In this document: positions 1-64,000 of the stretch, piece after piece
How positions within the stretch are numbered: the first letter of the stretch is position 1
How the letters are laid out: each line of letters starts with the position of its first letter
Source: an uncultured Desulfobacteraceae bacterium
Lineage (GTDB): Bacteria; Desulfobacterota; Desulfobacteria; Desulfobacterales; UBA5852
Reading direction: 5' to 3'
Assembly (NCBI GenBank): GCA_942491115.1
Contig: CALNZV010000020.1
Location: forward strand, 512,524-576,523
Length of the DNA: 64,000 nt
The notes under the pieces: generated by a model
The model's database searches: none
What the model was told of the DNA's origin: nothing
The model's input: only the letters and a program-made list of their open reading frames with translations
Made by a program: the position numbers and the translations under genes

Positions 1-24
1 TTCACCGTCGAAAGGGACGATTCC

Positions 25-546
25 ATGAAGTGGCACTGGCTGCCGATCCTGGCTCTTTGCCTGTTGAAATCAACGGCACTCGGAGCCGGCCCCACACCCG
101 GCGCGCAGCCGGCGGCCCCAGAGGGTCGGATGATCATCTCGCCGTCGGACCGATGCCCGGTCTGCGCGATGCTGCCGTCCCGGTTCCCGCGATTTGCAGC
201 GGCAATTCAATTGACGGACGGTGCCACCTACTATTTTTGCAGCCCGGGATGCATGATTACCGCCTGGCTCCGTCCGGAAGTGGTTCTGGGGATCCCCCCC
301 TCGAAGCGCCTCAGGGCCCTGGCCTCCGATTATTTCACCTCCCGTCATACCGATGCCGGGAATCTTCTGTGGGTGCCGGGTTCCGATGTGATCGGCCCGA
401 TGGGGCCGGCGGTGGTTCCACTGGGAACTGAAGAGGACATGCGCGCCTTCAGACGGCGGCACGGAGGATGGGTACCCTTCACCCTTGAAGATCTGACGAT
501 CGAACAGTGGGAGGCTATCCGGTCTGGAAGAGACCCCTCGCCATGA
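25..546 (+). CDS. NosL-family (Cu chaperone-like) secreted protein
   Basis: 173 aa. ATG at 25 with AAAGGGA upstream. Signal peptide MKWHWLPILALCLLKSTALGA. DRCPVCAM...YYFCSPGCM pattern typical of NosL-type proteins. Stop overlaps the next start (ATGA 543-546). Confidence 0.75.
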   Translation: MKWHWLPILALCLLKSTALGAGPTPGAQPAAPEGRMIISPSDRCPVCAMLPSRFPRFAAAIQLTDGATYYFCSPGCMITAWLRPEVVLGIPPSKRLRALASDYFTSRHTDAGNLLWVPGSDVIGPMGPAVVPLGTEEDMRAFRRRHGGWVPFTLEDLTIEQWEAIRSGRDPSP

Positions 547-902
547 ACGACCCTATTCTGCCAGCCGCGGATCCTCCCCGGGGCATCGCCACCAGGACCG
601 GAGACCGGATGGGACTCTCCGCGGCAATCGCCATCGGCGTCCTCGTCCTTGCCATCGCCGGAGCCGGCGCAGTCGGCATTCACATGGCGGCAACCGCCAA
701 TCGGAACTGGCCGGCAGTGCTCTCCCTGCAGGAGGCCACAGGCCTTTCAACTCCCGCCTGGAGTCCTAGCGGCCGACCATTGCGGATGCCGTCGGGGATG
801 ATCCCCGGCGTCGACCTTCGGTATGTTCCCGGGGTGCCTGCGGTGGCCCCTGCCTTGACGGATCCCACCTCCGCCCTGGTTGCTCGGGAGCCTGAAAGAT
901 GA
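543..902 (+). CDS. hypothetical single-pass membrane protein (Pro-rich C-terminal part)
   Basis: 119 aa from the ATG in the ATGA overlap at 543-546. One hydrophobic helix (LSAAIAIGVLVLAIAGAGAVGI). Ends in an ATGA overlap at 899-902. No recognisable domain. Confidence 0.5.
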   Translation: MNDPILPAADPPRGIATRTGDRMGLSAAIAIGVLVLAIAGAGAVGIHMAATANRNWPAVLSLQEATGLSTPAWSPSGRPLRMPSGMIPGVDLRYVPGVPAVAPALTDPTSALVAREPER

Positions 903-2056
903 TTCGGTTATCCCCTCCCCTCCTCTTGTGGGCCGTCCGGGACCTGATCCGCCGGCCGGTAGAATCCCTGATGCTGGTGGCCGCCCTGGGACTTTGCATC
1001 GCAATCACGGGAACGCCTCTCCTTTCCGCAGAGGCCCTCAGCCGATCCGTCGACGCCCTCATCTCCAAGGGGCCATCGGCCGTTCTCCGGAGGATTTCCC
1101 CCTTGGGGTGGGCGCCCCTTCCGCTTGAGGCGGTCGAGATCGCCGCATCCATCCCCGGCATCCTCTCCGTCAGACCACGCATATGGGGCGCGGTAATGGG
1201 GCCGGAGGGTCCCGTCACTATCATGGCCGCCGACGACCAATTGCTGGAGGGTCTCAGGCCCTTCGGCGCTGGGGATGGCCCCGAACCCGGCGAAGCCATT
1301 GCGGGCCGCCAGCTGCAATTCGCCGCCGGCCAGGGAAGGATCGAAATTCGGGGGGTCGATGGATATCGGTCTTTTCAGTTGAAGACCCTACTCGACGCCG
1401 GCGCGGACGCCGTTGCCTTCGATCTGGTCGTCTTGGACGAAACGGATGCCCGATTTCTTCTGGGCCTGCCCGACGGCCATGTCAGCGATCTGGCAGTGAA
1501 TGTCTACCATGAACAGGAACTGGCCGCCATGATGAGCGATCTGTCCTCCGGGTTTCCCTGGACGGTCGGCATCACTACCCGGGCGCAGACGCGCCGACAC
1601 TACCGCTCCTTCTTCGGCAGCCGATCCTCCCTGCAGACCGGGGCCGTGGCGTCGGCCGCCGTGGCCCTGGCCCTATTGGTGGCGACCACCCTTCGCGATC
1701 GCATCAAACGCCGGCGGGAGACCGGTCTTCTCAAGGCCTTCGGGTGGAGCACCTCCGATTTGGTCGCGGCGGAAGTGATCCGTTCCGGCGTTCTGGCCCT
1801 GAGCGCCGGCGCCCTCGGTGCCTGCCTGGCATATGGGGTCGTGTTCGGTTTTGGCACCCCATGGCTGACCGCACTTCTATTCGGATGGCAGGGCCCCATA
1901 CCCGAGATGGTGCTGACACCGAAGGGCGCCCTGGTGGTGATGATCGAAATCGCCGCCTGCATTCTCCTACCCTATCTGGCAGCTGCCGTCGGGCCGCTGC
2001 TGATATACGCCACCAAACCGGCCGAAGGATGGACCATCGACGACACGGGACCGTGA
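899..2056 (+). CDS. ABC transporter permease, FtsX/MacB/LolC-type
   Basis: 385 aa. N-terminal TM (LMLVAALGLCIAITG), a large extracytoplasmic segment, then a C-terminal 3-TM FtsX-like block (LLKAFGWSTSDLVAAEVIRSGVLALSAGALGA...). Translationally coupled on both sides. Confidence 0.8.
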   Translation: MIRLSPPLLLWAVRDLIRRPVESLMLVAALGLCIAITGTPLLSAEALSRSVDALISKGPSAVLRRISPLGWAPLPLEAVEIAASIPGILSVRPRIWGAVMGPEGPVTIMAADDQLLEGLRPFGAGDGPEPGEAIAGRQLQFAAGQGRIEIRGVDGYRSFQLKTLLDAGADAVAFDLVVLDETDARFLLGLPDGHVSDLAVNVYHEQELAAMMSDLSSGFPWTVGITTRAQTRRHYRSFFGSRSSLQTGAVASAAVALALLVATTLRDRIKRRRETGLLKAFGWSTSDLVAAEVIRSGVLALSAGALGACLAYGVVFGFGTPWLTALLFGWQGPIPEMVLTPKGALVVMIEIAACILLPYLAAAVGPLLIYATKPAEGWTIDDTGP

Positions 2057-2061
2057 TTGCT

Positions 2062-2730
2062 ATGGGATTTGCCCTCAAAGATGTCCACTTCACATACGGC
2101 CCCGAATCACCGGAAGCCTCGGCGGTATTGCGGGGGGTGAATGCCGTATTCCCCAGTGGCGCCATCGGCCTGGTCACGGGAGAAAACGGTTCAGGTAAAA
2201 CCACCCTTCTTCATCTTCTCGCCGGACTTCTCCGTCCGACCGAGGGTGAGGTCGAGGCCGACGGCCAACCGGTTTCGAGATGGACGGCCAGCCACAGAGA
2301 CCGGTGGCGACGCCGGGTGGGAATCGGATTTCAGCATCTGCGTCTTATCGGCGACCTCACCGCTCTGGAAAACGTCATGTTGCCCTCTCTGCCTCGGGAG
2401 CGATCCCTCAAGCCCCTCAGAGAGAGGGCCATGGCCGCCTTGGACAAACTGGAATGCGCCGACCTGGCATTTCGGTCAGCGGAGGGATTATCGGGAGGAG
2501 AACGCCAACGGATTGCCCTGGCCCGGGCGCTGGCTCACCACCCCCGTTACCTGATCGTCGATGAGGCGTTTTCCCATCAGGACGGGAAGGGGGCCGCATT
2601 GATCAAGACAGCCCTTGTCGGCATGGCCGAAAGGGGGGCCACCGTGGTGGCATCGGCCCACGGTTGCGAGCTCGAGTGGTGCCACCAGGCATTCCGGATT
2701 CGTCGACGAGCCCTGGAGCCCGTGAAATGA
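2062..2730 (+). CDS. ABC transporter ATP-binding protein (LolD/MacB-like)
   Basis: Walker A GENGSGKTT, signature LSGGERQR, Walker B YLIVDEA. ATG at 2062; an alternative GTG at 2053 overlaps the permease stop (GTGA 2053-2056). Confidence 0.9.
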   Translation: MGFALKDVHFTYGPESPEASAVLRGVNAVFPSGAIGLVTGENGSGKTTLLHLLAGLLRPTEGEVEADGQPVSRWTASHRDRWRRRVGIGFQHLRLIGDLTALENVMLPSLPRERSLKPLRERAMAALDKLECADLAFRSAEGLSGGERQRIALARALAHHPRYLIVDEAFSHQDGKGAALIKTALVGMAERGATVVASAHGCELEWCHQAFRIRRRALEPVK

Positions 2731-3755
2731 TCGCTCATCCGGTGGTCCTGGCCATACTGGTATCCGACGGTCTGGTCCTGGCCCTGGAAACCGGTGTGTT
2801 CCTGTTTTCGTTTCAGGCGTTGTTGAACTGGAATCCGGCATCTTCATCCAGGCGTCAGCTTCGTCTGGAGGCCATGCACGAATCGGCTGATGTGGCCGCC
2901 GGTTTTGCCTTCTGGCTCTTTGCCCTATCGACTCTGGCTCTTGGTGTGGCCGTGGCCGCACTGTTTCCGGACCTGGTTCCCGGAGCCATGTGCGGCACCG
3001 GCGTCCTCCAATCTATGGGAACGCCCGGTCCGGTGGCCCTCACTCTTCGGCTGGCGTCCCTCGCTCTTTTGTATTGCCGACGGGCGGCAATCAAACTCAA
3101 TCATTCCGATCCCAGATCTCCCGCCACCCTGTGGGATGCCCGATACCAGCTGGTCGTGTTTCCGGTGGTGGCCTGGGCTGTCGTGACCAGTGGGGGCGCC
3201 CTGACGGGAATGGACATGGAGCGGCCGGTCCATTGCTGTGCCGTCGTCTATGATGCGTTTCGCAGCATAGGGGCTGCGGGCCCCCGTGGGGAAATCCCGG
3301 ATGTCTTTCGCCTCTCGGCATTCGGTGGCTCATTCCTCCTCATCGGGTCCATTCCCCTCTATTTGGCCAGAAAAGGGACCCCAGGAATCCGTCAGGCCGC
3401 AGGCCTCCTGCTGTTGACCCTATTTTGGATGGCGGCATCGGCATCAGCCCTGGTCTATGTATTGTCGGCCTATGTGTATGAAGTCCTCCATCACCACTGT
3501 CCATGGTGCCTGTTTCTACCCATTCACCGGTCTATCGGCTTTCCTCTCTTCGCGGCCTGGATGCTGGCCGGAGCCGAATCCATGACCGCCTGCATGGCTG
3601 CAGTCCACCATAGGAGGTTTCCAGAACTCGAAGCGGTATCGTCCCGGCGATTTCGCTCTGCGGCACGGCGAACGGCAGGAGCCGCGGCCATCTTCTTCGC
3701 CATATCGTCGACACCCGCAGTGGTATGGCGGATTTGGTTCGGGGTCTGGCTGTAA
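2727..3755 (+). CDS. polytopic (~8 TM) membrane protein with conserved-looking Cys/His motifs, function unknown
   Basis: 342 aa from the ATG in the ATGA overlap at 2727-2730. About eight hydrophobic segments. Motifs MCGTG, HCCAVVYD and HHHCPWC lie in alternate loops. No family recognised. Confidence 0.7.
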   Translation: MIAHPVVLAILVSDGLVLALETGVFLFSFQALLNWNPASSSRRQLRLEAMHESADVAAGFAFWLFALSTLALGVAVAALFPDLVPGAMCGTGVLQSMGTPGPVALTLRLASLALLYCRRAAIKLNHSDPRSPATLWDARYQLVVFPVVAWAVVTSGGALTGMDMERPVHCCAVVYDAFRSIGAAGPRGEIPDVFRLSAFGGSFLLIGSIPLYLARKGTPGIRQAAGLLLLTLFWMAASASALVYVLSAYVYEVLHHHCPWCLFLPIHRSIGFPLFAAWMLAGAESMTACMAAVHHRRFPELEAVSSRRFRSAARRTAGAAAIFFAISSTPAVVWRIWFGVWL

Positions 3756-3837
3756 GACTATCGGATGGGGTGTATCAGGGGTTAACCCTCGTGAGTCGCT
3801 GGCCGTTCATGGGTGAGGGGCGGGGGGGGAGGGGAGA

Positions 3838-4047
3838 TCATGGATGGGCATTGGCGAGGCTATTGCTGGACGACGGCACCTCCCGATATTCGGGTCCGAG
3901 CCGGGGACCGGTGCGCCGATCGCTCATGATCCGCCTGTCCTTGCCGGAGCGCCGTTCCGGGATATGGCCGCTGTAAGTGTAAATGCGGCGGTCGATCCCC
4001 GATCGCCTTCCGCCATTGTCAGCAGGGTTCCCCCCCATGATCCACAT
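3838..4047 (-). CDS. small Arg-rich protein with tandem RRSGxDRR-type motifs (hypothetical)
   Basis: 69 aa (66 aa from the second ATG at 4038). Repeats: RRSGIDRR, RRSGKDRR, SDRRTG. GGAGAG precedes the ATGs and an AT-rich island lies upstream (4055-4180). No homology recognised. Confidence 0.35.
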   Translation of the reverse strand: MWIMGGNPADNGGRRSGIDRRIYTYSGHIPERRSGKDRRIMSDRRTGPRLGPEYREVPSSSNSLANAHP

Positions 4048-4087
4048 CTCTCCGGAAATTGTTGAAAAATAAACTCAATATTAGTAA

Positions 4088-4102
4088 GCAAATATCATTC
4101 CC
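4088..4102 (-). promoter_or_regulatory. possible sigma54-type -24/-12 element upstream of the small Arg-rich ORF
   Basis: Minus strand reads cgGGaatgatatttGCtt, i.e. GG-N10-GC with TTGCT at -12. It sits about 40-50 nt upstream of the ATG at 4047/4038. The match to the TGGCAC half is weak. Confidence 0.2.
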
Positions 4103-4545
4103 GGCTTTATCCCATATGGTGAATAAATATATCTAACCGATATTAAAGTGATTTTGATTTGAAGCGATAGGATCTGGATGTCGTCAGGGTCAATTCTTTT
4201 CCCAGGAGGCTGAAACCGGTTTCCTACTTTCAGCAATTCGGTTATCTAAAAAGGTCCAGAAGGCCCACAACGGTGGCCAATGGGTGCCGGATCGGATGCT
4301 GGGCAACGGTCTGAGCCTTGTCGGTCGCGTTCAGACGGTGGCAAGCCGGGGGTCTCAGATGGCTCGATCTTGCCGGTTCGCCGAGATCCGATTCAAGAAC
4401 GGTCCTCAGCGAGCGTCTTTACGGGGCCTTGGTGGCGAGTGTAGGCCAGTCGGAGAGCCGATGCCCAGAGGTCTACCAATACCCATACGGAAGGATTCTG
4501 CATCACCGCATTCAGCAATGGTTTGCCCACCGACGGGTAGAATTA

Positions 4546-4596
4546 CTAAAAAAAACAACCGGGTGCAGTGACGGCAAATCGGTCGTCTGCACCCGG
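4546..4596 (-). terminator. Rho-independent terminator after dctP
   Basis: Minus strand reads CCGGGTGCAG-(18 nt)-CTGCACCCGG followed by TTGTTTTTTTT (plus-strand A8 at 4548-4555). It starts 25 nt after the dctP stop. Confidence 0.6.
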
Positions 4597-4620
4597 CATG
4601 GGAGAGGGAAAATGACCGCC

Positions 4621-5724
4621 CTATTTCTTTAGAGCGTATTTTTCAGCGATCACATTGTAGTATGCATTTTCGGAGACCGATCCCCAAACGCCCACCTGGG
4701 CCTTGAATGTCTTGAATGCTTCATGAACCTTTCGGGACATGGCGTCTTTGTCAGCCTCTTCTTCAAGGGTTTCATCGGCCAGTTTGCGCAGGTCTTCCAT
4801 GAGCGGGTCCGGGAACCGCACCAGATTGACGTTGTGCTCCGAGATCAGGGTCTGCAAGGCGGCGCCGTTGCCGGCCTCGAATTCGGAAAGGCTCCACATG
4901 TTGGTTTCCGCCGCTACGGCGTCCACGATCGCCTGAAGATCTTTTGGCAGGGATTCGTAGGCCTTCTTGTTGAAAATAACCTCAAGGCATGTCCCCGGCT
5001 CGTGCCATCCAGGGTAGTAGTAATATTTGGCTGCTTTGTAAAATCCCATGCGAAGATCGTGCATCGGTCCGACCCATTCCGTGGCGTCGATGACCCCGCG
5101 CTCGAGGGAGGTGAAGATCTCCCCGCCGGGAAGAAGAACCACTGTCCCTCCGGCCTTGGCGATCACTTTGCCGCCCAGACCCGGGATGCGCATCTTCAAC
5201 CCCTTGTAATCGTCTATGGACTTCATCTCCTTTCGGAACCAGCCGCCCATCTGAACCCCCGTGTTGCCCTGGGGCCTGGGGATGACGTTAAAGGGAGCGT
5301 AAACCTCCTCCCACAACTGCAGTCCGCCGCCGCTGTAAAACCATGCGTTGATCCCCTGGGCGTTGAAGCCGAAAGGGACCGCTGCAAACCACTGGGCCGC
5401 CGGCACTTTACCGGCCCAGTAATATGAAGCGCCGCTGCCACATTCCACCGTTCCGTCGGAAACGGCGTCGAACACCCCCAGTGGGGGCACCAGCTCGCCG
5501 CCGGCGAACACCTGAATCTTCAGCCGCCCTTCGGAGACTTCCTCCACTCGCTTGGCAAACCGTTCCGCGCCGGTCTGAAGCACCGGCAGGTTGGGCGGCC
5601 AGGTGGAGACCATTTTCCACATGTACTTCTTCTGCGCGATGACCGCCGGAGCCGCCATCGTCGATGCCGCTGCCGCCGCCACGGCAGCAACACTCGTTTT
5701 TTTCAGGAAATCTCTTCTTTTCAT
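4621..5724 (-). CDS. dctP: TRAP transporter substrate-binding protein (DctP family, COG4663-like)
   Basis: 367 aa. Tat-like signal MKRRDFLKKTSVAAVAAAAASTMAAPAVIAQ. WKMVSTWPPNLPVLQTGAERFAKRVEEVSEGRLKIQVFAGGELVP is typical of TRAP solute receptors. AGGAAAGGAG RBS. Confidence 0.9.
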   Translation of the reverse strand: MKRRDFLKKTSVAAVAAAAASTMAAPAVIAQKKYMWKMVSTWPPNLPVLQTGAERFAKRVEEVSEGRLKIQVFAGGELVPPLGVFDAVSDGTVECGSGASYYWAGKVPAAQWFAAVPFGFNAQGINAWFYSGGGLQLWEEVYAPFNVIPRPQGNTGVQMGGWFRKEMKSIDDYKGLKMRIPGLGGKVIAKAGGTVVLLPGGEIFTSLERGVIDATEWVGPMHDLRMGFYKAAKYYYYPGWHEPGTCLEVIFNKKAYESLPKDLQAIVDAVAAETNMWSLSEFEAGNGAALQTLISEHNVNLVRFPDPLMEDLRKLADETLEEEADKDAMSRKVHEAFKTFKAQVGVWGSVSENAYYNVIAEKYALKK

Positions 5725-5788
5725 TTAGGGCTCCTTTCCTAGGTGGTGGTTGTCAGAGGAAAAACCCATCGACACGGTGAACGAAAGC

Positions 5789-5817
5789 ATCCTAATGATC
5801 TTGGACCATCGAATCAA
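5789..5817 (-). promoter_or_regulatory. candidate internal sigma70-type promoter for dctP
   Basis: Minus strand reads TTGATT-N17-TAGGAT inside the 192-nt dctM-dctP gap. Confidence 0.25.
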
Positions 5818-5916
5818 GCATTATTAAGTTAATAACCCGCCGTTGATCGATGAACATCGTTCAGTTTGTCGTGCTGGCGGATCTCCCCCACAGGATGACG
5901 GCGGTCTCGGCTCAGA

Positions 5917-7242
5917 TCAATTGCCGAAAACCACTTTCGGCAGCCAGGTAACGAGGGACGGGAAAAGGACGACGATTAGAAGCCCGATCAACTGAAAAAA
6001 GACAAAGGGGATGATACCCCGGTAGATATCACCGGTCTGAATTTCCGGCGGCGTCACCGCCTTCAGGTAGAAGAGAGAAAACCCGAAGGGCGGCGTCATG
6101 AAGGAGGTTTGAAGGTTGACGGCGATCAGGATGCAGAACCAGGCCGGGTCAAAGCCGAACTCGATCATAATCGGCGCCAGCACCGGGACGTGAATAAACG
6201 TGATTTCGATGAAATCCAGGAAAAATCCAATAACAAAGATGATACCCATGACGATGAAAAGCACGAACCACTTGCCATGGGTTTCGGCGATGCCCCCCAG
6301 GAACCCTCTGACCAGCTCGTCGCCCCCCATCCCCCGGAAGACAAGACCGAAGGCAGCGGCGCCCACCAGGATGATGAAGACCATACAGGTCAACTGCATG
6401 GTGGAGTCCATCACTTCTTTTAGAATCGTCAGGCTGAATTTTTTGTTGATAATCGTCAGGAAGGTCGCACCCACGGCCCCGACTCCGGCGGCTTCTGTGG
6501 GAGATGCGATGCCGGCGAAGATGGAGCCCAGAACGGCGAGCATCAGAAACAGGGGCGGGAACAAGGCACGGGTCACCTTCTTGAACAGGATCGACGGGGT
6601 GAGGGCGGCCAGTTCTGATTTGGGCGTTGCCGGAGCCCACTCCGGCCAGACCACGGCCGCGATAAGGATGTAGAGAATGTAGAGGCCCACCAGAACAAAA
6701 CCGGGCAGTACGGCGCCCATGAAAAGATCCCCTACCGGTACCCCGACGATGTCTCCGATCAGCACCAGTACGATGCTCGGGGGGATAATCTGCCCCAGGG
6801 TGCCAGAGGCGGAAACCGTCCCGGTGGCCAACTCCTTCCTGTATCCGCGTTTGAGCATGGTCGGAACGGCCAAAAGCCCCATGGTAACGACGGTAGCGCC
6901 GACAATGCCCGTCGAGGCGCCCAGTAGCGCCCCCACCACCACCACCGAAATGGCCAGACCGCCCCGCATTCGACCGAACAGTAGCCCCATGGTATTCAGC
7001 AAGTCTTCAGCGAGCCCCGACCGCTCCAACATGACTCCCATGAATACGAACAGGGGAACAGCCAGCAATGTGACGTTGGTCATGACCCCCCAGATGCGCA
7101 GCGGCAGCAGGTTGAAAAAGTCCCAGCCAAAGCCGATCAGCCCGAAGACCAAAGCGGTTCCCATGAGGGTAAAGGTGACGGGAAACCCCACCATCAGCAA
7201 AATGGTGAGCGCCAGAAACATCCAGCCCGGCAGGTATTCCAT
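5917..7242 (-). CDS. dctM: TRAP transporter large permease
   Basis: About 441 aa, highly hydrophobic multi-TM protein with DctM-like sequence throughout. ATG at 7242-7240 overlaps the dctQ stop (TGATG). Confidence 0.9.
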   Translation of the reverse strand: MEYLPGWMFLALTILLMVGFPVTFTLMGTALVFGLIGFGWDFFNLLPLRIWGVMTNVTLLAVPLFVFMGVMLERSGLAEDLLNTMGLLFGRMRGGLAISVVVVGALLGASTGIVGATVVTMGLLAVPTMLKRGYRKELATGTVSASGTLGQIIPPSIVLVLIGDIVGVPVGDLFMGAVLPGFVLVGLYILYILIAAVVWPEWAPATPKSELAALTPSILFKKVTRALFPPLFLMLAVLGSIFAGIASPTEAAGVGAVGATFLTIINKKFSLTILKEVMDSTMQLTCMVFIILVGAAAFGLVFRGMGGDELVRGFLGGIAETHGKWFVLFIVMGIIFVIGFFLDFIEITFIHVPVLAPIMIEFGFDPAWFCILIAVNLQTSFMTPPFGFSLFYLKAVTPPEIQTGDIYRGIIPFVFFQLIGLLIVVLFPSLVTWLPKVVFGN

Positions 7243-7772
7243 CAAGATTCTACCTCCGCCTCAGCATTTTTCCCAATGATGGTCAGAAAGCTCTTGAGTC
7301 CCAGAGAGATGCCCTGAAGGGTGATCAACCCAAACCCTGCGGGAATGCAGGCCTTGATGAGATACCGGTAGGGAATTCCGCCGGGGTCCGCGGATCCCTC
7401 CATGACGGCAAATGAGTTGCCGACGAACTTCCACGAAGTGACGATGACCATGTAGCAGCCGGGGAGCAGGAAAAACAGCACCCCCAGAAAATTGATCCAT
7501 GCCTTACCCTTGTCGCCAAAGCGCTGGTAGAAAATATCGACCCTGACATGACCGTCCTTGAGAAGGGTATAGCCGGCGCCCATAAGGAAAATGACGGCGA
7601 ATAGGTGCCATTCCAGCTCCTGGGTGAATACATAGCTCGTTTTGAATGCGTACCGCATCACGACATCGACGAAAACCACCAGGACGACCAGAGTGGTGAC
7701 CCAGGAGACCCCCTTTCCAACCCAGGTATTCAGAGTGTCGATCCACCGGCAAAGGGTCCGGATAAGCGCCAT
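7242..7772 (-). CDS. dctQ: TRAP transporter small permease
   Basis: 176 aa from the internal Met (MALIRTLCRWIDTLNTWVGK...). Four hydrophobic segments, located directly upstream of dctM. The longer ORF to 7832 has a non-native-looking N-terminus. Confidence 0.85.
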   Translation of the reverse strand: MALIRTLCRWIDTLNTWVGKGVSWVTTLVVLVVFVDVVMRYAFKTSYVFTQELEWHLFAVIFLMGAGYTLLKDGHVRVDIFYQRFGDKGKAWINFLGVLFFLLPGCYMVIVTSWKFVGNSFAVMEGSADPGGIPYRYLIKACIPAGFGLITLQGISLGLKSFLTIIGKNAEAEVES

Positions 7773-8195
7773 GGTTATTCCCTTTCTGACAAAAAAAAGC
7801 CGTCCGCTGTTGCGGGCGGCCGACGACGGCATCTTGGGTGACCGGCTGGGGATATGGGATCATGCAAAGGAGCACACCCTCGTTCATCGAAGTCGGAAAC
7901 CCTCAGTTCACAGGAGTATCCGCCGGTTCGGCTTGATGTTGGATAGAAATTGAGACTTCCATTTCGTATATTAGGGATTAAGATGGGTGTCAACCGGAGA
8001 CCGGTCGTTCGGGGGACCGACTGCCCAGATTCATTGACCTTCCCCCCCATTATTGAAGAGCACGCGACCCCGGCCCGGGCATGCCGCGTTCACCATTGCA
8101 GAGGGGTTTCCCGCGCATCCTTCGGGGAGACCGATACAGGGGAAAGATTCGTTGATGGACAGCGCTCCTCTCCGACCCCGACCGAGGATCACACG

Positions 8196-9419
8196 ATGTC
8201 TTCTTTTTCAAACGCCGAAAAGCAACTACTGACCGTGACCAGTTTCGGTCACTTCATGAGTCACTTCAACATGCTGACATTCCCCGCCCTGGCCATTCCA
8301 CTTGCCGGGGGACTGGACTTGCCCCTGGCCGAGGTCATGGGCCTGTCCTTTCCCATGTACCTGCTGTTCGGCCTAACCGCTCTCCCCTGGGGAATGATAG
8401 GAGACCGCTGGCGATCCGATCGTCTCATGGTCGTCTTCTTTCTCGGTGCTGGAATGGGGGGATTGGGTGCCGCTGTATTTATGGAATCACCGACGATGAT
8501 CGCCGCATCCCTTGGGGTGGTGGGCCTGTTTTCCGGCATTTACCACCCCATCGGGCTGGGAATGATCTCAAAGGGCGTGACACGCATCAGCGTTGCCATG
8601 GGCATCAACGGGATGTTCGGAAATCTGGGGTTGGCCATGGCACCGCTCCTGGCCGGCGTTGCCAATTGGATCTGGGGGCCAAGGGCGGCCTTTTTGATTC
8701 TGGCTGCCTTCAATTTCGCGGGAGCCCTCTGGGCCGCCAGGCTGCCCCATGGGACACCGCCGACCCGATCGGCATCAGTGGCCGAATCCCCGAACGGAAG
8801 CGGGCGTCAGGCCTTCGTGATCCTCCTGATGGCAATGATGCTGGGGGGAATCGTCTATCGGGGAGCCACTCTGACGACCCCCCCATTGCTGGAAATGAAC
8901 CTTCAAGGACTTCACCAGATGTTGACGCCTTTTGCCGGAGCCGCCCTGACCCCGAATCTGGAGGCCACCATCATCACCTCGGGTATTTTTCTGGTGGGAA
9001 TGATCGGTCAGTACACCGGCGGCAGGATGGCTGAACGGTTCGATCCCCGCTGGTGTTATTTGCTGTTTCACGCCTCCGCCCTTCCCATGGCGTTCATGAT
9101 GGCGAGGACCGCCGATCTGGGCCTGGTATCGGCTGCCGTGGTCTATTTTTTCTTTCTGCTCGGCATGCAGCCCGCGGAAAACACCTTGTTGGCCCGTCTG
9201 ACGCCGAAGCGTCTCCACCACTCGGCTTTCGGCGTCAAATTCGTTCTGACCTTCGGTGTCGGGGCCCTTGCCGTCAAAATGGTCGAAGCCATCGAGACGG
9301 CGCTCGATCTGGGTGCGGTGTTCATGGCCCTCGGCATCGGTTCAACCCTCCTGGTTGCCGTGATCCTGCTGCTCATCCGTCGAACAACCTCCGCGGTCGA
9401 TACCGTCGCAGCCAGTTGA
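8196..9419 (+). CDS. MFS transporter
   Basis: 407 aa from the ATG at 8196 (MSSFSNAEKQLLTVTSFGHFMSHF...). About 12 hydrophobic segments. The upstream part of the ORF (7950-8195, TTG start) looks non-coding. Confidence 0.85.
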   Translation: MSSFSNAEKQLLTVTSFGHFMSHFNMLTFPALAIPLAGGLDLPLAEVMGLSFPMYLLFGLTALPWGMIGDRWRSDRLMVVFFLGAGMGGLGAAVFMESPTMIAASLGVVGLFSGIYHPIGLGMISKGVTRISVAMGINGMFGNLGLAMAPLLAGVANWIWGPRAAFLILAAFNFAGALWAARLPHGTPPTRSASVAESPNGSGRQAFVILLMAMMLGGIVYRGATLTTPPLLEMNLQGLHQMLTPFAGAALTPNLEATIITSGIFLVGMIGQYTGGRMAERFDPRWCYLLFHASALPMAFMMARTADLGLVSAAVVYFFFLLGMQPAENTLLARLTPKRLHHSAFGVKFVLTFGVGALAVKMVEAIETALDLGAVFMALGIGSTLLVAVILLLIRRTTSAVDTVAAS

Positions 9420-9431
9420 AAGGCCTCCCCA

Positions 9432-10277
9432 ATGAACGACCGCTCATTGCCGATGGATGGATCGCAGACCGTGAGGGATTTGACGGGCGTCATCTTCGAC
9501 ATCAAAAAATTCGCCATTCACGACGGCCCCGGCATCCGAACCACCGTGTTTCTGAAGGGGTGCCCCATGACCTGCCATTGGTGCCACAATCCGGAGGGGC
9601 AGCGGCCCGACCCTGAACCGGTTCCCTGCCCCGGCCCGGCCCCTGGACCGGAAATGGCTACGGAAACCGTCATCGGCCGCCGGGTGCGCGCCGGAGACGT
9701 TCTCGCCGAAATCGAAAAAGACCGCCTTTTCTACGATGAAAGCGGCGGAGGTGCCACCTTTTCAGGAGGCGAGCCTCTGATGCAGCCCGATTTCCTTGAA
9801 GCGCTTCTCGACGGCTGTCGATCCGCATCGATCCACACGGTGGTGGACACCACGGGCTGCGTCCCTGCCCGCGTCTTGATGAGGATTATGGGTAAAGTGG
9901 ATTTGTTTCACTACGATATGAAACTGATGGACAGCCACATCCATCGGCGATTTACCGGTGTGCCGGTCGAGCCGGTTCTCGATAACCTCCAACGGCTGTC
10001 GGCTGCCGGCCGGCCTGTCGTCATCCGTTTTCCGTTGGTGCCGGGCGTCACCGACGACGACGACAACCTGACGGCCATTTCCGACTGGCTCCGTTCACTG
10101 CCGACGCCGCCCGTCCGGCTCGATGTGCTTCCCTTCCACCATCTGCATGCCGGCAAATACGCCCGTCTGGGCCGACGGGACCCCATGGTCTGCACCGACG
10201 GGGCATCGGCCGAGGAGGCCAGATCCGCCGCCGATTTTTTCAGAACCGACGGTTTCACCGTTACCATTGGAGGATGA
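9432..10277 (+). CDS. glycyl-radical enzyme activating protein (radical SAM)
   Basis: 281 aa. DGPGIRTTVFLKGCPMTCHWCHNPE (CX3CX2C). GGGATFSGGEPL motif. Stop overlaps the GRE start (ATGA 10274-10277). No ferredoxin-like CX2CX2CX3C insert is present. Confidence 0.9.
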   Translation: MNDRSLPMDGSQTVRDLTGVIFDIKKFAIHDGPGIRTTVFLKGCPMTCHWCHNPEGQRPDPEPVPCPGPAPGPEMATETVIGRRVRAGDVLAEIEKDRLFYDESGGGATFSGGEPLMQPDFLEALLDGCRSASIHTVVDTTGCVPARVLMRIMGKVDLFHYDMKLMDSHIHRRFTGVPVEPVLDNLQRLSAAGRPVVIRFPLVPGVTDDDDNLTAISDWLRSLPTPPVRLDVLPFHHLHAGKYARLGRRDPMVCTDGASAEEARSAADFFRTDGFTVTIGG

Positions 10278-12646
10278 ACCCGATGACACCGAGAATCCAG
10301 CAGCTTCGACGGGCCAGTCTGGAGGCCCCTGCATCCATCTCCCGGGAGAGGGCACAGCTCGCCACGGGATTCATGAAAGGGGCCGAAGGGGCCGGCGACG
10401 CGATTCCCGTCATGCGGGCCAAACTCTTCAGGCACATCCTCGAGCACAAGTCCATCTGGATCGGCGACGGGGAACTCATCGTGGGGGAAAGGGGTCCCAT
10501 GCCGAAGGCGACACCCACCTACCCCGAGATCTGTCTCCACACCATCGACGACCTTGACACCCTCGCCTCCAGGGAGAAGGTGGCATTCGCCGTGGACGAT
10601 GGGGTGAAGCAGGCCTATGAGGAAACGATCATTCCCTACTGGCAAGGGAAGACCATCCGGGAGAAGATTTTCTCCTCTGTGCCGAAAGCCTGGATCGACG
10701 CCTACGATGCCGGTGTATTCACCGAATTTCAAGAGCAGCGCTCACCCGGGCACACCGTGCTGGGCGACAAGATTTACCGCCATGGATTCCTTTATATGAT
10801 CCAAGAGATCAGGGCAACAGTGGCCGCCCTGGATTTCGTGAACGACCCGAGAGCCCTCGACCGCAGAGACGAACTTCAGGCCATGGAAATCGCCGCCGGG
10901 GGGCTCATCGCCTTTGCCGGTCGGTATGCCGATGCCCTGGCTGCGCGGGCTGCTGAAGAGACCGATGTCCAACGGGCTGACGAGTTGTCGACGATGGCCC
11001 TTATCTGCCGCAACGTACCCGCCCGGGCGCCCGAGACCTTCTGGGAAGCCCTTCAGTACTACTGGTTCGTCCACTTGGGGGTCATCACCGAGCTCAATCC
11101 CTGGGATGCCTTCAATCCCGGGCGGCTCGACCAGCACCTGTATCCGTTCTACCGGCGGGAGATCGACGCGGGAACCCTCGATCGTGAGAGCGCCAGGGAA
11201 CTGCTACAGGCCTTCTGGATCAAGTTCAACAATCACCCCGCCCCGCCCAAGGTCGGGATTACGGCCAAGGAAAGCAACACCTACGTGGACTTCGCCCTGA
11301 TCAATATCGGCGGCGTCCGACCCGACGGCGCCGATGCCGTCAACGACTTGTCCTACCTGATGCTCGAGGTGGTTGAAGAGATGCGGCTGCTGCAGCCAAG
11401 CGCCATGGTGCAGTTGAGCAAAAAAAACCCGGATCGTTTCCTCAAGCGGGCCCTTTCCATCATCAAAACCGGTTTCGGTCAGCCGTCCCTGTTCAACACC
11501 GACGGCATTATCCAGCAGTTGACGGGCCAGGGGAAACGCATCGAGGATGCCCGCTGCGGCGGGGCCAGCGGTTGCGTCGAAAGCGGGGCCTTCGGCAAGG
11601 AATGCTATATTCTGACGGGGTATTTCAACCTGCCGAAGATCCTTGAACTCACCCTTCACAACGGCCTGGATCCCCGAACCGGCCGGCAAATCGGCCCTGA
11701 AACCGGAGACCCACGCTCCTTCGACAGCTTCGCCGCCGTTATGGAGGCGTTTTCACGTCAGCTCCGCCATTTCATCGACATCAAGATCCGGGGAAACAAT
11801 ATCATCGAGAGGATCAACGCGAAGTACATGCCGGTCCCCTTTCTCAGCCTGTTGATCGACGATTGTATATCCAGGGGCCTGGACTACAACGAGGGGGGCG
11901 CCCGGTACAACACATCCTATATCCAAGGGGTGGGGCTGGGCACCCTGACCGACAGCCTGTCCTCGATCCGCACCCATGTATTCGAGCGGGGCGTGCTGAC
12001 CATGGGGGAATTGCTGGCATTGCTGGAATCGGATTTCGACGGCAGTGAGGCACTGCGACGTCGTTTTCTCGAAAACACGCCACGCTACGGCAATGATGAC
12101 GACGGGGCCGACGACCTGCTATCCGAAATCTTCGAGCAGTTTCACGGAGCGGTGGACGGACGCCCCAACACCAAGGGGGGGCACCACCGGATCAATCTAC
12201 TTCCCACGACTAGCCACGTCTATTTCGGCAGCCTCCTTGGCGCCACGCCCGACGGGCGGCAATCGGGCGCCCCTCTGTCGGAAGGCATCTCACCCGTGCA
12301 GGGCGCCGACCGCAGGGGGCCGACGGCGGTGTTGAAATCCGCCGCCAAAATCGATCACCTCCGCACCGGGGGGACGCTGTTGAACCAGAAGTTCACCCCG
12401 ACGATTCTCGAGGACGATGCCGGCATCGACCGACTGGCAAGCTTGGTTCGAACCTATTTCCGGATGGATGGACATCACATTCAGTTCAATGTGGTGGATG
12501 CCGACACCCTCAGGCGTGCCCAGTCGGAGCCCGAGAACTACCGCGATCTGATCGTCCGGGTGGCGGGCTATAGCGACTATTTTGTCGATCTGACGCCCGA
12601 ACTTCAGGAAGAAATCATCGGCAGAACTGCCCATTCGGTTATCTGA
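10274..12646 (+). CDS. hypD: glycyl radical enzyme, trans-4-hydroxy-L-proline dehydratase (HypD)-like
   Basis: 790 aa. Glycyl radical motif RVAGYSDYF near the C-terminus. Thiyl loop GGASGCVESG (Cys-x-Glu, eliminase type, not the PFL Cys-Cys). Length and residues at 160, 278, 434, 436, 450, 645 and 765 coincide with the HypD residues as I recall them. Alternative start at ATG 10283 (GGAGG at 10269-10273). Confidence 0.7.
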   Translation: MNPMTPRIQQLRRASLEAPASISRERAQLATGFMKGAEGAGDAIPVMRAKLFRHILEHKSIWIGDGELIVGERGPMPKATPTYPEICLHTIDDLDTLASREKVAFAVDDGVKQAYEETIIPYWQGKTIREKIFSSVPKAWIDAYDAGVFTEFQEQRSPGHTVLGDKIYRHGFLYMIQEIRATVAALDFVNDPRALDRRDELQAMEIAAGGLIAFAGRYADALAARAAEETDVQRADELSTMALICRNVPARAPETFWEALQYYWFVHLGVITELNPWDAFNPGRLDQHLYPFYRREIDAGTLDRESARELLQAFWIKFNNHPAPPKVGITAKESNTYVDFALINIGGVRPDGADAVNDLSYLMLEVVEEMRLLQPSAMVQLSKKNPDRFLKRALSIIKTGFGQPSLFNTDGIIQQLTGQGKRIEDARCGGASGCVESGAFGKECYILTGYFNLPKILELTLHNGLDPRTGRQIGPETGDPRSFDSFAAVMEAFSRQLRHFIDIKIRGNNIIERINAKYMPVPFLSLLIDDCISRGLDYNEGGARYNTSYIQGVGLGTLTDSLSSIRTHVFERGVLTMGELLALLESDFDGSEALRRRFLENTPRYGNDDDGADDLLSEIFEQFHGAVDGRPNTKGGHHRINLLPTTSHVYFGSLLGATPDGRQSGAPLSEGISPVQGADRRGPTAVLKSAAKIDHLRTGGTLLNQKFTPTILEDDAGIDRLASLVRTYFRMDGHHIQFNVVDADTLRRAQSEPENYRDLIVRVAGYSDYFVDLTPELQEEIIGRTAHSVI

Positions 12647-12686
12647 AGAGGCGCGGGGTTGGCCCGACGAACGCCCCAGGAATGGC

Positions 12687-13679
12687 TCATTGGGCGGCCC
12701 TCTTTCGGGATAAAACGGCCTCAAGGGTTTCCTCGAACACCCCTGCCATGGGCCCGCCTTGTTCCACGGCCATTCGGGCGGCAGTTAACGCCTCGTCGAG
12801 ACGGTTCATGGACATGAGCACATGGGCCAGGTTGTTGCAGCCCGGGGCATAGGGGGGCACCTGACGGCACAGACGGTCGAATACCACGGCGGCATCGGCT
12901 TCGAGACCAGCGCCGTATAGGCTGTTGCCCAGGCCCATGCGGGCTTGAGGACTGTCAGGCCATCGATCTAAAGCCAACCGATAGCCTGCCGACGCAGCTT
13001 CCCATTGCCCCGCCTGCTCCAGGGCCGCGACGGCCCGCAAAACGGCCGGGGGGTCTCCGGAGGCCGGCAGCCGGCCTGGCGGCAGAACCACCAGCCCCCA
13101 GAAATCCGCCAGTCCCCAGGTAAAACGAAACCGATCCAGGGATTGCGCCTCCGGGCGCTGCCGTCCGCTGTGCAGCCAGATCCGTCCGGCTTCCGGATCG
13201 ATACCCACCACCACCGAATAGTGCCAGGCGGAAACCAGCCCCCCCCCACGATCCTCCAATACGATCACCGGATGTCCTCCCTCGAGCTCGCCATAGAGCG
13301 CGTCCATCCCGGAAATGGGATAGGCGAGCCTCCCGTATCGGCGGGCGGCGCCCGTCATGTCGGACTGAAAGGACCCTTTGCGTCCCGGTGTATACACCAA
13401 TGGAACCAGCAGATCCGGGGAGATGGCCCGTCCCCCCCATGCCATCACCATGGCCAGGGCGGCCGGCCCACACTGGTAACGATCCTGCACGATGACCGGC
13501 ACCCCTTCAATCCATAGGGCCGGCCGTCCCTCCAGGATCGGGGGCTGACGCCACCCGGTACAGCCTGCCAATAGAATGACGAAGAGAAGGAAAGAGCGGC
13601 GGCTCCAACATCGCCTGCGTTTCGAAATCAGTCCTGGTGAGGTATTCGGATGCCGGGTCTCGACAAGATCTGGAACCAT
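12687..13679 (-). CDS. PA2778-type cysteine peptidase (C39-like) with C-terminal TPR, lipoprotein
   Basis: 330 aa from the ATG at 13679. Lipobox LLFVILLAGC. QDRYQCGPAALAMVMAW (papain-like Cys) and WHYSVVVG (His). TPR-like C-terminal part. The annotated 515-aa ORF is an artificial 5' extension. Confidence 0.7.
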   Translation of the reverse strand: MVPDLVETRHPNTSPGLISKRRRCWSRRSFLLFVILLAGCTGWRQPPILEGRPALWIEGVPVIVQDRYQCGPAALAMVMAWGGRAISPDLLVPLVYTPGRKGSFQSDMTGAARRYGRLAYPISGMDALYGELEGGHPVIVLEDRGGGLVSAWHYSVVVGIDPEAGRIWLHSGRQRPEAQSLDRFRFTWGLADFWGLVVLPPGRLPASGDPPAVLRAVAALEQAGQWEAASAGYRLALDRWPDSPQARMGLGNSLYGAGLEADAAVVFDRLCRQVPPYAPGCNNLAHVLMSMNRLDEALTAARMAVEQGGPMAGVFEETLEAVLSRKRAAQ

Positions 13680-13774
13680 CCGAAAGCAGACAGGCGTCGT
13701 GGAGGGGGCCATCTGGGGAACCTTCCCAGCCCCCCCGGTCATGATCCCGAAGGGGTCTGGAGAATGGGTAGGGA

Positions 13775-14185
13775 TTAGATTCGTTTCACGAAGGGAAAGA
13801 TCTCGGTATAGCCAAGAATATCCGTGACCAAGAGCACCAGAAAAACAATGAGCGACGCGCCGACGATGATCCCGAGAGTACCCCCGCCAGCGGGCATCTG
13901 ATCGATCCGACGGTTGATCTCCCGAACCTCGGTATCCGTTAGCGCGGCGACCCTCGCCCCGGCCTCGTCCGGGGAAATCCCTTGGGAGGAGAGAATATTC
14001 CGAACATCTTCCCGGTTCAAAAAGTCCTGGATCCTGCCACGCTCTGGGGCCTGAAGATCGCTTTCGAGGCAGCTGTCGGTGCCGATCATACGGGCATGGG
14101 CCACCGGTGCGGCCACCTGGGTGGCGCATACGGCGGCAACTAGAAAAATGGCTATCGCTTTGGTGAGGGCCTTGATGGATGGCAT
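13775..14185 (-). CDS. PA2779-type small protein (signal peptide plus C-terminal TM)
   Basis: 136 aa. GAGGAG RBS. Signal MPSIKALTKAIAIFLVAAVCATQVAAPVAHA. C-terminal TM GIIVGASLIVFLVLLVTDILG. Located directly upstream of the PA2778-type peptidase. Confidence 0.6.
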   Translation of the reverse strand: MPSIKALTKAIAIFLVAAVCATQVAAPVAHARMIGTDSCLESDLQAPERGRIQDFLNREDVRNILSSQGISPDEAGARVAALTDTEVREINRRIDQMPAGGGTLGIIVGASLIVFLVLLVTDILGYTEIFPFVKRI

Positions 14186-14309
14186 AGGCAGTCTCCTCTG
14201 GTTGGGGTGAGGGCAATGACGCCTTTGGCGCCAAAAAGTGGCCATACAGGGCCTCGATACCGGCGACGGGGTCGGAAACAGCACTGGATGGTCCGGCCCA
14301 TGCACCGCG

Positions 14310-14639
14310 TCAATCAATGGGTTTCCGAGAACGAACGGCATCTGAAACCCAGTCGAGGAAATCAGGATTCCCTCCCTCGATAGGGAGAGCGACGATGCAG
14401 GGGCAATCGTAGCTGTGGAGCCGTTTGACCGCGGCAACAAGATCCGGCAGGCGCTCCGTCGTCGTTTTGGCGATAAGCACCGCCTCCTGATCCTCCTGGA
14501 GTTCGCCATCCCAGACATAGAGACTTTCCATGCCGTCGATCAAATTCACACAGGCGGCAAGGTTTTCTGTAACCAGAAACCGTCCGATACGCCTGGCCTC
14601 ATCCAAGGTGCCGGCCGTCATGTAAACCCACTGGATCAT
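14310..14639 (-). CDS. cutA: divalent-cation tolerance protein CutA
   Basis: 109 aa. LAACVNLI...SLYVWDGELQEDQEAVLIAKTT...HSYDCPCIVALPI is a typical CutA1 pattern. AGGAGA RBS. Confidence 0.85.
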   Translation of the reverse strand: MIQWVYMTAGTLDEARRIGRFLVTENLAACVNLIDGMESLYVWDGELQEDQEAVLIAKTTTERLPDLVAAVKRLHSYDCPCIVALPIEGGNPDFLDWVSDAVRSRKPID

Positions 14640-14743
14640 TGGGGTGTCTCCTGTCTCGATGTTCAGGGCTGCTAAAGACTCGGCAGCGGGCCTGCCATCG
14701 GCGATCCCCGTATCCTAGTCGGCTGGCTGAACCATTCTCCGGC

Positions 14744-14932
14744 TCAGCCGGAGCGACCGTCGTCACAGGGAGCGTCCTCTGAGTCGTACCGGGAGTGCTC
14801 CGCCCCCGACGCCTGGCAGACCGGAAGCGGCTCCGTTATGCGCATCTGCCGCCCACAGCATTCGGGCGGGCCGTTCGCTCCCGGGGCTGAGTCCACCGTT
14901 TTCTCACAATGGTCGCATTGGTAGTGGTTCAT
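14744..14932 (-). CDS. desulforedoxin-like Cys-rich mini-protein
   Basis: 62 aa from the ATG at 14932 (GGAGGA 4 nt upstream). YQCDHCEK...ECCGRQM matches the CxxC...CC desulforedoxin-type Fe(Cys)4 spacing. Acidic tail with two more Cys. Confidence 0.5.
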   Translation of the reverse strand: MNHYQCDHCEKTVDSAPGANGPPECCGRQMRITEPLPVCQASGAEHSRYDSEDAPCDDGRSG

Positions 14933-15403
14933 CGAATCCTCCATTGCATCACCGATGCGGGGAAAAGCACCGTAACTGGTAGTGATAGTAACGAAAACCC
15001 TTCTGATTGTAAAGCATATAGGAGCGGCCGACCCGCCGATGTGAGACCGCGGTCGCCTGACCGTTCCCATAGGGCGGGCGCGGATTCCGACGGTTATGAG
15101 GCCCCTCCCGATGGGCTCGAAGGGACCCCGACGTCGTCCGATGCCGACATCAGTGAGCGCCGGCCTTGCATTTCCATCTTGTTCGAAGCGGCCATTTTGG
15201 CGTATGGGAAAGGGACGGGAACGATCCTTCCGACGTCAGCAGGCGGCTGGGCCCCGGGTCGGGGTGGCCGTGGAAAAGAACGCGAACCGTCTCCGGGGAA
15301 AATCGAGGGTCGGGGCTCCATTTGCCATCAAGAGCCCAGCTGCCGGACAAGGCACGGGTCAAAACGATTCTGCCCACAGCAGGCAACAGAAAGGGGGACA
15401 CCA

Positions 15404-15835
15404 GTGATCACCGGTAAACCGTTGGACCGTCTTCAGGTGGGCGAACAGGCGGAGTTGGCCAAAACCATCAGTGAAACCGATATCTACCTCTTTGCGGGGA
15501 TTACGGGGGATTTCAACCCGGCCCACATCAATGAAGCCTATGCCGCGAAAACCGCCTTCAAATCCCGTATCGCCCACGGCCTGCTGCCCGCAGGGTTGAT
15601 ATCCGCCGTTCTCGCCAATCAACTGCCGGGACCCGGCACCGTATACATCGCACAGGAACTTCGATTTCTGGCACCGGTGTATGTGGGTGACACGATCACC
15701 GCCCGGGTGGAGGTCATCGATATCGATCGGGGGAAAAAACGGGTACGCTTGAAAACCAGCTGCCACAATCAGAGCGGCACCACCGTCATCGACGGCGAGG
15801 CCACGGTCAGCCCCCCCCGCCCCGTCAGGGAGTAG
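15404..15835 (+). CDS. phaJ: MaoC-like (R)-specific enoyl-CoA hydratase
   Basis: 143 aa from the GTG at 15404 (AAGGGGGA RBS). FAGITGDFNPAHINEAYAAKTAFKSRIAHG hot-dog hydratase motif. Adjacent to PHA genes. The long ORF from 14909 is an artificial extension. Confidence 0.8.
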   Translation: MITGKPLDRLQVGEQAELAKTISETDIYLFAGITGDFNPAHINEAYAAKTAFKSRIAHGLLPAGLISAVLANQLPGPGTVYIAQELRFLAPVYVGDTITARVEVIDIDRGKKRVRLKTSCHNQSGTTVIDGEATVSPPRPVRE

Positions 15836-16379
15836 GTTCCGACGGTTCCGGGTCGTCCCCATCGCCGGCGTCGCTCTGCCCGGTATCCGCCGAGGCCGGT
15901 GTTCGATCCTCGAGGTATTCACCGAAGGCCCGGACCAGATCGCCAAATTGGCGGGTCTGATTTTCGGTCAGCTCTTTCAGGGCTTCCATGGTCGTCGACT
16001 GAACATCGCCCTCACCGGTAACCACACCGCTCAGGTAACGAATCATCCGCGCCTGCTCCTCATTTTCTTTTCGGAGCGCATCCCGCTCCTCCTCAAGGCG
16101 GCGGTAGTCGTTGAGGGGAACGGCCCCCACCATCTGGAGCCAGCCCTCATAGGCTGCCTGGAAATCCGTCATGCCCGGTGGCAGGGGATCGGCCTCCGCG
16201 CTGCGCTGCCCCTCATTGCCCGGTGTCAACCGATAGGTTTGTCGAAACATTTCGGCCAGCCCGTCAGCGCTCGCCACACCGCCTCTGAACCACTTCGTCA
16301 TCTCATCGATCTGGGTCTGGCCCCGTGCCGCATTGATAAACAGATTTCCGATGAACTCCAAAAATCTCGGATCCATCAT
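15825..16379 (-). CDS. PHA synthase-associated coiled-coil protein (PhaE-like or class IV PhaR-like partner, tentative)
   Basis: 184 aa. Start overlaps the phaC stop (ATGA at 16376-16379). Central heptad-like segment (YRRLEEERDALRKENEEQARMIRYL) and an acidic Pro-rich tail. Confidence 0.5.
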   Translation of the reverse strand: MMDPRFLEFIGNLFINAARGQTQIDEMTKWFRGGVASADGLAEMFRQTYRLTPGNEGQRSAEADPLPPGMTDFQAAYEGWLQMVGAVPLNDYRRLEEERDALRKENEEQARMIRYLSGVVTGEGDVQSTTMEALKELTENQTRQFGDLVRAFGEYLEDRTPASADTGQSDAGDGDDPEPSEPTP

Positions 16380-17959
16380 TGGTCCCTCCCGGCTGTTTCG
16401 GCATCCAGCCGAAGCTGGAATTCAACAGGTCCGGCACAGCCGGTATTGGTGCAGACGTAGGCTCCGTCTCCGGCTTCCGGATCAAGGTTTGATGTGGCTA
16501 TGGCAACGTGTCCCCGGGGATAGGAGGACAGTTCGACGTCGATGAAGTCCATCGGCGCCAGCGCCGCCGCCGGATCCACGAGATTGTCCTTCTCCGCATA
16601 GCAGATCAGGTAGGGTATCTTTCGATCCCTGATGCGCTTGAAATTGAGCTGACGGCCAAACAATCGCACCGGCAAGGTGCCGTCATCGGAAACCGGTCGC
16701 CGGTAAGATTCAAAACTCAAGCGGGTGACCGCTTCCGGAAGGTCCACCTGGTCATAGAGCAGCCAGTGGTTGATGGCCAGGGAGGATTTGCTGAACCCTT
16801 TCTCCGGGGGGTCGAACCGGTCCATCATCTCGAGATCGCGGTAAAAGGCGGTTACCGGCCCTTCGAGTTCGATGCTTTTCAACTTGTAGACCCAGCTCAT
16901 GATCCCCCCGTCCACCACCCGGTTGCCGTTCGGCAGCACTTTGACGGCATAGCCGAGATCTCGAAACCCCTCGGGTAGCAGGCGAATGAATGCCGCCAAA
17001 TCCTTGCTTCGGGACCCGTCCATCGGGGACACGCAGGTCATCAGGGCATCGGCAAGTCCGTCGAGTTCCCCTGACAGAAGCGTCAGCATGGCCAGAAAGC
17101 CCCCCTGACAATAGCCGCAGAGGGTAGCGGGCCGACCGTGGGTTTTCAGGATGGCTTCACAAAAAAACCGCGTATCCGACGCATCTTCCTCTCCGGTCAT
17201 GGTCTGGACCGCCGGATGCTCGGAGATGGGTTTGATGATACGAATGAATGTCGGAAACCCCTGATTGGCAAAGGCATGAACGAAACTGCGGTTTTCAGCG
17301 GGTAAAAACGCCATGATGTTGGGGCCGAGGACCGACGGGGGAATGATCAGAATGGGTTTGGTGTCATTTCGGACTTCGACGCCCTGCCTGTTGGGGAGGA
17401 CCTGTAAGAGACGGAATCGGTCGGTTTCTGCGATGAGTCGGTAGCCGTCGTCGTCGAAGTGAAAGCCGAATTCCTCCTTGATATCATGGATGGCCTTGGG
17501 GAAACGTCGCGAAACCGCATCCATGAGCGCATACTGCCGCTGACTCAGCTGAAGCAGCTTCTCGAGGCCGCTTCCGTTGCCGACATCCAGACAGCCGGCC
17601 CATGCATCCATCCACTGGGGCCAGCGCCTCCCATGAAAGGTAGCAACGGCGTCCATGCTGCCGTTCAGGCAGCGGGCGGCCAGTTCGGCATTGACTGACA
17701 ACAGCGACAGATAATCTTGCAGAGAGTCCCACCGGGGACTCTCAATCCATTTTCGCTGTTCTCGCCGGACGAAGATGGCCGCAGCGTTCATCAGCGGCTC
17801 TAAAAAACCGGATGAATAGCCGGCCATCCCCTCCCAGTAGCGGGTAGCTGTCTGCCATTGCGAGGAGAAGAGGCGCAACCACAGTTCCCCTGTCGGGGTC
17901 AGAAGATCCAATGGGGTCGGGGCAGCAAAGGGATCGGTTCGAAGTGGGGTCCCCGCCAT
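16376..17959 (-). CDS. phaC: poly(R)-hydroxyalkanoate synthase PhaC
   Basis: 527 aa from the ATG at 17959 (GAGGAGAGGAG RBS). Alpha/beta fold with the PHA-synthase lipase-like box LCGYCQGG (G-x-C-x-G-G). Confidence 0.85.
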   Translation of the reverse strand: MAGTPLRTDPFAAPTPLDLLTPTGELWLRLFSSQWQTATRYWEGMAGYSSGFLEPLMNAAAIFVRREQRKWIESPRWDSLQDYLSLLSVNAELAARCLNGSMDAVATFHGRRWPQWMDAWAGCLDVGNGSGLEKLLQLSQRQYALMDAVSRRFPKAIHDIKEEFGFHFDDDGYRLIAETDRFRLLQVLPNRQGVEVRNDTKPILIIPPSVLGPNIMAFLPAENRSFVHAFANQGFPTFIRIIKPISEHPAVQTMTGEEDASDTRFFCEAILKTHGRPATLCGYCQGGFLAMLTLLSGELDGLADALMTCVSPMDGSRSKDLAAFIRLLPEGFRDLGYAVKVLPNGNRVVDGGIMSWVYKLKSIELEGPVTAFYRDLEMMDRFDPPEKGFSKSSLAINHWLLYDQVDLPEAVTRLSFESYRRPVSDDGTLPVRLFGRQLNFKRIRDRKIPYLICYAEKDNLVDPAAALAPMDFIDVELSSYPRGHVAIATSNLDPEAGDGAYVCTNTGCAGPVEFQLRLDAETAGRDQ

Positions 17960-17999
17960 GACGGCTCCTCTCCTCGGCAACAGCGTCGAGTGGCAGAGA

Positions 18000-18260
18000 T
18001 TATTCCCAGGCCTTGATTGCTGCGGCATATCGATCGGACGATTCCAGCATTGTCTTGTGGAGAAAGTCCGAGTTTTGCTTCATGTTGCCGGCCCATTGCT
18101 GGATGATCGATTTCCCGGTATCCGGCAGATAGGGAAGAGTCTCAATGCCGATCCGAATGGCCGTCTGGGCATGGTCCTGAAGCGCCGCCATGGTTTTAAC
18201 GGAGCTGCGAACCATTTCCCTGTTGTAAGCGCCCACGCGCGTCATCTGGTTTTTGATCAT
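18000..18260 (-). CDS. phasin-like protein (paralog 1)
   Basis: 86 aa (GAGGTGG RBS). Aligns by eye with the neighbouring 93-aa ORF (LPYLPDTGKSIIQQWAGNMKQ vs VPGMPEEGRKMVQEWADAYKK). Confidence 0.55.
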   Translation of the reverse strand: MIKNQMTRVGAYNREMVRSSVKTMAALQDHAQTAIRIGIETLPYLPDTGKSIIQQWAGNMKQNSDFLHKTMLESSDRYAAAIKAWE

Positions 18261-18302
18261 TGGATCCACCTCTGTTATTTGCAATGCACAATCAGTTAGG
18301 GG

Positions 18303-18584
18303 TTATTTTTTGGATTTGCCGGTATCGGCCTCGCCGAGGAATGAATCGAGCTTGTCAAACCCATCGTCCACCGCTTTTTTGTATGTCTCACGACCTTTTT
18401 TGTAGGCGTCGGCCCATTCTTGAACCATTTTCCTGCCTTCCTCTGGCATGCCGGGTACCTGTGACATCAGGGACTTGAACATGGCCTCGGTCTGATCCTG
18501 AACCATCACCAGGGCTGTGAAAGCGTTGCTGAACGTGGCTTTCTGAAATTCGACCATCTGCTTTGCAATCTTCTTTGATTCCAT
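18303..18584 (-). CDS. phasin-like protein (paralog 2)
   Basis: 93 aa from the ATG at 18584 (GGAGG RBS). Amphipathic helical, Lys/Glu-rich. First gene of the phasin-phasin-phaC-partner string. Confidence 0.6.
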   Translation of the reverse strand: MESKKIAKQMVEFQKATFSNAFTALVMVQDQTEAMFKSLMSQVPGMPEEGRKMVQEWADAYKKGRETYKKAVDDGFDKLDSFLGEADTGKSKK

Positions 18585-18815
18585 GGTTTGACCTCCTTGT
18601 CGTTGCTGCGGTTGTGGGTTGTGTGGGTCGGCGGACGCCAGTGCGTCCAGCTTGTTGCATTGCAACAAATATCTGGCATTCAGTCCTCATTGTCAAGTAA
18701 ATATTTACAAATCGCCCCTGGTAGGATACCCAAAACGTCGGCAATTCACCTTCATGCCTCTACAGGCAGTTCACCACCCACCCTGCCACCCCCGCCCAGG
18801 GAAGGAACCACAGCC

Positions 18816-19298
18816 GTGACCCATCCGGTGATGATTAAAAAATACGCCAATCGACGGCTGTACGATACCGATACCAGCCGATACATTACCCTGGGGGAGC
18901 TGGCCCAGCTGATTCGCGACGGCAAACGGGTTGAGATCGTCGACGCCAAATCGGGCGACGACGTCACCGCCTTCATCCTCACCCAGGTCATCATGGATCA
19001 AGCCAAGAACAACAACGCCCTGCTGCCGCCGCCCCTGCTGCATCTGGTCATCCGCTACGGCGACAATCTTCTGGTGGATTTCTTCGAAAATTACCTGCAA
19101 CAAGTCCTCAGCGCCTATCTGAACTATCGATCAACCGTCGACAAGCAGTTCAAGGAGTGGCTCGATATCGGAACGAATCTGGCGGATATTTCACGCCATT
19201 CCACAGGGGAACTGAATCCGTTGAAACCCTTTTTCGATATGTTTTTCGATGCCTCGACGGTTCCAACCCGAAATAAAAAAGTGGACGATGAGGAATAA
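18816..19298 (+). CDS. phaR: PHA synthesis repressor PhaR
   Basis: IKKYANRRLYDTDTSRYITLGELAQLIRDGKRVEIVDAKSGDDVTAFILTQVI is the canonical PhaR N-terminal DNA-binding domain. Start is the GTG at 18816 or the ATG at 18831. Divergent from the phasin genes. Confidence 0.85.
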   Translation: MTHPVMIKKYANRRLYDTDTSRYITLGELAQLIRDGKRVEIVDAKSGDDVTAFILTQVIMDQAKNNNALLPPPLLHLVIRYGDNLLVDFFENYLQQVLSAYLNYRSTVDKQFKEWLDIGTNLADISRHSTGELNPLKPFFDMFFDASTVPTRNKKVDDEE

Positions 19299-19402
19299 CT
19301 CCGGACTCCGTTTGACCATGGAATGCGGATTGCCAAGGGATGTTCCGAATTCAACACCCGGGTCCGGCGGTCACTCATCGACACTTCAGCCGATGCCTGC
19401 CG

Positions 19403-20179
19403 TCAATAGGTCGAAGAGATCCGGTCAAGGAAATCGACGATCGCAGACGTGACGGCAGCGGGCTTTTCCACGGGAATCATGTGGCCCGAGTCCTTCACCC
19501 GGACCCGCACCGACCGGGGAATTTGCCTGGAAAGGTAATCACTGTATTTGGGAGGGGTCAACCGGTCCTCGGTTGCCGATACCACCAGCACCGGGAGATC
19601 GATCTCCTTCACCCTCGCCATGGCGTCGAAACGGTTACAGGCGGTAAAATCCCCGGCGGCGACCCCAGGATCACAGGCGGCGATCGTTTCCAGGGCGTCG
19701 TGGCGCCTGGAGGCATCGGTCTGGCCTGAAAACCCCATGTCGTCGTAGAGGTCGATGAACCGCTCGAAATCGGATTCGATGGCGTCAAAAAGAATCGGCA
19801 GCACCTTCAACCGCGCACCGGAACTGATTAATATACCAGCGAGAAACGGTCCGGGATAGTCCAGGAGCAGCCGTTGGACAATGGCGCCCCCCAAACTGAA
19901 TCCGCATGGCACCGGATGTTGAATGTTCATCGCTTCCATGAAATGGAATACGGCTTCGGCGTAAGCTTTGACCGACGCCCTTCCGGGGCCCTTGCTCGCC
20001 CCATGACCAGGAAGGTCGATGGCAATGGTATTGATCAGAAAAGACAAGGCCTTAACCTGTTCCTTCCACAGGGTGCAGGCACCGCCCGAGCCATGAATGA
20101 ACAGCAGTGTCGGCAACTGGCTCGACAATGGCCACCTGCCGGCAATGAAATGGATTCCGTCTACCGTTTTCGTTTCCAT
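19403..20179 (-). CDS. alpha/beta-fold hydrolase
   Basis: 258 aa. LLFIHGSGG oxyanion region and nucleophile elbow GFSLGG. Confidence 0.8.
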   Translation of the reverse strand: METKTVDGIHFIAGRWPLSSQLPTLLFIHGSGGACTLWKEQVKALSFLINTIAIDLPGHGASKGPGRASVKAYAEAVFHFMEAMNIQHPVPCGFSLGGAIVQRLLLDYPGPFLAGILISSGARLKVLPILFDAIESDFERFIDLYDDMGFSGQTDASRRHDALETIAACDPGVAAGDFTACNRFDAMARVKEIDLPVLVVSATEDRLTPPKYSDYLSRQIPRSVRVRVKDSGHMIPVEKPAAVTSAIVDFLDRISSTY

Positions 20180-20453
20180 GGGAAATCCTTGATTGGAAAG
20201 CCCTTCACCATCGCTATGGGACGGGAACAGGGGGGGAGCAGGCAGCGGATCGTCTCGGACTGGACATCGTCTTCCCGATCTTCAGGAGGGCGCTGAAACT
20301 ATAAACAATGGCTGGAGGGCTGTCAAAAGATTATTGCCGGCGTTGACGGGCAGCGACGGTTCCAGGAAACAGACCGTCGGACCGTTCCGGTGGACGGTTG
20401 CCGGCACGGCTTCCGGACAGCGATCACATCCGAAAACGCAACGGAACTAACCC

Positions 20454-21110
20454 ATGGGAATTCGACAACTCAGACGCCGCATGCAGCAGCAGCGGGAAGC
20501 GGCCAGACGGCGGTTTCGCCGCCAAAAAAATGCCAACTTGCTGGCGGAACCTGGCCATCACGCATTCGCCATTGTTCTTGATCATCTGAAGCCGGCCTTC
20601 AACATCGGGAAAATATTCAGGAGTGCCGATGCCTTTGGCGCCCGCGAGGTTCACCTGGTCGGCATCGATTTTTTCGATCCCTCTCCGTCCATGGGGTCGT
20701 TCAAATGGGTGCCTGCCCGCTTTTTTGATGAGTTTTCAGATAGCCACGAGGATCTGAGCCGCCGGGAATACGCCCTTTACGCTCTGGACCCCGCCGGGCG
20801 CCTTCCATTGCCGGATATCCGGCTTCCGAAAAAAAGCGCTTTCATCTTCGGCCACGAGGAGTATGGCCATAGCTTCGACCGTTCCGCATTCCCCAGCGTG
20901 ACTCCCGTCATGATACCCCAACTCGGCAAAGTGGAGAGCCTCAACGTCAGTGTGGCCGCCTCGATCGTCATGTACGAATACTGGCGCCAGCACCGGGATC
21001 CGGAAACCGCCCCCATGCGCCCTCGGTACCGCCATCGGGACGTCCGAAACATCCCCCGCCTCGGGTCTGTCGATACCGATGGCCTCCCCCCTGGGGATGC
21101 TCCCGGCTAG
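20454..21110 (+). CDS. TrmH/SpoU-family RNA 2'-O-methyltransferase
   Basis: 218 aa. NIGKIFRSADAFG, FIFGHEEYG and VESLNVSVAASIVMYE motifs of SpoU methylases. Confidence 0.8.
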   Translation: MGIRQLRRRMQQQREAARRRFRRQKNANLLAEPGHHAFAIVLDHLKPAFNIGKIFRSADAFGAREVHLVGIDFFDPSPSMGSFKWVPARFFDEFSDSHEDLSRREYALYALDPAGRLPLPDIRLPKKSAFIFGHEEYGHSFDRSAFPSVTPVMIPQLGKVESLNVSVAASIVMYEYWRQHRDPETAPMRPRYRHRDVRNIPRLGSVDTDGLPPGDAPG

Positions 21111-21427
21111 CTGCCGCCCAAGACCGGAAGCGACTCCCCTGCCGGGGAAAGGCTCAATACCCCACTGTCGGCTCCGGAAAGGTCCACATCGAACTCATCG
21201 AAAATGCCGCCGAGGAGGATATCGACCCGCCGTGTGCGCTCCACCAGGATTCCCTGGCGGTCAAAAACAATGGGCCCATTGGGATCCAACACCAGTTTGA
21301 GGGTAAAAAAGGCCTGTTTTCCCTTTCGCACCGAAAACCGATCCCCGGGATTGAAACGGGTGCCCATCAGTTCATGGGCCGGGATCAGGATTCCCCTTCG
21401 CTGAGGGTCATGGACGGCTCTTGGCAT
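21107..21427 (-). CDS. hypothetical protein with AbrB/SpoVT-like N-terminal motif
   Basis: 106 aa. RGILIPAHELMGTRFNPGDRFSVRK resembles the swapped-hairpin motif (xIPxxxxxxxxxxxGD). Last gene of the pxp-like operon. Confidence 0.4.
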   Translation of the reverse strand: MPRAVHDPQRRGILIPAHELMGTRFNPGDRFSVRKGKQAFFTLKLVLDPNGPIVFDRQGILVERTRRVDILLGGIFDEFDVDLSGADSGVLSLSPAGESLPVLGGS

Positions 21428-21504
21428 TAGTTGTATCCTTTACAACCCATGGAATTCCGCGGTATCGGACCGGTGGGCGGAGATCTTCCTCCGATGGGGC
21501 CGGC

Positions 21505-22338
21505 TCAGCCGCCGTGGGTGTCGGCATAGTCGGCAAATCGCTTCATGATATCCAGGGTGCGGGGCCCCGGGACGCCATCACCAAGGCGGATGGCATTGAT
21601 GCGAACCACCGGAACGATTTCCTTGTTCGATGCCGTAATGAAGGCCTCATCCATCAGCATCAGCTCATTGGCGTGAAGATCGCGTATCTCGAGAGGGAAA
21701 TCGTCCTTCATCAGATTGATGACCACCTGGCGCGTTATTCCCGGCAAAATCCCCGTATCCGGCGTCACCAGGACCTCACCGATAAACCCGAAGAAATTGG
21801 AGGTGGTGCCTTCCAGCACTCGACCCATGCCATCAACGTACAGAGATTCGACGGCCCCCTGCTCCCGGGCATCCTTGAGAGCGAGAATTCCCGGAATATA
21901 GTTGGTGCTCTTCGCTCCCGGCACGAACCGGTCTATATGGGAAGTGATCACCTTGACCCCCTGCGCGTACCATTCCTTGGGCAGCCCGTGGAGGGGGGTG
22001 ATCATCACGATCAAGCGCGGGTCGTCCATGGGGGTGATGGAATCTTCGCTGCCGCCCCCCGTCACGAGGATGCGGATATTGCATTCCCGGTGGGAACTTT
22101 TGGAGAGAGCATCCTCAACGATATGGATGATGTCCTGCCGGGACCATTTCAGGGTCATACCGATCAGCCGGGCGGATCGTTCCAACCGTTTCACGTGGTC
22201 GGCCAGATGAAAGGGGCGCTTTCCATAGGTTCGGAGAAAGTCGAACACGCCGTATCCTCTCAGGACTGCCAGATCTCGAATGCTGATGACCGCTTCCGAC
22301 TCCGTCACGGCCTTTCCGTCGATGGTGATGATGTCCAT
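21505..22338 (-). CDS. class IV (fold type IV) PLP aminotransferase (BCAT/D-amino-acid aminotransferase/ADC lyase family)
   Basis: 277 aa. AAGGAG RBS. RGYGVFDFLRTY, GAKSTNY (PLP Lys region), EGTTSNFF and ILPGITR motifs. Confidence 0.85.
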   Translation of the reverse strand: MDIITIDGKAVTESEAVISIRDLAVLRGYGVFDFLRTYGKRPFHLADHVKRLERSARLIGMTLKWSRQDIIHIVEDALSKSSHRECNIRILVTGGGSEDSITPMDDPRLIVMITPLHGLPKEWYAQGVKVITSHIDRFVPGAKSTNYIPGILALKDAREQGAVESLYVDGMGRVLEGTTSNFFGFIGEVLVTPDTGILPGITRQVVINLMKDDFPLEIRDLHANELMLMDEAFITASNKEIVPVVRINAIRLGDGVPGPRTLDIMKRFADYADTHGG

Positions 22339-22368
22339 GGGTATGCTCCTTTGGGGTATCCGTTGCCA

Positions 22369-23235
22369 TCATGGTGCCGGGTTGAATCGGGCCGCCAGGG
22401 TTTCCAGTTCCCTCTTCCGGGTTTTCGCCACGGAGACCGCCTCATCCATGGAAACCTCCTTGAATCGCACCATTTGCTCCGGTCCGATTTGGGCAAGAAA
22501 ATCCACATCGGCGCTGATGACGTTGTAGATGCGGGGGTAGCCCCCGACGGTTTGGCGGTGCCGAAGGAGAATGATCGGACCCTTCGGGGTCAATTGAATC
22601 GTTCCGTCGCTGACAGGAGCGGAGATCATATTTTCAAGAGACGTCGATAGCGTCGCTGTATCGCTGGACAACCGCATGCCCATGGTGCTCATCTCGTGGG
22701 TGGTTTTCCAGGATACGGCGGTAAAACGGTCTCCACGGTCCAAGGTGCCGTGTTCGGGACCTCTGAGGACACGGACCCGTCCCTCGGCGTCGGGCCAGGA
22801 AAACACGTCATCAAACCGCCCACGGCTCCTCCCGGCCAGCGCGGCATTCTCCTTGAGGCCGTCGGTGGGCAGCAGTGAAACATATCCCCTGAAGCCCAGT
22901 CCCTTTTCCCCCATCTCCAGCACGCTGCCTGAAGGGGCGGCTACCGTTTCGCCGTGCCGCACTGAAATCGCCTCTCCGCCAGCGGGAAGGAGAAGTCGAC
23001 AATGGGGAAAGTGGGCGCCGGTCAGGACCACGGTGCAGTTGGCTGTCAACCGGATAACCGGGGGAAGAATCACCTCCAGGGTGACGATGCCGCGATGACC
23101 ACCCAGAAGAATCCTGCCCGTGTCGAATGCCAGGCGATCCATACAGCCGCCGGGACTGACCCCCACATCCTGCCTGCCGAACACCGGTGGTCCCGCTTCA
23201 TCGAATAGACCCGATTGAAGGACGTCGTATGTCAT
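22369..23235 (-). CDS. pxpC: 5-oxoprolinase subunit C-like (PxpC/KipA, allophanate hydrolase subunit 2 family)
   Basis: 288 aa. MTYDVLQSGLFDEAGPP...GVSPGGCMD start and TVGGYPRI motif typical of this family. Confidence 0.8.
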   Translation of the reverse strand: MTYDVLQSGLFDEAGPPVFGRQDVGVSPGGCMDRLAFDTGRILLGGHRGIVTLEVILPPVIRLTANCTVVLTGAHFPHCRLLLPAGGEAISVRHGETVAAPSGSVLEMGEKGLGFRGYVSLLPTDGLKENAALAGRSRGRFDDVFSWPDAEGRVRVLRGPEHGTLDRGDRFTAVSWKTTHEMSTMGMRLSSDTATLSTSLENMISAPVSDGTIQLTPKGPIILLRHRQTVGGYPRIYNVISADVDFLAQIGPEQMVRFKEVSMDEAVSVAKTRKRELETLAARFNPAP

Positions 23236-23287
23236 CGATAGCTTTCATGGCACGGTGAAAAATCAGCGCTGGCGGCTGTTGTCCGAA

Positions 23288-23968
23288 TCAATCGATCCTG
23301 TCGACGGCCTCGAAGCGCACCCGGTCCCCCGGTTTGAGAACCGTCAGCAACTCGGGCCGGGTTCGCCCGATCAGGTTCCAGCCACCAGGAGATTCCTGGG
23401 GGTAGATACCGGTCTGTGCCCCGCCGATGGCAACGGTGCCCGCAGGGATCCGGGTCCGGGGGCTTTCCAGCCGTGGGGTGATCAATCGATCGTCCAGGCC
23501 GATAAGATAGGGGAAGTGGGGCTGGAATCCAATCATGGCAACCGTGTAATCGCCCCCAGCGTGAAGGCCGATCATCCTTTCGACGGACAACCCGCTGTGA
23601 CGGGCCACCCGATCCAAGTCTTCGCCGTCATAGACCACGGGGAATCGATAGGTTTCAGCGTCCGCCGGTGCGTCGACGTCTCCGCAACGACCGGCCGCTG
23701 TTCCGACCCGTTTGCGGATACGAGGGATGTCGGCGACAGCCGGGTCGAAATACAGCGCCACCGCATTGTAGGCCGGCACCACATCGGTCACCGAAAGCCC
23801 CTCCAAATAGGGATCCGCCTTCAGCGCCCGATAGAGCCGATGAACCTTCCTGGATACGGCGAGGCCGATGCCGTCGCCGAGGGACCAGCACAGGCAGCCG
23901 TCCCCGATGAAAAACGAGGCGCCCCCAGAGAGGTCCGCGCCGTCATTGTCTTCATAGTCGGTAGTCAC
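23288..23968 (-). CDS. pxpB: 5-oxoprolinase subunit B-like (PxpB/KipI, allophanate hydrolase subunit 1 family)
   Basis: 226 aa. VVPAYNAVALYFDP, IGFQPHFPYL and GGAQTGIYPQESPGGWNLIG motifs. Confidence 0.8.
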   Translation of the reverse strand: MTTDYEDNDGADLSGGASFFIGDGCLCWSLGDGIGLAVSRKVHRLYRALKADPYLEGLSVTDVVPAYNAVALYFDPAVADIPRIRKRVGTAAGRCGDVDAPADAETYRFPVVYDGEDLDRVARHSGLSVERMIGLHAGGDYTVAMIGFQPHFPYLIGLDDRLITPRLESPRTRIPAGTVAIGGAQTGIYPQESPGGWNLIGRTRPELLTVLKPGDRVRFEAVDRID

Positions 23969-24737
23969 TGTCTGCTCGATCTCCGACGAACATGTGCCCC
24001 GGGGTGTGGGTGATCATCAAGGGGGGGCGCGCCACTATGGCCGCCATCTGAGGCGTGACGCCGCAGGCCCAAAACACCGGCACATCATCCGGGTAAAGAG
24101 TGACCGCATCGCCCCAATCGGGTTCCGAAAGATGGTCAATACCCATTTTTTGGGGATCGCCGATATGAACCGGGCTGCCATGGACCGCCGGGAAATCCCG
24201 AGTCACTTCGACGGCACGGACGATGTCCCGACCCTGGAACGGCCGCATGCTGACCACCATCGGAGACCTTCTGAACCGGCCGGCGGCATGGCAAAGCACA
24301 TTGCTGCGGTACATGGGCACGGTAACCCCCTCCTCGATATGACGAATCTTCAGGCCGTCCCGCATCAAGGCCTGCTCGAAGGTAAAACTGCACCCCAGCA
24401 GAAAAAATACGAAGTCCGGCGACCAGAGGCTCGATATATCGCCAACCTCCGCATCCAACTCCCCATGACGATAGACGCGATAGCTCGAAATATCCGTGCG
24501 GATATCCGCCTGATCGGCCACAAATCTCGTGACAGGGTCTCCCACGTCGCCAACCTCGATCACCGGACATGGCTTTGGATTTCGTTGGGAAAAAAGAAGA
24601 AAATCAAATGCCCAATCCTTCGGTAATATGACCAGGTTGGCCTGAACATACCCGTTTGCCTGCCCGCTGGTCTGACCGGTAAATGCTCCGGTGCGGGCGG
24701 CTTGTCTGAGCTCGCTTCCGGTTGTGTACACCTTCAT
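23952..24737 (-). CDS. DUF1445 putative hydro-lyase (YcsI / D-glutamate cyclase-like family)
   Basis: 261 aa. GQTSGQANGYVQANLVILPKDWAFDFLLFSQRNPKPCPVIEV is the characteristic N-terminal signature. Overlaps the pxpB start by 17 nt. Confidence 0.8.
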   Translation of the reverse strand: MKVYTTGSELRQAARTGAFTGQTSGQANGYVQANLVILPKDWAFDFLLFSQRNPKPCPVIEVGDVGDPVTRFVADQADIRTDISSYRVYRHGELDAEVGDISSLWSPDFVFFLLGCSFTFEQALMRDGLKIRHIEEGVTVPMYRSNVLCHAAGRFRRSPMVVSMRPFQGRDIVRAVEVTRDFPAVHGSPVHIGDPQKMGIDHLSEPDWGDAVTLYPDDVPVFWACGVTPQMAAIVARPPLMITHTPGHMFVGDRADSDYRL

Positions 24738-24985
24738 CTCCTGTTGAGGGCCTCATGGGGCGGCCAGATGGAAGAGCCGATGGAGGGATTCGGCCATGAC
24801 CCAGGTCGCCGGCGAGGCCCTGGATCTGAGCACCACCGGTGGCTCGGGGGGTGACTCGTTCAGGGGCTCGGAAGGCCAACGGTTACCCTATGGACTTCCG
24901 CATTGTCAATGCCGACGGGCATCAGCCGCCCGAACCGCCTCCGGAAGCTGCCGGATGGGGCTCCCGTCAAAAAACGGCTTCGCGG

Positions 24986-25014
24986 TTGATCACTGCGGCC
25001 TTCTTCGCTATACT
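24986..25014 (+). promoter_or_regulatory. sigma70-type promoter (TTGATC-N17-TATACT)
   Basis: -35 TTGATC at 24986-24991, 17-nt spacer, -10 TATACT at 25009-25014. Located about 44 nt upstream of the ATG at 25058. Confidence 0.45.
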
Positions 25015-25057
25015 CAATCCCTCTTATCGATTCTTCCGTTGAAGTGGCAGGGACCGA

Positions 25058-25390
25058 ATGACAAAACTGAGCACTGTCTCATTTTCGGGATGCAGCGGCG
25101 ACCGCCACTCATTTACGGCCTACAGCCTGAATTCCCACTTCAGCAAAACGGGCGGAGTCTACATCGTCACCCGGCGCTATCAGAATGAAACCGGTCGCTT
25201 TACCCAAAGCATGGTTTTTGTCGGTGTGGCCGACGATCTGTCGAGGGAGATGATCGATCACCCCCTGTCCCCCTGTTTCAAAAAATACGACGCCAATTGT
25301 ATCTGCATATACAACGAAACCGATGCAGGCCGCCGGGATGACGTACGCTCCGACCTCCTTTGCAAATATGCCCCTCCCTGCAACGCCTGA
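25058..25390 (+). CDS. small conserved-looking hypothetical protein (possible GIY-YIG-like fold)
   Basis: 110 aa. GGVYIVTRR...MVFVGVADDLSREMIDH...CFKKYDANCICIY...APPCNA. Has its own promoter. Family assignment is tentative. Confidence 0.5.
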   Translation: MTKLSTVSFSGCSGDRHSFTAYSLNSHFSKTGGVYIVTRRYQNETGRFTQSMVFVGVADDLSREMIDHPLSPCFKKYDANCICIYNETDAGRRDDVRSDLLCKYAPPCNA

Positions 25391-25525
25391 CCGTCCGTTT
25401 TACCACTGCCTTGCCACCCCATCGGCTGCAGGCAGCCCTCTATTGAAGTGGCGGTTGGAAACCTTTTCCCGGGAGCAGAATCGCTGCCTGACTCGCAAGC
25501 GTCCGGGGTTCGGAACCGTCGGGAT

Positions 25526-27862
25526 CTATGGCATTTTCAGAATGTCGGCGATCTTCTGGGACAGCTGCCCCATGGAGAAGGGTTTCTGGATGAATCCGTT
25601 ACACCCCCGGCGCAGGATACGGGACGCCTGGCCGTCAAGGGTATATCCACTGGCCAGCAGCGCCTTGACTTTCGGGTTGATATCGCGCAGGCGGTCAAAG
25701 ACCTCTCCCCCGCCGATATCCGGCATGATCATGTCCAAAATGACGAGATCGATGGACTCCCGATGCCGCTTGTAGATCCGGACGGCATCGCGTCCGCAGT
25801 CGGCTTCAAGCACCGTGTATCCGATATGCTTGAGCAGGCGAGCGGTCACCTTCAAAACCACTGGTTCGTCGTCGACAACCATGACGCAGCCGGTCCCTTT
25901 GATGACGGCCTCCGCACTCCTGCCCGCATTGGTGACTTTCTCCTGGGAAACCGGCAGAAAAATATCAAAAGTGGTGCCACGATCGAGTTCGGATTCGACG
26001 CCGATATAACCGTCGTGTCCCTTCACGATGCCATACACGGATGCGAGCCCTAGACCCGTACCCTGTCCCAGTTCTTTGGTGGTAAAAAACGGTTCGAAGA
26101 TCCGTGAGCGAATTTTGGGGTCCATCCCGAGGCCCGTATCGGAGATGCTGATCAGGGCGTATTTGCCGAGTTTGACAAGATCGTCCTCGGTTTGAATCTG
26201 CTGATGGGAGACATTGGAGGTTCTGATGAAGATCTTTCCGCCTCCAGGCATGGCATCCGCTGCATTGTTCAGGATATTGAGCAGGACCTGTTCGATCTGC
26301 CCCCGGTCGACGGCAACGGCATGAAGGTCTCTCAGCAGACTGTAATGAACCGATATTTCATGCCGGGTCCGGCTGAAGGTATCCACCGTCTTCTCGACCA
26401 GTTGATTCAGATCGGTCGCCTGAATTTCGATCTTTCCTTTTCTGGCATACCCCAGTAACTGGGCAGTCAAGGTAGCGCCGCTACCCACCTGCTCTTGAAT
26501 TTTCCTTAACTCTTCATAATTGGGGTGTTGTTTATCGGTATCGAGAAGCATCAGAGAGACACAGCCCTGGATGCCCATGAGAAGATTGTTGAAATTGTGG
26601 GCAATGGCTCCGGCCAGGGTGCCGACCGCCTCCATTTTTTGGGCGTGGCGGAACTGCACCTCCAGCTGCTTTTGTTCGTTGATGTCCCTGAGAAAGTTGA
26701 GGGTCGCCGGTTTTCCCTCCCACTTGATGGGCACCGTGTTGAGCTGAACCCAGTAGGGTTCACCATCCGAAAGAATGAGCCGGAAGGGATAGGAGTCGGT
26801 GCGATGGACCGTCTTACCTTCCATCTGTCGATCCAGGATGATGTCCTTGTCGACCGGGTCGATATGGTCGAAAAAAGACTTCTCCTTCAAATTGATCCCA
26901 AGGTACTGGGCCAGTTCCCGGGTCTGGGGGTTAGGGAATTTGATCTTACCGTCCTGGAGAATAAAAATGGCATCCTTTGCATGTTCGACCAGAAGACGGT
27001 ATTTCGCTTCCGATTCTTTGATGGCCACTTCCGCCCGCTTGATCGGATCGATATCCTTGGCAACGGACAGGACATGGGATTCACCGCTCAGATTGATGAT
27101 GTTGGCCGACAGAAGCCCGGTTCGGACATCTCCGTTTCTCAGTCTGAATAGAATTTCAAAGTCCTTCACTGACCCGCGGCGCCGTATACGCGTCATGATT
27201 CTAAGGGCATCTCTGGGGTTGGCCCATAGATTCAAGTCTTCAGGGGTTTTCCCAATGACATCTTCGCTGGTATACCCCGTCAGTTGGCTGAAACCATGAT
27301 TGATCATCGTATAGGCGCCGTCCCGCAGTCGGTTGATAAAAATAGCGTCGGGACTGGTTTCAAGCGCCGTTTCTAAAACCGTGCTGGCCATCTCCAGTGC
27401 GGTGGTGGCCCGCAGATAGTCGCTGATGTTTCTGGATATGGCGAGAAATCCCTGGGTCACCCGAAGGTCATCGGTGACGGCGGACAGGGAGGTTTCCATC
27501 TCGAGTTTAGAGCCGTCATGGGCCAGCAGTTCGATGTCGACAAACCGTGCCTGCCCTCCTGAAGAGAGGGCCGTTCCCGCCTCCTCCACTTTGCGGCGGT
27601 ATTTGGGAACCAGAAAGTTTCGAAAATCTTTTCCCACCAGGGCACCGACCGGATATCCAAGCCATTTCTCACAGGATGGCGCAACGAAGGTGATTTGCCA
27701 TGAGGTATCGAACATCCAGACCAGATCGGTGACGCTTTCAATCGCCTGGCGATAGACGGACAGCGTCTTCTCCATGGTTTCCACCTGGCTGTTGAGGCGT
27801 CGATTCTCGAAGTCGATGGTATTCGGGGGCGGGGTGTTGCTTACCCCAAACTGGTTTCCCAT
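25526..27862 (-). CDS. hybrid sensor histidine kinase (multiple PAS, HisKA, HATPase, receiver)
   Basis: 778 aa. Several PAS-like repeats. H-box [14 protein letters not shown]-box [14 protein letters not shown]-terminal receiver [10 protein letters not shown]...[13 protein letters not shown]. Confidence 0.9.
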
Positions 27863-27920
27863 GCTGGCCGTTTGCTCCCTGTTGGATGTGGGTTGCCCGC
27901 CGGGCGCGGGCGCCTTGACA

Positions 27921-28940
27921 CTATATCAGCCGGTGGGCCTGACTCTCGGTTTTTCCTGCCGGTGTGATCCGGATGTAATCCAGTTTCCGCTGCAGTTCAC
28001 GGATGGTCATGGCGCCACCGTAGGTCAGACCCGACCGGAGACCCCCCGTTATGTCAGCAATGATCTCCGACTCGTCCTCCCGGTAGGCAACGGTCGTCGC
28101 CACCCCCTCGGCCGTCTTCCATTCGGCCATGCCGCCGTGGAAGTCATCATGTGCTTCGCTGCTGGCCATGCCTCGGTAAACCTTGACCCGAACCTCTGAG
28201 CCGTCTTTCTCTTTTTGGGTGATGACCGGTCCCGGCGTAGGTCTGGTGCCAGCCAGCATGCTGCCGATCATGACAAAATCCGCACCGAAAGCGAGGGCTT
28301 TGACGATATCCCCCGGGGTACGAATGCCGCCGTCGGCCACGATCGATCGATCCGCGCGTGCGCAGTTTCTGAGGGCCGTCAGGTTGGGCACCCCAAAACC
28401 GGTCTTAAGCCGGGTGGTGCACACCGATCCGCCGCCGATGCCCACCTTGACGATGTCGGCGCTGCAGGATGCCAGGTAGTCTGCTCCCGCGTAGGTGGCG
28501 ACATTGCCGGCCATGATGCAGGCATTTTTACCAAGCAGCTGTCTGATGTGCTTCAGGGTTTTGCCCACATATCGGGCATGGGCATGGGCCACGTCCACAC
28601 AAAACCGGTCGGCACCGGCCCCCTTGAGGGCCTCGGCGCGTTCCAGATCTTTGGGCGTGCAGCCGATGGAAACGAATACCGGGTGGCGGCACGCCTTGAA
28701 TACCCGAATGTTGTCTTCCACCGACATGTATCGGTGAAGGACTCCGATCCCCCCTTTGTCGCCGATAAAATTCGCCATGTCGGCTTCGGTGATGGTATCC
28801 ATATTGGACGTCATCAAAGGAAGCTCCAAGTGGATCTTTCCCGTTCTGTCGGTAACGGATAGATCGACAATTCGCCTGGATTCCCAGTGATTGTAAGACG
28901 GAACCAGCAGGACGTCGTCATAGGTGATCGCATCGCTCAT
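27921..28940 (-). CDS. GMP reductase-like protein (IMPDH/GMPR family, no CBS pair)
   Basis: 339 aa from the ATG at 28940 (GGAGA RBS). DIVKVGIGGGSVCTTR catalytic Cys loop, DGGIRTPGDIVKALAFGADFVMIG and GGLRSGLTYGGA resemble GuaC. Confidence 0.75.
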   Translation of the reverse strand: MSDAITYDDVLLVPSYNHWESRRIVDLSVTDRTGKIHLELPLMTSNMDTITEADMANFIGDKGGIGVLHRYMSVEDNIRVFKACRHPVFVSIGCTPKDLERAEALKGAGADRFCVDVAHAHARYVGKTLKHIRQLLGKNACIMAGNVATYAGADYLASCSADIVKVGIGGGSVCTTRLKTGFGVPNLTALRNCARADRSIVADGGIRTPGDIVKALAFGADFVMIGSMLAGTRPTPGPVITQKEKDGSEVRVKVYRGMASSEAHDDFHGGMAEWKTAEGVATTVAYREDESEIIADITGGLRSGLTYGGAMTIRELQRKLDYIRITPAGKTESQAHRLI

Positions 28941-29133
28941 AAGAAAGTCTCCATGCGCCGGACCCTGGAGGGTCAAATCACCCTCGGGGCGACCGATCGG
29001 GTGGTGGAATCTGACGGGCTTGAAAAGCCCCGGGTATATTACGGGTTTAGGGCCCAAGGATCAACCCCTGCCAGTATTTGCCGGGAATCTTGACAATCTC
29101 AGGCTGTCTTTTTAAGCTGCCGTCGTCGATGGT

Positions 29134-31578
29134 TTGGCCTCTGCCGGCCACCAATCCGTCGCCCAACCATCCCCTGACCCCCATAGAACGGGAACCCAAC
29201 CATTGAAAACGCCGCTTCAGATTGCCGTTCGAACTCTCGTGGCGTTCTCTCACAGAGGCGGCGACCTGAACCGTTCCTTTCAACACCCCGCCTCTGCCCT
29301 GGAAGGCATCCGGGCCCACCAGAAAATCCAACAGGCGAGACCCGATGGGTATATCCCGGAGCACTCACTCGTCCGCCAGGTGGAAACCGAACGATTCCTT
29401 ATCGACATCAAGGGTCGAGTCGACGGGGTGTGGCAGCGCAACGGCCGAACCGTCGTCGAGGAAATCAAGACCACAAACCGGGATCTGGCAGGGCTGACCC
29501 CCGATGGCAGCGAGCACCATTGGGCCCAACTCACCGTTTATGCCTGGATGGTTGCCCGGGAAAGGGGTCTGCCCGGGGTTGAAGGGCAACTCACCTACTA
29601 CCGCCAAGGAACAGGAGAGATCCTCGAACTCCACCGGGAGCTCTCCATCGAAACGGCGTCGGCCTTTGTGAGCGGGCTTATCGACCGCTATTTGTCTTGG
29701 GCGGAGCTTCTGGTGGACTGGCGCAGGGAGAGGGATGGGTCGATCCTGAGGCTCTCCTTTCCCCATCGCGACTTTCGGCCCGGCCAGCGGACCATGGCCG
29801 TTTCCGTCTACCGAGCCATTCGGGAAAACGGCCGGTTGATGGTCGAGGCGCCCACGGGCATCGGCAAAACCATGGCCGCTCTGTTCCCCGCGGTAAAGGC
29901 CATAGCCAACGGGTTGTCCCACGGTATTTTTTATCTCACTGCCCGCACCACAGGTCGGCAGGCGGCAGAGGCAGCCCTGGAGCGGATGCGGGAAAAGGGG
30001 CTCCAATTCAGGGCACTGTCCCTGACGGCAAAAGACAAGCTGTGCGCTTATCCCGAATCCGCCTGCACGCCTGAAGAGTGCCCCTGTGCCCGGGGACACT
30101 ATGACCGTCTGGCTGAGGCCTTGGAGGCGGCCATGGCCACCCAGGCCCTTACCCGTCCGGTGGTCGCAGACCTGGCCGACAGGCACCGGGTTTGCCCCTT
30201 CGAATTTTCACTGGAACTTGCCCAGTGGGTTGACGCCGTCATCTGCGACTACAACTATGCCTTCGACCCCCGGGTCCATCTTCGCCGATTTTTCCAGGAC
30301 CATCCGGCATCCCATACCTTTCTGGTGGACGAAGCCCACAACCTGGTGGACCGAGCCCGGGACATGTTTTCAGCGGAGTTGGCCAAGCAGCCCATCCTGG
30401 CCCTGCGCCGCTCCGTCCGCAAGCGGTTGCCAGACCTCTACCGGTCATTGGGCCGGATTAACCGCTGGATGGTGACGGCCCGGAACGTCACCGACGCCGC
30501 CGGGGGGCAGCGGAGCGACCCCCAGCCCCCCAGCGGGATGGCGCCATTGCTTCGCGCCGCGGTTCACCAAGCCGATCGGTGGCTGATCCGAAACGAAAAC
30601 GCCGATTGGAGGGACGACCTTATCGATTTTTATTTCACCGTCACTAATTTCCTTCGCATCCTGGATGCCTACGACCACACCTATGCCACCTGCTACGAAT
30701 CCGACGGCCGACAGCTTCGGATCAAGCTCTTCTGCATCGATCCGTCCGGTCAACTCGGCCAGGCCATCGGCCGTGGGCGGTCTGTGGTCTTTTTCTCCGC
30801 CACCCTGAGTCCTTCGGCTTATTTTTTGGATCTATTCGGTTGCGACCCGGTGACGCCGTTTTTTGCGCTACCGTCTCCCTATCCGAAGGCCAATCTAAAG
30901 CTGCTGGTGGACGGGAGCACGTCGACCTATTTCAACGAGCGGCAATCCACCAGTCCCAGCGTCGTCGAGGCCATCCGTGCCATTACCAGCGGAAAGCCCG
31001 GCAACTATCTCTGTTTCTTCCCTTCTTACGCTTACATGGCAATGGTTCACGACGCCTTTTCCACACGGTACCCGCTAACGGCCACACTGGTCCAGACACC
31101 TGCCATGAGCGAATCGGAGCGTGACGACTACCTGAATCGATTCGGACACCTCAACCCGGAGACGGAGACCCTGATCGGTTTCGCCGTCATGGGCGGCATA
31201 TTCGGAGAAGGTATCGATCTGGCCGGAGACCGGTTGTCCGGGGCGATCATCATCGGAGTCGGACTGCCCGCCCTGTCGCCGGAAAGGGAACTGATCCGTT
31301 CTTATTTCGCCGACACCCATGAAGCGGGCTTCGAATACGCCTACCAGTATCCTGGCATGAACCGGGTTCTCCAGGCAGCAGGCCGGGTCATTCGCTCTGC
31401 AGAAGACCGAGGGGTCGTTCTTCTGCTGGACCGCCGATACCGCACCCACCGATACCGGACGTTGTTTCCCGATGATTGGCGCCCGGTGATGGCGGCAGCC
31501 CCCCAGGATATCAAACGGATCGTCACCCACTTCTGGTCCTCCCGAAGCCCTTCTCCCCGAAGGCTGGGACATCCATAA
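29134..31578 (+). CDS. PD-(D/E)XK nuclease / Fe-S XPD-DinG-type helicase fusion protein
   Basis: 814 aa (TTG start, uncertain). The N-terminal ~200 aa has RecB/Cas4-like motifs (GIRAHQ, GRVDGV, VVEEIKT, QLTVYAW). Then Walker A APTGIGKT, a four-Cys cluster CAYPESACTPEECPC...VCPF, and DEAH box VDEAHN. Confidence 0.85.
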   Translation: MASAGHQSVAQPSPDPHRTGTQPLKTPLQIAVRTLVAFSHRGGDLNRSFQHPASALEGIRAHQKIQQARPDGYIPEHSLVRQVETERFLIDIKGRVDGVWQRNGRTVVEEIKTTNRDLAGLTPDGSEHHWAQLTVYAWMVARERGLPGVEGQLTYYRQGTGEILELHRELSIETASAFVSGLIDRYLSWAELLVDWRRERDGSILRLSFPHRDFRPGQRTMAVSVYRAIRENGRLMVEAPTGIGKTMAALFPAVKAIANGLSHGIFYLTARTTGRQAAEAALERMREKGLQFRALSLTAKDKLCAYPESACTPEECPCARGHYDRLAEALEAAMATQALTRPVVADLADRHRVCPFEFSLELAQWVDAVICDYNYAFDPRVHLRRFFQDHPASHTFLVDEAHNLVDRARDMFSAELAKQPILALRRSVRKRLPDLYRSLGRINRWMVTARNVTDAAGGQRSDPQPPSGMAPLLRAAVHQADRWLIRNENADWRDDLIDFYFTVTNFLRILDAYDHTYATCYESDGRQLRIKLFCIDPSGQLGQAIGRGRSVVFFSATLSPSAYFLDLFGCDPVTPFFALPSPYPKANLKLLVDGSTSTYFNERQSTSPSVVEAIRAITSGKPGNYLCFFPSYAYMAMVHDAFSTRYPLTATLVQTPAMSESERDDYLNRFGHLNPETETLIGFAVMGGIFGEGIDLAGDRLSGAIIIGVGLPALSPERELIRSYFADTHEAGFEYAYQYPGMNRVLQAAGRVIRSAEDRGVVLLLDRRYRTHRYRTLFPDDWRPVMAAAPQDIKRIVTHFWSSRSPSPRRLGHP

Positions 31579-31595
31579 AAAAAGGAGCGCAACCC

Positions 31596-32795
31596 ATGAC
31601 CACTTCAGACCTGCGGGTGCCGGCGTCCGAGCTATACGACAGAATCCGGCGCTTTCAGCACCAGCTTCGATCGGATGGATCCGACGGTGCTTTGATCCTC
31701 CAGAACACCGATCTCTATTATTTTTCCGGCACTATCCAACAGGCCCACCTTTACATTCCCGCCGAAGGGGAACCGCTGCTCATGGCGCGAAAAAGCCTTC
31801 CCAGAGCCCGGGAGGAGTCCGCCCTCAAATGGGTCGAGGCCATCAGGAGCCCCCGCCAGCTGCCGGATCTACTGACCGCTTCCGGCATCGCCATTCCCCA
31901 TGTCCTTGGCCTGGAAATGGATGTCCTGCCGGTGAGCCAGTATAGGGTTTACGCCGATCTTTTCCCCGATACCAAGCTGATCGATGTTTCCACCGGTATC
32001 CGCCGAGTCCGCTCCGTCAAATCGACATATGAAATCGATCAGATCCGCTATGCGGCGCAGATGGCAGACGAGGTGGCCGCCACCATGGCGATCCATGTGC
32101 GCGAGGGGATGACGGAGGTGGAACTGGCCGGCCTGATCGAGGCCGAGGCTCGAAAACGAGGGCACCAGGGCGTGGTCCGGATGCGCATGTGGGGAGGAGA
32201 GCTGTTTTATGGCCATTTGCTGGCTGGGCCTCAAGCCGCGGTTCCCAGCTATCTCGCTTCCCCGACGGGAGGGGCGGGACTCACTCCGGCGGTGGCCCAG
32301 GGTGCGGGATTTTCTCCCATTCGGGCGCGGGAACCGATATTGCTGGACTATGTGTTCGCCTGGAACGGCTATATTGCCGACCATACGCGCATCTTCGCCA
32401 TCGAAGGGCTTCCAGAGGACCTTCTGAAGGCCCATGGGACCATGCTGGAAGTCCAGGAAACCGTGAAAGGCGCCATTCGCCCGGGCGCCATTGCCGGCGA
32501 TCTCTACTCCCTGGCTGTTGATGCGGCCGAGGCCATGGGGGTTGGCCAGTGGTTCATGGGTACCGACGACAGCCGTGTCCGCTTCATTGGCCACGGCATC
32601 GGACTTGAGCTTGACGAAGTCCCCTTTCTGGCCAAGGGGCAGGATACGGTCCTGGCGCCGGGCATGGTGATCGCTCTTGAACCCAAACTGATCATCCCCG
32701 GAAGGGGGGTGGTGGGAATCGAAAACACCCATCTGGTGACCGAAAACGGTGTCGAGCAATTGACCGGCTTCGACGACGGTATCTTCATCTTGTAA
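31596..32795 (+). CDS. M24-family metallopeptidase (Xaa-Pro aminopeptidase/dipeptidase-like)
   Basis: 399 aa from the ATG at 31596 (AAAGGAG RBS). Creatinase-like N-domain plus pita-bread fold motifs (DYVFAWNGYIADHTR, GHGIGLELDE, IALEP, VGIENT). Confidence 0.85.
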   Translation: MTTSDLRVPASELYDRIRRFQHQLRSDGSDGALILQNTDLYYFSGTIQQAHLYIPAEGEPLLMARKSLPRAREESALKWVEAIRSPRQLPDLLTASGIAIPHVLGLEMDVLPVSQYRVYADLFPDTKLIDVSTGIRRVRSVKSTYEIDQIRYAAQMADEVAATMAIHVREGMTEVELAGLIEAEARKRGHQGVVRMRMWGGELFYGHLLAGPQAAVPSYLASPTGGAGLTPAVAQGAGFSPIRAREPILLDYVFAWNGYIADHTRIFAIEGLPEDLLKAHGTMLEVQETVKGAIRPGAIAGDLYSLAVDAAEAMGVGQWFMGTDDSRVRFIGHGIGLELDEVPFLAKGQDTVLAPGMVIALEPKLIIPGRGVVGIENTHLVTENGVEQLTGFDDGIFIL

Positions 32796-32995
32796 CGAAC
32801 AGGAACCGTTTCTTCAGCTCCGGCGACGGGTGTCCCCAGAACCGCCACATCCGGTGGGACCCGGCGATCTCACCAGGATCGACGACAACACCGTTGCGGG
32901 CTGTCGTTCCATCCGAAGCAGAAGGTCAAAGGATCTCCAGGCTCAAGAAAAGCGGGATACCGGGAGTCGCCGTCACCGAAGAAGGTTGCTCACGG

Positions 32996-33265
32996 TCAGG
33001 ATTTGGCGGATTTCAACGCCTGGACGATCCGCTCCCGGGCTTGGGAGGACAAGGGCGGCAAATCCCCCAAATCTTCATTTTCCTGTCCCGCCAGACGGCA
33101 GATTTCCCGGATTTTCATCACCTGGGACCGGAACCTGGCGCAGTGGCGGCACATGGCCATATGAAACCGGATCATCATTCTCTCGGTAAGGGGCAGCCGC
33201 CGATCCATCGATTCGGACACTTTTCGGCTGACCGCTTCACAGTTGAACATCCAATGGGGCAGCAT
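32996..33265 (-). CDS. anti-sigma factor (zf-HC2)
   Basis: 89 aa. HMAMCRHC (H-x3-C-x2-C) motif. Located 3 nt downstream of the ECF sigma gene. Confidence 0.7.
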   Translation of the reverse strand: MLPHWMFNCEAVSRKVSESMDRRLPLTERMMIRFHMAMCRHCARFRSQVMKIREICRLAGQENEDLGDLPPLSSQARERIVQALKSAKS

Positions 33266-33268
33266 CGC

Positions 33269-33823
33269 TTAGTCACCTCGGTCGACCCAGTATTTCTCCA
33301 GACAGCGGCGAAGTCCCATCCGCGCCCTGTGAAGTAGGGTCCAGCAATTGGTCGGAGAAATGTCGAGCTCCTGACAGATACGGGAGGTGTCAAACCCTTC
33401 AAATTCTCTGAGACTGAACACCCTGGCCATCCGCTCGGGCAATTCCCCCAGGCACCGAAACAGCCAGGATAAAAACTCTTTTCGCTCAACACTTCCCAGG
33501 GGATCGCTCCCCCAGGCCCGGGGCCGGGTTTTCCATTGCCCCGGGCCGTCAAAAGGCCAATCGCTGGGAAGCTCTGCGGGATCCAGCCCGTCCCCAATGC
33601 GCTCCGGTCGCTGTCGCCTGAAATGGTCGACGATCTTGTGTTTCAAGATGCCGGTCAGCCAGGTACGAAAATCCGAGCGATTCTGAAACCCCTGCCGTCC
33701 CCTCAGGGCAGCCAGCAGGGTTTCCTGAACGACATCCTCGGCTGCGGATGGATCGCCGATTCTGGCCAGGGCGAAGCGGAAGAGATAATCGCCGTAGCGT
33801 TCCAGCCATTGTTCCGGATCCAT
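33269..33823 (-). CDS. ECF-type RNA polymerase sigma-70 factor
   Basis: 184 aa from the ATG at 33823 (GAGGAGGGG RBS). Region 2 is DVVQETLLAALRG...FRTWLTGILKHKIVDHFRR. Region 4 is LPERMARVFSLREFEGFDTSRICQELDISPTNCWTLLHRARMGLR. Confidence 0.85.
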   Translation of the reverse strand: MDPEQWLERYGDYLFRFALARIGDPSAAEDVVQETLLAALRGRQGFQNRSDFRTWLTGILKHKIVDHFRRQRPERIGDGLDPAELPSDWPFDGPGQWKTRPRAWGSDPLGSVERKEFLSWLFRCLGELPERMARVFSLREFEGFDTSRICQELDISPTNCWTLLHRARMGLRRCLEKYWVDRGD

Positions 33824-34231
33824 ATCTCCCCTCCTCGACGGTTGTGCACCGGTCGTCAGGGTCAGTATGACGCGATCGTTCAGTGATCGCAATGGCCATG
33901 GTTGCCAAAGCCAAACGCCCCCATCGCTCAACCAATACGCAGAAAAGAGGCGTTTAAGTGACAGTGTAGCCTTGTGGGGAAAATTTGGCAATGGTATCGT
34001 CGCCACCCATGGGTATCCCCTCCTCTGTCAAAATCGGAGAAACCCTTTGCAAACCGATGCCTTCCGGATTATGGTCCCGACCGCCACCGGTAGACCCAAG
34101 GACCGATGCCATCATCCACCGGCCGTCGCGCCCGTCTTTTTCCCAGACACCGGCCGCCGGAAAGCCGGCTGCAGTGCGGGGTCTGCCCACCGGGGGCCGG
34201 TAGCCGATGTCGCTTGTCAGGAGAATCGCCC

Positions 34232-35158
34232 TTGACCACCCACTCCCCCCACTCGATTCCGGCTTGGAGCGGCTATGGATATGTGATCCTCGCCGCCGTA
34301 TTATGGGGCACCTCGGGATCGGCCGCGAAATATCTCTTCACCTCGGGAGTCACCCCCTTCGCCATGGTTCAAATGCGGCTGACCATTACGGCCGCAGCCC
34401 TGTTTCTGGGCCTTTCGGTCTACCGGCCCCGGCTGCTGCGGATCGACCGGCGAGACATCCCCTATTTTATCCTGTTCGGCGCTGCAGGGATGGCAGGCGT
34501 TCAGTTTACCTATTTGTTTGCCATCAGCAAAATCCAGGTGGCCGCCGCCATTCTCCTTCAGTATCTGGCGCCGGGGTTTATCGCCCTTCACGCAGTGGTT
34601 TTTTTCAAGGAGCGTCTGGGCGCCACCACACTCCTCGCCCTCGCCAGCGCTTTCTGTGGCTGCTATCTGGTGGTGGGGGCCTACCATCTCTCCCTCCATG
34701 AGATGGATGTCTGGGGAATCGGCAGCGGTATTCTCTCCGCCGTAGGCTTCGCCTGGTACTCCATCCAGGGAGAGCACGGCATGCGAAAATACAGCGCCTG
34801 GACGGTCCTTTTTTATGCCATGGCGTTTGCCACCGTCACCTGGAACATCTTGGTGCCGCCCCTAGACGGTTTTCTCCAGGACTACCGTCCCCGGCAGTGG
34901 CTCTGGATCGGTTATGTGGGCATCATGGGAACCCTCGCCCCTTTTGGACTGTATCTGGAGGGGGTAAACCGCATCCGGTCCACCCGGGCCAGCATCACGG
35001 CCACTCTGGAGCCGATTACAGCGGCAGTGATTTCCTACCTGTTTTTACATGAGGTCATGAAATGGCCCCAGGTGATCGGTGCCGGGCTCGTCATCATCGC
35101 TGTCATCCTGCTGCAGCTTCGACCGAACCCCAACGTGGGCATACCCCCGGCCGAATGA
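34232..35158 (+). CDS. EamA/DMT-family transporter
   Basis: About 308 aa from the TTG at 34232 (CAGGAGA RBS). Ten hydrophobic segments. AAVLWGTSGSAAKYLF is a typical EamA start. The start codon is uncertain. Confidence 0.8.
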   Translation: MTTHSPHSIPAWSGYGYVILAAVLWGTSGSAAKYLFTSGVTPFAMVQMRLTITAAALFLGLSVYRPRLLRIDRRDIPYFILFGAAGMAGVQFTYLFAISKIQVAAAILLQYLAPGFIALHAVVFFKERLGATTLLALASAFCGCYLVVGAYHLSLHEMDVWGIGSGILSAVGFAWYSIQGEHGMRKYSAWTVLFYAMAFATVTWNILVPPLDGFLQDYRPRQWLWIGYVGIMGTLAPFGLYLEGVNRIRSTRASITATLEPITAAVISYLFLHEVMKWPQVIGAGLVIIAVILLQLRPNPNVGIPPAE

Positions 35159-35276
35159 GCCCTTTTCGGTGAGCGGCAAGCCTTCCGGCAAGGGAAGACA
35201 CCGGGATCCCGCGTCACCACGAGGTCCTCGCCCATTAGTGGCCGTCACCGCCTTAAAATAGAAATGGCGATATCCA

Positions 35277-36653
35277 GTGCTGCTTTCAAAAGACAGATAC
35301 CGGGAAGTGCTGACCGTGAGCCTCCCCCTTGTTGCCAGCACGGGCTCCATCCTGGTGATGGAATTCACCGATCGGCTGTTCCTGGCGGGCTACTCCCTGA
35401 ATGCGATCGCCGCCGCATTGCCTGCCGGCATCGCGGCCTATTTCTTCATCGTTATCTTCCAGGGCACCGCAGGCTATGTCAATGTCTTCGTTGCCCAATA
35501 CCACGGATCGGGCCGGCCGGAACGAATCGGAGAAATCCTCTGGCAAGGCATCTATTTCGCCATGGGGGCCGCCATTTTGCTGGCCCTCCTGGCCGCCACA
35601 GGACCATGGCTCTTTCACTGGGCGGGACACCCGCCGGCGGTCCAGGCGCTGGAGGTCGTGTATTTCAAGACCCTGATGATGGGGGGAGGCATCAACGTCC
35701 TGGGGGCGGTCTTCGCAGGGGTTTTCAGTGGAAGGGGCCTGACCCGACCGGTGATGGTCAGCCACGCCCTGGCAGCGGCCCTCAACGTTCCGCTGGACTA
35801 CTGCCTGATCAACGGCATCGGTCCCTGGCCGGCACTGGGAATTTTGGGGGCGGGCATCGCAACGGTCGTGGCATGGTCGGTGACGGCAGCACTGCTGGCC
35901 ATCGCCGTTTTCAGAGGAAGCCTCCAAACTGGCCATTTCGGGTTCGACCGGCGCCAATTCCAGCCGGCGCTGCTGAGGCAGTTGGTGTTATCCGGCAGCC
36001 CCGGCGCTTTTCAGTTTGCCATGGACATCTTTGCATTTTCGTTTTTCATTTTCATGGTGGGACGAATCGGGCAGGAGGCGCTGGCCGTCACCAATATGGT
36101 CATGTCCATCAATGCTCTGGCCTTCATGCCGATGATGGGGTTTTCTCTGGGCACCAGCTCCCTCGTCGGACACGCCATCGGCAAAGGGGATATCCATCTG
36201 GCATCGGAGCGGGTCCAGGCGACGCTTCATATCACCCACGCCTATGTGCTGGTCATTTTTCTGTTGCTGACCATGGCACCGCAATGGCTGCTGTCCCTGT
36301 TTCATTCCGCGGACATCCGTCCCGACCAATGGATCCATATCAATGCGGACGGCATCATTTTGTTAAGAATTATCGCCGTCACCATCTTCTTCGATGCGGG
36401 CTACATGGTGTTCACCGGTGCACTGAAAGGGGCCGGGGATACCCGGTTCATCATGTGGAGTTTGCTGCTGCTATCGGGCGGAGTCATGGTACTTCCGGTC
36501 TGGATTGGGGTCGAGGTTTTCGGGCGGGGCCTCTTCTACGTGTGGGCCTGGGTGGCCATGTTTATCGTGAGTCTGTGGGGGGTTACCGGGTGGCGATACC
36601 GCCAGGGCCGGTGGCGCGGTATGCGGGTCATCGATACGCCCCCAAAGCACTAG
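35277..36653 (+). CDS. MATE-family efflux transporter
   Basis: 458 aa (GTG start). YREVLTVSLPLVASTGSILVMEFTDRLFLAGYS is a typical MATE N-terminus. 12 TM. Confidence 0.85.
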   Translation: MLLSKDRYREVLTVSLPLVASTGSILVMEFTDRLFLAGYSLNAIAAALPAGIAAYFFIVIFQGTAGYVNVFVAQYHGSGRPERIGEILWQGIYFAMGAAILLALLAATGPWLFHWAGHPPAVQALEVVYFKTLMMGGGINVLGAVFAGVFSGRGLTRPVMVSHALAAALNVPLDYCLINGIGPWPALGILGAGIATVVAWSVTAALLAIAVFRGSLQTGHFGFDRRQFQPALLRQLVLSGSPGAFQFAMDIFAFSFFIFMVGRIGQEALAVTNMVMSINALAFMPMMGFSLGTSSLVGHAIGKGDIHLASERVQATLHITHAYVLVIFLLLTMAPQWLLSLFHSADIRPDQWIHINADGIILLRIIAVTIFFDAGYMVFTGALKGAGDTRFIMWSLLLLSGGVMVLPVWIGVEVFGRGLFYVWAWVAMFIVSLWGVTGWRYRQGRWRGMRVIDTPPKH

Positions 36654-36740
36654 TCGTACTTCCCTGCTGAATAGAGCCGCTGGGTCGGCAGCCCTGTCCG
36701 CCTGTTGAGTCCTCCGTGTCGCCGATGTCGACTCCGTCCC

Positions 36741-38489
36741 TTAGGGGATACGGATGAAACACTGGTCCGAGTCGTCCAGGTCAAGGATGTCTTCCTGATC
36801 GTCGAGGGCGCTGGTGTCTCCGGACGCCAGGTAGTCCAGGGTGGCCTGCATTCTGGGGGTTGCCTTGGCGATAAAGACCCTGGCCACCTTTCGCTTCCGC
36901 TCGGACTTCAGCGCATCCATGCACAGCAGATAGGCCAGGGTGGTATCGATGGCCATTCCCACCATTCGGGCGGCGTGGTATTCTTGAAAAACGCTGTCCC
37001 GCCTGTCCTTAATGACGGAAACGGCCTTTTCCAATTGGGTGCGGAACTGCTGGGCGATGCCGAAAAGATCGGACACCGGCGAGAAGTCGACATCGTTTTC
37101 ATAGGTATTGAGACGCTCGAAGAGGGTACCGGCCACCACCCCGCCAACGGCCGCCACCACCTGAAGCTGTGTGGTGCCCTCGTAAATGTTGGTAATCCGG
37201 GCGTCCCGGTAGAGGCGCTCGACATCGAACTCCTTGGTGTAGCCCACGCCGCCATGGACTTGAATCGCTCGGTAGCAGACGCTGTTGGCCATCTCGCTGG
37301 CATAGGCCTTCACCATTGGCGTGAACAGGGCGGCCAACCGGTCGTAATGCCGTCCCGCCTCCCGGAGATCAGATGCCGACTCCGGATGAACTTGGGCCTT
37401 TTCTTCGATGCCCTCCTTGATGTCCACGATGCGGGAGGTTTCGTAGAGTAAAGTGCGGGCGGCTTCGAGTTCCACCTTCATGTCCGTCAACATCTCGGAG
37501 ATCGCCGTAAAATGCCGAATCGGTCGATTGAACTGCATCCGGTCCTTGGCATATTGGGCCGCTTCCCGATAGGCCGCCTCGCCGACACCGACCGCCTGGG
37601 CCGCCACGCCAAGCCGGGCCCCGTTCATGAGGCTAATGGTGTATTTGATAAGACCGAATTTCCGCTTGCCTAGTAGTTCGGCCTCCGCGTCGTTGAACTG
37701 CAACTCGCAGGTGGGCGATCCGTTGATGCCCAGCTTGTGCTCGATGCGGCGGATCGTCATCTTCTCGTCGCGCTCGTAGATATAGAGGGAAATGCCTCGG
37801 CCACCGGTGGATCCTACCTCCGAGCGGGCCATGACCAGGGAGACATCCGCACAACCGTTGGTGATGAACCGCTTGACACCACTCAACAGCCATTTGCCCC
37901 GGTCGTTCAGTCGGGCCTTCAGCATGACAGCCTGGAGGTCGGAACCGGCATCCGGCTCCGTCAGTGCCATGGCTCCCGACACCTCTCCCGAAGAAAACCG
38001 CGGCAGATAGCGTTTCCGCTGATCTTCGCTGCCGAATTTGTAGATGGTGTCCGCGATTTCCTGGAGTCCGAATAGATTCATGAGAGAAGCATCGGCCCGT
38101 GAAACGATCTCGGTGGCCATGGAGTAAATGGTTTTGGGCATGTTGAGCCCGCCGTAGCGTCTGGGCAGGGTGAACCCCATGAGCTCGGCCTTGGTGAGCC
38201 GGTCGATGGCCTCTTCCGTGCCCGGTGCCAGAATGACCTCGCCGTCCTTGAAACGGGCACCGACGGTGTCCACGTCCCGGGCACGGGGAGCGATGAAGCT
38301 GCCGGAAATTTCTCCGACGATGTCAAGGACGCGGTGATAGTTGTCGATGGCGTCCGCCAGATCTTTTGGGGCTTCGAGATAGTCGTCCTTGTCGGCGAAG
38401 CCGTCTTCCTTGAGCTCGACGACCCGGGACAGGTCCATCTGCTTCAGGTGAAAACCGATATCAGGGTTGTCGCGATAAAAATTCTCCAC
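36741..38489 (-). CDS. acyl-CoA dehydrogenase (long form with N- and C-terminal extensions)
   Basis: 582 aa (GTG start, GGGAGG RBS). ACAD core motifs (GAMALTEPDAGSDL, ITNG, QVHGGVGYTKEFDVERLYRDARITNIYEGT). Confidence 0.9.
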   Translation of the reverse strand: MENFYRDNPDIGFHLKQMDLSRVVELKEDGFADKDDYLEAPKDLADAIDNYHRVLDIVGEISGSFIAPRARDVDTVGARFKDGEVILAPGTEEAIDRLTKAELMGFTLPRRYGGLNMPKTIYSMATEIVSRADASLMNLFGLQEIADTIYKFGSEDQRKRYLPRFSSGEVSGAMALTEPDAGSDLQAVMLKARLNDRGKWLLSGVKRFITNGCADVSLVMARSEVGSTGGRGISLYIYERDEKMTIRRIEHKLGINGSPTCELQFNDAEAELLGKRKFGLIKYTISLMNGARLGVAAQAVGVGEAAYREAAQYAKDRMQFNRPIRHFTAISEMLTDMKVELEAARTLLYETSRIVDIKEGIEEKAQVHPESASDLREAGRHYDRLAALFTPMVKAYASEMANSVCYRAIQVHGGVGYTKEFDVERLYRDARITNIYEGTTQLQVVAAVGGVVAGTLFERLNTYENDVDFSPVSDLFGIAQQFRTQLEKAVSVIKDRRDSVFQEYHAARMVGMAIDTTLAYLLCMDALKSERKRKVARVFIAKATPRMQATLDYLASGDTSALDDQEDILDLDDSDQCFIRIP

Positions 38490-38501
38490 GAAGGCCTCCC
38501 C

Positions 38502-39509
38502 CTATAGCTTGGCTTTGTAAGCCTTGATCATCTTGGGAATCACGTCGGCCACATCGCCAACGATGCCGTAATGGGCAATGGTAAAGATAGGCGCCTCCGG
38601 ATCCTTGTTGATGGCAATGATCCGCTTCGCTTCCCCCATGCCGGCCCGGTGCTGAATCTGGCCGGAGATTCCGCAGGCGATGTAAAGGTTGGGCCGCACC
38701 GTGGTTCCCGTCTGGCCGACCTGGTGGGCTTTTGGCAAGATACCGGCATCAACGACCGGTCTCGAGGCACCCAGAGTGCCCCCGAGAGTCTTGGCCAGGG
38801 CCCGCGCCTGATCGACGGCATCAGCTGCCCCCATCCCAACGGAAACGATGATGTTAGCCGCCTTGAGGTTGACGCCTCTTTCTTCCCGAAGCACCTCGAG
38901 GACCTCGGTCATGAACGCCTCATCCGGCAGATCGCAGGGCTCCCTCACAATGTCCGTCGATCGCTCAGGGTCCGGATCGCTCAAGGGCATGACCCCCTCT
39001 CGGACGGTGGCCATGCTGGGCAGACTCTCCGGCGACACAATGGTGGCGATGATGTTGCCGCCGAAAGCCGGCCGGATCTGAAGAAGGGTCTTGGGGTAGA
39101 CCTTATCCTTGATCTTATGCTCTCCGATCTTCAAATCGGTACAGTCGGCCGTCAGTCCGCAGCGAAGCTCGGAAGCCACTCGTGGTGCGATGTCCCGTCC
39201 CGTAGTGGTGGCCCCGAACAGAACGATTTGAGGAAGGTATTTACGGATGACCTCGACCATGAGCCGGGCGTAGGGTACGGATGTAAAGTGGGCGAGCCTC
39301 GGATCGTCGATGTAGTATACCTTCCGGCATCCGTAATGGCCCAGCACCTCCAGGGAGGCTCCCATATCGTGGCCGATGACAACGGCCTCCGCCTGACCCC
39401 CGAGCTTCCTCGCCAATTCTTCGGCCTTGCAAACGAGTTCCAGACTCACGTCGGCGATCTGCTTGTCGGTTTGCTCGATAAACACCATCACATTGGGTTG
39501 TGCTTGCAT
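38502..39509 (-). CDS. etfA: electron transfer flavoprotein alpha subunit
   Basis: 335 aa from the ATG at 39509 (AGGAG RBS). The C-terminal FAD domain PNLYIACGISGQIQHRAGM is the EtfA signature. Confidence 0.9.
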   Translation of the reverse strand: MQAQPNVMVFIEQTDKQIADVSLELVCKAEELARKLGGQAEAVVIGHDMGASLEVLGHYGCRKVYYIDDPRLAHFTSVPYARLMVEVIRKYLPQIVLFGATTTGRDIAPRVASELRCGLTADCTDLKIGEHKIKDKVYPKTLLQIRPAFGGNIIATIVSPESLPSMATVREGVMPLSDPDPERSTDIVREPCDLPDEAFMTEVLEVLREERGVNLKAANIIVSVGMGAADAVDQARALAKTLGGTLGASRPVVDAGILPKAHQVGQTGTTVRPNLYIACGISGQIQHRAGMGEAKRIIAINKDPEAPIFTIAHYGIVGDVADVIPKMIKAYKAKL

Positions 39510-39522
39510 CGAAATCCCGCTC

Positions 39523-40392
39523 CTAACCAATGATATTGTCCTGCATCAACTCCTGGACCAATTCCGCCACCCCTTCACTGGAGTTGGGGATCTGCTGGAC
39601 GCCGCTGGCCGTCAACACCACGTTTTGTATCTTCTTCACCTTCGTTGGGGATCCTGACAATCCGCAGAAGCCATGGTCGGCGCCGATGGAGTCTACATTC
39701 CATTCCCGGATGTACTGGGTCACCGTGCACACCCCGGGATCCAAGTAGGCATCGTCGTATGAGCCGTCGCACTCCTTTCGGCCGATGTTCTTGTAGGCCA
39801 TCACCCGCTTGGCGCTGGGAGAGCGGGGCTCGTTGGCTTCCGCGGTCACCGTCATCAGAACGGGAAAACGGGAACGGACGATCTCCTGACCGCTTTCCAC
39901 CGCCCTCCGCGCGGTCACCGTATCTTCGGTGACCGCCTCGATCGCCGACACGCTTGTGATCTGATTGATACCCAATTTTTCGGCGATCTGGGGGCCGACC
40001 TGGGCTGTATCCCCGTCGATGGCCTGCCGCCCGCAGAAAATAATGTCGTAGTTTCCGATCTTCCGAATCGCGCAGGAGAGGGCATAGGAGGTGGCCAGGG
40101 TGTCCGCTCCGGCAAATCGGCGATCGGAAACCAGAATGACGTCGTCGGCCCCCCGAAACAGGCACTCTTTCAACACCTCGACCGCCGTCGGCGGCCCCAT
40201 GGAAATAGCCGTGATCCGCCCCCCCGCCGTCTCTTTCAATTTGAGGGCTTCCTCCAGAGCATTCAGGTCCTCCGGGTTGAAAATAGCCGGAAGGGCAGAC
40301 CGGTTGACGGTTCCGTCTTCCTTCATGGCGTCGCAGGTCACGTTGTGGGTGTCCGGCACCTGCTTGACCGTTACGATGATATCCAATCCCAT
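39523..40392 (-). CDS. etfB: electron transfer flavoprotein beta subunit
   Basis: 289 aa from the ATG at 40392 (GGTGGAGGA RBS). IIVTVKQVPDT...NPEDLNALEEALKLKE and FCGRQAIDGDTAQVGP are typical EtfB sequences. Confidence 0.9.
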   Translation of the reverse strand: MGLDIIVTVKQVPDTHNVTCDAMKEDGTVNRSALPAIFNPEDLNALEEALKLKETAGGRITAISMGPPTAVEVLKECLFRGADDVILVSDRRFAGADTLATSYALSCAIRKIGNYDIIFCGRQAIDGDTAQVGPQIAEKLGINQITSVSAIEAVTEDTVTARRAVESGQEIVRSRFPVLMTVTAEANEPRSPSAKRVMAYKNIGRKECDGSYDDAYLDPGVCTVTQYIREWNVDSIGADHGFCGLSGSPTKVKKIQNVVLTASGVQQIPNSSEGVAELVQELMQDNIIG

Positions 40393-40771
40393 GGAATCGT
40401 CCTCCACCTTCCAGAAAATAAAACAAGCCCAACCTGGGTCCTGAACGGATCATCCGGCTCGGAAGACGGAATCGGCGTCATTGGGAGATCCCCCCCAGGT
40501 CCATGGGCTTATTCGGAAATATTGCGATGTCTGATCGTGCCACTCACGATTTCCGCAGACACGCATACCCTTTTCCGAACCGGTTGTCAAACCATTCCTA
40601 GTAGTGCCGACGCCGAATTGATCCATTGTTATTCCTAATAATGTTAAATTATTGTCACTCCATTTTGACTTATCGTCAGTCAGATCAAATGAGTCATTTT
40701 CGGTGGGGTCACCTCCTCCCTCACGATCGTCTACAGAGACACAGATCCTCTCGATCCCATCCTCCGGGACT

Positions 40772-40799
40772 TTTACGGGAGCCAGCGACATGATATAAT
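40772..40799 (+). promoter_or_regulatory. candidate promoter with extended -10 (TTTACG-N16-TGATATAAT)
   Basis: -35-like TTTACG at 40772-40777. TGnTATAAT at 40791-40799. Located 47 nt upstream of the MBL gene ATG at 40846. Confidence 0.35.
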
Positions 40800-40845
40800 C
40801 CAAATGATGAAGGCTTTCCCTCCGCCACAGCAAAAGGCTCGGAAC

Positions 40846-41682
40846 ATGACCGTCCGCCTGACCATTCTCTGTGAAAACTCAGTCGCTGTCCCCTTCGGTG
40901 TCCTGGGCGAGCACGGATTCGCCTGCTATTTGGAAACCGGTGACGGCAACTACCTGTTCGACACCGGACAAGGCTTCGGCATCGTCAGGAATGCGAGGGT
41001 TCTCGACAGAGACCTCGCTGCCATTCGAACCATACTGCTCAGCCACGGTCACTACGACCACACCGGTGGCCTTCCGGCCGTTCTCGACATCCGGGGATCG
41101 GTGGAGGTGATGGGGCATCCGGAGATGTTCGCCCGCCGCATCTGGTCCGACGGAAAGGTCGAACGGGACATCGGTATTCCCTTTCACCGGAATGATCTCG
41201 AGTCCCTTGGCGCCCGGTTCCGTCTGGTGGCGGATTGGACCGAGGTGGGCCCCGGTGTCTACTTGACCGGCGAGATACCTCGGGAAACGCCTTTTGAAAA
41301 GGGGGATTACCGGATGATCCGGATCGGAGATGACGGTGGCCGAACCCAACCGGACCCCTTGGGGGACGATCTATCCCTCGTTGTGGATACTCCCAAGGGG
41401 CTCGTTCTCGTCCTGGGATGCGCCCACGCGGGAATGGTCAATATTGTGCGCCATGTGCAGCGTCGGTTTCCTTCAAAAAAGATCTACGGGATCATCGGCG
41501 GCACCCATCTCGGATTTTCAGACGACCATCAATTCGACGCCACCCTTGAGGTGATCGAAGAATTGGGCATCGAAAAAATTGGCGTCTCCCATTGCACCGG
41601 ACTGGCCAACGCCGCTGTACTCCACCACCGGCTGAAGGAGCGTTTTTTCTTTGGGGCTGTGGGCGCGGTTCTCGAGGTGTAG
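40846..41682 (+). CDS. MBL-fold metallo-hydrolase (COG1237-like)
   Basis: 278 aa from the ATG at 40846. LTILCENSV...EHGFACYLETGDGNYLFDTGQG...ILLSHGHYDHTGGL (HxHxDH motif). Confidence 0.8.
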   Translation: MTVRLTILCENSVAVPFGVLGEHGFACYLETGDGNYLFDTGQGFGIVRNARVLDRDLAAIRTILLSHGHYDHTGGLPAVLDIRGSVEVMGHPEMFARRIWSDGKVERDIGIPFHRNDLESLGARFRLVADWTEVGPGVYLTGEIPRETPFEKGDYRMIRIGDDGGRTQPDPLGDDLSLVVDTPKGLVLVLGCAHAGMVNIVRHVQRRFPSKKIYGIIGGTHLGFSDDHQFDATLEVIEELGIEKIGVSHCTGLANAAVLHHRLKERFFFGAVGAVLEV

Positions 41683-41840
41683 GGGGCATCCCAGGGATGC
41701 ACGCCGTCAAATGAGCCTTCCCCCACTCCGGAAAGGGTAATGAACCGGGAAACCCGCTGATCCCCGACGGGGTCGTTGACGGCCCCTCGGTTGGTGCTTA
41801 ACAAGTGATCATACGCGCCACCGATATCCTATGGAAACCC

Positions 41841-42350
41841 ATGGATTTTCTCACCCTGACATCCCTGATGGCCTTGTTCATGATCTCCCCGACTGTCGCT
41901 GGAGCGGAAACGGACAGGCAGCCCTTGACGGCGGACAAAGTGGTGGTCAGGAAGGCTGACCGTCAGCTGCTTTTGATGCGTGATGGGCAAGTGCTTTTGG
42001 GCTTCGTCATCGCCTTGGGTGACGAGCCGATGGGTCACAAGCAGGCGGAGGGGGACTGGCGAACGCCGGAAGGCACCTATACTATCGACTGGCGGAATCC
42101 TGAAAGCCGATTTTACAAAGCGCTTCACATATCCTACCCCAATGCCGCCGATCGGCAGAGAGCCCAGAAGGAATGGGAAGATCCTGGCGGAATGATTATG
42201 ATTCACGGGATGCCGGCCGAGGCCGGTTCCAAGCCAGAGAAATACGCCGGAAAGGACTGGACGAACGGATGTATCGCCGTGACCAATGCCGCCATGGACA
42301 TCATCTGGTCCGCCGTCCCCGACGGGACCCCCATCGATATTCTGCCCTGA
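41841..42350 (+). CDS. L,D-transpeptidase-fold protein (YkuD domain, YafK-like)
   Basis: 169 aa. Signal peptide. YkuD catalytic region MIMIHGMP...DWTNGCIAVTNAAMD (His ... Cys). Confidence 0.8.
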   Translation: MDFLTLTSLMALFMISPTVAGAETDRQPLTADKVVVRKADRQLLLMRDGQVLLGFVIALGDEPMGHKQAEGDWRTPEGTYTIDWRNPESRFYKALHISYPNAADRQRAQKEWEDPGGMIMIHGMPAEAGSKPEKYAGKDWTNGCIAVTNAAMDIIWSAVPDGTPIDILP

Positions 42351-42365
42351 GTCCATACCGACGGT

Positions 42366-44045
42366 TCAGGGCACTAAATAGCTGCGCCAGTGAACGACGG
42401 GGCCGTTTAAGCCATCCAGCAGCTTGTCGTCCCGATCGTAGATATCCTCCCGAAAGATGACCGACCCCTCCCGGTCGACGCCGACCGTTCCGTAATTCAA
42501 GACGATCGGCAGCGGTTTTTGGAGATGAAATCTCAGGGTTGCCCCGGAGGCCAGGGCCTCCATCAGAGAATCGCCATCGCCGCCATCTTCCTGCAGGATC
42601 AATCTGGCAAGCTCAAAGGGACGTTCAACCCGGATGCATCCGGCACTGAGGGCTCGTTTTTCCTCTTCAAACTCCCCTTTGTCCGGCGTATCGTGCATAA
42701 ACACATAGTAGGGGTTCGGAAAGATAAACTTGATCCGCCCGAGGGGATTCTCGGGGCCTGGCGCCTGGACCAGCTTGTAAGGCAGGGAGAGTGCGCTGTA
42801 TCTCGTCCACCGGATGCTTTCCGTGGCGACCGGTCTTCCGTTGAGATCGACCACCCGGAGCTGCTTTTTCTTCAGATAGCCGGGATTTTCTTTAATTCCC
42901 GGCAGGACATCCCGGTCCAATATACCCGGCGGTACGGTCCATGTCGGATTGACCTCCATATAGCGGATCGCCGACTGAAAGACCGGTGTGTGGCGGTAGG
43001 GATCGCCCACCTGTGCCCTGGCCGTCCAGGCCGTTCGCTCGTCCTTGATAAAGCGGACACGAAAATCGGCAATGTCCACGGCGACGAACCGCTCAGGAAC
43101 GTCCCTGAGCACCCATCGGGCTCGCTCCAGGTTGACTCGGATCCGGTCGATCCAGTACTCGACCGGCAAGTTCAGCATATCGAGGGTGTCTTCACCGACA
43201 GCCCCCTCGTAGTCATCGGCCCCGGGTGCATAGATATCGATACGGTGGCGCTTCTGAAACCGGGCGACCGCGCTGGCGAGGTCGTCGTCGTATCGGTCGG
43301 AGGCCGTCGACCATTGCCCTAAATCCCCCGATGCCGCCAGTCGCCGCCGAAGCTGCCGAACCGCCTCGCCTTGCATTCCCCGCTCAAGGAAGGTGCCGTC
43401 AGGAATCCGTTCCCATGGACCCGCCGACGCCATCCCACGGTAGTTCGACAGGGCCGCCCTGAGTTGCCGGTATAGGGGATGTAAGGGCCTGAGGCCCTCG
43501 ATGAATACCGATACCGTTCCGGCCTCCACCTGCAATTCGAGGAGATCGGCCGCCTCCTTGTTCTTTATGGTTCGCCAAAACCGCCATTCGGGATGCATGG
43601 ATCTCGGATTCACTTTCCCGAAATAGATGTGAAAGGCCAAGCGTATAAGGCTGTCGGTCAGCAGAATATCGAGATCGGCCGATTCCTCCGATGTCAGGGC
43701 GCGGGCCATCGACCGTTTTCTGAAAGATTGAATCTGGAGAAGGTGGTAGTCGTAAGGGTTGAGACCGTCTTGATCGATCGACCTTACGGTCGCGAGCAGT
43801 TGGGGGGCAGACCGGGGATTTTGCCACAAGGCTCGAAACTGCCGTTTTCTGTAGAGTGCCGGCAGGGCCCTGGTGGATTCGATCGAGGCGTGGCCGATCA
43901 GGAGGTTCCCTGACGTCTCCAACTGGGAGATCCGGTTCCGGATCCAGGGAGAGAGGTTGTCGGAAATTCGGGAGGCCGCCGGGAGGCCGGCAGGCAACAC
44001 CAGTATCACAGCGGCGATAAGAAGCAATAGAGAACATCGTCTCAT
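42366..44045 (-). CDS. L,D-transpeptidase family protein (YcbB/LdtD-like, with PG-binding domain)
   Basis: 559 aa from the ATG at 44045. Signal MRRCSLLLLIAAVILVLPAG. PG-binding-like LRRRLAASGDL...LASAVARFQKRH. Catalytic region YVFMHDTPDKGEF...LSAGCIRVE. Confidence 0.8.
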   Translation of the reverse strand: MRRCSLLLLIAAVILVLPAGLPAASRISDNLSPWIRNRISQLETSGNLLIGHASIESTRALPALYRKRQFRALWQNPRSAPQLLATVRSIDQDGLNPYDYHLLQIQSFRKRSMARALTSEESADLDILLTDSLIRLAFHIYFGKVNPRSMHPEWRFWRTIKNKEAADLLELQVEAGTVSVFIEGLRPLHPLYRQLRAALSNYRGMASAGPWERIPDGTFLERGMQGEAVRQLRRRLAASGDLGQWSTASDRYDDDLASAVARFQKRHRIDIYAPGADDYEGAVGEDTLDMLNLPVEYWIDRIRVNLERARWVLRDVPERFVAVDIADFRVRFIKDERTAWTARAQVGDPYRHTPVFQSAIRYMEVNPTWTVPPGILDRDVLPGIKENPGYLKKKQLRVVDLNGRPVATESIRWTRYSALSLPYKLVQAPGPENPLGRIKFIFPNPYYVFMHDTPDKGEFEEEKRALSAGCIRVERPFELARLILQEDGGDGDSLMEALASGATLRFHLQKPLPIVLNYGTVGVDREGSVIFREDIYDRDDKLLDGLNGPVVHWRSYLVP

Positions 44046-44209
44046 GGGTATCGATCGATTCGTCGGTGGAAAGACGCCGCTACCTTCGGTCGGTTGGCTT
44101 CCATCGAAGAGACATCCGATGGGAGCTAAAGGCGTCAGGAAGGCCGGCGGTTCGGTCGGTATCATTTTACTCCAATGTCAATCAAGGGGTCAATTCAGGG
44201 CGTCTCGGG

Positions 44210-45730
44210 TCAGATGCCGGCCAGTTCTCGGTTAAGGCGCCGCCAAATTTGTCGATGATCCGCCACCCGACACGGCCGGGCCAGTTCCTCCAGCACTTCG
44301 GACACATAGCGCTCCCGCCGCATGCCCACCAGGGCACAAGTCACTCCGTCTGTGCACCGAAGGGCTCTGAGAGCGGTCTGGCTGAGAGGCATGCCGAGGG
44401 GCGCCCAGTCCGGAACCACCTCCCGAACAGCCTCCCGGACGGTGCGGCAGACTTGGGAGGATGCCGCCGCAGCTCGGGAGGCCAGGCCGTCAAATAGGGC
44501 CTCGGCAAGGGTTCCGTGGGACGTCATCCAGTCCTGTTCAGCCGGCGAGGCCCCCATTTTCTGGAGGAGCCCAAAGACGCCACGGATGCGGGGCTCAAGA
44601 AATGTATTGCGGAGATGCTGCCACGCTACCAGGGACTCGATTCCATCCTTGTGGTGGCGCAGGTAGGCCCCCACCCCAATCTGCTCGGAGAGCCGCGCCT
44701 TGATGCGGGAATCCAAATCTCGGGCGGGAAGAAGGGATTGGATCAGTTGCGCTTCGGACGCCAACAGGTGATCGATCCGCCGGTCGATCTCCTTCGAGGT
44801 TTCAGGAGCCGCTGCGGGAACCTCGGCCAGGCGTATCAGGCGCCCCCGGCTCAGGGCATTCAATGGTCGGTTCACCAGCACCCCAAGCCCCAGATCCTGG
44901 GCAGCCTCAAGCAGGGTGGCACCGCTGGGCTGATTGTTTTCAAGGACCGATCCGGATTCGAACAGATTCATGGGAAATTGGATGATCCGCAGATGATGGT
45001 TGGAAGAAACATCCTGGGCTGCCTCCAGAAGACTCTCTAGGTTGGTGAATTGGGCATCGTCCGCAGCGGTAGGGAAGGTATTGGAGCTGATGCCGTAGCT
45101 TCGGATCCGTCCCCTGGCCACCTCCCCCTCCAAATACTCGAGTGCCACTCTCAATCGCCGAAGGTATTCGGTCCGGGCGGTCTCGAGATCGATGGAACGG
45201 CGGGCCGCCCATCCCAGATAATACTCAGGATTGTGCAGGAGGTAACCGTCCAGGGTTTGGAGCCCCAGTCGCCGGAGGGAACGAGTCAGCTGATCTTCAA
45301 GAAACACCGGATGGATGCAGTGCTCGAGCCCCTGGACAACCGTTATTAGGTCCTCGAAAGGTCGCCCCTGGCGTTTCCTTTCCTGGCTCAACGCAAAATT
45401 TCTGCCCTGAAGGTAGCCTGCCTTCGATACCACAAAGAGCGAGGCCCTTGTTATGCCGCCGCGCTCGATTTCGGTTGCAAGCACATGTCCGATCAGCGCC
45501 TCGGAGCCCCCGTCCCCGTAATTGGCGCTGGTGTCGATGAGGTTGATGCCGCCCCTGATGGCGGCCCGCAAGGCAGCGTCGTGCCGGATATTTCCCTGAT
45601 CGATGCGGTACCCTCCGAACCCCGCCTGACTAATGAGAGGACCGGATTCGTATACCGGTCGATAGCAACGCCCGGGTAAGGTCTTCGATATCGATGCCGT
45701 TTCATTCACGGACGCATACCCATTGATCAT
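44210..45730 (-). CDS. aldo/keto reductase with long C-terminal extension
   Basis: 506 aa. GFGGYRI...INLIDTSANYGDGGSEALIG and LHNPEYY are AKR motifs. The C-terminal ~180 aa has no assigned domain. Confidence 0.8.
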   Translation of the reverse strand: MINGYASVNETASISKTLPGRCYRPVYESGPLISQAGFGGYRIDQGNIRHDAALRAAIRGGINLIDTSANYGDGGSEALIGHVLATEIERGGITRASLFVVSKAGYLQGRNFALSQERKRQGRPFEDLITVVQGLEHCIHPVFLEDQLTRSLRRLGLQTLDGYLLHNPEYYLGWAARRSIDLETARTEYLRRLRVALEYLEGEVARGRIRSYGISSNTFPTAADDAQFTNLESLLEAAQDVSSNHHLRIIQFPMNLFESGSVLENNQPSGATLLEAAQDLGLGVLVNRPLNALSRGRLIRLAEVPAAAPETSKEIDRRIDHLLASEAQLIQSLLPARDLDSRIKARLSEQIGVGAYLRHHKDGIESLVAWQHLRNTFLEPRIRGVFGLLQKMGASPAEQDWMTSHGTLAEALFDGLASRAAAASSQVCRTVREAVREVVPDWAPLGMPLSQTALRALRCTDGVTCALVGMRRERYVSEVLEELARPCRVADHRQIWRRLNRELAGI

Positions 45731-46020
45731 GACACGACTCCCTGGCGGACAAAGGCGTTGCCCCTGTCCTTTCGCTGATAGTAACCGACCGTTCGTTATA
45801 TGGGGACCGATGGATTCAGCCGGAAAGAGTAAGGCCGGGTCGACGACGATTCAAGGGATCGACCCATGATTTAAGCCCAGAAAACGGGCGTTCCATGGCC
45901 AAGGGTGGCTTTGAGAAAATGGCGCCGTCATGCTAAGAAGGCAGACTGCCGGTTTCTCATAGAATGGTCTGACCCCCTATTCAGAGCGCTACCCTGGCCG
46001 GAACCGAAGGGATCCACCCT

Positions 46021-47238
46021 ATGGAATTGCCCCCCGACATCCAGAAGTTGCGGCAGCAGCTCCGCCGATTGGAAGCGGCGACCACGGAAAGCCAACGACG
46101 ATACCATGCGCTGCTAAAGGCCATCCCCCTCATGATGCATGCCCTTGACGCCCAAGGTCGAATCATCGATGTCAGCAACTGCTGGCTCAATCGGATGGGC
46201 TACGAACGCCGGTCGGTTCTCGGTCGGTATTTCGGTGAATTCGTGGCCCCTGAACACCGTCGGTATATCGTCGAGGGGCTTCTAACGGTTCTGCCCGAAG
46301 CACCCGGTCGAAGGGAAGACGTCTACCCCTTGGTCACCGGGGATGGCCGGCGTCTCGATATTCCGATGACAGTGGATGTGGAAAAAGAACCCAGGGGGCA
46401 GTCATCGGATGTGCTCATCTTTCTGGAAGTCCCCGACTGCAGTCAGGACGCGGTGGAAGAAAATACCATGCTGCATCAGCGTCTTCAAATGCTCCACAAA
46501 ATGGAAGCGATCACCACCCTTGCCGGTGGCATCGCCCATCAGTTCAACAACAACCTATCGGTGATCACCGGCCATTTGGACCTTCTTGAAATGGACAGCA
46601 ACGAAGACGAGGGATTCATGGTCAATGCCGCCCCAATGCGGGGAGCCGCCCGCCGGATGTCTCAGCTCACGGAACAACTGCTTGCCTATGCCAGGGGTGG
46701 GCGATACGGGGCCTTTGCCATACCCGGCGCCAAATTTGTCCATGACGCCCTCGCCCTCCTTCGACACAGCCTCCCTGACCATATCCGGCTCGAAACCCGT
46801 ATCGAGAACGGAACCGGCAGCATTCACATTGACGTCACCCAGATGCAGACGGCTTTGGCGGCAATCGTTTCCAACGCCTTAGAGGCCATGCCTGCAGGGG
46901 GGACCATCAGGCTAACCTGCTGCAATCGATTGGTGTCGCCCCAGGAGGTGAGCACCCGACCGGGGATGCGACCCGGCAAGTATGTACTGATTTCGGTAGC
47001 GGATACCGGAGAGGGTATGGACGAAGAGGTCCGGCAGCGGCTCTTCGATCCGTTCTTTTCAACGAAACAGATCGGACGCGGTCTTGGCATGGCCGCCGTC
47101 TACGGGACCATAAAGAGCCATGGGGGATGGATCGGCGTGGAGTCGCCCCCCGGTGAGGGAGCGTGTATTCGTCTCTATCTCCCTGTTATAGAGCCCCTGC
47201 CTCGAGGACGAAAGGCCGCTGGCAACCCGCGGCCGTGA
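46021..47238 (+). CDS. PAS-domain sensor histidine kinase
   Basis: 405 aa. N-terminal coiled coil plus PAS. H-box AHQFNNNLSVITG. ATPase motifs DTGEGMDEE and GRGLGMAAVYG. Confidence 0.85.
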   Translation: MELPPDIQKLRQQLRRLEAATTESQRRYHALLKAIPLMMHALDAQGRIIDVSNCWLNRMGYERRSVLGRYFGEFVAPEHRRYIVEGLLTVLPEAPGRREDVYPLVTGDGRRLDIPMTVDVEKEPRGQSSDVLIFLEVPDCSQDAVEENTMLHQRLQMLHKMEAITTLAGGIAHQFNNNLSVITGHLDLLEMDSNEDEGFMVNAAPMRGAARRMSQLTEQLLAYARGGRYGAFAIPGAKFVHDALALLRHSLPDHIRLETRIENGTGSIHIDVTQMQTALAAIVSNALEAMPAGGTIRLTCCNRLVSPQEVSTRPGMRPGKYVLISVADTGEGMDEEVRQRLFDPFFSTKQIGRGLGMAAVYGTIKSHGGWIGVESPPGEGACIRLYLPVIEPLPRGRKAAGNPRP

Positions 47239-47681
47239 CCTCGGGTATCCATCAATGCCGATCGTCAGCTTGGGCCATGACGTGGGTGTTTCCCCCCGCA
47301 TCAGGCGGCGACCCTACCCCTGTCTTAGGGAAGGAAACGGCATTCCATTCATCGTCTCCGACCACCTCGCGATCCTGAAGCAGATCGGCGGGACACCCCC
47401 ATACGGATGGGCCCCGATACGCCGTCGGTGCCCGCAGGTCTGGCAGTTCGCCCCCTGAAGCAACGATGTGACCGGCGGTCGGCAACGATGGTCGGGGCGA
47501 TCCAATGGGCTCCATGGACCGAAGGCCCGTCGGGTCGTTTGAGACTCCAAGGCCTTGATGACCGGGGGGAATGCATAGGGAACCTCCTCCGATATCTACC
47601 GTTTACGGCCGTCCTTCAGGGCGGTTTTCACCTCCGTCAGCGTCGGCCGTTCCGAGAGAAAGGCATCGATCCAACCAGCGG

Positions 47682-48062
47682 TCATGGCGTCGACGGAGGC
47701 GCCTCGGGAAACCGCATCATGGCAGCGGTTTCCAGGAAGCAACTGTTGACAAAACGTTCCACGCTGTAAGGCTTTGGTCGAATTCCCTCAACCGTCATGG
47801 CCTCCACCAGATGGTCGCGGTTGAAACTACAGTAGGCGGCCTTGAGGGCGGATCGCCAGGCATTCTCTCTCAGGGCCTCCGAACGGGACGAACGGTATGT
47901 CATCTTCTGTTCATACCGCTCGATCAACCGGTCGACATGGTCTTGGTAGAAAGCAACGGCCCCCATGGTCGCCGCCTCCTCGGCCAGTGCAGCGCCTACC
48001 CAGGGGGGAATGAGCCATAGGACCGCCGCCAGACCCAAAATCATTCCTTTCATGGGTGTCAT
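47682..48062 (-). CDS. hypothetical secreted protein (3' end possibly frameshifted)
   Basis: 126 aa from the ATG at 48062 (AGGAAAGGAGAG RBS). Signal MTPMKGMILGLAAVLWLIPPWVGAALA. An alternative frame continues with a natural-looking C-terminus to 47596. Confidence 0.45.
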   Translation of the reverse strand: MTPMKGMILGLAAVLWLIPPWVGAALAEEAATMGAVAFYQDHVDRLIERYEQKMTYRSSRSEALRENAWRSALKAAYCSFNRDHLVEAMTVEGIRPKPYSVERFVNSCFLETAAMMRFPEAPPSTP

Positions 48063-48359
48063 CGGTATCTCTCCTTTCCTCCATCGCGGATTACGCTCGC
48101 ATCCCTTCATTGGCAGAAAAGGCATCACAGGGCTGTCGGGAAATCCATCGGAAAAAGAGACCGAAAACCGTCTTCCGGGAATCGATAGAACGCGGGGATG
48201 ATCGATCGACAACGCCGGGAAGCGGCCAGACCAAGGCAGTCGATATCAAAAGGACGGATCGAGCAGGGAGTGGTGGATGATGGCAAAGAGTAGATCCGAT
48301 TGCCACAGGAGAATCAACCCCTGAAAAACCCCTGCAAACCCTTTAGGGTTCTCCTCGGG

Positions 48360-49634
48360 TCAGGCGCGGGAGACAAGGAACGCCCTCAGACTGGCTTTTC
48401 GGTCCGTGAGCCCCAGCTTCTTCCGTATGCTGGAACGGTGGGCCTCGACGGTTTTTTCAGAGACATTGAGAAGGTCGGCGATTTCCTTAGTGCGAAATCC
48501 TTCCTTGACCAGCCGGGCGATCTCGATCTCGGTGGCGCTCAAGATGCCAATCAGGCGATTGAAGCCTGTGGAAAAGGGCCTTGAAAGGGCATCCAGATGC
48601 CCTTTGAGTTTTATCGCCAGAGATTCCATGCCGGTACCCTTGGCACGGAAACAAAGGGCCTCCGCACAGGGACGAAGGGCATTGTCGATCTGCTGCCGGA
48701 TGGAACGGTCGAGCTCCGCCTGGTCCTCCTGGCGGCGCTGAAGAAAGACCTTCAAGGCCGTGTTCATCGCTTCCAGGGCCTGTTCTCGGGCAATCCGTTC
48801 GCCCTCTTGGGCTTTTCGGTCCGTGATATCCCGGGCAATCCCCATAAACCCCGTGGGCCGCCCATCGGAATCCGTGATCAGTGAAATCGAGGCCTCGATG
48901 GTGCACCGGCCTCCGTCCTTCCGGATCAATTCCCAGTCGAAAGCCTTGGCGGCGACGCCGGTTCGATAGACCCGGTTGAACACCCGAAACACTTTCTTTG
49001 CATTGGCCCTGTCCATGAACACGCGGTTGCTCATTCCCATCAGCTCATTGGGCGGGTAGCCGACCATCCTGGCCATGGACCGGTTGAAAAACTGCATGGT
49101 TCCTCTCAGGTCCACCTCGTAATAACCGTCTTCAATACTGCCGATGATGGTGCGATAGCGCTCCTCACCCTCTTTCAAAGCCGCCATGATCCGTTTGCGC
49201 CGGGTCGTGTCCCGGGCAATGCCCATAAAGCCGATGGGCTTGTCCCGGGCACTGCTTTTCAGCGCGACGGATATTTCGATGGCCCGGCGCCGCCCGTCCT
49301 TCCGGAGCAGTTCACAATCGACGGCACGGGCACCGATTCCCAGAAGACGGACCCGGCTGAGAACCGATTTCATGTGGCGGGCGGAGTAGGGAGTCATGAT
49401 GTCCCAATACCCCATCGAGATCAGTTCGCTCTTCGAATACCCCGACAGCAGGGCCATACGGTCGTTGGAAAACGTGAAGGTTCCGTCGAGGGCCAGTTCA
49501 TAATACCCGTCTTCGATACTCTCGATAATGCTGCGGCATCGGTTCTCTTCCTCCCGCAGGGCCTCGGCGGCGGGTCTCCGCCTATCCGGAACGGTCGATT
49601 CGGGTCTGCTTTTCTGAGAGGTGTCGGTAGTCAT
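48360..49634 (-). CDS. PAS-PAS-LuxR-type transcriptional regulator
   Basis: 424 aa. Two duplicated PAS modules (IIESIEDGYYELALDG... and IIGSIEDGYYEVDLRG...). C-terminal LuxR HTH LSATEIEIARLVKEGFRTKEIADLLNVSEKTVEAHRSSIRKKLG. Confidence 0.85.
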   Translation of the reverse strand: MTTDTSQKSRPESTVPDRRRPAAEALREEENRCRSIIESIEDGYYELALDGTFTFSNDRMALLSGYSKSELISMGYWDIMTPYSARHMKSVLSRVRLLGIGARAVDCELLRKDGRRRAIEISVALKSSARDKPIGFMGIARDTTRRKRIMAALKEGEERYRTIIGSIEDGYYEVDLRGTMQFFNRSMARMVGYPPNELMGMSNRVFMDRANAKKVFRVFNRVYRTGVAAKAFDWELIRKDGGRCTIEASISLITDSDGRPTGFMGIARDITDRKAQEGERIAREQALEAMNTALKVFLQRRQEDQAELDRSIRQQIDNALRPCAEALCFRAKGTGMESLAIKLKGHLDALSRPFSTGFNRLIGILSATEIEIARLVKEGFRTKEIADLLNVSEKTVEAHRSSIRKKLGLTDRKASLRAFLVSRA

Positions 49635-49999
49635 CGATGTCGGTCTCCGTGCCCTGTGAACCCTTCCAAAACGGTAGCTGTTCGACGGTCCGCAGGGTCG
49701 TCGGCATCCCTGTCTTCGGTAAGCCGGGTGTTAGGGAATCTCGGCGTGTTGGCGGCGATGTCGAGTCGATGGATGTAAACCGATGGAACAGTGGTGAAAT
49801 AGCGGGCAACGGTCGGGAAAAGCGCGGTCGGGTCGCAGTGAATGCGAGGTGAGGGCCGGCAGGAAACGGTTCGTAGCCGAGACCATTCCATAAAGCCACA
49901 ACCGGGGGCATCAGTCAAGCCGGTAGCCGGCAACCGCCGCACCGGTGGGGCACCGACGATGGAAAATCGACCGCGGCGGCGTCTACAGCGTGACCGGGT

Positions 50000-51253
50000 T
50001 TAGAATTTATACCCCAGGCTGAGGGCCACCAGATGAAGGTTGCTCTCGTAGTCGCCGTTGGCCGGGAACCCCGTATCGGCGCCGATGTCGTTATCCTTTT
50101 CCTTCTCGACCTCTTTTTGGAAGGCGTAGGCGAAAGAGGCTTCGAAGCCCTTGATTCGGTAAGAAGTGCCGACGCTGAACACATGGGAATCCGAGTCCGG
50201 ATTGGAAGGCTCAAAGGTCTTTCCAGGGATAGCGCCCTTCTCGTAGAGGTAGCCTGCCATCAACGCCCAGGAATCGCTCACTTGGTACTTACCGCCAATC
50301 ATGACGCCGTAGGTATCCCTGTAGTGCTTGGGTGATGTCTGGCTGTCCTGGCCGGCGATGGGATCGTCCAGTTCCAGCTTTAATTGTTCGTACCGGGACC
50401 ACCCCTCATACCGGAATCCCGCCTCCATCACGAACCGGTCGGAGAAGTGGTAGGCCAGCCCCGCCAGGAACTGTTCCGGGAGATCGAGATCCACGCTGCC
50501 GCCGGTTTTTGGAAACAGTCCGGCGATCGGGTCGGCGGATGCGGGCAGCTTGTTTTTCACGTCCCCATCCAGGGTTGCATCGTATTTGCTCCGGTAGGAC
50601 ATCCCCAAATGCAGCCGGTCCGTCAGTTTGGCAAACAGCCCCAGATTGAATCCCCAGGCGGTGTCGTCCCCCGAGAACTCCTGCCTTCCCTCTCCGAATG
50701 GAAATGCCTGGTTCAGGTTGAGCCGTCGTTTCAGCGTGCCGTCCAAGATCATATAATCGATGCCGGCGGCGAGCGAAAGCCAGGGAGCAAGCCGAACCGA
50801 TACCGCCGGGTTGATCACATAGGTGGTCAACTCGCTTTTGGTGGCGATGAAGCGCCCCTCCCAATCGTCGGGCCACTCGGTGCTGAGACCGAAGGGATTG
50901 AAGATGCCGATGCCCGCACTGAGCCAGTGGTTGACGGCATGGGTGGCATAGAGAGTGCTGGGAAAGTTGGCGTTGCTTTCGCCGGCGGTATTTCTTCCGG
51001 TAAGGTCGCTGTTGAAATCACGATCATCGTAAATGAGGGTCGTACCGATTTCGAACTGGGTTCCCGGAAGATCGTTCATGATGGCCGGGTTGTAGAAAAG
51101 GGTGGACGGTGAATCGGAATGGGCAATGACGGCATTGGCCTGGCCCAGGGCCTTGGCCCCTTGGGTAAACACTGAGAAACCCGCAGCCCCAGCGCTGGAT
51201 GCAGCACACCAAAAAATCAAAAAAACCCCCCACGACCATCGGTAATGATACAC
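50000..51253 (-). CDS. FadL/TodX-family outer-membrane hydrophobic-compound channel
   Basis: About 417 aa from the GTG at 51253 (CAGGAGG RBS). Signal peptide. GFSVFTQGAKALGQANAVIAHSDSPSTLFYNPA N-terminal hatch motif. Beta-strand-rich, with a C-terminal LSLGYKF. Confidence 0.8.
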   Translation of the reverse strand: MYHYRWSWGVFLIFWCAASSAGAAGFSVFTQGAKALGQANAVIAHSDSPSTLFYNPAIMNDLPGTQFEIGTTLIYDDRDFNSDLTGRNTAGESNANFPSTLYATHAVNHWLSAGIGIFNPFGLSTEWPDDWEGRFIATKSELTTYVINPAVSVRLAPWLSLAAGIDYMILDGTLKRRLNLNQAFPFGEGRQEFSGDDTAWGFNLGLFAKLTDRLHLGMSYRSKYDATLDGDVKNKLPASADPIAGLFPKTGGSVDLDLPEQFLAGLAYHFSDRFVMEAGFRYEGWSRYEQLKLELDDPIAGQDSQTSPKHYRDTYGVMIGGKYQVSDSWALMAGYLYEKGAIPGKTFEPSNPDSDSHVFSVGTSYRIKGFEASFAYAFQKEVEKEKDNDIGADTGFPANGDYESNLHLVALSLGYKF

Positions 51254-51750
51254 GATCGAAACCTCCTGAAAAATAGTTAAATACTCATATATCCAGCGGT
51301 TTGGGCCACCAAAGCCAGCCTTAGTTCGATTTGTTAATGGAGTCAAACGAATCCGATGCTCGGTCCAGTCTTCGCCTGCGCATGTCGGGGGCTGCGATCA
51401 AAGCGTCGGTGGTGCGCCAGGACGGAGAGCCCATGGGCACTCACTTGCAAGGGCCCCTTCTATCTCTTATCGGCAACTGCCCCGATTAGGACGAGCACCG
51501 CCTACCGGATTGCTCCCGAAGGCAGGCGCCTGCTGGAAACGACAGTCGCGGTCAGGGGAACCCATCACGACCATCGACGACGGCCGCATTGCCGAATCCA
51601 TCTTTGCCGTTTACCTGTCCACGAATCGTTCTTATTATTCTGGTAGAAAGCAACGCCGTCCCATCGGCAACAGCCAAATCCGACCCCGGCCTCGACCACA
51701 CGGTTCCCTTTCCATTGGCACCTTCGGACGGCTGACTCCCAACGATCGAG

Positions 51751-52110
51751 ATGGAAGCCATGGGTGATTCCTTTTACGAAACCTTCCGTGTCGTCATGAT
51801 TTTTCTGGCGGCGTGGCTGTTTTATTCGTCCATGAAAAAGATCGATTACCTCTGGGCCAACCGCAGCCCCCTGAGCGACGGTGAATACCTCTCCCATTTG
51901 GCAAGGACCGGCGGCATCAGCGAGTATGATCTCTTCCTTCGGGCTGCCGAGGTCTGGAGTATCCCTCGTTCCAGGGTGGAAGCGGACTTCAAGGACTATC
52001 TTCTCCACGACCAGATGCCCCACTACATGAAAGACTTTATCCGACGACACCGGATGCCCGCTCCCGACCAGGCCGTCAACGAGCGAGAAGACACCCGTGA
52101 TCGGCCTTAA
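51751..52110 (+). CDS. hypothetical membrane-anchored protein
   Basis: 119 aa. One TM (FRVVMIFLAAWLFYSSM). Looks more protein-like than the overlapping antisense ORF 51565-52050. No family recognised. Confidence 0.4.
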   Translation: MEAMGDSFYETFRVVMIFLAAWLFYSSMKKIDYLWANRSPLSDGEYLSHLARTGGISEYDLFLRAAEVWSIPRSRVEADFKDYLLHDQMPHYMKDFIRRHRMPAPDQAVNEREDTRDRP

Positions 52111-52252
52111 ATCGACTCCTCGGCCGTGTCCACCGGTTCACGCCTGAACCACGTGACAGGCACCGCTTCCGACGGCTTTTTCGCTCACAAATGGAGGCGG
52201 GAGGGATCGTCTCTGTTGTAAGATCGTCCAGGAAGCGCCGACGCGACGGGAG

Positions 52253-53353
52253 TCAGTGAGGAAGTTCAACCCTTAGAAATCGGGGGCGATAAATGGTTGC
52301 ATCCAGATAGAGGGCGTCCGGGCTGCGGACATGATTGAGGTTGTAGGACAATAGGAGGCGACCCGCCTCCGTAAACTGAGGATGGACCGACGGATTGTAA
52401 GCCGCCACGTCCTCGTCGGCCTCGGGTGCTCGATAGCGCAGAATGGGGCCGTTCCATGGCCCTTGGGGCTCGGGAGACACATACAGCACCAGGTCGGGCG
52501 AAAACGGCTGGCGCCGGTCCATGGTGATAAGGGCAAAGCCATCATCACCCCACGCCGTAACGCCGTATTGAACGGAGACCCCAGTCAATATGCCCTGGGA
52601 CGATGCGGAGTGAAGGGACCAGCCGCGGCCATCCCAGAACGACCAGGAGCCGCCGAGATCTCCCCTGGGGGCCCGGGCGACGTGGGCGACCGTTCCGCCT
52701 CCCTGGTCTTTCGTGCCGAACACATAAGTGTATCGGGTCGCCTCCAGAAGGGCCACGCCATACATAACACCATTGTCGTATGCCAGGGGGGCGATGGCCT
52801 CCAGGTCGAGGGAGGGGTAGGCAAGGGAGGCGATCTCTGTCCCCACCCATTTCCACCCCCACATCCCAGGGGACTGTTGGAAAAACCGGTGAAGGAACAC
52901 CCGGATCCGGCGGTTTTCAACCACTCCGTCACCCGGCCAGTACCATCGGGAGGGTGACTCGGCAGGAAAAAAGGCGGACGGGCTGTCGACCGGTCCCCCG
53001 TGGAGGGTCGTAAGGTGCTTTCCCCTCTGCAGCACCAGGCAGTTTCTCACCATTGGCGACATTGGCGATCTGGAACCGTTCGGTCGAATCCGCCCCAGAA
53101 AACTGTCCCCAAACAGCCACAGGGTGCTCCCGTCCGGGAGCGAAACCGATTGGGTGGCATCCCCTCCCGTCCACCCCGGGCCATGGCTTGAAAAGAGCGC
53201 ATTGAAATGGATGTCCGGTGCAACAGCGGTTGCCGGCAGGTGCGATGAGCGAACCGGTGACCGGCATGACAGAAGCCCTAAGGACAAAACGGCCAGAAGG
53301 CAGGTCAGTGCGATGATTCTCAGGCTGTCGTTTCTTCTGATCAAGGCGATCAT
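52253..53353 (-). CDS. secreted lipoprotein, DUF4185-like (beta-propeller, glycoside-hydrolase-like; tentative)
   Basis: 366 aa. Lipobox LSLGLLSC. WTGGDATQSVSLPDGSTLWLFGDSFLG and YNPSVHPQF resemble DUF4185-type proteins as I recall them. Confidence 0.55.
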   Translation of the reverse strand: MIALIRRNDSLRIIALTCLLAVLSLGLLSCRSPVRSSHLPATAVAPDIHFNALFSSHGPGWTGGDATQSVSLPDGSTLWLFGDSFLGRIRPNGSRSPMSPMVRNCLVLQRGKHLTTLHGGPVDSPSAFFPAESPSRWYWPGDGVVENRRIRVFLHRFFQQSPGMWGWKWVGTEIASLAYPSLDLEAIAPLAYDNGVMYGVALLEATRYTYVFGTKDQGGGTVAHVARAPRGDLGGSWSFWDGRGWSLHSASSQGILTGVSVQYGVTAWGDDGFALITMDRRQPFSPDLVLYVSPEPQGPWNGPILRYRAPEADEDVAAYNPSVHPQFTEAGRLLLSYNLNHVRSPDALYLDATIYRPRFLRVELPH

Positions 53354-53391
53354 CGGTTTTTCTCGATAACCGAGGCTACCGTCGACGGATG

Positions 53392-55431
53392 TCAGTCCCC
53401 AACCCGCCTCACGGCGATGCAGGTAATGTCATCGGTGGGGGGGCACGTTCCCACATGTCGTTTCAAAGCGTCCTGTAAACCGGCGATTTGGCCGCCCGCC
53501 GAAGTGGATGCGCTGCCGATAAAGGCCTCCAGCCGCTCGCTGCCGAAGGGAGCCCCGTCGCCATTGACGGCATCCACCACACCGTCCGTCAGCCCGATCA
53601 ACCCGTCGCCCGGAAGAAGGACGGTTTCCGCCGATCGAAAGCGGGCATCGGAAAAGGCCCCGACGGCAGGACCCGTAGGCCGGAGACGGTCTTTCACGAC
53701 CCCTCTCCCGGTAACGACCGGGGGCTCGTGCCCCCCGTTGACGTATACCAGCTTTCCTGATGAGGGGTCGAGGACACCAAAAAAGAGGGTCGCGAACATC
53801 CCCTCCTCGCCATGGGTTACCGCGATATAATGGTTTACGGTAGTCACGGTGCGAAGGAGGAGGGTATCGGATGACAATCCAGATGAGTCTCCTGGGGCAG
53901 CCAGCCCGCCGTCGGCTCCGGAAAGCACACGAATGAGGCTTCTGAAGATGGCCATAAAGAGGGCGGCGCCAACCCCTTTGTCGCAGATGTCGGCAATGAC
54001 GAGACCATAGCGTTTCCCACCCGCCATGGGGAACACGTCGTAAAAATCCCCGCTGACTTGACGGGCCGGTTCGAAAAGAACGGCCATCTCCCACCCCTCG
54101 ATATTGGGAAGAACGCTTGGAAGAAACCCCTTCTGGATCCGACGACCGATTTCCAATTCCCCCTCGGCTGCCCGGCGAGCCCTTTCGTTTCGGGCATACA
54201 AGGCGGCTTTCTCGATGGTGATCATCCCCACGATGGCGCCCGTCGATAAGATAACAGATACAATAGGGATCACCACCGGGAGTAGAAGACGAAACGCCCA
54301 GAGAGCCATTGTGGCGATGCCGATATATCCGATTCCCACCGCCAGAGCCCCGACGGCAAAGACCGGGGTGGAGGAGCGGAAGGACAGGAGAAACACCGCG
54401 CCGAGAAGTGCCAGTTCGATCAGGGGGGTAAAGGCCCAGGGGGCCGGTTTGACGACCGTGTTGGAAAGAATGGCGTGAATCAGCGCTCCGTGGATCACGC
54501 CTGTCGACATAATGTCGGGCCCGGGACCCCGCAGCACCCGGATGGGTTGGCCGCCCGTCTCCGAAAAAATGGCGACGGACCCCGCCAGGCCCGGATCCCC
54601 CTCCGTTTCAAGAATTTCGCTGTAGCTGATGTGCCGGAGGCTTTCGGGCCATCGGCCCACATCCAGAATCACACGGCCTCGTCGGTCAATGGGAATCCTC
54701 CGTTGAAGCCGCCCCGATGCATCCGACAGTCGAACCGCCCTCCCTAGATCGACGACCACCCGATCCAGTGAAACGCCCTCCGCCTCGCAGACGGCCCGCA
54801 GAGCCAGACTGGGCACATAGGTATCGCCAGAGCGGACCACCAGAGGCACCCGGCGGAGGATACCGTCCGGGTCCGCAATCAGATTTACGAAACCGTAACC
54901 CCCTGCCTCGGCAGCGATGGAGGCATAAGGAGTCCGAAGGGTCCGACCCGCGGGCAGATTATCGGTGTCTCCCCGGACATCCAGAGTCCAGGAGACCGGC
55001 GGACGCGACTCCACGGTCTCCCGCAGTCCATGGTCGGACGGCACCAAATCCGGTTCGACCCCCAAAATAACCCTTCCCGATGACTCGACAGCCCTGGCCA
55101 AGGCCTCGTCTTCAACCCCGTCGCCCGGGCCGTCAAAGACATGGTCGATGACCAGAGGTCCAGCCCCAAGGGTTGTCAGCCGCCGGATCACCTGACCGTG
55201 GATTGACCGGTTGAGGTAATAGTTGGCATCCACGTGAACGAGACGGGATGGTGTGTGGGAGTCGGCGGGATCGGGTCGGAAGTGGTGGGTAAACAGGGGA
55301 TCGGATAGTCGATGGCGCAGGCCCTCGAACCGATCCGGATCCCCCCATTCGAGCCCGTGGGAGAGGGCGGCAGCCATCAAAATCAGAATCCATCGTCGCC
55401 CAAGGGTTCCAGTGACCGCCTCGATCAGCAT
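53392..55431 (-). CDS. CHASE2 sensor domain / PP2C (SpoIIE) serine phosphatase membrane protein
   Basis: 679 aa. N-terminal TM plus a periplasmic CHASE2-like region, three TM segments, then a PP2C region (SGDFYDVF...GLVIADICDKGVGAALFMA...GDGLIGLTDGVVDA...DDITCIAV). Confidence 0.8.
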   Translation of the reverse strand: MLIEAVTGTLGRRWILILMAAALSHGLEWGDPDRFEGLRHRLSDPLFTHHFRPDPADSHTPSRLVHVDANYYLNRSIHGQVIRRLTTLGAGPLVIDHVFDGPGDGVEDEALARAVESSGRVILGVEPDLVPSDHGLRETVESRPPVSWTLDVRGDTDNLPAGRTLRTPYASIAAEAGGYGFVNLIADPDGILRRVPLVVRSGDTYVPSLALRAVCEAEGVSLDRVVVDLGRAVRLSDASGRLQRRIPIDRRGRVILDVGRWPESLRHISYSEILETEGDPGLAGSVAIFSETGGQPIRVLRGPGPDIMSTGVIHGALIHAILSNTVVKPAPWAFTPLIELALLGAVFLLSFRSSTPVFAVGALAVGIGYIGIATMALWAFRLLLPVVIPIVSVILSTGAIVGMITIEKAALYARNERARRAAEGELEIGRRIQKGFLPSVLPNIEGWEMAVLFEPARQVSGDFYDVFPMAGGKRYGLVIADICDKGVGAALFMAIFRSLIRVLSGADGGLAAPGDSSGLSSDTLLLRTVTTVNHYIAVTHGEEGMFATLFFGVLDPSSGKLVYVNGGHEPPVVTGRGVVKDRLRPTGPAVGAFSDARFRSAETVLLPGDGLIGLTDGVVDAVNGDGAPFGSERLEAFIGSASTSAGGQIAGLQDALKRHVGTCPPTDDITCIAVRRVGD

Positions 55432-55479
55432 ATCGATCCGCTCATCATTCGCCCCCGCTGTCGAAGCAGCCCTGTTTGC

Positions 55480-56937
55480 CTACAGGGTCCGGGGATGCAG
55501 GAAAAGGTTCACATCGAAAATAAGGGTATGCCGGGCCGGTGCAGGGCCCTCAGCGCCCTCGATGTCGAATTCCCTCAGATCGATCGAAAATGCGGTTCGA
55601 ACGATGAGGCGGGGTTCTCCTCCCTCGCCGATGACCGGCTCGAACTCCGCGGGGCACTCCAGCGCAACGCTCTTGCCTTTCAGGGTAAAGGTCCCGGAAA
55701 CCACACCAGGCGACAGTTGGCCGTAGGCAATCTCGTCATCGCTGGACACGCGGGAAATATCGTATCGGGAAGCCGGATATTCCCTGGTGTAGAGGAGAAG
55801 ACTGCCGCGAATGGCCTCGTCCAGGGTGGGTTCCCCCATGGTGATACTAGATCGTGTGTCCACTTCGACAAAACCGGAAGCACCGTCCAGGTTCAACCCT
55901 TCGGGAAGGGTCAAGGCACCTGAGGCGGCGGTCACCTCTCCCGTGTAGTTGTCTAACGGCGCGGGGAACCGAAACTGGATGATCGGGGGATCCCCGGGCC
56001 CGGGGGCGGCCAAAGTCCAGTGGGATCCGAGGGGGGCAGCCGGACCTGAATTCCCGGCGGTACCGGGAGGCTCTGGAGGCAAAGGGAATCCGATGGCGTT
56101 CCAGTCCCGAGTGGGGACCGTCCGAGCGACGGGGTCAAAGGCATCCCCCGACTGAGGGAGCTGAATTTGTCTGGCGACGGCCTCCTCCATGAGCCGCCCA
56201 GCCTCCCGAAACAGGGCGTTCCGGTCTTCCCATGGCCCAACCAGGGGATCTATTTTTTTCACGTACACCGGCTCCTTGCAGTGGAACTGGGAATAGAGGG
56301 CAAGGGAGAGAAACAAGGTGCCGTCCTGGGACCGCCATGGGTAGAAGTCCATGTAGAATCCACGGTCTCCCCGGCCCAACGACACCGTGGATCGAGGCGC
56401 AAACCGCTCCATACCCTCGAAAATGCTCTTTAAGGCTTCCGATTTAAAGGCCGCATCGTCGTATGGGTCGGGAGGGGTGCCGGTGACCGACGATATTTTA
56501 ATGGGCGCCCAGATGCTCGAACGCCCGGCAGCCCATATCGGAATAGCCTCGCGACGGTTGGGGTCGTCCCCCTGGGGTATGAAACGGGAGGTACGGATGA
56601 AATGGCGGAGTCGTGACGGGGTGGTGGTTCGCCCTTGGTAAATGGATCTTCCCCGGTGGTTTTGATAGACCATAAGGGGGGTAATGGTCACCGCTTCGGG
56701 AACGCCGCCAGCCACCTCAACCAGATGAATCGACACACCCATGTCGTCGGCCGCCTTGCGGATGTCGGGCAGCTGAACTTCGCGGAACACCTTGTCCACA
56801 TCGGACGCTCCCGAGTGAACGAAAACGATGAGTTGCTCGTATGGCCCATCGGCGGAAACCGATGTCGGCGTGATCGATACCAGCAGGACGAGCAGGCGCA
56901 GTAGGGTGGTATTCCACACAAGAATCCATCCGGTCAT
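55480..56937 (-). CDS. secreted protein: unknown ~330-aa N-terminal region fused to a YceI-like C-terminal domain
   Basis: 485 aa from the ATG at 56937. Signal/anchor LLRLLVLLVSITPTSVSA. C-terminal ~150 aa (GEVTAASGALTL...VSGTFTLKGKSVALECPAEFEPV...LIVRTAFSIDLREFDI) is YceI-like. Confidence 0.6.
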   Translation of the reverse strand: MTGWILVWNTTLLRLLVLLVSITPTSVSADGPYEQLIVFVHSGASDVDKVFREVQLPDIRKAADDMGVSIHLVEVAGGVPEAVTITPLMVYQNHRGRSIYQGRTTTPSRLRHFIRTSRFIPQGDDPNRREAIPIWAAGRSSIWAPIKISSVTGTPPDPYDDAAFKSEALKSIFEGMERFAPRSTVSLGRGDRGFYMDFYPWRSQDGTLFLSLALYSQFHCKEPVYVKKIDPLVGPWEDRNALFREAGRLMEEAVARQIQLPQSGDAFDPVARTVPTRDWNAIGFPLPPEPPGTAGNSGPAAPLGSHWTLAAPGPGDPPIIQFRFPAPLDNYTGEVTAASGALTLPEGLNLDGASGFVEVDTRSSITMGEPTLDEAIRGSLLLYTREYPASRYDISRVSSDDEIAYGQLSPGVVSGTFTLKGKSVALECPAEFEPVIGEGGEPRLIVRTAFSIDLREFDIEGAEGPAPARHTLIFDVNLFLHPRTL

Positions 56938-56974
56938 CGCACCTTTCGAGGGTAGTGGCTGCCTGGACATGGGC

Positions 56975-57565
56975 CTACTGGCGGATGCCCTCCACGCTGA
57001 TGGTGATCTCCACCTCATCGCTGACTCCGTCGGCCATGAATGTCATCCCGAAATCGCTTCGCTTGATCGTGAAAACGGTTTCAAACCCCCGCCGGTAATT
57101 GCCCCACGGATCCTTCCCGGATCCCGTATCCACGGCTGTCACCGTTATCGGTTGGGTCGTCCCGAGAAGTGTCAGGTCTCCGGTCACTTCGAAATGGGTG
57201 TCATCGACCTTTTTGAATGCCGTACTCTTGAAGGTGATATGAGGGTGCTTTTCCACATCGAAGAAATCAGGGCTCCTCAAATGCTTGTCCCTTTTTTCCA
57301 CATCGGTATCCACTTTGCTGGCATCCAGTTGCATCTCGATGGCACTGTTTTCCGGCATGGCCTCGTCGATGGTGAAGCTACCGGTCGGCTCCTCGAAGCG
57401 ACCGTAGGAATAGCCGATTCCCAGGTGCTTGACTCGGAACATGGCATAGGCGTGGGAAGAATCGACCTGGTAGCTCTCGGCCGCGAAGGAGGGAATCGTT
57501 GCTCCGGCCGACAACGAGAACAACCCGAGCACGATGCCGATAATGATGTATCGAAGTGAAGGCAT
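56975..57565 (-). CDS. YceI-family periplasmic (polyisoprenoid-binding-like) protein
   Basis: 196 aa. Signal peptide. SYQVDSSHAYAMFRVKHLGIGYSYGRF...LRSPDFFDVEKHPHITFKST...VTGDLTLLGTTQPITV is the canonical YceI pattern. Confidence 0.85.
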   Translation of the reverse strand: MPSLRYIIIGIVLGLFSLSAGATIPSFAAESYQVDSSHAYAMFRVKHLGIGYSYGRFEEPTGSFTIDEAMPENSAIEMQLDASKVDTDVEKRDKHLRSPDFFDVEKHPHITFKSTAFKKVDDTHFEVTGDLTLLGTTQPITVTAVDTGSGKDPWGNYRRGFETVFTIKRSDFGMTFMADGVSDEVEITISVEGIRQ

Positions 57566-57716
57566 ATCCGTCTCCTTTCTGAAAAAAGTATTTACAAAAA
57601 GGGTATGACCGCCTTTCCCATAATCAAGTCCGAAGACGCTGGAAGACCCAGACCGGTGCCGGTAGCTTCCGGGCCGCGGTCGCTCGGATACCGGCGGTCA
57701 AATAAAGGGTCACGCC

Positions 57717-58634
57717 TTATGCGGAATCGTCTTCGATCTGGATGCGGTCGTAGAGGTTGTCTTGAGGGGGGGTCCCGCGCCGTTCACCTGAGATCGTGCA
57801 GGAATCGAAGTCGGGCCGGTCGCTACGATTGAGGCTGACAAGCGCCTGAACCACATCCCATCGGAAGCGCCCTTCTTCTGCCATGTGGGTAATTTCCTCG
57901 AGGGCGGTCCGCAGATCGTAGGAGGTCGGCCGATAAGGACGACGGGCAATCAAGGCGTCGAAGACATCGGACACCGCCACGATCTCGACCAGGGGATCTT
58001 TCAGGAGCAATCCCGACGGATAGCCGGAGCCGTCCCGTCGCTCATGGTGGTCTCTGGCGGTAACGGCGGCAGGGTGGTCTGGATCGTTGAAGAAAACGCT
58101 CAAAAGCACATAGCCCCCCAGAGCGTGGTGTCTTAGGTAGTCCCGCTCTCGGCGGGTGAGGGGCGTTTGTTTCTTAAGGATGGCCATGGGCACGCAGAGT
58201 TTCCCAAAATCGTGGGTGGTCGCGGCCACCGCCTGGCGGGCCGGCAGGGAGGGGGCGGTAATGAGATCCTGAGCTAAAAGAATCGAGAGGGCAAAGACCA
58301 CGAGGATATGCCGGTAGGTGTAAGGATCCTCTCTCTTGAACCGATCCAGAATGGCAAGAAGGGGGGCGACCAGCTCAATCTGTGCCATCAGGTCGAAAAC
58401 ACCCGCCACCTGTCTCTTGTTGGAGAACATCCGGTCATAGGGCGCTTCTCGACAGAACCGATGAAGGTCCGTGAGGAGCGATCCGTGGTCAAACAGGCGC
58501 ACCCCGGGGTAGTCTGTCTTCTCCCGGCGATGAATCGCCTCTTCCAGGGATTCTCTCGTCAAGAGGGTACCGGCGGGCATCAATTCGGTTCCGTCCGGCA
58601 GGGCTACAGGGTAGCGCAGAATCGGTGGTTTCAT
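57717..58634 (-). CDS. HD-GYP domain protein (putative c-di-GMP phosphodiesterase)
   Basis: 305 aa. HDFGKLCVP (HD) and HHERRDGSGYPSGL (HD-GYP signature). Confidence 0.85.
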   Translation of the reverse strand: MKPPILRYPVALPDGTELMPAGTLLTRESLEEAIHRREKTDYPGVRLFDHGSLLTDLHRFCREAPYDRMFSNKRQVAGVFDLMAQIELVAPLLAILDRFKREDPYTYRHILVVFALSILLAQDLITAPSLPARQAVAATTHDFGKLCVPMAILKKQTPLTRRERDYLRHHALGGYVLLSVFFNDPDHPAAVTARDHHERRDGSGYPSGLLLKDPLVEIVAVSDVFDALIARRPYRPTSYDLRTALEEITHMAEEGRFRWDVVQALVSLNRSDRPDFDSCTISGERRGTPPQDNLYDRIQIEDDSA

Positions 58635-59042
58635 GTCTGGCTGGTTGGATTCTGGGATAACGGCATTAACTCAATGGCGCAGATCATACCACAACGGTTG
58701 AGGCGAGGGCAATTCCCAATATACTGCCCTCGGGCTCCGAAACAATAGGCCTTTTGTCGGGTATTCCCAGACGACAGGGCTTCACGATTTAACGCTGGAG
58801 GGTCGATCTTTGGGCAACGCCCCAGAATCCTGGATCGGTAACGGTCGGAGAAAGGGGTCGTTATCCAGGCGTCGACGACCGTCAACGGATGCCACCACTG
58901 AAAAAATCCTTCTGTCGGCTTGCCCCAAACCCGGTAACCCACTATGATTCCCGACAGCGGCGAGCAACCGGATGGGTCCACCCGTCAGGGCGGCCCCGCC
59001 CGGCCACAATGCCATATCCATCATCGACATAAGGAGGCGGCC

Positions 59043-60044
59043 ATGCGGGCAGCAGTATTGCACGGGAAAAAAGACCTCGACAACCTCGTTTTGGAAGATA
59101 TCGACGACCCCCGCCCCAACCCGGGTGAGGCCGTCGTGCAGGTGGAGGCTGCGGCCATGAACCACCGGGATGTATGGATTCTTCACGGTATGTATCCCGG
59201 CATCCGATTGCCGGCCGTGCCGGGATCGGACGGATGCGGCATCGTAATGGCCGTCGGAGACGAGGCCGACGAGAAATGGGTCGGTAAAACCGTCATCATC
59301 AACCCAAGCATGAACTGGGGAGACGATTCCAGGGTCCAGGGAGACGGCTACCACATCCTGGGGATGCCCGCCAACGGCACCTTTGCCCAGCAGGTATGCG
59401 TCCCGGTGGGAAATCTCGTCGAAAAACCCGGGTACCTTTCCGATGAACTCGCCGCCGCCCTGCCCCTTGCCGGACTGACCGGATTTCGAGCCCTCGTCAC
59501 CCAGGGAAAGGCAACACCGGAGGATGTGATTTTGGTCACGGGTTTCGGAGGAGGGGTGGGGGCCCTCACCACCCAGATGGCCATCGCTATGGGGGCTCGG
59601 GTGGTAACGACGTCCAGCAGCGATGAGAAATTGGAAACGGCTCGGAAGATGGGAGCGGAGGTCGGAGTCAACTACCGGTCGCCGGGATGGATGGATGCGA
59701 TTCTTGAGAAGACCGGTGGCGTCGATCTCATCGTCGACGGGGCGGGGGGGAAGGCGTTCGGCCCCATGCTGAACCTTCTGAAACCCGGAGGCCGGGTGGT
59801 GTCCTACGGGGCCACGGCCGGCCCCATCGAAGACATCGATGTCTACCGATTTTTCTTCAAACAACTGACATTTAAGGGATCGACCATGGGCAGCCCGGAA
59901 GATTTTGCGGGTATGGTCAACCTGTTCGAAGACCACCGGTTGACGCCGCTGGTGGACCGCGTGTTCGCGTTGGAAAACATCCACGCCGCTTACCGTCTCA
60001 TGATGGACGGCAAACAACTTGGGAAAATCATTCTCCGGCCATAG
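59043..60044 (+). CDS. zinc-type MDR alcohol dehydrogenase / quinone oxidoreductase family protein
   Basis: 333 aa from the ATG at 59043 (AAGGAGG RBS). GEAVVQVEAAAMNHRD, PGSDGCGIV, and a Rossmann VLVTGFGGGVG. Confidence 0.85.
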   Translation: MRAAVLHGKKDLDNLVLEDIDDPRPNPGEAVVQVEAAAMNHRDVWILHGMYPGIRLPAVPGSDGCGIVMAVGDEADEKWVGKTVIINPSMNWGDDSRVQGDGYHILGMPANGTFAQQVCVPVGNLVEKPGYLSDELAAALPLAGLTGFRALVTQGKATPEDVILVTGFGGGVGALTTQMAIAMGARVVTTSSSDEKLETARKMGAEVGVNYRSPGWMDAILEKTGGVDLIVDGAGGKAFGPMLNLLKPGGRVVSYGATAGPIEDIDVYRFFFKQLTFKGSTMGSPEDFAGMVNLFEDHRLTPLVDRVFALENIHAAYRLMMDGKQLGKIILRP

Positions 60045-60158
60045 CGGAGTGCGACGGGAAGCGATCGGGTCGGACACCTCAACCGCCATGCCTGTGAATG
60101 GGTCATCGTTTCCCCGACAAACCCGACCGACAGCCGTGGCGAAAGGATTTCACCAGGG

Positions 60159-61241
60159 ATGAACGCCAAACGCTTTCTCCTGCCAGCGGTTATTTTGGTC
60201 ATTGTCTCGGCCGTCGCCTATTATCATTTCCCGGGCCGGAAAGTCCCCGTTGAGTCCCCGCCCCGGACGGTGTCCCCCCGGGGGGATCTGGCCGCCGTCG
60301 AGCAGTCCACTATCGCTATCTTCAACAACGCGTCCCCATCGGTGGTTTACATTTTCACCGAAAATGCCGTCGGCGGGTTTTTCGGAACACAGCAGTTGAG
60401 GCAAGGGGCGGGCTCCGGATTTTTATGGGATGCCCTCGGCCATGTCGTCACCAACCACCACGTCATAGAAGGGTCCAGGCGGATTCGTGTCCGGCTGGAT
60501 TCCGGTGAAGCCATCGACGCCACCCTGGTGGGTTCATCTCCGGACCATGATTTGGCAGTCATCCGGCTGCGCTCCGTGCCGTCGGGTCTTTACCCCCTCC
60601 CCATTGGAACCGCCGGCGACCTCCAGGTGGGTCAAGCCGTCTATGCCATCGGCAATCCCTTCGGCTTGTCGCGAACCCTCACCACCGGTGTCGTCAGCGC
60701 ACTGGACCGCCGCCTGCCAACCACCGGCGGCCGGGAAGTGGTGGGCGTCATTCAAACCGATGCCGCCATCAATCCGGGCAACTCGGGCGGTCCCCTGCTG
60801 GATTCCGCCGGCCGACTGATCGGTGTCAACACCGCAATCATTTCGGGGTCCGGAGGCTCTGCCGGCATCGGGTTTGCCGTGCCCGTGGACACCATCAATC
60901 TGGTGGTTCCTCAGTTGATCAGCAGCGGAAAGGTCCCCCGCCCCGGAATCGGCATCACCGTCCTCGATGCGGAAGCGGCCGCAAGCTTAGGCGTCGTGGG
61001 TGTGGTCATCGACCGGGTGCTTCCCGGGTCCGAAGCGGAGCGGGCAGGCCTGGAGGGCATCGACTACCGTGAGCGGGTCCTGGGGGATGTCATCATCGGA
61101 GCAAACGGTCAGTCGGTCAAGGATCTGGTGGATTTTTCTCGAATCATCGAGGCCGCAGGCATCGGTCAAACCATCCGCATTACGGTTAAGCGGGCTGACC
61201 GGGTCCGGGAGGTGGATGTGAGGATCATGGATATCTCCTGA
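60159..61241 (+). CDS. HtrA/DegP-family serine protease with one PDZ domain
   Basis: 360 aa. N-terminal TM. Catalytic triad contexts HVVTNHHV, DLAVIRL and GNSGGPLLD. C-terminal PDZ (LPGSEAERAGL). Confidence 0.9.
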   Translation: MNAKRFLLPAVILVIVSAVAYYHFPGRKVPVESPPRTVSPRGDLAAVEQSTIAIFNNASPSVVYIFTENAVGGFFGTQQLRQGAGSGFLWDALGHVVTNHHVIEGSRRIRVRLDSGEAIDATLVGSSPDHDLAVIRLRSVPSGLYPLPIGTAGDLQVGQAVYAIGNPFGLSRTLTTGVVSALDRRLPTTGGREVVGVIQTDAAINPGNSGGPLLDSAGRLIGVNTAIISGSGGSAGIGFAVPVDTINLVVPQLISSGKVPRPGIGITVLDAEAAASLGVVGVVIDRVLPGSEAERAGLEGIDYRERVLGDVIIGANGQSVKDLVDFSRIIEAAGIGQTIRITVKRADRVREVDVRIMDIS

Positions 61242-62997
61242 CCGTCCATGTCGCCGGCACGGGGGCGACGGATGCCCCTTGTCGCTCCCCTCTAGAATAG
61301 ACAATGCGCCCTCCGATGATGGTCATTTCGACCCGGGTACCGAGAATCCGTTCTTCGGGAATGGTCATGATATCCCGGGAAAGCACGGTAAAGTCCGCCA
61401 GCTTTCCGGTTTCTATGGATCCCTTGACCGCCGCCTCGAATCCGGCAAAGGCCGCATCCAGAGTATAGGATCTCAACGCCTGGTGGCGGCTCATGCGCTG
61501 GTGGGGCTCGAAACCACCCTGGGGTCGACCGTCGAGGGTTTTTCGGGTGACCGACGCATAAAAGGAGGCAATGGGGTTGAGGGGCTCCACCGGGGCATCC
61601 GTGCCATTGACCACAACCGCCCCCGAGGCCAGAAGCGCCTGCCATGGATAGGCCCCGTGATCGATACGGTCCCTGCCCAAGCGGTCGATGGCCCAGGGGC
61701 GATCCGAAGAGAAATGAATCCCCTGAATCGAGGCAATCACCCCCATCTTGGCAAAACGGGGAATATCCACCGGATCGATGTGCTGGGCGTGCTCGATCCG
61801 GAAGCGGTGGTCTTTAGCCTGGGCGGGATAGGCGTCAAAGGCACGCTCGAATTGGTTCAACACCTCGCGGTTGGCCCGGTCGCCGATGGCATGCACGCAG
61901 AGCTGAAACCCCCTTTTCAATGCGGCCGTCGAGAGTCGGTAGAGGTCTTCCATGGGGACCAGGTGATGGCCGAAGTGCCCCGGCCGGTCGGCGTAAGAAG
62001 ATAGAAGCCAGGCGCCCCGGGAACCCAGGGCCCCGTCGGCAAACAGCTTGAAGGCCCGGATGGTAAGGAATCGGTTGCCCGAGTCGATTTCGGGCCCCTT
62101 TTCCAGCCACTCCTCCACCAGTCCGCCGTCACTCCCGTCCACCATGACCCATAGCCTCACCCCCAAGCGGCCTTCGGAGAGAAACGATCGGTACAGGTCG
62201 ATGGTCTCCCTGCCGGAGCCGGCATCCCTGAAGCTGGTGATCCCGTTTTGGAGCGCTTCGGAAATGGCCAGGGAGAGGGCCTGTCGATTCTGCGCCTGCG
62301 TGGCCTCAGGTATGGCCCGTCGGATCAACCCCTGGGCACGCTCGGTAAAGACGCCCGTGGGCGTTCCGTCCCCTCCCCGAATGATCTCTCCATCGCCGTC
62401 GACCTCGGTTTGGGGCGTAATGCCCGCTAGGGTCATGGCCATGGCATTGGCCAGCCCGGCGTGACCGCTGGCATGGGTGAGGAAGACCGGATGAGAGGGA
62501 CTGACCCGGCTAAGGGCTTGATGGACCGGAAACCCCTTGACCACGGTATCCGGCGGTGGGTCCCATTTGCTCTGATGCCATCCCGTCCCTAAAATCCATT
62601 GGCCGTGAGGAGTTGTCTCCACCGCCGACGCCACCTGCCGGACGAGTTCGGGATAGCTCTCGGCCCCGCTCAGATCCAGCATCATCCGAGCGTGCCCTAT
62701 GGCCAGGAGATGCCCGTGGCTTTCGATCAGACCCGGGACCACGGTTAGGCCCTCGAGATCGATCAGACGGGTGGCGTTCCCCCGCCACTCGTCCACATCG
62801 CCCGCACCTCCTACATGGACAATACGCTCCCCGACCACGGCAACCATACTCGCCAGTTGCTGACGGTCGTTCATCGTATGGAACCGCCCGTTGTAAAGGA
62901 GCATGTCTGCCGGACGGGCGCCCGCCTCGTGGGCACGGGTGTTGAAAAAGATGACCATCCACAGCGCGACAATGGCCGCGGCGACGGGTCGACCCAT
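61225..62997 (-). CDS. amidohydrolase-family metal-dependent hydrolase (Amidohydro_3/YtcJ-like)
   Basis: 590 aa. Signal/anchor. PGLIESHGHLL (HxH) and a C-terminal GSIETGKLADFTVL motif. 3' end overlaps htrA by 17 nt (convergent). Confidence 0.85.
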   Translation of the reverse strand: MGRPVAAAIVALWMVIFFNTRAHEAGARPADMLLYNGRFHTMNDRQQLASMVAVVGERIVHVGGAGDVDEWRGNATRLIDLEGLTVVPGLIESHGHLLAIGHARMMLDLSGAESYPELVRQVASAVETTPHGQWILGTGWHQSKWDPPPDTVVKGFPVHQALSRVSPSHPVFLTHASGHAGLANAMAMTLAGITPQTEVDGDGEIIRGGDGTPTGVFTERAQGLIRRAIPEATQAQNRQALSLAISEALQNGITSFRDAGSGRETIDLYRSFLSEGRLGVRLWVMVDGSDGGLVEEWLEKGPEIDSGNRFLTIRAFKLFADGALGSRGAWLLSSYADRPGHFGHHLVPMEDLYRLSTAALKRGFQLCVHAIGDRANREVLNQFERAFDAYPAQAKDHRFRIEHAQHIDPVDIPRFAKMGVIASIQGIHFSSDRPWAIDRLGRDRIDHGAYPWQALLASGAVVVNGTDAPVEPLNPIASFYASVTRKTLDGRPQGGFEPHQRMSRHQALRSYTLDAAFAGFEAAVKGSIETGKLADFTVLSRDIMTIPEERILGTRVEMTIIGGRIVYSRGERQGASVAPVPATWTVRRYP

Positions 62998-63057
62998 GGG
63001 GTCACCCCCTCCGTTGACGGAATGATTTCCAAATGGATAAAGGGCGGCTTGAATCCC

Positions 63058-63463
63058 TCATCGACGATAACTGAAATGAAGGTAACGCTTGGGACGCAAT
63101 AATAAAGGGATCCCCTTGATTTTGAGGACATCAAGGACAGATGACGGCACCGCGGTCGGTTGATCCCATGGGATCGGGCGGGCGTGGGTGGCCGGAATCA
63201 TGGCACTTCCGATGAGAGACATGCCCAGGGCCTCGGCAATACATCCCATGGTGTTGGCGGTGCCAAGAAAGGAGCAGGAACCGCAGGTGGGAGCACAGAC
63301 ATCCTCCATACCCACCAGATCCGCATCGGTGATCTCACCATATATGAAGACGACCCACGGCGTCGATGATGGAGGTGGAGTCCGAGGTGCGGCCGGCGAT
63401 CTCCGGCCCTACCAGCATCGGTCCGCCATTGGCCAGAATGGCCGGCAGATCGAGCCGGGCGGC
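63058..63463 (-). pseudogene. remnant of an IlvD/Edd-family dehydratase (internal fragment, frameshifted, both ends missing)
   Basis: Frame A (63463-63338) reads AARLDLPAILANGGPMLVG...IIDAVGRLHIW*. Frame B continues YGEITDADLVGMEDVCAPTCGSCSFLGTANTMGCIAEALGMSLIGSAMIPATHA, matching the IlvD Fe-S Cys region (CPTCGSCSGMFTANSMNC in E. coli). Only about 130 of about 570 expected codons are present. Confidence 0.55.
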
Positions 63464-63519
63464 TCAGGATTCTCCGGCTGCGCGTGCGGCCTCCTCTGTG
63501 ATACGGGCCCCGTCGGTTG

Positions 63520-64000
63520 TCACCGGGCCATCAAGGCGGCAAGCCTGATCGCCTCGATCATGGACTGGGGGTTGGCGCGGCCCTCACCAGCCTTTCCAAA
63601 GGCGGTGCCGTGGTCCACGGAAGTTCGGATGATGGGAAGTCCCAGGGTGACGTTGACACCTGCCATCTGGCCCCATGTGCCGGTGGTGTCGTCGTACTGA
63701 AATCCCACCAGCTTGGTGGGAATATGGCCCTGGTCGTGATACATGACGACCACGGCGTCGAACATACCTCCCCGCATTTTGGAGAAGACGGTGTCGGCCG
63801 GAAGCGGCCCCTCGACCCGCCTCCCCTTACCACGGGCAGCCACTACAGCCGGCGCGATCTCCCGATCGTCCTCGGTTCCGAAGAGCCCACCCTCCCCGCA
63901 ATGGGGATTCAGACCGGCGACGGCAATGTGCGGCTTGGGAATGCCCAGCCGGGTCAAAGCGTCATGGGTGAGGTCGACAACCGTTTCCACCCGCTGCTTC
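63520..64000 (-). CDS. pdxA: PdxA-family NAD-dependent dehydrogenase (4-hydroxythreonine-4-phosphate dehydrogenase family), 5'-truncated by window end
   Basis: The C-terminal ~160 aa is visible. [26 protein letters not shown] and [10 protein letters not shown] are PdxA signatures. The ORF runs off the window. Confidence 0.85.

What the first reader, a model, noticed from the sequence alone, without database searches (positions are those of the whole stretch)
25..3755. Translationally chained NosL-like / FtsX-type ABC / Cys-His-rich 8-TM protein operon with no nos genes nearby
Seen directly: five same-strand ORFs are linked by 4-nt start/stop overlaps (ATGA at 543-546, 899-902 and 2727-2730; GTGA at 2053-2056). 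This implies coupled translation and probably a stoichiometric complex. The parts are a secreted NosL-type protein (CPVCAM ... FCSPGCM), a 119-aa single-pass Pro-rich protein, a 4-TM FtsX/MacB-type permease with a large outward-facing loop, a LolD/MacB-like ATPase, and a 342-aa ~8-TM protein with Cys/His motifs. Established knowledge: NosL is a Cu(I) chaperone of N2O reductase maturation, and MacB/LolCDE-type ABC systems act on periplasmic substrates by mechanotransmission. No nosZ, nosD, nosF, nosY or nosR is visible in this window. Inference: this is a periplasm-facing metal or metallocofactor handling or extrusion machine that, to my knowledge, has not been described as a unit.
Basis: partly seen in the sequence, partly recalled or inferred. 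Interest (0 to 1): 0.75.

Follow-up and report, generated by a model that had tools for sequence, protein, structure and literature searches.

The report
NosL chaperone, ABC motor, cysteine-rich membrane partner
This is a real, conserved and so far undescribed gene module of sulfate-reducing bacteria that joins a copper-chaperone-like protein to an ATP-driven membrane motor and two cysteine-rich membrane proteins; it most likely moves copper or a similar metal at the outer face of the cell membrane and has nothing to do with nitrous oxide reduction.

Summary
Five same-strand genes (25-3755) are chained by 4-nt start/stop overlaps. They encode a NosL-family protein, a 119-aa single-pass protein, a LolC/MacB-fold FtsX permease, its ATPase, and a 342-aa 8-TM protein of an unannotated family.

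The order recurs in about 75 of 80 related loci. Most are Desulfobacterales, with some Myxococcota, Planctomycetota and Acidobacteriota.

The window cuts off a sixth member. A divergently transcribed DsbD_2 membrane protein (conserved His/Cys/Met) lies just upstream in 51 of 58 loci, including the closest relative. No nos genes recur nearby.

A Myxococcales genome fuses NosL to the 8-TM protein, keeps the divergent DsbD_2 and has no ABC. So the core is NosL + 8-TM + DsbD_2, and the ABC motor is an add-on.

The NosL-like protein keeps all three Cu(I) ligands of solved NosL. It turns the 3Cys:1Asp zinc site into Cys4 and is mostly not a lipoprotein. The 8-TM protein shows five invariant Cys plus Met/His on periplasmic loops. 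Its resemblance to VKOR is sub-threshold.

Best reading (inferred): ATP-assisted Cu(I) or soft-metal handover at the periplasmic membrane face. Main rival: a thiol-redox module. It is a new variant of chaperone-plus-ABC systems, and the function is untested.

The parts
1..24 (+). End of the divergent promoter/5' leader region, with the ribosome-binding site (GAAAGGGA) of the NosL-like gene. The rest of the intergenic region and the divergent DsbD_2 gene lie outside the window.
   Evidence: The sequence aligns by eye with the last 23 nt of the L002 intergenic region, which follows a TTGACA-N17-TTAAAA promoter-like site. DsbD_2 is divergent upstream in 51/58 loci.
25..546 (+). NosL-family periplasmic metallochaperone-like protein (173 aa). 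It has a signal peptide of the SPase I type. Its Cys4 site is C44, C47, C72, C76, and its putative Cu(I) ligands are C47, M49, M126.
   Evidence: Pfam NosL E=1.1e-15. PDB NosL 7OSF/7OG7 E=1e-6 to 3e-5, with aligned ligands. Ligand roles come from PMC8457098. All six residues are invariant in 37 syntenic copies. The N-termini are mostly not lipoboxes.
543..902 (+). Small single-pass membrane protein (119 aa). It has a cytoplasmic DR(L/M) motif, one TM helix, and a periplasmic tail with the conserved motif P-S-G-R-x-x-R ... P-x-V-D-x-R. It belongs to no described family.
   Evidence: No Pfam/NCBIfam hit. A 28-sequence family alignment has invariant G77 and R81. The family is present just upstream of FtsX in 56/71 loci and absent in a subclade.
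899..2056 (+). Type VII ABC (FtsX/MacB/LolC-fold) permease (385 aa). It has 4 TM helices and a ~185-residue periplasmic domain between TM1 and TM2. No Cys, His or Met is conserved in that domain.
   Evidence: Pfam FtsX 27.4 bits. AlphaFold2 pLDDT 89. Foldseek PDB top hits are LolE/LolC, MacB, Spr0694-0695, HrtB, YtrF, BceB and YbbP, with E down to 1e-16.
2053..2730 (+). ABC ATPase (225 aa from GTG 2053; alternative ATG at 2062). All catalytic motifs are present: Walker A 43-50 GENGSGKT, Q-loop 92-94, signature 146-150 LSGGE, Walker B 166-171 YLIVDE, H-loop 201-203.
   Evidence: Pfam ABC_tran E=1.4e-30. NCBIfam best hits are FtsE and LolD, both below their equivalog cutoffs.
2727..3755 (+). 8-TM membrane protein (342 aa) of an unannotated family, with its N-terminus outside. 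Three periplasmic loops carry invariant M88-C89 (PGAMCGTGV), C170-C171 (PVxCCAVVYD) and H256-x-C258-P-W-C261 (HHHCPWCLFLP). E284 lies mid-membrane.
   Evidence: No Pfam/NCBIfam/PDB sequence hit. At least 422 homologues, all named 'hypothetical' or unnamed. 914 representative clusters. AlphaFold2 pLDDT 91. No Foldseek PDB match at E<=0.001. A natural NosL-8TM fusion fixes the N-terminus in the periplasm.

Best explanation
The five genes are the larger arm of a conserved six-gene module. Its core is three proteins: a soluble periplasmic NosL-type metallochaperone, a new 8-TM protein that displays Cys/Met/His on its periplasmic loops, and a divergently encoded DsbD_2 membrane protein lined with His/Cys/Met.

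In most Desulfobacterales, two further parts are bolted onto this core and translationally coupled to it: a LolCDE/MacB-fold (type VII) ABC motor and, in about 80% of loci, a small single-pass protein.

Most likely the module traffics Cu(I), or a similarly thiophilic metal, at the periplasmic face of the inner membrane. The proposed steps are:
1. DsbD_2 carries the metal (or the reducing power that keeps the thiols free) across the membrane.
2. The 8-TM protein holds the metal at its periplasmic thiolate site.
3. The ABC motor, which has no metal ligands of its own, uses ATP-driven mechanotransmission to force handover between the 8-TM protein and the NosL-like chaperone. This parallels LolCDE handing lipoproteins to LolA, and NosFY switching NosD between NosL and NosZ.
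4. The chaperone then serves, or drains, periplasmic targets.

The module is not part of N2O-reductase maturation.

Shown here: the gene content, the coupling, the synteny, the folds, the conserved residues, the topology and the fusion. Inferred: the metal's identity, the direction of flow, physical complex formation and the handover step.
For: 1. The unit is real.
- The order NosL-(small)-FtsX-ABC-8TM recurs in nearly all of 80 loci that have room for it.
- The junction overlaps are conserved.
- DsbD_2 is divergent upstream in 51/58 loci, including L002.

2. The core is defined by natural variants.
- In Myxococcales contig DASXVQ010000154.1, NosL (52% id) is fused to the 8-TM protein (36% id).
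- That gene still sits next to a divergent DsbD_2, and the locus has no FtsX or ABC.

3. The NosL chemistry is retained.
- Solved NosL binds Cu(I) through C62, M64 and M145, and Zn through C59, C62, C88 and D92 (PMC8457098).
- The aligned residues here are C47, M49, M126 and C44, C47, C72, C76.
- All are invariant in 37 syntenic copies.
- The same paper notes that NosL occurs outside nos clusters as a more widely used chaperone.

4. Soft-metal-type ligands are conserved on all three core proteins.
- 8-TM protein: M88-C89, C170-C171, H256, C258, C261. These lie on loops poor in Lys/Arg, so they face the periplasm.
- DsbD_2: H24, C25, M28, C29, H46, H50, C157, M217, M220 are conserved in at least 95% of copies.
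- COG2836/DsbD_2-type proteins with HMA domains were inferred to belong to the CsoR copper regulon of gut Firmicutes (PMC4938975).

5. The motor is a mechanotransmission type.
- ORF3 has the LolE/LolC/MacB/HrtB fold (E=1e-16).
- It has no conserved Cys/His/Met.
- The ATPase motifs are intact.

6. The precedent for a NosL-plus-ABC relay is NosL solved in complex entries 7OSF-7OSJ and 7ZNQ, together with the summary in PMC13068155.
Against: - There is no experimental datum for any member, and no metal-responsive regulator or operator was identified.
- Desulfobacterales have few known periplasmic cuproenzymes, so a client is missing.
- The Asp-to-Cys change makes a Cys4 site. That could hold Zn, a second Cu(I) or another metal, or act as a redox switch.
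- The 8-TM protein has no conserved Cys/Met/His inside the membrane, so it is not an obvious channel.
- Its CC loop and CxxC sit where VKOR has its two Cys pairs, and quinone-biosynthesis genes are frequent neighbours. Both facts favour the redox rival.
- The ABC is dispensable in one lineage, so ATP-driven handover cannot be essential to the core chemistry.
Confidence: 0.45

Rival explanations
1. Thiol-disulfide redox module. The 8-TM protein is a distant VKOR/DsbB-like quinone-coupled oxidoreductase, with CxxC next to a quinone site and the flexible CC loop as the shuttle. DsbD_2 is a CcdA-like conduit for reducing equivalents. Together they set the redox state of the Cys4 site of the NosL-like protein, or of another periplasmic client, and so gate metal binding and release. 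The ABC remodels the client.
For: - 9 of 60 family members give weak Pfam VKOR hits (best E=6e-4).
- Three hits checked are in one register: TM4-TM7 against profile positions 11-120, ending at the CxxC.
- The CC loop is the only low-confidence part of the model (pLDDT<50 at 173-188). I know the shuttle loops of VKOR and DsbB to be mobile, which fits.
- UbiE (passes TIGR01934) and a UbiA-family prenyltransferase flank the module in 33 loci in at least four different arrangements.
- DsbD_2 belongs to the DsbD/CcdA-like group by its Pfam name.
Against: - All VKOR hits are below the Pfam cutoff (17.6 vs 27.5 bits).
- Profile-profile comparison with VKOR alignments gives 0.2-0.3% probability, and only 13-17 columns align around the CxxC. 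Those alignments are mostly vertebrate.
- Foldseek against the PDB returns no VKOR or DsbB among the 50 best matches shown, none with E<=0.001.
- There are five, not four, invariant Cys, with adjacent invariant Met and His. I do not know of such neighbours in DsbB or VKOR.
- DsbD_2 conserves nine His/Cys/Met, far more than an electron conduit needs.
Confidence: 0.2
2. Detoxification. The same parts work outward to sequester and expel toxic thiophilic metals (Cu(I), Ag(I), Hg(II), Cd(II)) from the periplasm or the outer leaflet of the inner membrane. This would be an anaerobe's substitute for Cus- or Mer-type systems.
For: - Solved type VII ABC systems with this fold include exporters acting from the membrane or periplasm (MacB, HrtBA).
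- The NosL fold is related to MerB/TRASH (PMC8261052).
- From general knowledge, Cu(I) is most toxic under anoxia.
Against: - No membrane-fusion or outer-membrane partner recurs in the neighbourhood.
- No metal sensor gene or operator was found.
- The fusion variant lacks any ATPase.
- From general knowledge, free Cu is very low in sulfidic habitats.
Confidence: 0.15
3. It is simply the tail of an N2O-reductase (nos) cluster whose nosZ/nosDFY genes lie upstream of position 1.
For: ORF1 is a NosL-family protein, and the window ends 24 nt upstream of it.
Against: - In the closest relative (L002) and in 51/58 loci, the upstream gene is a divergent DsbD_2.
- The recurrent neighbours I examined, some only by eye, are UbiE, UbiA, PrkA/SpoVR/DUF444, amino-acid ABC parts, cytochrome bd and Cys biosynthesis genes. 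None is a nos gene.
- The ABC here has the FtsX/MacB fold. From my own knowledge NosY is a different, ABC-2-type permease.
- No NosD-sized gene lies between or beside the five genes, and Pfam finds nothing in ORF2 or ORF5.
Confidence: 0.02
4. A generic MacB/LolCDE-like transporter (peptide, lipid or lipoprotein handling) that merely happens to sit beside unrelated genes.
For: The best structural matches are LolCDE and MacB, and the ATPase is closest to FtsE/LolD.
Against: - Five-gene synteny with translational coupling persists across several phyla.
- The permease is a divergent subfamily with no equivalog match.
- NosL and the 8-TM protein are fused in one lineage and keep DsbD_2 without the ABC.
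Confidence: 0.05

Closest known systems
NosL-NosDFY copper relay of N2O-reductase maturation (P. stutzeri, S. denitrificans; PDB 7OSF-7OSJ, 7ZNQ, 7OG7)
   Same: Both use a periplasmic NosL-family chaperone with the same Cu(I) ligand triad (Cys, Met, Met) and a cysteine-rich second site. Both are encoded together with an ABC ATPase/permease pair. In the Nos system NosL relays copper to periplasmic NosD held by the NosFY ABC system (PMC13068155).
   Different: There is no NosZ, NosD, NosR or NosY. The permease has the FtsX/MacB (type VII) fold, which from my own knowledge is not the fold of NosY. The chaperone is mostly not a lipoprotein and has Cys in place of the Zn-ligand Asp. Three other proteins accompany it: the 8-TM Cys protein, DsbD_2 and the small single-pass protein.
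LolCDE-LolA, HrtBA and MacB (type VII mechanotransmission ABC systems)
   Same: ORF3 has the same fold (Foldseek E=1e-16 to 1e-12). It has 4 TM helices plus a periplasmic domain between TM1 and TM2, and a separate LolD/FtsE-like ATPase. The logic of extracting cargo at the membrane surface and passing it to a periplasmic carrier fits the gene set.
   Different: No equivalog-level match (NCBIfam scores are far below the cutoffs). There is one permease gene rather than LolC plus LolE. There is no MacA/TolC-type partner. The presumed cargo is a metal held by a partner membrane protein, not a lipid, haem or lipoprotein.
VKOR / DsbB quinone-dependent thiol oxidoreductases
   Same: A CxxC follows a TM helix on the periplasmic side, and a second Cys pair lies on a flexible periplasmic loop one helical hairpin earlier. 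There are weak Pfam VKOR hits in a consistent register, and quinone-biosynthesis genes are frequent neighbours.
   Different: The protein has 8 TM helices rather than 4-5. It has five invariant Cys with adjacent Met and His, and the second pair is vicinal (CC). The Pfam hits are below threshold, hhalign gives 0.2-0.3%, and Foldseek finds no match.
COG2836 / DsbD_2 (PF13386) membrane proteins linked to copper homeostasis
   Same: The divergent partner gene in relatives scores 125 bits against PF13386 and carries the GHCxxMCGP and PCG motifs. Members of this group with HMA domains were inferred to be CsoR-regulated (PMC4938975).
   Different: The gene is not in the window itself. It has no HMA or DUF2318 domain here, and its function is unproven in any organism I could find.

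Membership tests
NosL (PF05573) copper chaperone | Matches the family profile above the curated threshold | tested here: met
   58.5 bits against a cutoff of 24, E=1.1e-15, covering 124 of 131 profile positions. PDB NosL chains match at E=1e-6 to 3e-5.
NosL (PF05573) copper chaperone | Strictly conserved Cu(I) ligands Cys62, Met64, Met145 (S. denitrificans numbering) | tested here: met
   They align to C47, M49 and M126 (roles from PMC8457098). All are invariant in 37 syntenic copies.
NosL (PF05573) copper chaperone | Zn site 3Cys:1Asp (C59, C62, C88, D92) | tested here: not met
   The three Cys are kept (C44, C47, C72), but the Asp position is Cys76, invariant in this clade. This gives a Cys4, TRASH-like site. 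The paper itself says the Zn ligands vary among NosL orthologues.
NosL (PF05573) copper chaperone | Lipoprotein anchored by an N-terminal lipobox Cys | tested here: not met
   The window protein has a signal peptide ending ...STALGA|G with no proper lipobox. Most of the 37 relatives likewise look like SPase I substrates, and a few have possible lipoboxes (by inspection; no predictor was run).
NosL (PF05573) copper chaperone | Encoded in a nos cluster and needed for NosZ metallation | tested here: not met
   No nos genes appear in the annotated part of the window or among the recurrent neighbours I examined in 80 loci.
NosL (PF05573) copper chaperone | Binds Cu(I) and delivers it to a client | not testable with these tools
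   This needs metal analysis of the purified protein.
Type VII ABC transporter (FtsX/MacB/LolCDE) | FtsX domain permease with 4 TM helices and a large periplasmic domain between TM1 and TM2 | tested here: met
   PF02687 27.4 bits against a cutoff of 25.5. The AlphaFold2 model (pLDDT 89) has a long helix at 20-56, a mixed alpha/beta domain at 61-227, and three long helices at 244-270, 285-317 and 344-371.
Type VII ABC transporter (FtsX/MacB/LolCDE) | Fold match to solved members | tested here: met
   Foldseek PDB: LolE 9rld_E E=9.8e-17 (TM 0.64), MacB 5gko E=1.3e-13, Spr0694-0695 5xu1, HrtB 7w78, YtrF 9o9x. 66 matches have E<=0.001.
Type VII ABC transporter (FtsX/MacB/LolCDE) | Cognate ATPase with intact Walker A/B, signature and H-loop motifs | tested here: met
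   GENGSGKT 43-50, LSGGE 146-150, YLIVDE 166-171, SAH 201-203. FtsE and LolD are the best NCBIfam hits, both below equivalog cutoffs.
MacAB-TolC tripartite pump | Membrane-fusion protein and outer-membrane channel partners | tested here: not met
   No such gene lies in the operon, and none was seen among the recurrent neighbour clusters I inspected. ORF2 is a 119-aa single-pass protein.
VKOR (PF07884) | Matches the family profile above threshold | tested here: not met
   The window protein gives no hit. 9 of 60 relatives give hits with best E=6e-4, and the three hits examined score 15.1-17.6 bits, below the 27.5 cutoff. hhalign against VKOR alignments gives 0.2-0.3%.
VKOR (PF07884) | CxxC at the periplasmic start of the last core helix, plus a loop Cys pair after the first core helix | tested here: inconclusive
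   The pattern is present (C258-x-x-C261 after TM6; C170-C171 after TM4), and the weak Pfam hits share that register. However, the loop pair is vicinal and a fifth invariant Cys exists.
VKOR (PF07884) | Four-helix-bundle fold with a quinone pocket | tested here: inconclusive
DsbD_2 (PF13386), the sixth gene of the module | Present next to the operon | tested here: inconclusive
   It lies outside the window. It is present and divergent in 51/58 relatives with room, including L002 (125 bits against a cutoff of 24.9). The source genome itself could not be fetched.

The most novel reading that the evidence does not exclude
The 8-TM protein is not a relay station but the client. On this reading it is a membrane-bound metalloprotein whose periplasmic pocket (five Cys, one Met, His residues) holds a multinuclear copper-thiolate or metal-sulfide cluster. 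The NosL-like chaperone, DsbD_2 and the type VII ABC would be its dedicated assembly line. That would be a second, evolutionarily independent counterpart of CuZ assembly by NosDFYL, possibly feeding electrons to or from the quinone pool.
Probability: 0.1. Interest if true: 0.85.

Novelty: new variant of a known kind. Interest (0 to 1): 0.62.

Why it matters
NosL is known only as the copper donor for N2O reductase, yet structural work already hinted that it is used more widely. This module gives that hint a concrete, testable form.

- It is a conserved partner set: a new Cys-rich membrane protein family with about 900 sequence clusters and no annotation, a DsbD_2 protein, and a LolCDE-like motor.
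- It occurs in strict anaerobes that do not need N2O reductase.
- If the copper reading is right, it would show how sulfate reducers handle a metal that is both scarce and highly toxic in sulfidic, anoxic habitats.
- It would also add metal handover to the short list of jobs done by mechanotransmission ABC systems.
- If the redox reading is right, it would define a new branch of quinone-linked thiol oxidoreductases coupled to a metallochaperone.
- Either way, two protein families would gain a first functional context.

Tried and rejected
- **Fetching the source contig to see upstream of position 1.** Exact look-ups of ORF1 and ORF5 found no gene record, although ORF5 is in the protein collection on a 1.34-Mb NCBI contig. 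I used the 83%-identical relative L002 instead.
- **VKOR homology.**
  - phmmer with human VKORC1 was uninformative.
  - Local hhalign gave 0.14%.
  - hhalign with a 3-sequence alignment gave 0.3% and with a 20-sequence alignment 0.2%.
  - The last large homology search returned only vertebrate VKORs, so a good bacterial VKOR profile was never obtained.
- **PDB sequence search with the 8-TM profile.** No hit.
- **Wider relatives of the FtsX permease.** The search returned only 45 proteins of the same subfamily, so I could not test whether NosL+FtsX pairs exist without the 8-TM gene.
- **Regulatory signals.**
  - No Rfam hit in 1-5000.
  - No convincing terminator after ORF5.
  - A k-mer scan of the divergent intergenic regions showed only promoter-like TTGACA...TTTCCTTTAC strings and a lineage-specific ATTGCGT repeat, with no recognisable metal-sensor operator.
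- **Apparent NosL-less or solo 8-TM loci** (L023, L029, L033, L036, L069, L072). Most oddities were wrong-frame ORFs from my crude caller in high-GC DNA. L023 and L033 are true solo copies with unrelated neighbours.
- **Literature.** Searches for NosL with FtsX, ABC transporters, Desulfobacterota, TRASH and DsbD_2 found no description of this unit. The NosDFY cryo-EM paper is not held.

Full report
**1. The observation**

The window carries five same-strand ORFs: 25-546, 543-902, 899-2056, 2053-2730 and 2727-3755.
- Each junction is a 4-nt overlap in which the start codon shares bases with the upstream TGA. ATGA lies at 543-546, 899-902 and 2727-2730, and GTGA at 2053-2056.
ORF1 is NosL (PF05573, E=1.1e-15). 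ORF3 has an FtsX domain (27.4 bits, cutoff 25.5). ORF4 is an ABC ATPase whose best named relatives are FtsE and LolD.
- ORF2 and ORF5 match nothing in Pfam or NCBIfam.
- The ATPase has all catalytic motifs.

**2. A conserved unit, larger than the window shows**

ORF5 belongs to a sizeable family.
- It has at least 422 clusters at 90% identity, all 'hypothetical' or unnamed.
- An exhaustive profile search found 914 representative clusters at E<=1e-3, almost all 340-346 aa.

A pattern scan of one genome per species found 163 genomes with a relative. I analysed the best 80 loci. Most are Desulfobacterales. A few are labelled Myxococcota, Planctomycetaceae, Acidobacteria or Pseudomonadota.

The synteny is strong.
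- tblastn with the five window proteins shows the same order, NosL-(gap)-FtsX-ABC-8TM, in essentially every locus with enough sequence.
- The ABC-to-8TM junction can be read as a 4-nt overlap in 59 of 79 loci. The FtsX-to-ABC junction is a 4-nt overlap in 28 and a 1-nt overlap in 18 of 76. My start-codon choice favours short gaps.
- ORF2 is a genuine family with a cytoplasmic DRL motif, one TM helix and a periplasmic PSGRxLR...VDxR motif. It is present in 56 of 71 loci and missing in a subclade where NosL abuts FtsX.

- A ~235-aa gene lies on the opposite strand directly upstream of NosL.
- It is a DsbD_2 protein (PF13386, 125 bits).
- It is present and divergent in 51 of 58 loci with room.
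- In the closest relative, L002 (83-87% protein identity), it ends 134 nt before NosL. The window's first 24 nt align by eye with the end of that intergenic region. The window therefore starts just inside the divergent promoter region.

**3. Not a nos cluster**

- Upstream of NosL in relatives are DsbD_2 and often UbiE.
- Other recurrent neighbours I examined, some only by eye, are a UbiA-family prenyltransferase, PrkA/SpoVR/DUF444, amino-acid ABC components, cytochrome bd and cysteine-synthesis genes.
- Downstream in the window are a TRAP transporter, an MFS protein and a glycyl-radical enzyme with its activase.
- None of these is a nos gene. The ABC has the FtsX/MacB fold, not the fold I know for NosY.

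**4. The parts**

*NosL-like protein.*
[quoted passage not shown] Zn is bound by C59, C62, C88 and D92. Cu(I) is bound by C62, M64 and M145. The three Cu ligands are strictly conserved and essential (PMC8457098).
- In the alignment to solved NosL chains these positions are C44, C47, C72, C76 and C47, M49, M126. All six are invariant in 37 syntenic copies.
- What is particular is that the hard Asp ligand, which the authors say disfavours a second Cu(I), is replaced by Cys. This makes a Cys4 site.
- The protein has a plain signal peptide rather than a lipobox in most copies.

*Permease.*
- The AlphaFold2 model (pLDDT 89) matches LolE/LolC, MacB, Spr0694-0695, HrtB, YtrF, BceB and YbbP, with E down to 1e-16.
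- Its periplasmic domain conserves no Cys, His or Met. It looks like a motor or adaptor, not a metal site.

*8-TM protein.*
- The model is confident (pLDDT 91). It has eight long helices and three short helices on the loops after TM2, TM4 and TM6.
- Exactly these loops carry the invariant residues: M88-C89, C170-C171, H256, C258 and C261.
- Lys/Arg counts put the other loops in the cytoplasm, so the Cys loops face the periplasm.
- Foldseek found no solved relative.

*DsbD_2 partner.*
- Across 40 copies, at least 95% conserve H24, C25, M28, C29, H46, H50, C157, M217 and M220.

**5. A natural experiment**

- Among the representatives is a 493-aa protein, HEY3450284.1 from a Myxococcales MAG. Residues 38-159 are 52% identical to ORF1, and residues 240-476 are 36% identical to ORF5.
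- Its locus has the divergent DsbD_2 next door but no FtsX, ABC or ORF2.
- The fusion confirms that the N-terminus of the 8-TM protein is periplasmic.
- It argues that NosL and the 8-TM protein work in physical contact.
- It shows that the conserved core is NosL + 8-TM + DsbD_2, with the ABC motor as an addition.

**6. Mechanism**

All three core proteins display conserved Cys together with Met or His. From general knowledge this is the ligand set of Cu(I)-handling proteins.
- NosL's own Cu(I) triad is intact.
- DsbD_2/COG2836 proteins with HMA domains were inferred to belong to the CsoR copper regulon in gut Firmicutes (PMC4938975).

I therefore favour a Cu(I), or at least soft-metal, relay at the periplasmic face of the membrane.
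- DsbD_2 acts as the transmembrane conduit, for metal or for reducing power.
- The 8-TM protein acts as the membrane-side site.
- NosL acts as the soluble carrier.
- The type VII ABC acts as an ATP-driven device that forces handover. This parallels LolCDE passing cargo to LolA. It also parallels the Nos system, where NosL relays copper to NosD held by the NosFY ABC system (PMC13068155; PDB 7OSF-7OSJ).

The direction of flow (supply or detoxification), the metal's identity and the client are all unknown. I put this reading at about 0.45.

**7. The main rival: a thiol-redox module**

For:
- 9 of 60 family members give weak Pfam VKOR hits.
- The three I inspected share one register that maps TM4-TM7, the CC loop and the CxxC onto VKOR's core.
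- The CC loop is the only disordered part of the model.
- UbiE-type (passes TIGR01934) and UbiA-type genes flank the module in 33 loci in at least four different arrangements. That suggests more than inherited synteny.

Against:
- All hits are below threshold.
- hhalign against VKOR alignments gives 0.2-0.3%. These alignments were mostly vertebrate, because my last large search returned no bacterial VKORs.
- Foldseek shows no VKOR or DsbB.
- The fifth Cys and the flanking Met and His are not expected for such enzymes.

I rate this rival at about 0.2. The two readings are not exclusive, because redox control of a Cys4 chaperone site is conceivable.

**8. Comparison and novelty**

- The nearest described system in logic is NosL-NosDFY. 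The nearest in motor fold is LolCDE/MacB/HrtBA.
- ORF1 meets the profile and Cu-ligand criteria of NosL. It fails the lipoprotein, Zn-Asp and nos-context criteria.
- ORF3/ORF4 meet the criteria for a type VII ABC system, but not for a tripartite MacAB-TolC pump.
- ORF5 cannot be filed under VKOR.
- I found no paper describing this gene set.
- I class it as a new variant of a known kind (chaperone plus ABC-assisted periplasmic handover). It contains two unannotated protein families.
- Interest is moderate to high (0.62). The unit is solid and testable, but every functional statement is inference.

Noticed in passing
window 3838-4047 (- strand): A 69-aa ORF with repeated RRSGxDRR motifs, preceded by an AT-rich stretch. 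The protein is 93% identical in L002 (DNA about 81%) and 74% identical in L003, directly after the 8-TM gene. Copies also lie 6-9 kb downstream in L005, L012, L020, L028 and L030. It is a conserved small protein of unknown function.
   Followed up: partly
relatives L001-L081 (e.g. L005:4168-6196, L001:11425-14078, L016, L050): A UbiE-type quinone C-methyltransferase and a divergent UbiA-family prenyltransferase flank the module in 33 loci. The UbiE type passes TIGR01934, and its best hit is the methyl-plastoquinone enzyme MpqE, below that model's cutoff. The pair lies upstream, downstream or split, in at least four arrangements. This may be a functional link to the quinone pool, or to a prenylated cofactor.
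   Followed up: partly
L082:7145-9482 (Myxococcales MAG DASXVQ010000154.1): A single 493-aa gene fuses NosL to the 8-TM protein. It sits next to a divergent DsbD_2, and the locus has no FtsX or ABC genes. NCBI annotates it simply as NosL.
   Followed up: yes
relatives, about 10 kb downstream of the 8-TM gene (e.g. L038:13447-14484): In 11 loci the edge of the fetched region holds the C-terminal half of a P-type ATPase (DKTGTL and GDGVNDA motifs, read by eye). It lies beyond a conserved PrkA-SpoVR-DUF444-PrkA block. I did not check whether it is a copper (P1B) pump.
   Followed up: no
window 9432-12646 (+): A radical-SAM activase (281 aa) is followed, with overlapping stop and start, by a 790-aa pyruvate-formate-lyase-like glycyl-radical enzyme. 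An MFS transporter lies just upstream at 7950-9419. The substrate is unknown.
   Followed up: no
window 16376-18028 (-): A 550-aa ORF with no Pfam match at E<=1e-5.
   Followed up: no
divergent intergenic regions of L001, L013, L014, L026, L027, L038, L041; and of L040, L054, L061: Two lineage-specific conserved strings lie between DsbD_2 and NosL. One is a promoter-like TTGACA...N...TT(T/A)CCTTTAC. The other is a repeated ATTGCGT(T/C)(A/G)A around a TATAGT/TATACT box. Either could be an operator for an unidentified regulator.
   Followed up: partly
L023:9938-11029 and L033:9986-11029: Two Desulfobacteraceae genomes carry a solo copy of the 8-TM gene, away from any NosL or FtsX gene and next to a class-II-aldolase-like gene (identified by eye). 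The protein can therefore also occur outside the module.
   Followed up: partly

Follow-up and report, generated by a model that had tools for sequence, protein, structure and literature searches.

A conserved eight-helix membrane protein with five invariant cysteines is tied to the metallochaperone NosL in sulfate-reducing bacteria

Introduction

The only role known to us for NosL is to supply copper to nitrous oxide reductase. In the window analyzed here, by which we mean the whole stretch of 64,000 nucleotides from an uncultured Desulfobacteraceae bacterium, a NosL variant is encoded in a self-contained module with no nitrous oxide reductase gene nearby, and the module closes with a gene for an eight-helix membrane protein (8TM protein) that carries several Cys and His motifs. 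This locus raises the question of what the 8TM protein is and what it could do beside NosL. The NosL/8TM module was not described in the literature that we searched for NosL together with FtsX, MacB, DsbD, sulfate reducers or PF13386.

Results

The 8TM gene closes a NosL-ABC operon

The gene of the 8TM protein (2727-3755, + strand, 342 aa) is the last of five genes in the order NosL, small TM protein, FtsX-type permease, ABC ATPase and 8TM protein, and all four junctions are 4-nt overlaps (ATGA at 543, ATGA at 899, GTGA at 2053 and ATGA at 2727). Its ATG (2727-2729) overlaps the TGA of the ATPase gene (2728-2730) and is preceded by a GGAG 8 nt upstream. On the + strand, nothing was found after the gene when positions 3600-4700 were scanned for terminators and promoters, and an Rfam scan of window positions 1-6000 gave no match.

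The first gene (25-546, + strand) encodes a NosL-family periplasmic metallochaperone of 173 aa (Pfam PF05573, E 1.1e-15, with a weak YHS match) whose sequence includes a signal peptide and a four-Cys signature of the TRASH type (CPVC...CSPGC). Across the NosL proteins of the module (n=40), conservation is 90% or higher for C44, C47, C72, C76, M49, M77, M126 and H146. The second gene (543-902, + strand), which overlaps the NosL stop and the permease start by 4 nt each, encodes a small single-TM protein of ~119 aa without any Pfam or NCBIfam match; the protein is weakly conserved and has no conserved Cys, His or Met, and a gene of 83-135 aa was called at the same position in six related loci (L001-L006). 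The third gene (899-2056, + strand) encodes an FtsX/MacB-type (type VII) ABC permease of 385 aa (Pfam PF02687 FtsX, E 3.7e-6), composed of an N-terminal TM helix, a periplasmic domain of ~200 aa in which no Cys, His or Met is conserved, and a C-terminal FtsX domain. The ABC ATPase of 225 aa (2053-2730, + strand; Pfam ABC_tran, E 1.4e-30) has a GTG start that overlaps the permease stop, and its best NCBIfam models, FtsE and LolD, both score under their cut-offs.

The neighbourhood was mapped by tblastn across 81 loci of the 8TM family. The ABC ATPase gene lies directly upstream of the 8TM gene in 79/81 loci, the FtsX gene is upstream in 76/81 and NosL in 68/81, and a divergent DsbD_2 gene accompanies the 8TM gene in at least 59/81; most loci that miss an expected neighbour are truncated contigs. 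The 4-nt overlap with the ATPase gene is present in the window and in L001-L006 alike. All four upstream genes are found in the window with the 8TM gene last, and the position of DsbD_2 would fall beyond the left end of the window; at that position, locus L007, which encodes an 83%-identical 8TM relative (DNA 84% identical), has a DsbD_2 gene. The DsbD_2 neighbour (Pfam PF13386, E 1.2e-36) carries an HCxxMCGP motif and an LPCG motif, which by likeness to CcdA may be assigned to TM1 and TM4, respectively. Considering that neither the small protein nor the FtsX-type periplasmic domain has conserved Cys, His or Met, the thiol chemistry of the module seems to be confined to NosL, the 8TM protein and DsbD_2.

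In one case NosL and the 8TM protein are a single protein. P0253, from a Myxococcales MAG (HEY3450284.1), is one polypeptide that runs from a signal peptide through a NosL domain (PF05573, E 1.8e-15) into the 8TM protein, and its locus (L088) keeps the divergent DsbD_2 gene without FtsX or ABC genes. As such, the functional core of the module seems to be NosL, the 8TM protein and DsbD_2, and the 8TM protein is tied to NosL both genetically (68 of the 81 loci) and physically (one fusion).

Eight helices, with the Cys motifs on the periplasmic side

The AlphaFold2 model of the 8TM protein (mean pLDDT 91, pTM 0.87) contains eight long helices, at residues 5-34, 42-82, 100-125, 134-160, 192-214, 221-251, 271-297 and 299-338, and three short loop helices (90-96, 171-177 and 259-263), each of which begins at a Cys motif. 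The model is of low confidence after the CC pair, where pLDDT falls below 50 at residues 177-188. Among 237 full-length homologues, the odd-numbered loops hold 10.2 Lys and Arg residues in ~53 residues, and the even-numbered loops together with both termini hold 3.0 in ~76 residues. This bias indicates an N-out/C-out topology with loops 2, 4 and 6 in the periplasm, and the fusion of a signal peptide and NosL to the N-terminus of the 8TM protein in P0253 also places that terminus in the periplasm, independently of the Lys and Arg count. All three Cys motifs are therefore predicted to be periplasmic. The original prediction was right on these points: its roughly eight hydrophobic segments correspond to the eight long helices, its assignment of MCGTG, HCCAVVYD and HHHCPWC to even-numbered loops on one face, rather than on opposite faces, agrees with the residue counts and the fusion, and its view of the gene as the terminal, translationally coupled member of a NosL/ABC operon agrees with the overlap at 2727.

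A shared face of three motifs is not improbable in itself, as it would arise by chance in about 1 of 4 cases; judged from the aligned homologues, it is the conservation that makes the Cys pattern more than chance. The only conserved polar residues inside the helices are D14, R108 and E284, and no Cys, His or Met in mid-membrane or at the cytoplasmic face is conserved among the 237 homologues. The 8TM protein alone is thus unlike a trans-membrane thiol-relay transporter. An internal 4+4 TM repeat was rejected, since hhalign of the N-half against the C-half gave a probability of 0.12%.

Five cysteines are invariant in an unnamed family

A word-indexed search identified 422 homologues among 8000 candidates scored. 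The family comprises 902 clusters at 50% identity (E<=1e-3) and occurs in 163 of 185,579 species genomes, mostly those of sulfate-reducing Desulfobacterales. As defined here, its members are ~340 aa long with eight TM helices and the invariant motifs GAMCGxGV, PVxCC and HxCxxC. The window protein has this length, the eight helices and all three motifs, and it belongs to the family over its full length, as at least 120 homologues align with it at 100% coverage. It is a real, strongly conserved member of an unnamed and uncharacterised family.

We calculated conservation from the 237 full-length homologues. C89, C170, C171, C258 and C261 are invariant in 237/237 sequences, and this holds down to ~30-35% overall identity. 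The first motif, MCGTG (residues 88-92; C89 codon 2991-2993), is part of the loop-2 motif G86-A-M-C89-G-T-G-V93 (2982-3005, + strand) at the N-terminus of short helix 90-96, where G86, C89 and G92 are conserved at 100%, A87 and M88 at 99%, and G90 and V93 at 98%. The second, HCCAVVYD (residues 169-176; C170/C171 codons 3234-3239), belongs to the loop-4 motif P-V168-x-C170-C171-A-x-x-Y175-D176 (3225-3254, + strand), which places a vicinal Cys pair at the start of helix 171-177; besides C170 and C171 (100%), V168 reaches 98%, Y175 92% and D176 79%. The third, HHHCPWC (residues 255-261; C258 codon 3498-3500, C261 codon 3507-3509), lies in the loop-6 motif V-L-h-H256-h-C258-P-W-C261-L-F-L-P-e-H267 (3483-3527, + strand) with its CxxC at the N-terminus of helix 259-263, and W260 (95%) and P259 (89%) accompany the invariant C258 and C261.

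Three His residues are also conserved, namely H256 in 235/237 homologues (99%), H4 in 92% and H267 in 89%, the latter two on the periplasmic side. C117, C289, H51, H126, H169, H294 and H295 are not conserved. Of the three His residues that the original prediction had placed before the CxxC, only the middle one, H256, proved to be a family feature, with H255 at 52% and H257 at 67%. Likewise, its Cys positions turned out to be invariant, but the His of HCC did not hold: position 169 is usually Asp in the family and His in the window protein. Reactive or metal-binding thiolates are usually found at the N-terminus of a short helix, and proteins that transfer Cu(I) or Hg(II), among them MerT/MerF, Cox17 and HMA domains, typically carry vicinal Cys pairs and CxxC motifs with His.

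The 8TM protein does not belong to known membrane thiol protein families

The window protein has no Pfam or NCBIfam match at E <= 1, PDB sequence searches with the protein and with the family profile gave no match even at E <= 10, and Foldseek of the model against PDB gave no significant match (all E >= 0.12, TM-score <= 0.34). The failure of the original prediction to match the protein to DsbB, VKOR, CcdA, NosR/NapH or NosY is consistent with these searches, none of which produced a confident hit that would place it in another family.

Individual candidates were rejected as follows. Membership in DsbD/CcdA/DsbD_2 (PF02683, PF13386) was rejected because there is no Pfam match and no repeat comparable to the 3+3 repeat of that group, and because the Cys residues are in loops rather than inside TM1 and TM4; hhalign of the family against 61 DsbD_2 proteins of the module gave a probability of 0.26%. 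NosR/NapH, which combine CX3CP motifs with ferredoxin-type Fe-S domains and, in NosR, an FMN-binding domain, were rejected owing to the lack of a Pfam or NCBIfam match at E <= 1 and of a CX3CP motif in the 8TM protein, and NosY (an ABC-2 permease) owing to the lack of a Pfam or NCBIfam match and because the operon permease is the separate FtsX-type gene at 899-2056. MerT/MerC/MerF and CopD are absent among the Pfam hits of 36 family members even at E <= 10.

VKOR required a closer comparison. Pfam VKOR (PF07884) gave sub-threshold hits in 3/36 members and none in the other 33, including the window protein. In the best of them, residues 162-264 of P0097 align with HMM positions 25-121 (E 6.4e-4, 20.3 bits; gathering score 27.5), and both Cys motifs lie inside the matched stretch, which begins shortly ahead of the CC pair and ends shortly after CPWC. 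However, when the family profile (237 sequences; in full and as residues 128-305) was compared with a VKOR profile by hhalign, the probability was only 0.15-0.17%, in a comparison of limited power because the VKOR profile, made of 120 cyanobacterial sequences with the human, fugu and Synechococcus proteins, is narrow (Neff 2.4). The 120 homologues were gathered from the VKOR of a Chroococcidiopsis plasmid; a homologue search seeded with the Synechococcus VKOR fragment found nothing. An hmmsearch for a relation between VKOR and the 8TM family was negative, as was single-sequence hhalign of the 8TM protein against human VKORC1. When the whole model and a separate model of the TM4-TM7 sub-domain (pLDDT 79) were compared by Foldseek with PDB, VKOR entries included, no VKOR or DsbB appeared in the top 50, and the four-helix-bundle fold of VKOR/DsbB was not recovered. 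Based on the gathering score, hhalign, hmmsearch and Foldseek, we rejected VKOR family membership and kept VKOR as a functional analogy only.

Discussion

A proposed soft-metal site as the partner of NosL

The 8TM protein is most likely NosL's membrane partner for the handling of a soft metal, probably copper, in sulfate-reducing bacteria. More specifically, we propose, tentatively and with slightly less than even confidence, that Cu(I) or another soft metal passes between NosL and a thiolate/imidazole site which the 8TM protein presents to the periplasm. Copper is suggested by gene context as well: a Cu(I)-type P1B ATPase gene (TIGR01511 502 bits, HMA domain, PF12156) lies immediately downstream of the 8TM gene in L078, such a gene adjoins DsbD_2 in L058, and P0266 links the 8TM ORF with a Cu-ATPase C-terminal tail. 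A Cu-ATPase is adjacent to the module in only a few loci, and no cuproenzyme gene is conserved in the 8TM neighbourhood. Neither NosD or NosZ nor mer genes were called in the flanks of those related loci whose genes were listed. Of the two kinds of site that the original prediction had suggested, thiol-disulfide or soft-metal, the context of NosL as direct partner, DsbD_2 and the occasional Cu-ATPase favours metal handling over a redox role.

In the proposed mechanism, the 8TM protein would work from within the membrane together with NosL, the metallochaperone of the periplasm. C89, C170/C171 and C258-P-W-C261, carried on three short helices, may come together with H256, H267 and H4 in one soft-metal site, most likely for Cu(I). 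By exchange of ligands, metal would move between this candidate site and the Cys/Met/His site of NosL, in one direction or the other, much as in the NosL-NosD, MerP-MerT and CopC-CopD pairs. ATP-driven conformational work in the periplasm, which loads or strips the high-affinity site, probably comes from the co-translated FtsX-type ABC transporter, and the divergent DsbD_2 may either keep periplasmic thiols reduced or carry metal across the membrane. Metal binding, Cu(I) as the metal, the direction in which it moves and what the ABC transporter and DsbD_2 do are all inferred. The metal at the candidate site could equally be Zn, Cd or Hg.

Alternative roles

Some points count against metal handling. 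We know of no metal transporters among FtsX-type ABC systems, and the CP-aromatic-C motif, which resembles the redox motifs of DsbA and glutaredoxin, together with nearby UbiE/UbiA genes would fit better with a quinone-coupled redox role. The 8TM protein could then be a membrane thiol:disulfide oxidoreductase that works like DsbB/VKOR without being homologous to them, a role that we consider unlikely but the main alternative. CPWC would exchange electrons with menaquinone, and the loop-4 CC, perhaps with C89, would pass them on to, or receive them from, a client in the periplasm. The four Cys of NosL are the most likely client, and their oxidation would force metal release before DsbD_2 re-reduces them; the CcdA-like DsbD_2 would thus be the opposing reductive arm. 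The co-linear VKOR hits in 3/36 members are in line with this, and so is the spacing of 87 residues from C171 to C258, compared with 81-89 from the loop Cys to the CxxC in human VKORC1, as well as the low-confidence and presumably mobile loop after the CC pair. Genes of the UbiE/MenG type (TIGR01934, 239 bits vs a cut-off of 158) and UbiA type lie within 9 kb of the module in 19/46 evaluable clades, on either side and in several arrangements, but their proximity could be synteny inherited within Desulfobacterales. Moreover, the VKOR hits stay under the gathering score of 27.5 bits and are absent in 33/36 members, neither hhalign with the narrow VKOR profile nor the Foldseek top 50 points to VKOR or DsbB, and two adjacent Cys residues, as in the CC pair, form a disulfide poorly.

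A further and clearly less probable proposal is that the 8TM protein represents a third, structurally new class of membrane thiol enzyme beside DsbB/VKOR and DsbD/CcdA, which runs a redox-gated metallochaperone cycle with DsbD_2. In such a cycle, the 8TM protein would use the menaquinone pool to oxidise the four Cys of NosL or a mixed NosL-8TM metal-thiolate site, and the oxidation would force a tightly held chalcophile metal to be released or passed on in the sulfidic periplasm. Electrons from the cytoplasm would then let DsbD_2 reduce the site again, while the type VII ABC transporter adds mechanical work.

A purely architectural role, in which the 8TM protein is a subunit that supports or anchors the FtsX-type ABC complex, is very improbable. 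Its Cys residues would then form structural disulfides or a structural Zn site, shape a platform on which NosL docks, and have no catalytic or transfer role. The 4-nt overlap with the ATPase gene suggests stoichiometric co-production, and CPxC with His resembles zinc-knuckle motifs. Nevertheless, the 8TM protein persists, fused to NosL, in a locus without FtsX or ABC genes, and its gene is an orphan in L028 and L038, so it is not merely an ABC subunit. Five invariant Cys are an odd number for structural disulfides, and their invariance in 237/237 sequences, with a partner that has thiol motifs, argues for active chemistry.

The least credible role is that of an electron-transfer protein that binds an Fe-S cluster, or haem through His, on its periplasmic face, between the quinone pool and a periplasmic reaction. 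In its favour, the best-ranked Foldseek neighbours (cytochrome bd subunits, CcmF and ACIII ActF) are membrane proteins that handle haem, cydAB is upstream in five loci, and the number of Cys and His residues would suit a 4Cys or 3Cys-1His cluster. However, these neighbours are all non-significant, there is no CxxCH because residue 262 is Leu, the Cys spacing matches, in our assessment, no standard Fe-S motif, and Fe-S sites in the periplasm usually depend on a folded domain being exported by Tat, which is inapplicable to a polytopic membrane protein.

Comparison with known systems

The 8TM family has no name, no detectable relatives and no fold match in PDB, yet it is tied to NosL, once by fusion. 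Sulfide-loving metals are both scarce and toxic in sulfidic sediments, and if the five-Cys site handles Cu(I) or another such metal, it would show how strict anaerobes move these metals there; if quinone-linked thiol chemistry is true, the family would be a new class of membrane redox enzyme. With eight conserved candidate ligands (five Cys and three His), a defined partner and a natural fusion, the 8TM protein is a compact experimental target.

Among known systems, NosL-NosDFY is the copper-delivery machinery of nitrous oxide reductase, described for Pseudomonas stutzeri (overview in PMC13068155). In both, the genes of a NosL-family chaperone and of an ABC ATPase and permease that act on the periplasmic side stand together. 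The module differs in that the permease is FtsX/MacB-type rather than ABC-2 NosY, the module NosL keeps the four-Cys TRASH signature, and the 8TM protein and DsbD_2 are present as two additional membrane proteins with thiol motifs.

The 8TM protein may share with VKOR/DsbB a periplasm-facing CxxC at the membrane interface and, with VKOR, a Cys pair in a preceding, presumably mobile loop, and CPWC (258-261) and CC (170-171) have a VKOR-like spacing. Unlike them, it has eight TM helices rather than four or five, its loop pair is vicinal, and a fifth invariant Cys and conserved His are added; the motif order in DsbB is opposite. Among CcdA/DsbD_2 proteins, the DsbD_2 neighbour of the 8TM protein shares an MCG motif with it, but the Cys residues of the 8TM protein are in loops and not within TM helices, and the two are unrelated by hhalign.

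In the MerP-MerT/MerF system, a periplasmic CxxC chaperone works with an inner-membrane protein that has a vicinal Cys pair at its periplasmic side, and the pairing of NosL with the vicinal pair of the 8TM protein is similar. NosL itself is structurally related to MerB and has a TRASH fold (PMC10114901). Unlike MerT, the 8TM protein has no conserved cytoplasmic-side Cys to receive the metal, and no Pfam MerT/MerC match. CopC-CopD, finally, combines a periplasmic copper-binding protein with an 8-TM inner-membrane partner, and the two are occasionally fused (YcnJ in Bacillus), much as NosL is fused to the 8TM protein in P0253; in contrast with CopCD, the candidate ligands of the 8TM protein are dominated by Cys rather than His/Met, there is no Pfam CopD match, and the ABC and DsbD_2 partners of the module are without counterpart.

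Topology and conservation of the 8TM protein

The 8TM protein, encoded by an ORF of 342 codons at 2727-3755 (+), contains eight long helices according to both a Kyte-Doolittle scan and an AlphaFold2 model built from 36 homologues (pLDDT 91, pTM 0.87), matching the original prediction of about eight hydrophobic segments. In the model, short loop helices start exactly at the Cys motifs, at residues 90-96 (after C89 of MCGTG, loop 2), 171-177 (C170/C171 of HCCAVVYD, loop 4) and 259-263 (C258-P-W-C261 of HHHCPWC, loop 6). Over 237 full-length homologues, the mean Lys+Arg count was 10.2 in loops 1, 3, 5 and 7 versus 3.0 in loops 2, 4 and 6 plus both termini, so that the positive-inside rule predicts an N-out/C-out protein whose three motifs are all periplasmic. 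In the homologue P0253 (locus L088, 8001-9482; HEY3450284.1 from a Myxococcales MAG), the 8TM part is preceded in the same chain by a signal peptide and NosL (PF05573, E 1.8e-15). The N-terminus of this family member must therefore be periplasmic, and the fusion is an independent check on this orientation. The earlier proposal that the Cys/His motifs share one membrane face agrees with both the charge counts and the fusion, and that face is predicted to be the periplasmic one.

A word-indexed search returned 422 homologues at E <= 1e-3 among 8000 candidates scored, nearly all of 341-347 aa and unnamed, while searching 1.84 billion cluster representatives with the family profile gave 902 clusters at E <= 1e-3, of which 236 reached E <= 1e-30. 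Members are present in 163 of 185,579 species genomes; these are mostly Desulfobacterales or Desulfobacteraceae MAGs, joined by some Myxococcota and by Desulfoferrobacter suflitae DRH4, which is cultured. C89, C170, C171, C258 and C261 are each present in 237/237 full-length sequences, followed by H256 (235/237), H4 (92%) and H267 (89%); the window protein's other Cys and His (C117, C289, H51, H126, H169, H294 and H295) are not conserved. The expected conservation of the Cys/His positions thus held for the five motif Cys and H256 but failed for H169 and the outer two His of the HHH triplet, of which the middle one alone is essentially fixed. Also conserved are G86, A87, M88, G90, G92 and V93 around C89, V168, Y175 and D176 around the CC pair, P259, W260, L262, F263 and L264 around the CxxC, and three polar residues within helices (D14, R108 and E284). 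A search for internal duplication in the protein found none. Five invariant Cys, together with two to three conserved His, make up a cluster on the 8TM protein that faces the periplasm.

Family assignment

The original prediction could not place the protein in a known family, and database searches gave the same outcome. Neither Pfam nor NCBIfam matched the window protein, neither the protein nor its profile matched PDB sequences even at E <= 10, and Foldseek of the full model against the PDB gave nothing better than E 0.12, with TM-scores normalised to the query of at most 0.34 throughout the top 50. Sub-threshold Pfam VKOR matches were found in 3 of 36 homologues. In one of them, P0097, residues 162-264, a range that takes in the CC pair as well as the CPWC motif, were co-linear with HMM positions 25-121 (E 6.4e-4; 20.3 bits, gathering score 27.5). 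When the family profile was aligned by hhalign with an assembled VKOR profile, which was narrow (Neff 2.4), the probability was 0.15-0.17%, and neither VKOR nor DsbB was among the top 50 Foldseek matches in the PDB of the full model or of a separate TM4-TM7 model (pLDDT 79). No relatives of the 8TM component are detectable.

Operon and conserved module

The start codon of the 8TM gene and the TGA stop of the ABC ATPase gene share the sequence ATGA at 2727-2730, and a GGAG stands 8 nt upstream of the ATG. Every junction among the five genes from 25 to 3755 is a 4-nt overlap (ATGA 543, ATGA 899, GTGA 2053, ATGA 2727), and the upstream genes encode a NosL-family protein (PF05573, E 1.1e-15), a small TM protein of no known family, an FtsX-type permease (PF02687) and an ABC ATPase whose best models, FtsE and LolD, both scored under their cut-offs. 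These overlaps and family matches confirm the proposed terminal, translationally coupled position in a NosL/ABC operon. A divergent DsbD_2 gene would be expected just past the left edge of the window, where it is present in L007, the 83%-identical relative, which shows 84% identity in its DNA.

Gene calls in four independent contigs gave the same module of divergent DsbD_2 (PF13386), NosL, small protein, FtsX, ABC and 8TM. When reference proteins were mapped by tblastn onto 81 loci, the ABC ATPase was found directly upstream of the 8TM gene in 79, FtsX in 76, NosL in 68 and divergent DsbD_2 in 59, most absences being due to short contigs. L088 keeps a divergent DsbD_2 and the NosL-8TM fusion, annotated as NosL only, and lacks the FtsX and ABC genes. 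Because only these parts are retained there, we take NosL, 8TM and DsbD_2 to be the conserved functional core and the ABC transporter to be accessory. Conserved thiol ligands are confined to the same three proteins: besides the 8TM cluster, NosL has C44, C47, C72 and C76 (TRASH-like CxxC...CxxxC) with M49, M77, M126 and H146, and DsbD_2 has GTGHCxGMCGP and LPCG. The NosL partnership of the 8TM protein is obligate and sometimes covalent, and DsbD_2 is its constant companion. Orphan 8TM copies outside the operon occur at L028 9938-11029 and L038 9986-11029, the latter preceded by a gene for a 91-aa secreted protein of no known family.

Variable neighbours

A P1B ATPase (TIGR01511, the copper-translocating subfamily model, 502 bits and above cut-off; HMA domain; PF12156) lies directly downstream of the module in L078 and beside DsbD_2 in L058. 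In P0266 (L089 1807-3090), the 8TM ORF continues as the C-terminal ~100 residues of a P1B ATPase of the Cu(I) type, with YN...P and MxxSS motifs, either as a real fusion remnant or through a frameshift or assembly artefact. Such Cu(I)-type ATPase neighbours hint at copper. No cuproenzyme was conserved near the module loci. On plasmid pCHRO.01 of Chroococcidiopsis thermalis, a heavy-metal P-type ATPase gene overlaps at its end by 4 nt with a VKOR-family gene (L087 460-1386); since membrane thiol oxidoreductases can thus partner metal pumps in operons, ATPase adjacency does not separate a redox from a metal reading.

Of the 46 clades (70% identity) that could be evaluated, 19 have a gene for a UbiE/MenG methyltransferase (above the TIGR01934 cut-off), a UbiA-like prenyltransferase or both no more than 9 kb from the 8TM gene (L001, L002, L003, L010, L021, L029, L055, L059 and others). 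These genes stand on either side in varied orientation, in at least three arrangements, one of them directly downstream and on the same strand; a gene for a Cyt-b5/DUF2231 membrane protein recurs with them beside the module. This company is a hint of quinones.

In L037, L066, L069, L070 and L084, the genes upstream of DsbD_2 are, in this order, cydA, cydB, an epimerase and a second NosL, a two-domain protein of 326 aa with PF05573 twice and weak YHS and HMBD matches. In the window, the gap of 865 bp that follows the 8TM gene contains a 69-aa ORF with repeated RRSGxDRR motifs (3838-4047, -). Nine other loci have stretches of 71-79% identity to the DNA at ~3884-4033, and the gene called there is 53-63 aa long, lies on the same relative strand and is often 5-9 kb away from the module. 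The ORF seems to be a small conserved gene of its own. Further downstream, TRAP transporter genes (DctP/DctM/DctQ-like ORFs) and a radical-SAM activase/glycyl-radical enzyme pair (4621-7832, -; 9432-12646, +), identified via shared ORF clusters or position and with Pfam families taken from the L002 genes, follow the same order as in L002 and look like lineage synteny unrelated to the module.

Discussion

Vicinal CC, CxxC and His are typical ligands of Cu(I)/Hg(II) transfer. The original prediction, confirmed as an observation and partly supported as an interpretation, left a thiol-disulfide and a soft-metal site side by side; the cluster proved conserved and periplasmic, and we tentatively prefer, at somewhat under even chances, a soft-metal thiolate/imidazole site, with Cu(I) the most likely metal, that exchanges metal with NosL. 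Metal would pass between the 8TM cluster and NosL through ligand exchange, the FtsX-type ABC transporter would supply periplasmic mechanical work, and DsbD_2 would either keep thiols reduced or move metal across the membrane. Any such metal flow may serve uptake, efflux or delivery to an enzyme.

The main alternative, a quinone-coupled thiol oxidoreductase with NosL as its substrate, is rather unlikely: the VKOR-like order and spacing of the motifs, the mobile loop that follows the CC pair and the nearby quinone genes speak for it, but the VKOR homology and fold tests failed and the loop Cys pair is vicinal. A purely structural ABC subunit is a lesser possibility that fits poorly with a fusion locus lacking ABC genes and with the existence of orphan copies. 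A carrier of Fe-S or haem, likewise a lesser one, has neither motif support nor significant fold support.

A full-text literature search found no description of the NosL-8TM module or the 8TM family, and listed members, where named by a source, are called 'hypothetical protein'. This is a clean and strongly conserved family that lends itself to experiments and takes NosL biology past denitrification, with no bearing yet on a long-standing open question. The module's combination of a periplasmic chaperone, a membrane partner and an ATPase follows a known logic, with NosL-NosDFY, MerP-MerT and CopC-CopD as comparable systems.

Follow-up and report, generated by a model that had tools for sequence, protein, structure and literature searches.

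A probable two-gene HypD cassette in a variable Desulfobacterales slot beside a predicted TakP-type TRAP operon

[quoted passage not shown] For the Clostridioides difficile enzyme (PDB 6VXC/6VXE), mutagenesis has identified H160, D278, D339, E436, F340 and S334 as essential, and the structure paper defines the CXE Cys-loop motif and names as catalytic or substrate-binding the same residues that are compared below (PMC7077986). A dedicated activase gene lies directly upstream of C. difficile hypD, as it does in the DNA described here. An adjacent proC is absent from most HypD genomes (Huang et al., PMC6219649). Within the Desulfobacterales, Desulfosarcina ovata (AP021879.1) has the order AE-hypD-GntR-OCD/mu-crystallin-proline racemase family, Desulfonema ishimotonii has AE-hypD alone, and no transporter adjoins hypD in either. 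TakP (SmoM) of Rhodobacter sphaeroides (PDB 2HZK/2HZL; PMC1839085) is an alpha-keto-acid TRAP receptor with a Tat signal and the DctP fold, both of which recur in the receptor encoded beside the present hypD gene.

The 64 kb stretch of DNA that was analysed as a whole (the window) comes from a Desulfobacterales-type host with a sulfate-reducer-type genome, in agreement with the anaerobe proposed in a preliminary description of the locus. From sequence comparison, we put at roughly 80% the probability that hypD-AE and hypD form a two-gene cassette, that this cassette codes for a genuine HypD and occupies a variable Desulfobacterales slot, and that the neighbouring conserved TRAP operon is functionally independent of it. 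The gene set, strands and motifs given in the preliminary description were all correct (Table 1), and the eleven residues that it had counted from the ATG at 10274 (F152, H160, D278, S334, D339, F340, C434, E436, Y450, T645 and G765) were exact. An Rfam scan of the whole window matched no RNA family, so there is no riboswitch 5' of the MFS gene or of dctQ, and a promoter/terminator scan returned numbers close to those of shuffled sequence and carries no weight here.

Table 1. Features of the hypD locus and its flanks, in window coordinates.
Feature	Coordinates	Strand	Evidence
dctP, Tat-exported TRAP solute receptor, TakP type (alpha-keto-acid, cation-dependent; predicted)	4621-5724	-	Pfam DctP 195 bits
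dctM, large membrane subunit of TRAP	5917-7245	-	Pfam DctM 279 bits; TIGR00786 328 bits
dctQ, small membrane subunit of TRAP	7242-7832	-	Pfam DctQ 83 bits
Promoter-like element, conserved, 5' of dctQ	7966-7994	-	Intergenic alignment; motif scan across all loci
MFS transporter (uncharacterised Desulfobacterales family)	ORF 7950-9419, likely 8196-9419, 407 aa	+	Pfam MFS_1
hypD-AE, radical-SAM activase, 281 aa	9432-10277	+	TIGR02494
[quoted passage not shown]
C39-peptidase/TPR gene, slot flank	12687 to ~13700	-	NCBIfam/Pfam matches
DUF6627, slot flank	within ORF 13775-14518	-	NCBIfam/Pfam matches
CutA1, slot flank	14310-14639	-	NCBIfam/Pfam matches

The GRE contains Pfam PFL-like and Gly_radical domains (Gly_radical, 126.6 bits) and scored 1222.6 bits against the NCBIfam HypD equivalog NF043068 (cutoff 1100); other GRE equivalogs reached at most 534 bits. 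Among solved chains, HypD (6VXC) gave 1009 bits and the next class, glycerol dehydratase, 520. The window GRE and C. difficile HypD are of the same length class, share 54.4% identity over 779 aa with a single one-residue gap, and have identical glycine loops (RVAGYS, with G765) and Cys loops (GCVE at 433-436, the eliminase CXE motif C434-V-E436). All six of the mutagenesis-essential residues are present. W277, R156 and K326 are also found, giving a match at 14 of the 14 active-site and second-shell residues checked by alignment with the characterised enzyme. These 14 residues are invariant among 80 HypD-clade sequences; several of them are replaced in the nearest non-HypD representatives, and even the closest, P0367, lacks D278, W277 and F152. 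Scores of the representatives against the HypD model were 1427 and 1223, followed by a gap to 788 or less. In a neighbor-joining tree, a 17-sequence clade containing both the window GRE and C. difficile HypD was separated from nine outgroups in 200/200 bootstraps, where support was obtained by direct bipartition counting over the 200 replicates. Alignment and tree confirm the residue identities and the HypD-clade placement that had been suggested earlier, and these comparisons clearly identify the GRE as an orthologue of HypD. Its translation likely starts at ATG 10283, since GGAGG lies 9 nt upstream and the protein of the public NCBI contig (P0001) begins there, at M4 of the 790-aa ORF; the hypD-AE stop codon lies 5 nt 5' of this ATG. 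The alignment keeps the C. difficile residue register despite the shifted start.

The activase passed the GRE-activase subfamily model TIGR02494 (265.6 bits, cutoff 174), and its best equivalog was HypD-AE (NF043069), at 261.9 bits under a cutoff of 425. That shortfall, like the missing of the usual Hyp genes (OCD, epimerase, prolidase) from the gene context, would fit the alternative, raised in the preliminary description, of a HypD-clade enzyme whose substrate is another, related compound brought in by the TRAP transporter. Judged from the sequences, the low NF043069 score goes with the lack of auxiliary-cluster cysteines: hypD-AE has a CX3CX2C motif at C44/C48/C51 but, unlike the C. difficile activase, no cysteines of an auxiliary Fe-S cluster domain. 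These are also missing from 68 of 72 hypD-linked activases, among which a short, Cys-poor form is the norm. The GREs HpyG, HpzG and HplG, which act on hydroxyproline derivatives, resemble HypD in their CXE Cys loop but are only distantly related to the window GRE (459, 426 and 407 bits), which carries the HypD-specific set of D278, D339 and S334. Every substrate-contacting residue is conserved in the window GRE, the contact and catalytic residues do not vary within the clade, and the HypD equivalog cutoff was passed. HypD orthology, the full residue set and the clade placement together make a different substrate extremely improbable.

Residue-for-residue identity with C. difficile HypD suggests that the window enzyme would follow the same mechanism. 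The activase would use S-adenosylmethionine and a single [4Fe-4S] cluster to generate a radical on G765, and the radical would then move to C434, which would take a hydrogen off C5 of Hyp. D278, H160, E436 and D339 would perform the acid-base steps, with the substrate carboxylate held by S334, Y450 and T645 and F340 stacked against the ring; water would be lost and P5C then released. P5C would presumably be handled by enzymes encoded elsewhere, through a housekeeping ProC to proline or through a P5C dehydrogenase to glutamate.

The absence of proC and putA, as first described, holds within the 64 kb window, where Pfam searches of ORFs of at least 150 aa gave no match to P5C reductase, F420_oxidored, proline dehydrogenase, aldehyde dehydrogenase or OCD. 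In contrast to C. difficile, a Stickland fermenter, the Desulfobacterales-type host does not show the clostridial operon arrangement in which proC adjoins hypD. The lack of a P5C reductase had been presented as a notable trait, but it is already the reported norm (PMC6219649), and none of the recurrent neighbour families annotated by Pfam in 80 hypD loci is a P5C reductase. In other Desulfobacterales hypD loci the AE-hypD pair is 67-70% identical to that of the window, and NCBI already names several of the orthologues trans-4-hydroxy-L-proline dehydratase. Unlike the D. ovata-type loci, the window has no GntR, OCD or epimerase-family genes, and its cassette occupies another slot of the chromosome, next to the TRAP operon.

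The Tat signal reported for the TRAP receptor was found with TIGR01409 (19.9 bits, cutoff 16.7). The solved chains closest to DctP are those of ketoacid binders, namely 4PET, 5CM6, 7UG8 ('Ketoacid-binding protein') and 2HZK (TakP), and scores against the TakP/pyruvate-type receptor chains (2HZK/2HZL, 4PET, 5CM6) were 300-327 bits. The 4PET and 5CM6 chains carry bound pyruvate. The six TakP residues that contact Na+ and pyruvate are all kept in DctP: R179 aligns with the carboxylate-binding R177 of TakP, and Q158, E216, W217, E242 and Y102 correspond to TakP Q156, E214, W215 (main chain), E240 and Y100. Over 15 pocket positions the window receptor matches 4PET at 13 and TakP at 11, and the pocket-lining positions 42, 49, 99, 245 and 247 differ from those of TakP. 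With the ligand and cation residues conserved, dctQMP is predicted to encode a Na+-dependent TakP-type importer of small 2-oxo/2-hydroxy monocarboxylates, e.g., pyruvate. DctP homologues carry the JGI name 'TRAP-type mannitol/chloroaromatic compound transport system', presumably a name of the COG4663 type. TakP-family receptors can bind N-heterocyclic 2-carboxylates, such as picolinate in 4YIC, which is a point against functional independence of the TRAP operon from hypD.

Comparison with relatives that have the same gene order shows that the slot between dctQ and CutA1 can be empty or can hold MFS alone, AE-hypD alone, or MFS-AE-hypD. CutA1 directly adjoins dctQMP, with a gap of 355 bp, in loci L083 and L086; in L091 the two are separated by 3562 bp that hold AE-hypD. 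AE-hypD lies beside the TRAP genes, with MFS absent, in L162 and L165, MFS lies there with AE-hypD absent in L163, and the full MFS-AE-hypD set is present in L161 and the window. The flank formed by the C39-peptidase/TPR, DUF6627 and CutA1 genes is shared by L161, L162, L163 and L165. hypD adjoins the TRAP receptor in 3/80 receptor loci. Where 1.5 kb or more is available 5' of dctQ (32 receptor loci), AE/GRE genes are found once, and where 3 kb or more precedes hypD (56 loci), TRAP genes are found three times. dctM is 90-94% identical in relatives whether hypD is present or not, dctQ is 68-78% identical in syntenic loci, and the 15-position receptor pocket is identical in eight loci where hypD is adjacent and in 66 of the 73 remaining ones. 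dctQ homologues are 176 aa long, so the dctQ start may be at 7772.

These data bear on the proposal that HypD is fed by the TRAP system as a new route of high-affinity hydroxyproline uptake. The operon adjoins the cassette and is divergent from it, and the adjacency recurs in at least eight related loci besides the window. It spans relatives whose HypDs are 73-79% identical (L001, L017, L091, L162 and L165), and selection, instead of inherited synteny, could be the reason. However, most loci carry the same TRAP without hypD (DctM ∼90% identical, pocket identical), and the TakP Na+/2-oxo-acid site is kept, including the cation ligands Q158, E216, W217 and E242, where a protonated secondary amine would not be expected to coordinate the receptor cation. 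Other neighbours of the TRAP genes belong to the acetyl-CoA pathway or encode acyl-CoA transferases, and the promoter-like element of dctQ also occurs in L090, from which hypD is absent. A hydroxyproline route through this TRAP system is therefore very improbable. The literature searched contained nothing on HypD together with TRAP transporters.

The promoter-like element has the form GTTGACA-N14-TAATATAC and is oriented with dctQ. In relatives the palindrome ATGAATnnCATTCAT lies just 5' of it, and the window has ∼23 nt of other sequence instead. L090, where the motif scan of all loci also found the element, lacks the MFS gene as well as hypD, which assigns the element to the TRAP operon. A shared promoter-operator tying MFS to AE-hypD was rejected, since the element faces dctQ and occurs in this locus lacking both. 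Coupling of the GRE to the TRAP transporter is not supported: the operon keeps its position in loci that have hypD and in loci that do not, and its TakP-type pocket is unchanged by hypD. Adjacency here is that of a variable chromosomal slot and not of a pathway, so annotators should avoid calling the TRAP a hydroxyproline transporter. Both transporters belong to the conserved gene backbone and keep their position whether or not HypD is present, and the locus therefore represents an ordinary member of a known enzyme family rather than the new TRAP/MFS uptake pathway first proposed.

The MFS protein, which probably starts at M83 of its ORF, gave no match in PDB or NCBIfam. Its gene is followed after 12 bp by hypD-AE on the same strand, and the same arrangement is found in L161. 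With so short a gap in both loci, MFS is probably co-transcribed with AE-hypD in this lineage, and the genes may share a function. MFS homologues (50-68% identity) lie in or beside TakP-type TRAP operons that lack hypD in L120, L128, L145, L146, L148, L163, L168 and L170. The family habitually travels with TRAP and not with hypD, contrary to the coupling of MFS to the GRE that had been described. It is conceivable that MFS is the lineage's importer of Hyp or Hyp-peptides in an ancestral MFS-AE-hypD unit from which MFS or AE-hypD was later lost; the close same-strand spacing, its repetition in L161 and the lack of another Hyp transporter candidate at the locus favour this. The closest MFS homologue (68% identity, L163), however, fills the same slot without AE-hypD, AE-hypD occurs without MFS in L162, L165, L001, L017 and L091, homologues of 50-58% identity are part of dctQMP operons remote from any hypD, and all 80 hypD loci of other genomes lack the gene, which leaves this reading unlikely. 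It is likewise unlikely that, in the lineage of L161 and the window, MFS was recruited to a joint transcript with hypD-AE and hypD as an importer of Hyp or Hyp-dipeptides. If true, this would give the anaerobic HypD pathway its first assigned transporter, and collagen-derived Hyp would be linked to sulfate respiration via P5C and glutamate. To our knowledge no uptake system has been defined for the anaerobic Hyp pathway, so Hyp import by MFS, if shown, would fill a real gap.

With the cassette read as a genuine HypD in a variable slot, the locus matters little beyond correct annotation, because this well-known and widespread enzyme usually lacks an adjoining proC and its Desulfobacterales orthologues are already named. 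The literature searched contained nothing specific on what HypD does in sulfate reducers. Elsewhere in the window, an M24 Xaa-Pro peptidase gene is present at 31476-32795. M24 peptidases come after hypD in 11 other loci, which made this gene a candidate for the pathway, but it lies 19 kb from the cassette, has another type of N-terminal domain and was not taken as a partner.

The six genes claimed for this locus in the preliminary description are present in the arrangement given there, and all 11 residues that it listed for the glycyl radical enzyme (GRE) were found at their claimed positions (F152, H160, D278, S334, D339, F340, C434, E436, Y450, T645 and G765). The enzyme additionally contains W277, R156 and K326; together with the 11 these are substrate-contacting or catalytic residues in the HypD structure (PMC7077986). 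The ATG at 10274 used in that description overlaps the activase stop codon. The true start is likely the ATG at 10283, giving 787 aa, which has a GGAGG Shine-Dalgarno sequence at the right spacing 9 nt upstream and is also the start of the public-contig copy of the protein (P0001). The register with Clostridioides difficile HypD numbering is due to a 1-residue insertion near residue 40, as confirmed by alignment.

Coordinates of genes and clusters in the window, and of the dctQ-upstream element in the window and in comparison loci (L numbers) from relatives
Feature	Locus	Position	Strand
dctP (TRAP receptor)	window	4621-5724	-
dctM	window	5917-7245	-
dctQ	window	7242-7832	-
MFS gene	window	ORF from 7950, probable start 8196, end 9419	+
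Radical-SAM GRE activase	window	9432-10277	+
GRE (hypD)	window	10274-12646	+
PHA-related set	window	14909-19298	
Aminotransferase/carboxyltransferase cluster	window	21505-24737	-
M24 peptidase	window	31476-32795	+
dctQ-upstream element	window	7966-7994	-
dctQ-upstream element	L001	9022-9051	
dctQ-upstream element	L017	9024-9053	
dctQ-upstream element	L091	7950-7979	
dctQ-upstream element	L090	7577-7606	
dctQ-upstream element	L163	2921-2949	
dctQ-upstream element	L165	8976-9004	

[quoted passage not shown] Against solved structures it matches C. difficile HypD with 1009 bits (54.4% identity over 779 residues with one gap) and glycerol dehydratase with 520 bits; the enzymes acting on hydroxyproline derivatives, HpyG, HpzG and HplG (names from PMC13450708), score 459, 426 and 407 bits. 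In an all-against-library search, P0361 (931 bits) was the sole full-length protein representing the collapsed HypD family, and the next full-length protein followed at 656 bits and 42% identity. On the HypD model P0361 scores 1427, the window GRE 1223 and the remaining representatives no more than 788. In all 200 bootstraps of a neighbor-joining tree, nine outgroup representatives fell outside a 17-sequence clade that holds the window GRE, C. difficile HypD and HypD-like proteins with ten phylum-level labels. Across 80 members of the clade, fourteen active-site and second-shell residues are invariant, and no outgroup protein has the complete set. Because the enzyme lies within the clade and these residues are invariant, the phylogeny and residue comparison that had been proposed as a test of the HypD assignment do not overturn it. 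The same two results speak against the alternative in the preliminary description, that a HypD-clade enzyme acts on a related substrate; as judged from sequence, this is unlikely.

The best-matching proteins belong to Desulfobacterales MAGs and isolates (for example Desulfosarcina, Desulfonema and Desulfococcus), and several are already named trans-4-hydroxy-L-proline dehydratase by NCBI. HypD has been reported from eleven phyla, environmental Proteobacteria among them (Huang et al., 2018). The window GRE is a HypD orthologue, and NCBI annotations of HypD already exist in its lineage. P0367 (798 aa), the nearest non-HypD representative, reaches 42% identity and 788 bits on the HypD model, for which the cutoff is 1100. 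It retains R156, H160, K326, S334, D339, F340, Y450 and T645, has Tyr at the D278 and F152 positions and is missing W277; it may represent a sister clade whose substrate is proline-like and whose chemistry differs.

At every mapped residue the window GRE is equivalent in sequence to characterised HypD. In the likeliest mechanism, the activase would generate the radical on G765 and C434 would abstract hydrogen from C5 of Hyp; D278, H160, E436 and D339 would then mediate its deprotonation and dehydration. The product P5C would be released and reduced or oxidised by enzymes presumably encoded elsewhere. We infer the Hyp-dehydrating activity itself, as well as what becomes of P5C and where Hyp comes from. 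The activase scores 261.9 bits on the HypD activating-enzyme equivalog, below the cutoff of 425, because it does not have the auxiliary-cluster cysteines: the radical-SAM CX3CX2C motif is present, and the insert that usually carries two ferredoxin-like clusters is Pro-rich with one Cys. Of the 72 activases linked to hypD in the loci retrieved, 68 have no or one Cys in this insert, and 8-9 Cys occur only in L022, L034, L063 and L067.

The preliminary description had also pointed to the missing P5C reductase. Among ORFs of at least 150 aa in the 64 kb window there was no match to the P5C reductase, proline dehydrogenase, aldehyde dehydrogenase or OCD families, and the observation itself therefore stands. 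Its significance does not: most HypD-encoding genomes are reported to have no proC beside hypD (PMC6219649), and the recurrent Pfam-annotated neighbour families of 80 fetched hypD loci do not include P5C reductase, so the absence of proC here is ordinary. Recurrent neighbours are OCD/mu-crystallin (14 loci), proline-racemase family (13), M24 Xaa-Pro peptidase (11) and GntR (9) proteins, as well as S37/S28 peptidases and EamA. The window locus does not belong to the clostridial hypD-proC operon type. The window also encodes, 19 kb from hypD, an M24 peptidase whose N-terminal domain is of the Creatinase/Prolidase kind, and in 11 other hypD loci an AMP_N-type M24 peptidase lies immediately downstream of hypD; the link of the window peptidase to hypD is weak.

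Coupling of the TRAP transporter to hypD, as had been proposed, is not supported by synteny. Relatives share the order NosL-ABC ... dctPMQ / slot / C39/TPR-DUF6627-CutA1-MaoC ... PhaR-hydrolase-SpoU-aminotransferase IV, where the slot is a variable interval between dctQ and the CutA1 side, and those with the gene order of the window differ solely in its content. The slot is empty in L083 and L086 (355 bp from CutA1 to dctQ in L086) and holds activase-hypD in L091 (3562 bp), L001 and L017, activase-hypD plus C39/TPR-DUF6627 in L162 and L165, MFS only in L163 and L164, and MFS-activase-hypD in the window and L161. An activase or GRE adjoins the TRAP receptor in three of 80 metagenome loci (receptors 69-91% identical) and in one of the 32 receptor loci that extend 1.5 kb or more upstream of dctQ. 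Conversely, where hypD is preceded by at least 3 kb of sequence (56 loci), TRAP genes are present in three, all from the window's own lineage. These adjacency statistics measure linkage, not expression, and many of the comparison loci are short metagenome contigs, some from one sample. The TRAP system is part of the backbone and not a partner of hypD. Its other neighbours include RACo, CdhD, an acetyl-CoA hydrolase/transferase-GNAT fusion, gamma-glutamyltranspeptidase and a sigma-54 activator.

Upstream of dctQ, and in the same orientation, there is a conserved element consisting of a palindrome, ATGAATnnCATTCAT, followed by GTTGACA-N14/15-TAATATAC. It is also present in L090, where hypD and MFS are both absent, and is probably the TRAP promoter and operator. 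The palindrome is replaced in the window by about 23 nt of other sequence, so TRAP regulation there may differ from that in relatives.

The Tat signal on the receptor was confirmed, and receptor homologues carry a TRAP-type JGI name of the COG4663 type. Among solved structures, 4PET, 5CM6, 7UG8 (deposited as 'Ketoacid-binding protein') and TakP, the alpha-keto-acid receptor of Rhodobacter sphaeroides, are closest to the window receptor; the calcium-lactate receptor 2ZZV is more distant. All six TakP contacts to Na+-pyruvate, Y100, Q156, R177, E214, W215 and E240 (PMC1839085), align with identical residues in the window receptor (Y102, Q158, R179, E216, W217 and E242). The pattern WLAYYTQRATEWETL at 15 TakP pocket positions occurs in 8/8 hypD-adjacent loci and in 66/73 loci without adjacent hypD; the presence of hypD has therefore brought no retuning of the pocket. 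The transporter would, by homology, import small 2-oxo or 2-hydroxy monocarboxylates with a cation, and the zwitterionic secondary amine of Hyp would fit the receptor site poorly. Nine metagenome loci (L081, L082, L092, L093, L101, L104, L109, L113 and L127) contain orphan receptors, 82-85% identical to that of the window: although these loci extend at least 2.5 kb upstream, neither dctQ nor dctM lies close to the receptor gene. Most are flanked by rubrerythrin, an SBP_bac_3 protein, a helicase and an Omp85 protein.

The MFS protein matched no solved or curated relative and belongs to a large Desulfobacterales family. Homologues lie inside TRAP operons as dctQMP-MFS (L120, L146, L148, L168) or dctQM-MFS (L170), or divergent from dctQ with hypD absent (L128, L145, L163); one is solitary (L169). 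The MFS protein thus associates with TRAP and not with hypD, contrary to the coupling first proposed. That it is instead an importer linked to hypD is the main rival reading but improbable: the 12 bp MFS-activase spacing in the window and L161 is the sole point in its favour, and the homologues travel with TRAP without hypD. In L168 the MFS gene is followed by an acetyl-CoA hydrolase/transferase-GNAT fusion, a family also found near the TRAP operon in L105, L111, L130, L159 and L160. Association of a TakP-type TRAP system with MFS and the GNAT fusion suggests a module that takes up and activates short-chain carboxylates.

Two further window clusters were observed. A set of genes for a class IV aminotransferase, CT_A_B and CT_C_D carboxyltransferase proteins (PxpC/PxpB-like) and D-glutamate cyclase is syntenic in L161, L162 and L165, and resembles a D-glutamate/5-oxoproline module with no relation to hypD. 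A PHA-related set located between CutA1 and the hydrolase/SpoU genes encodes a MaoC dehydratase, PhaR and a protein of 550 aa that matches class III PhaC weakly and has no Pfam hit; this set is absent from L001, L017 and L091 and present in L161, L162 and L165.
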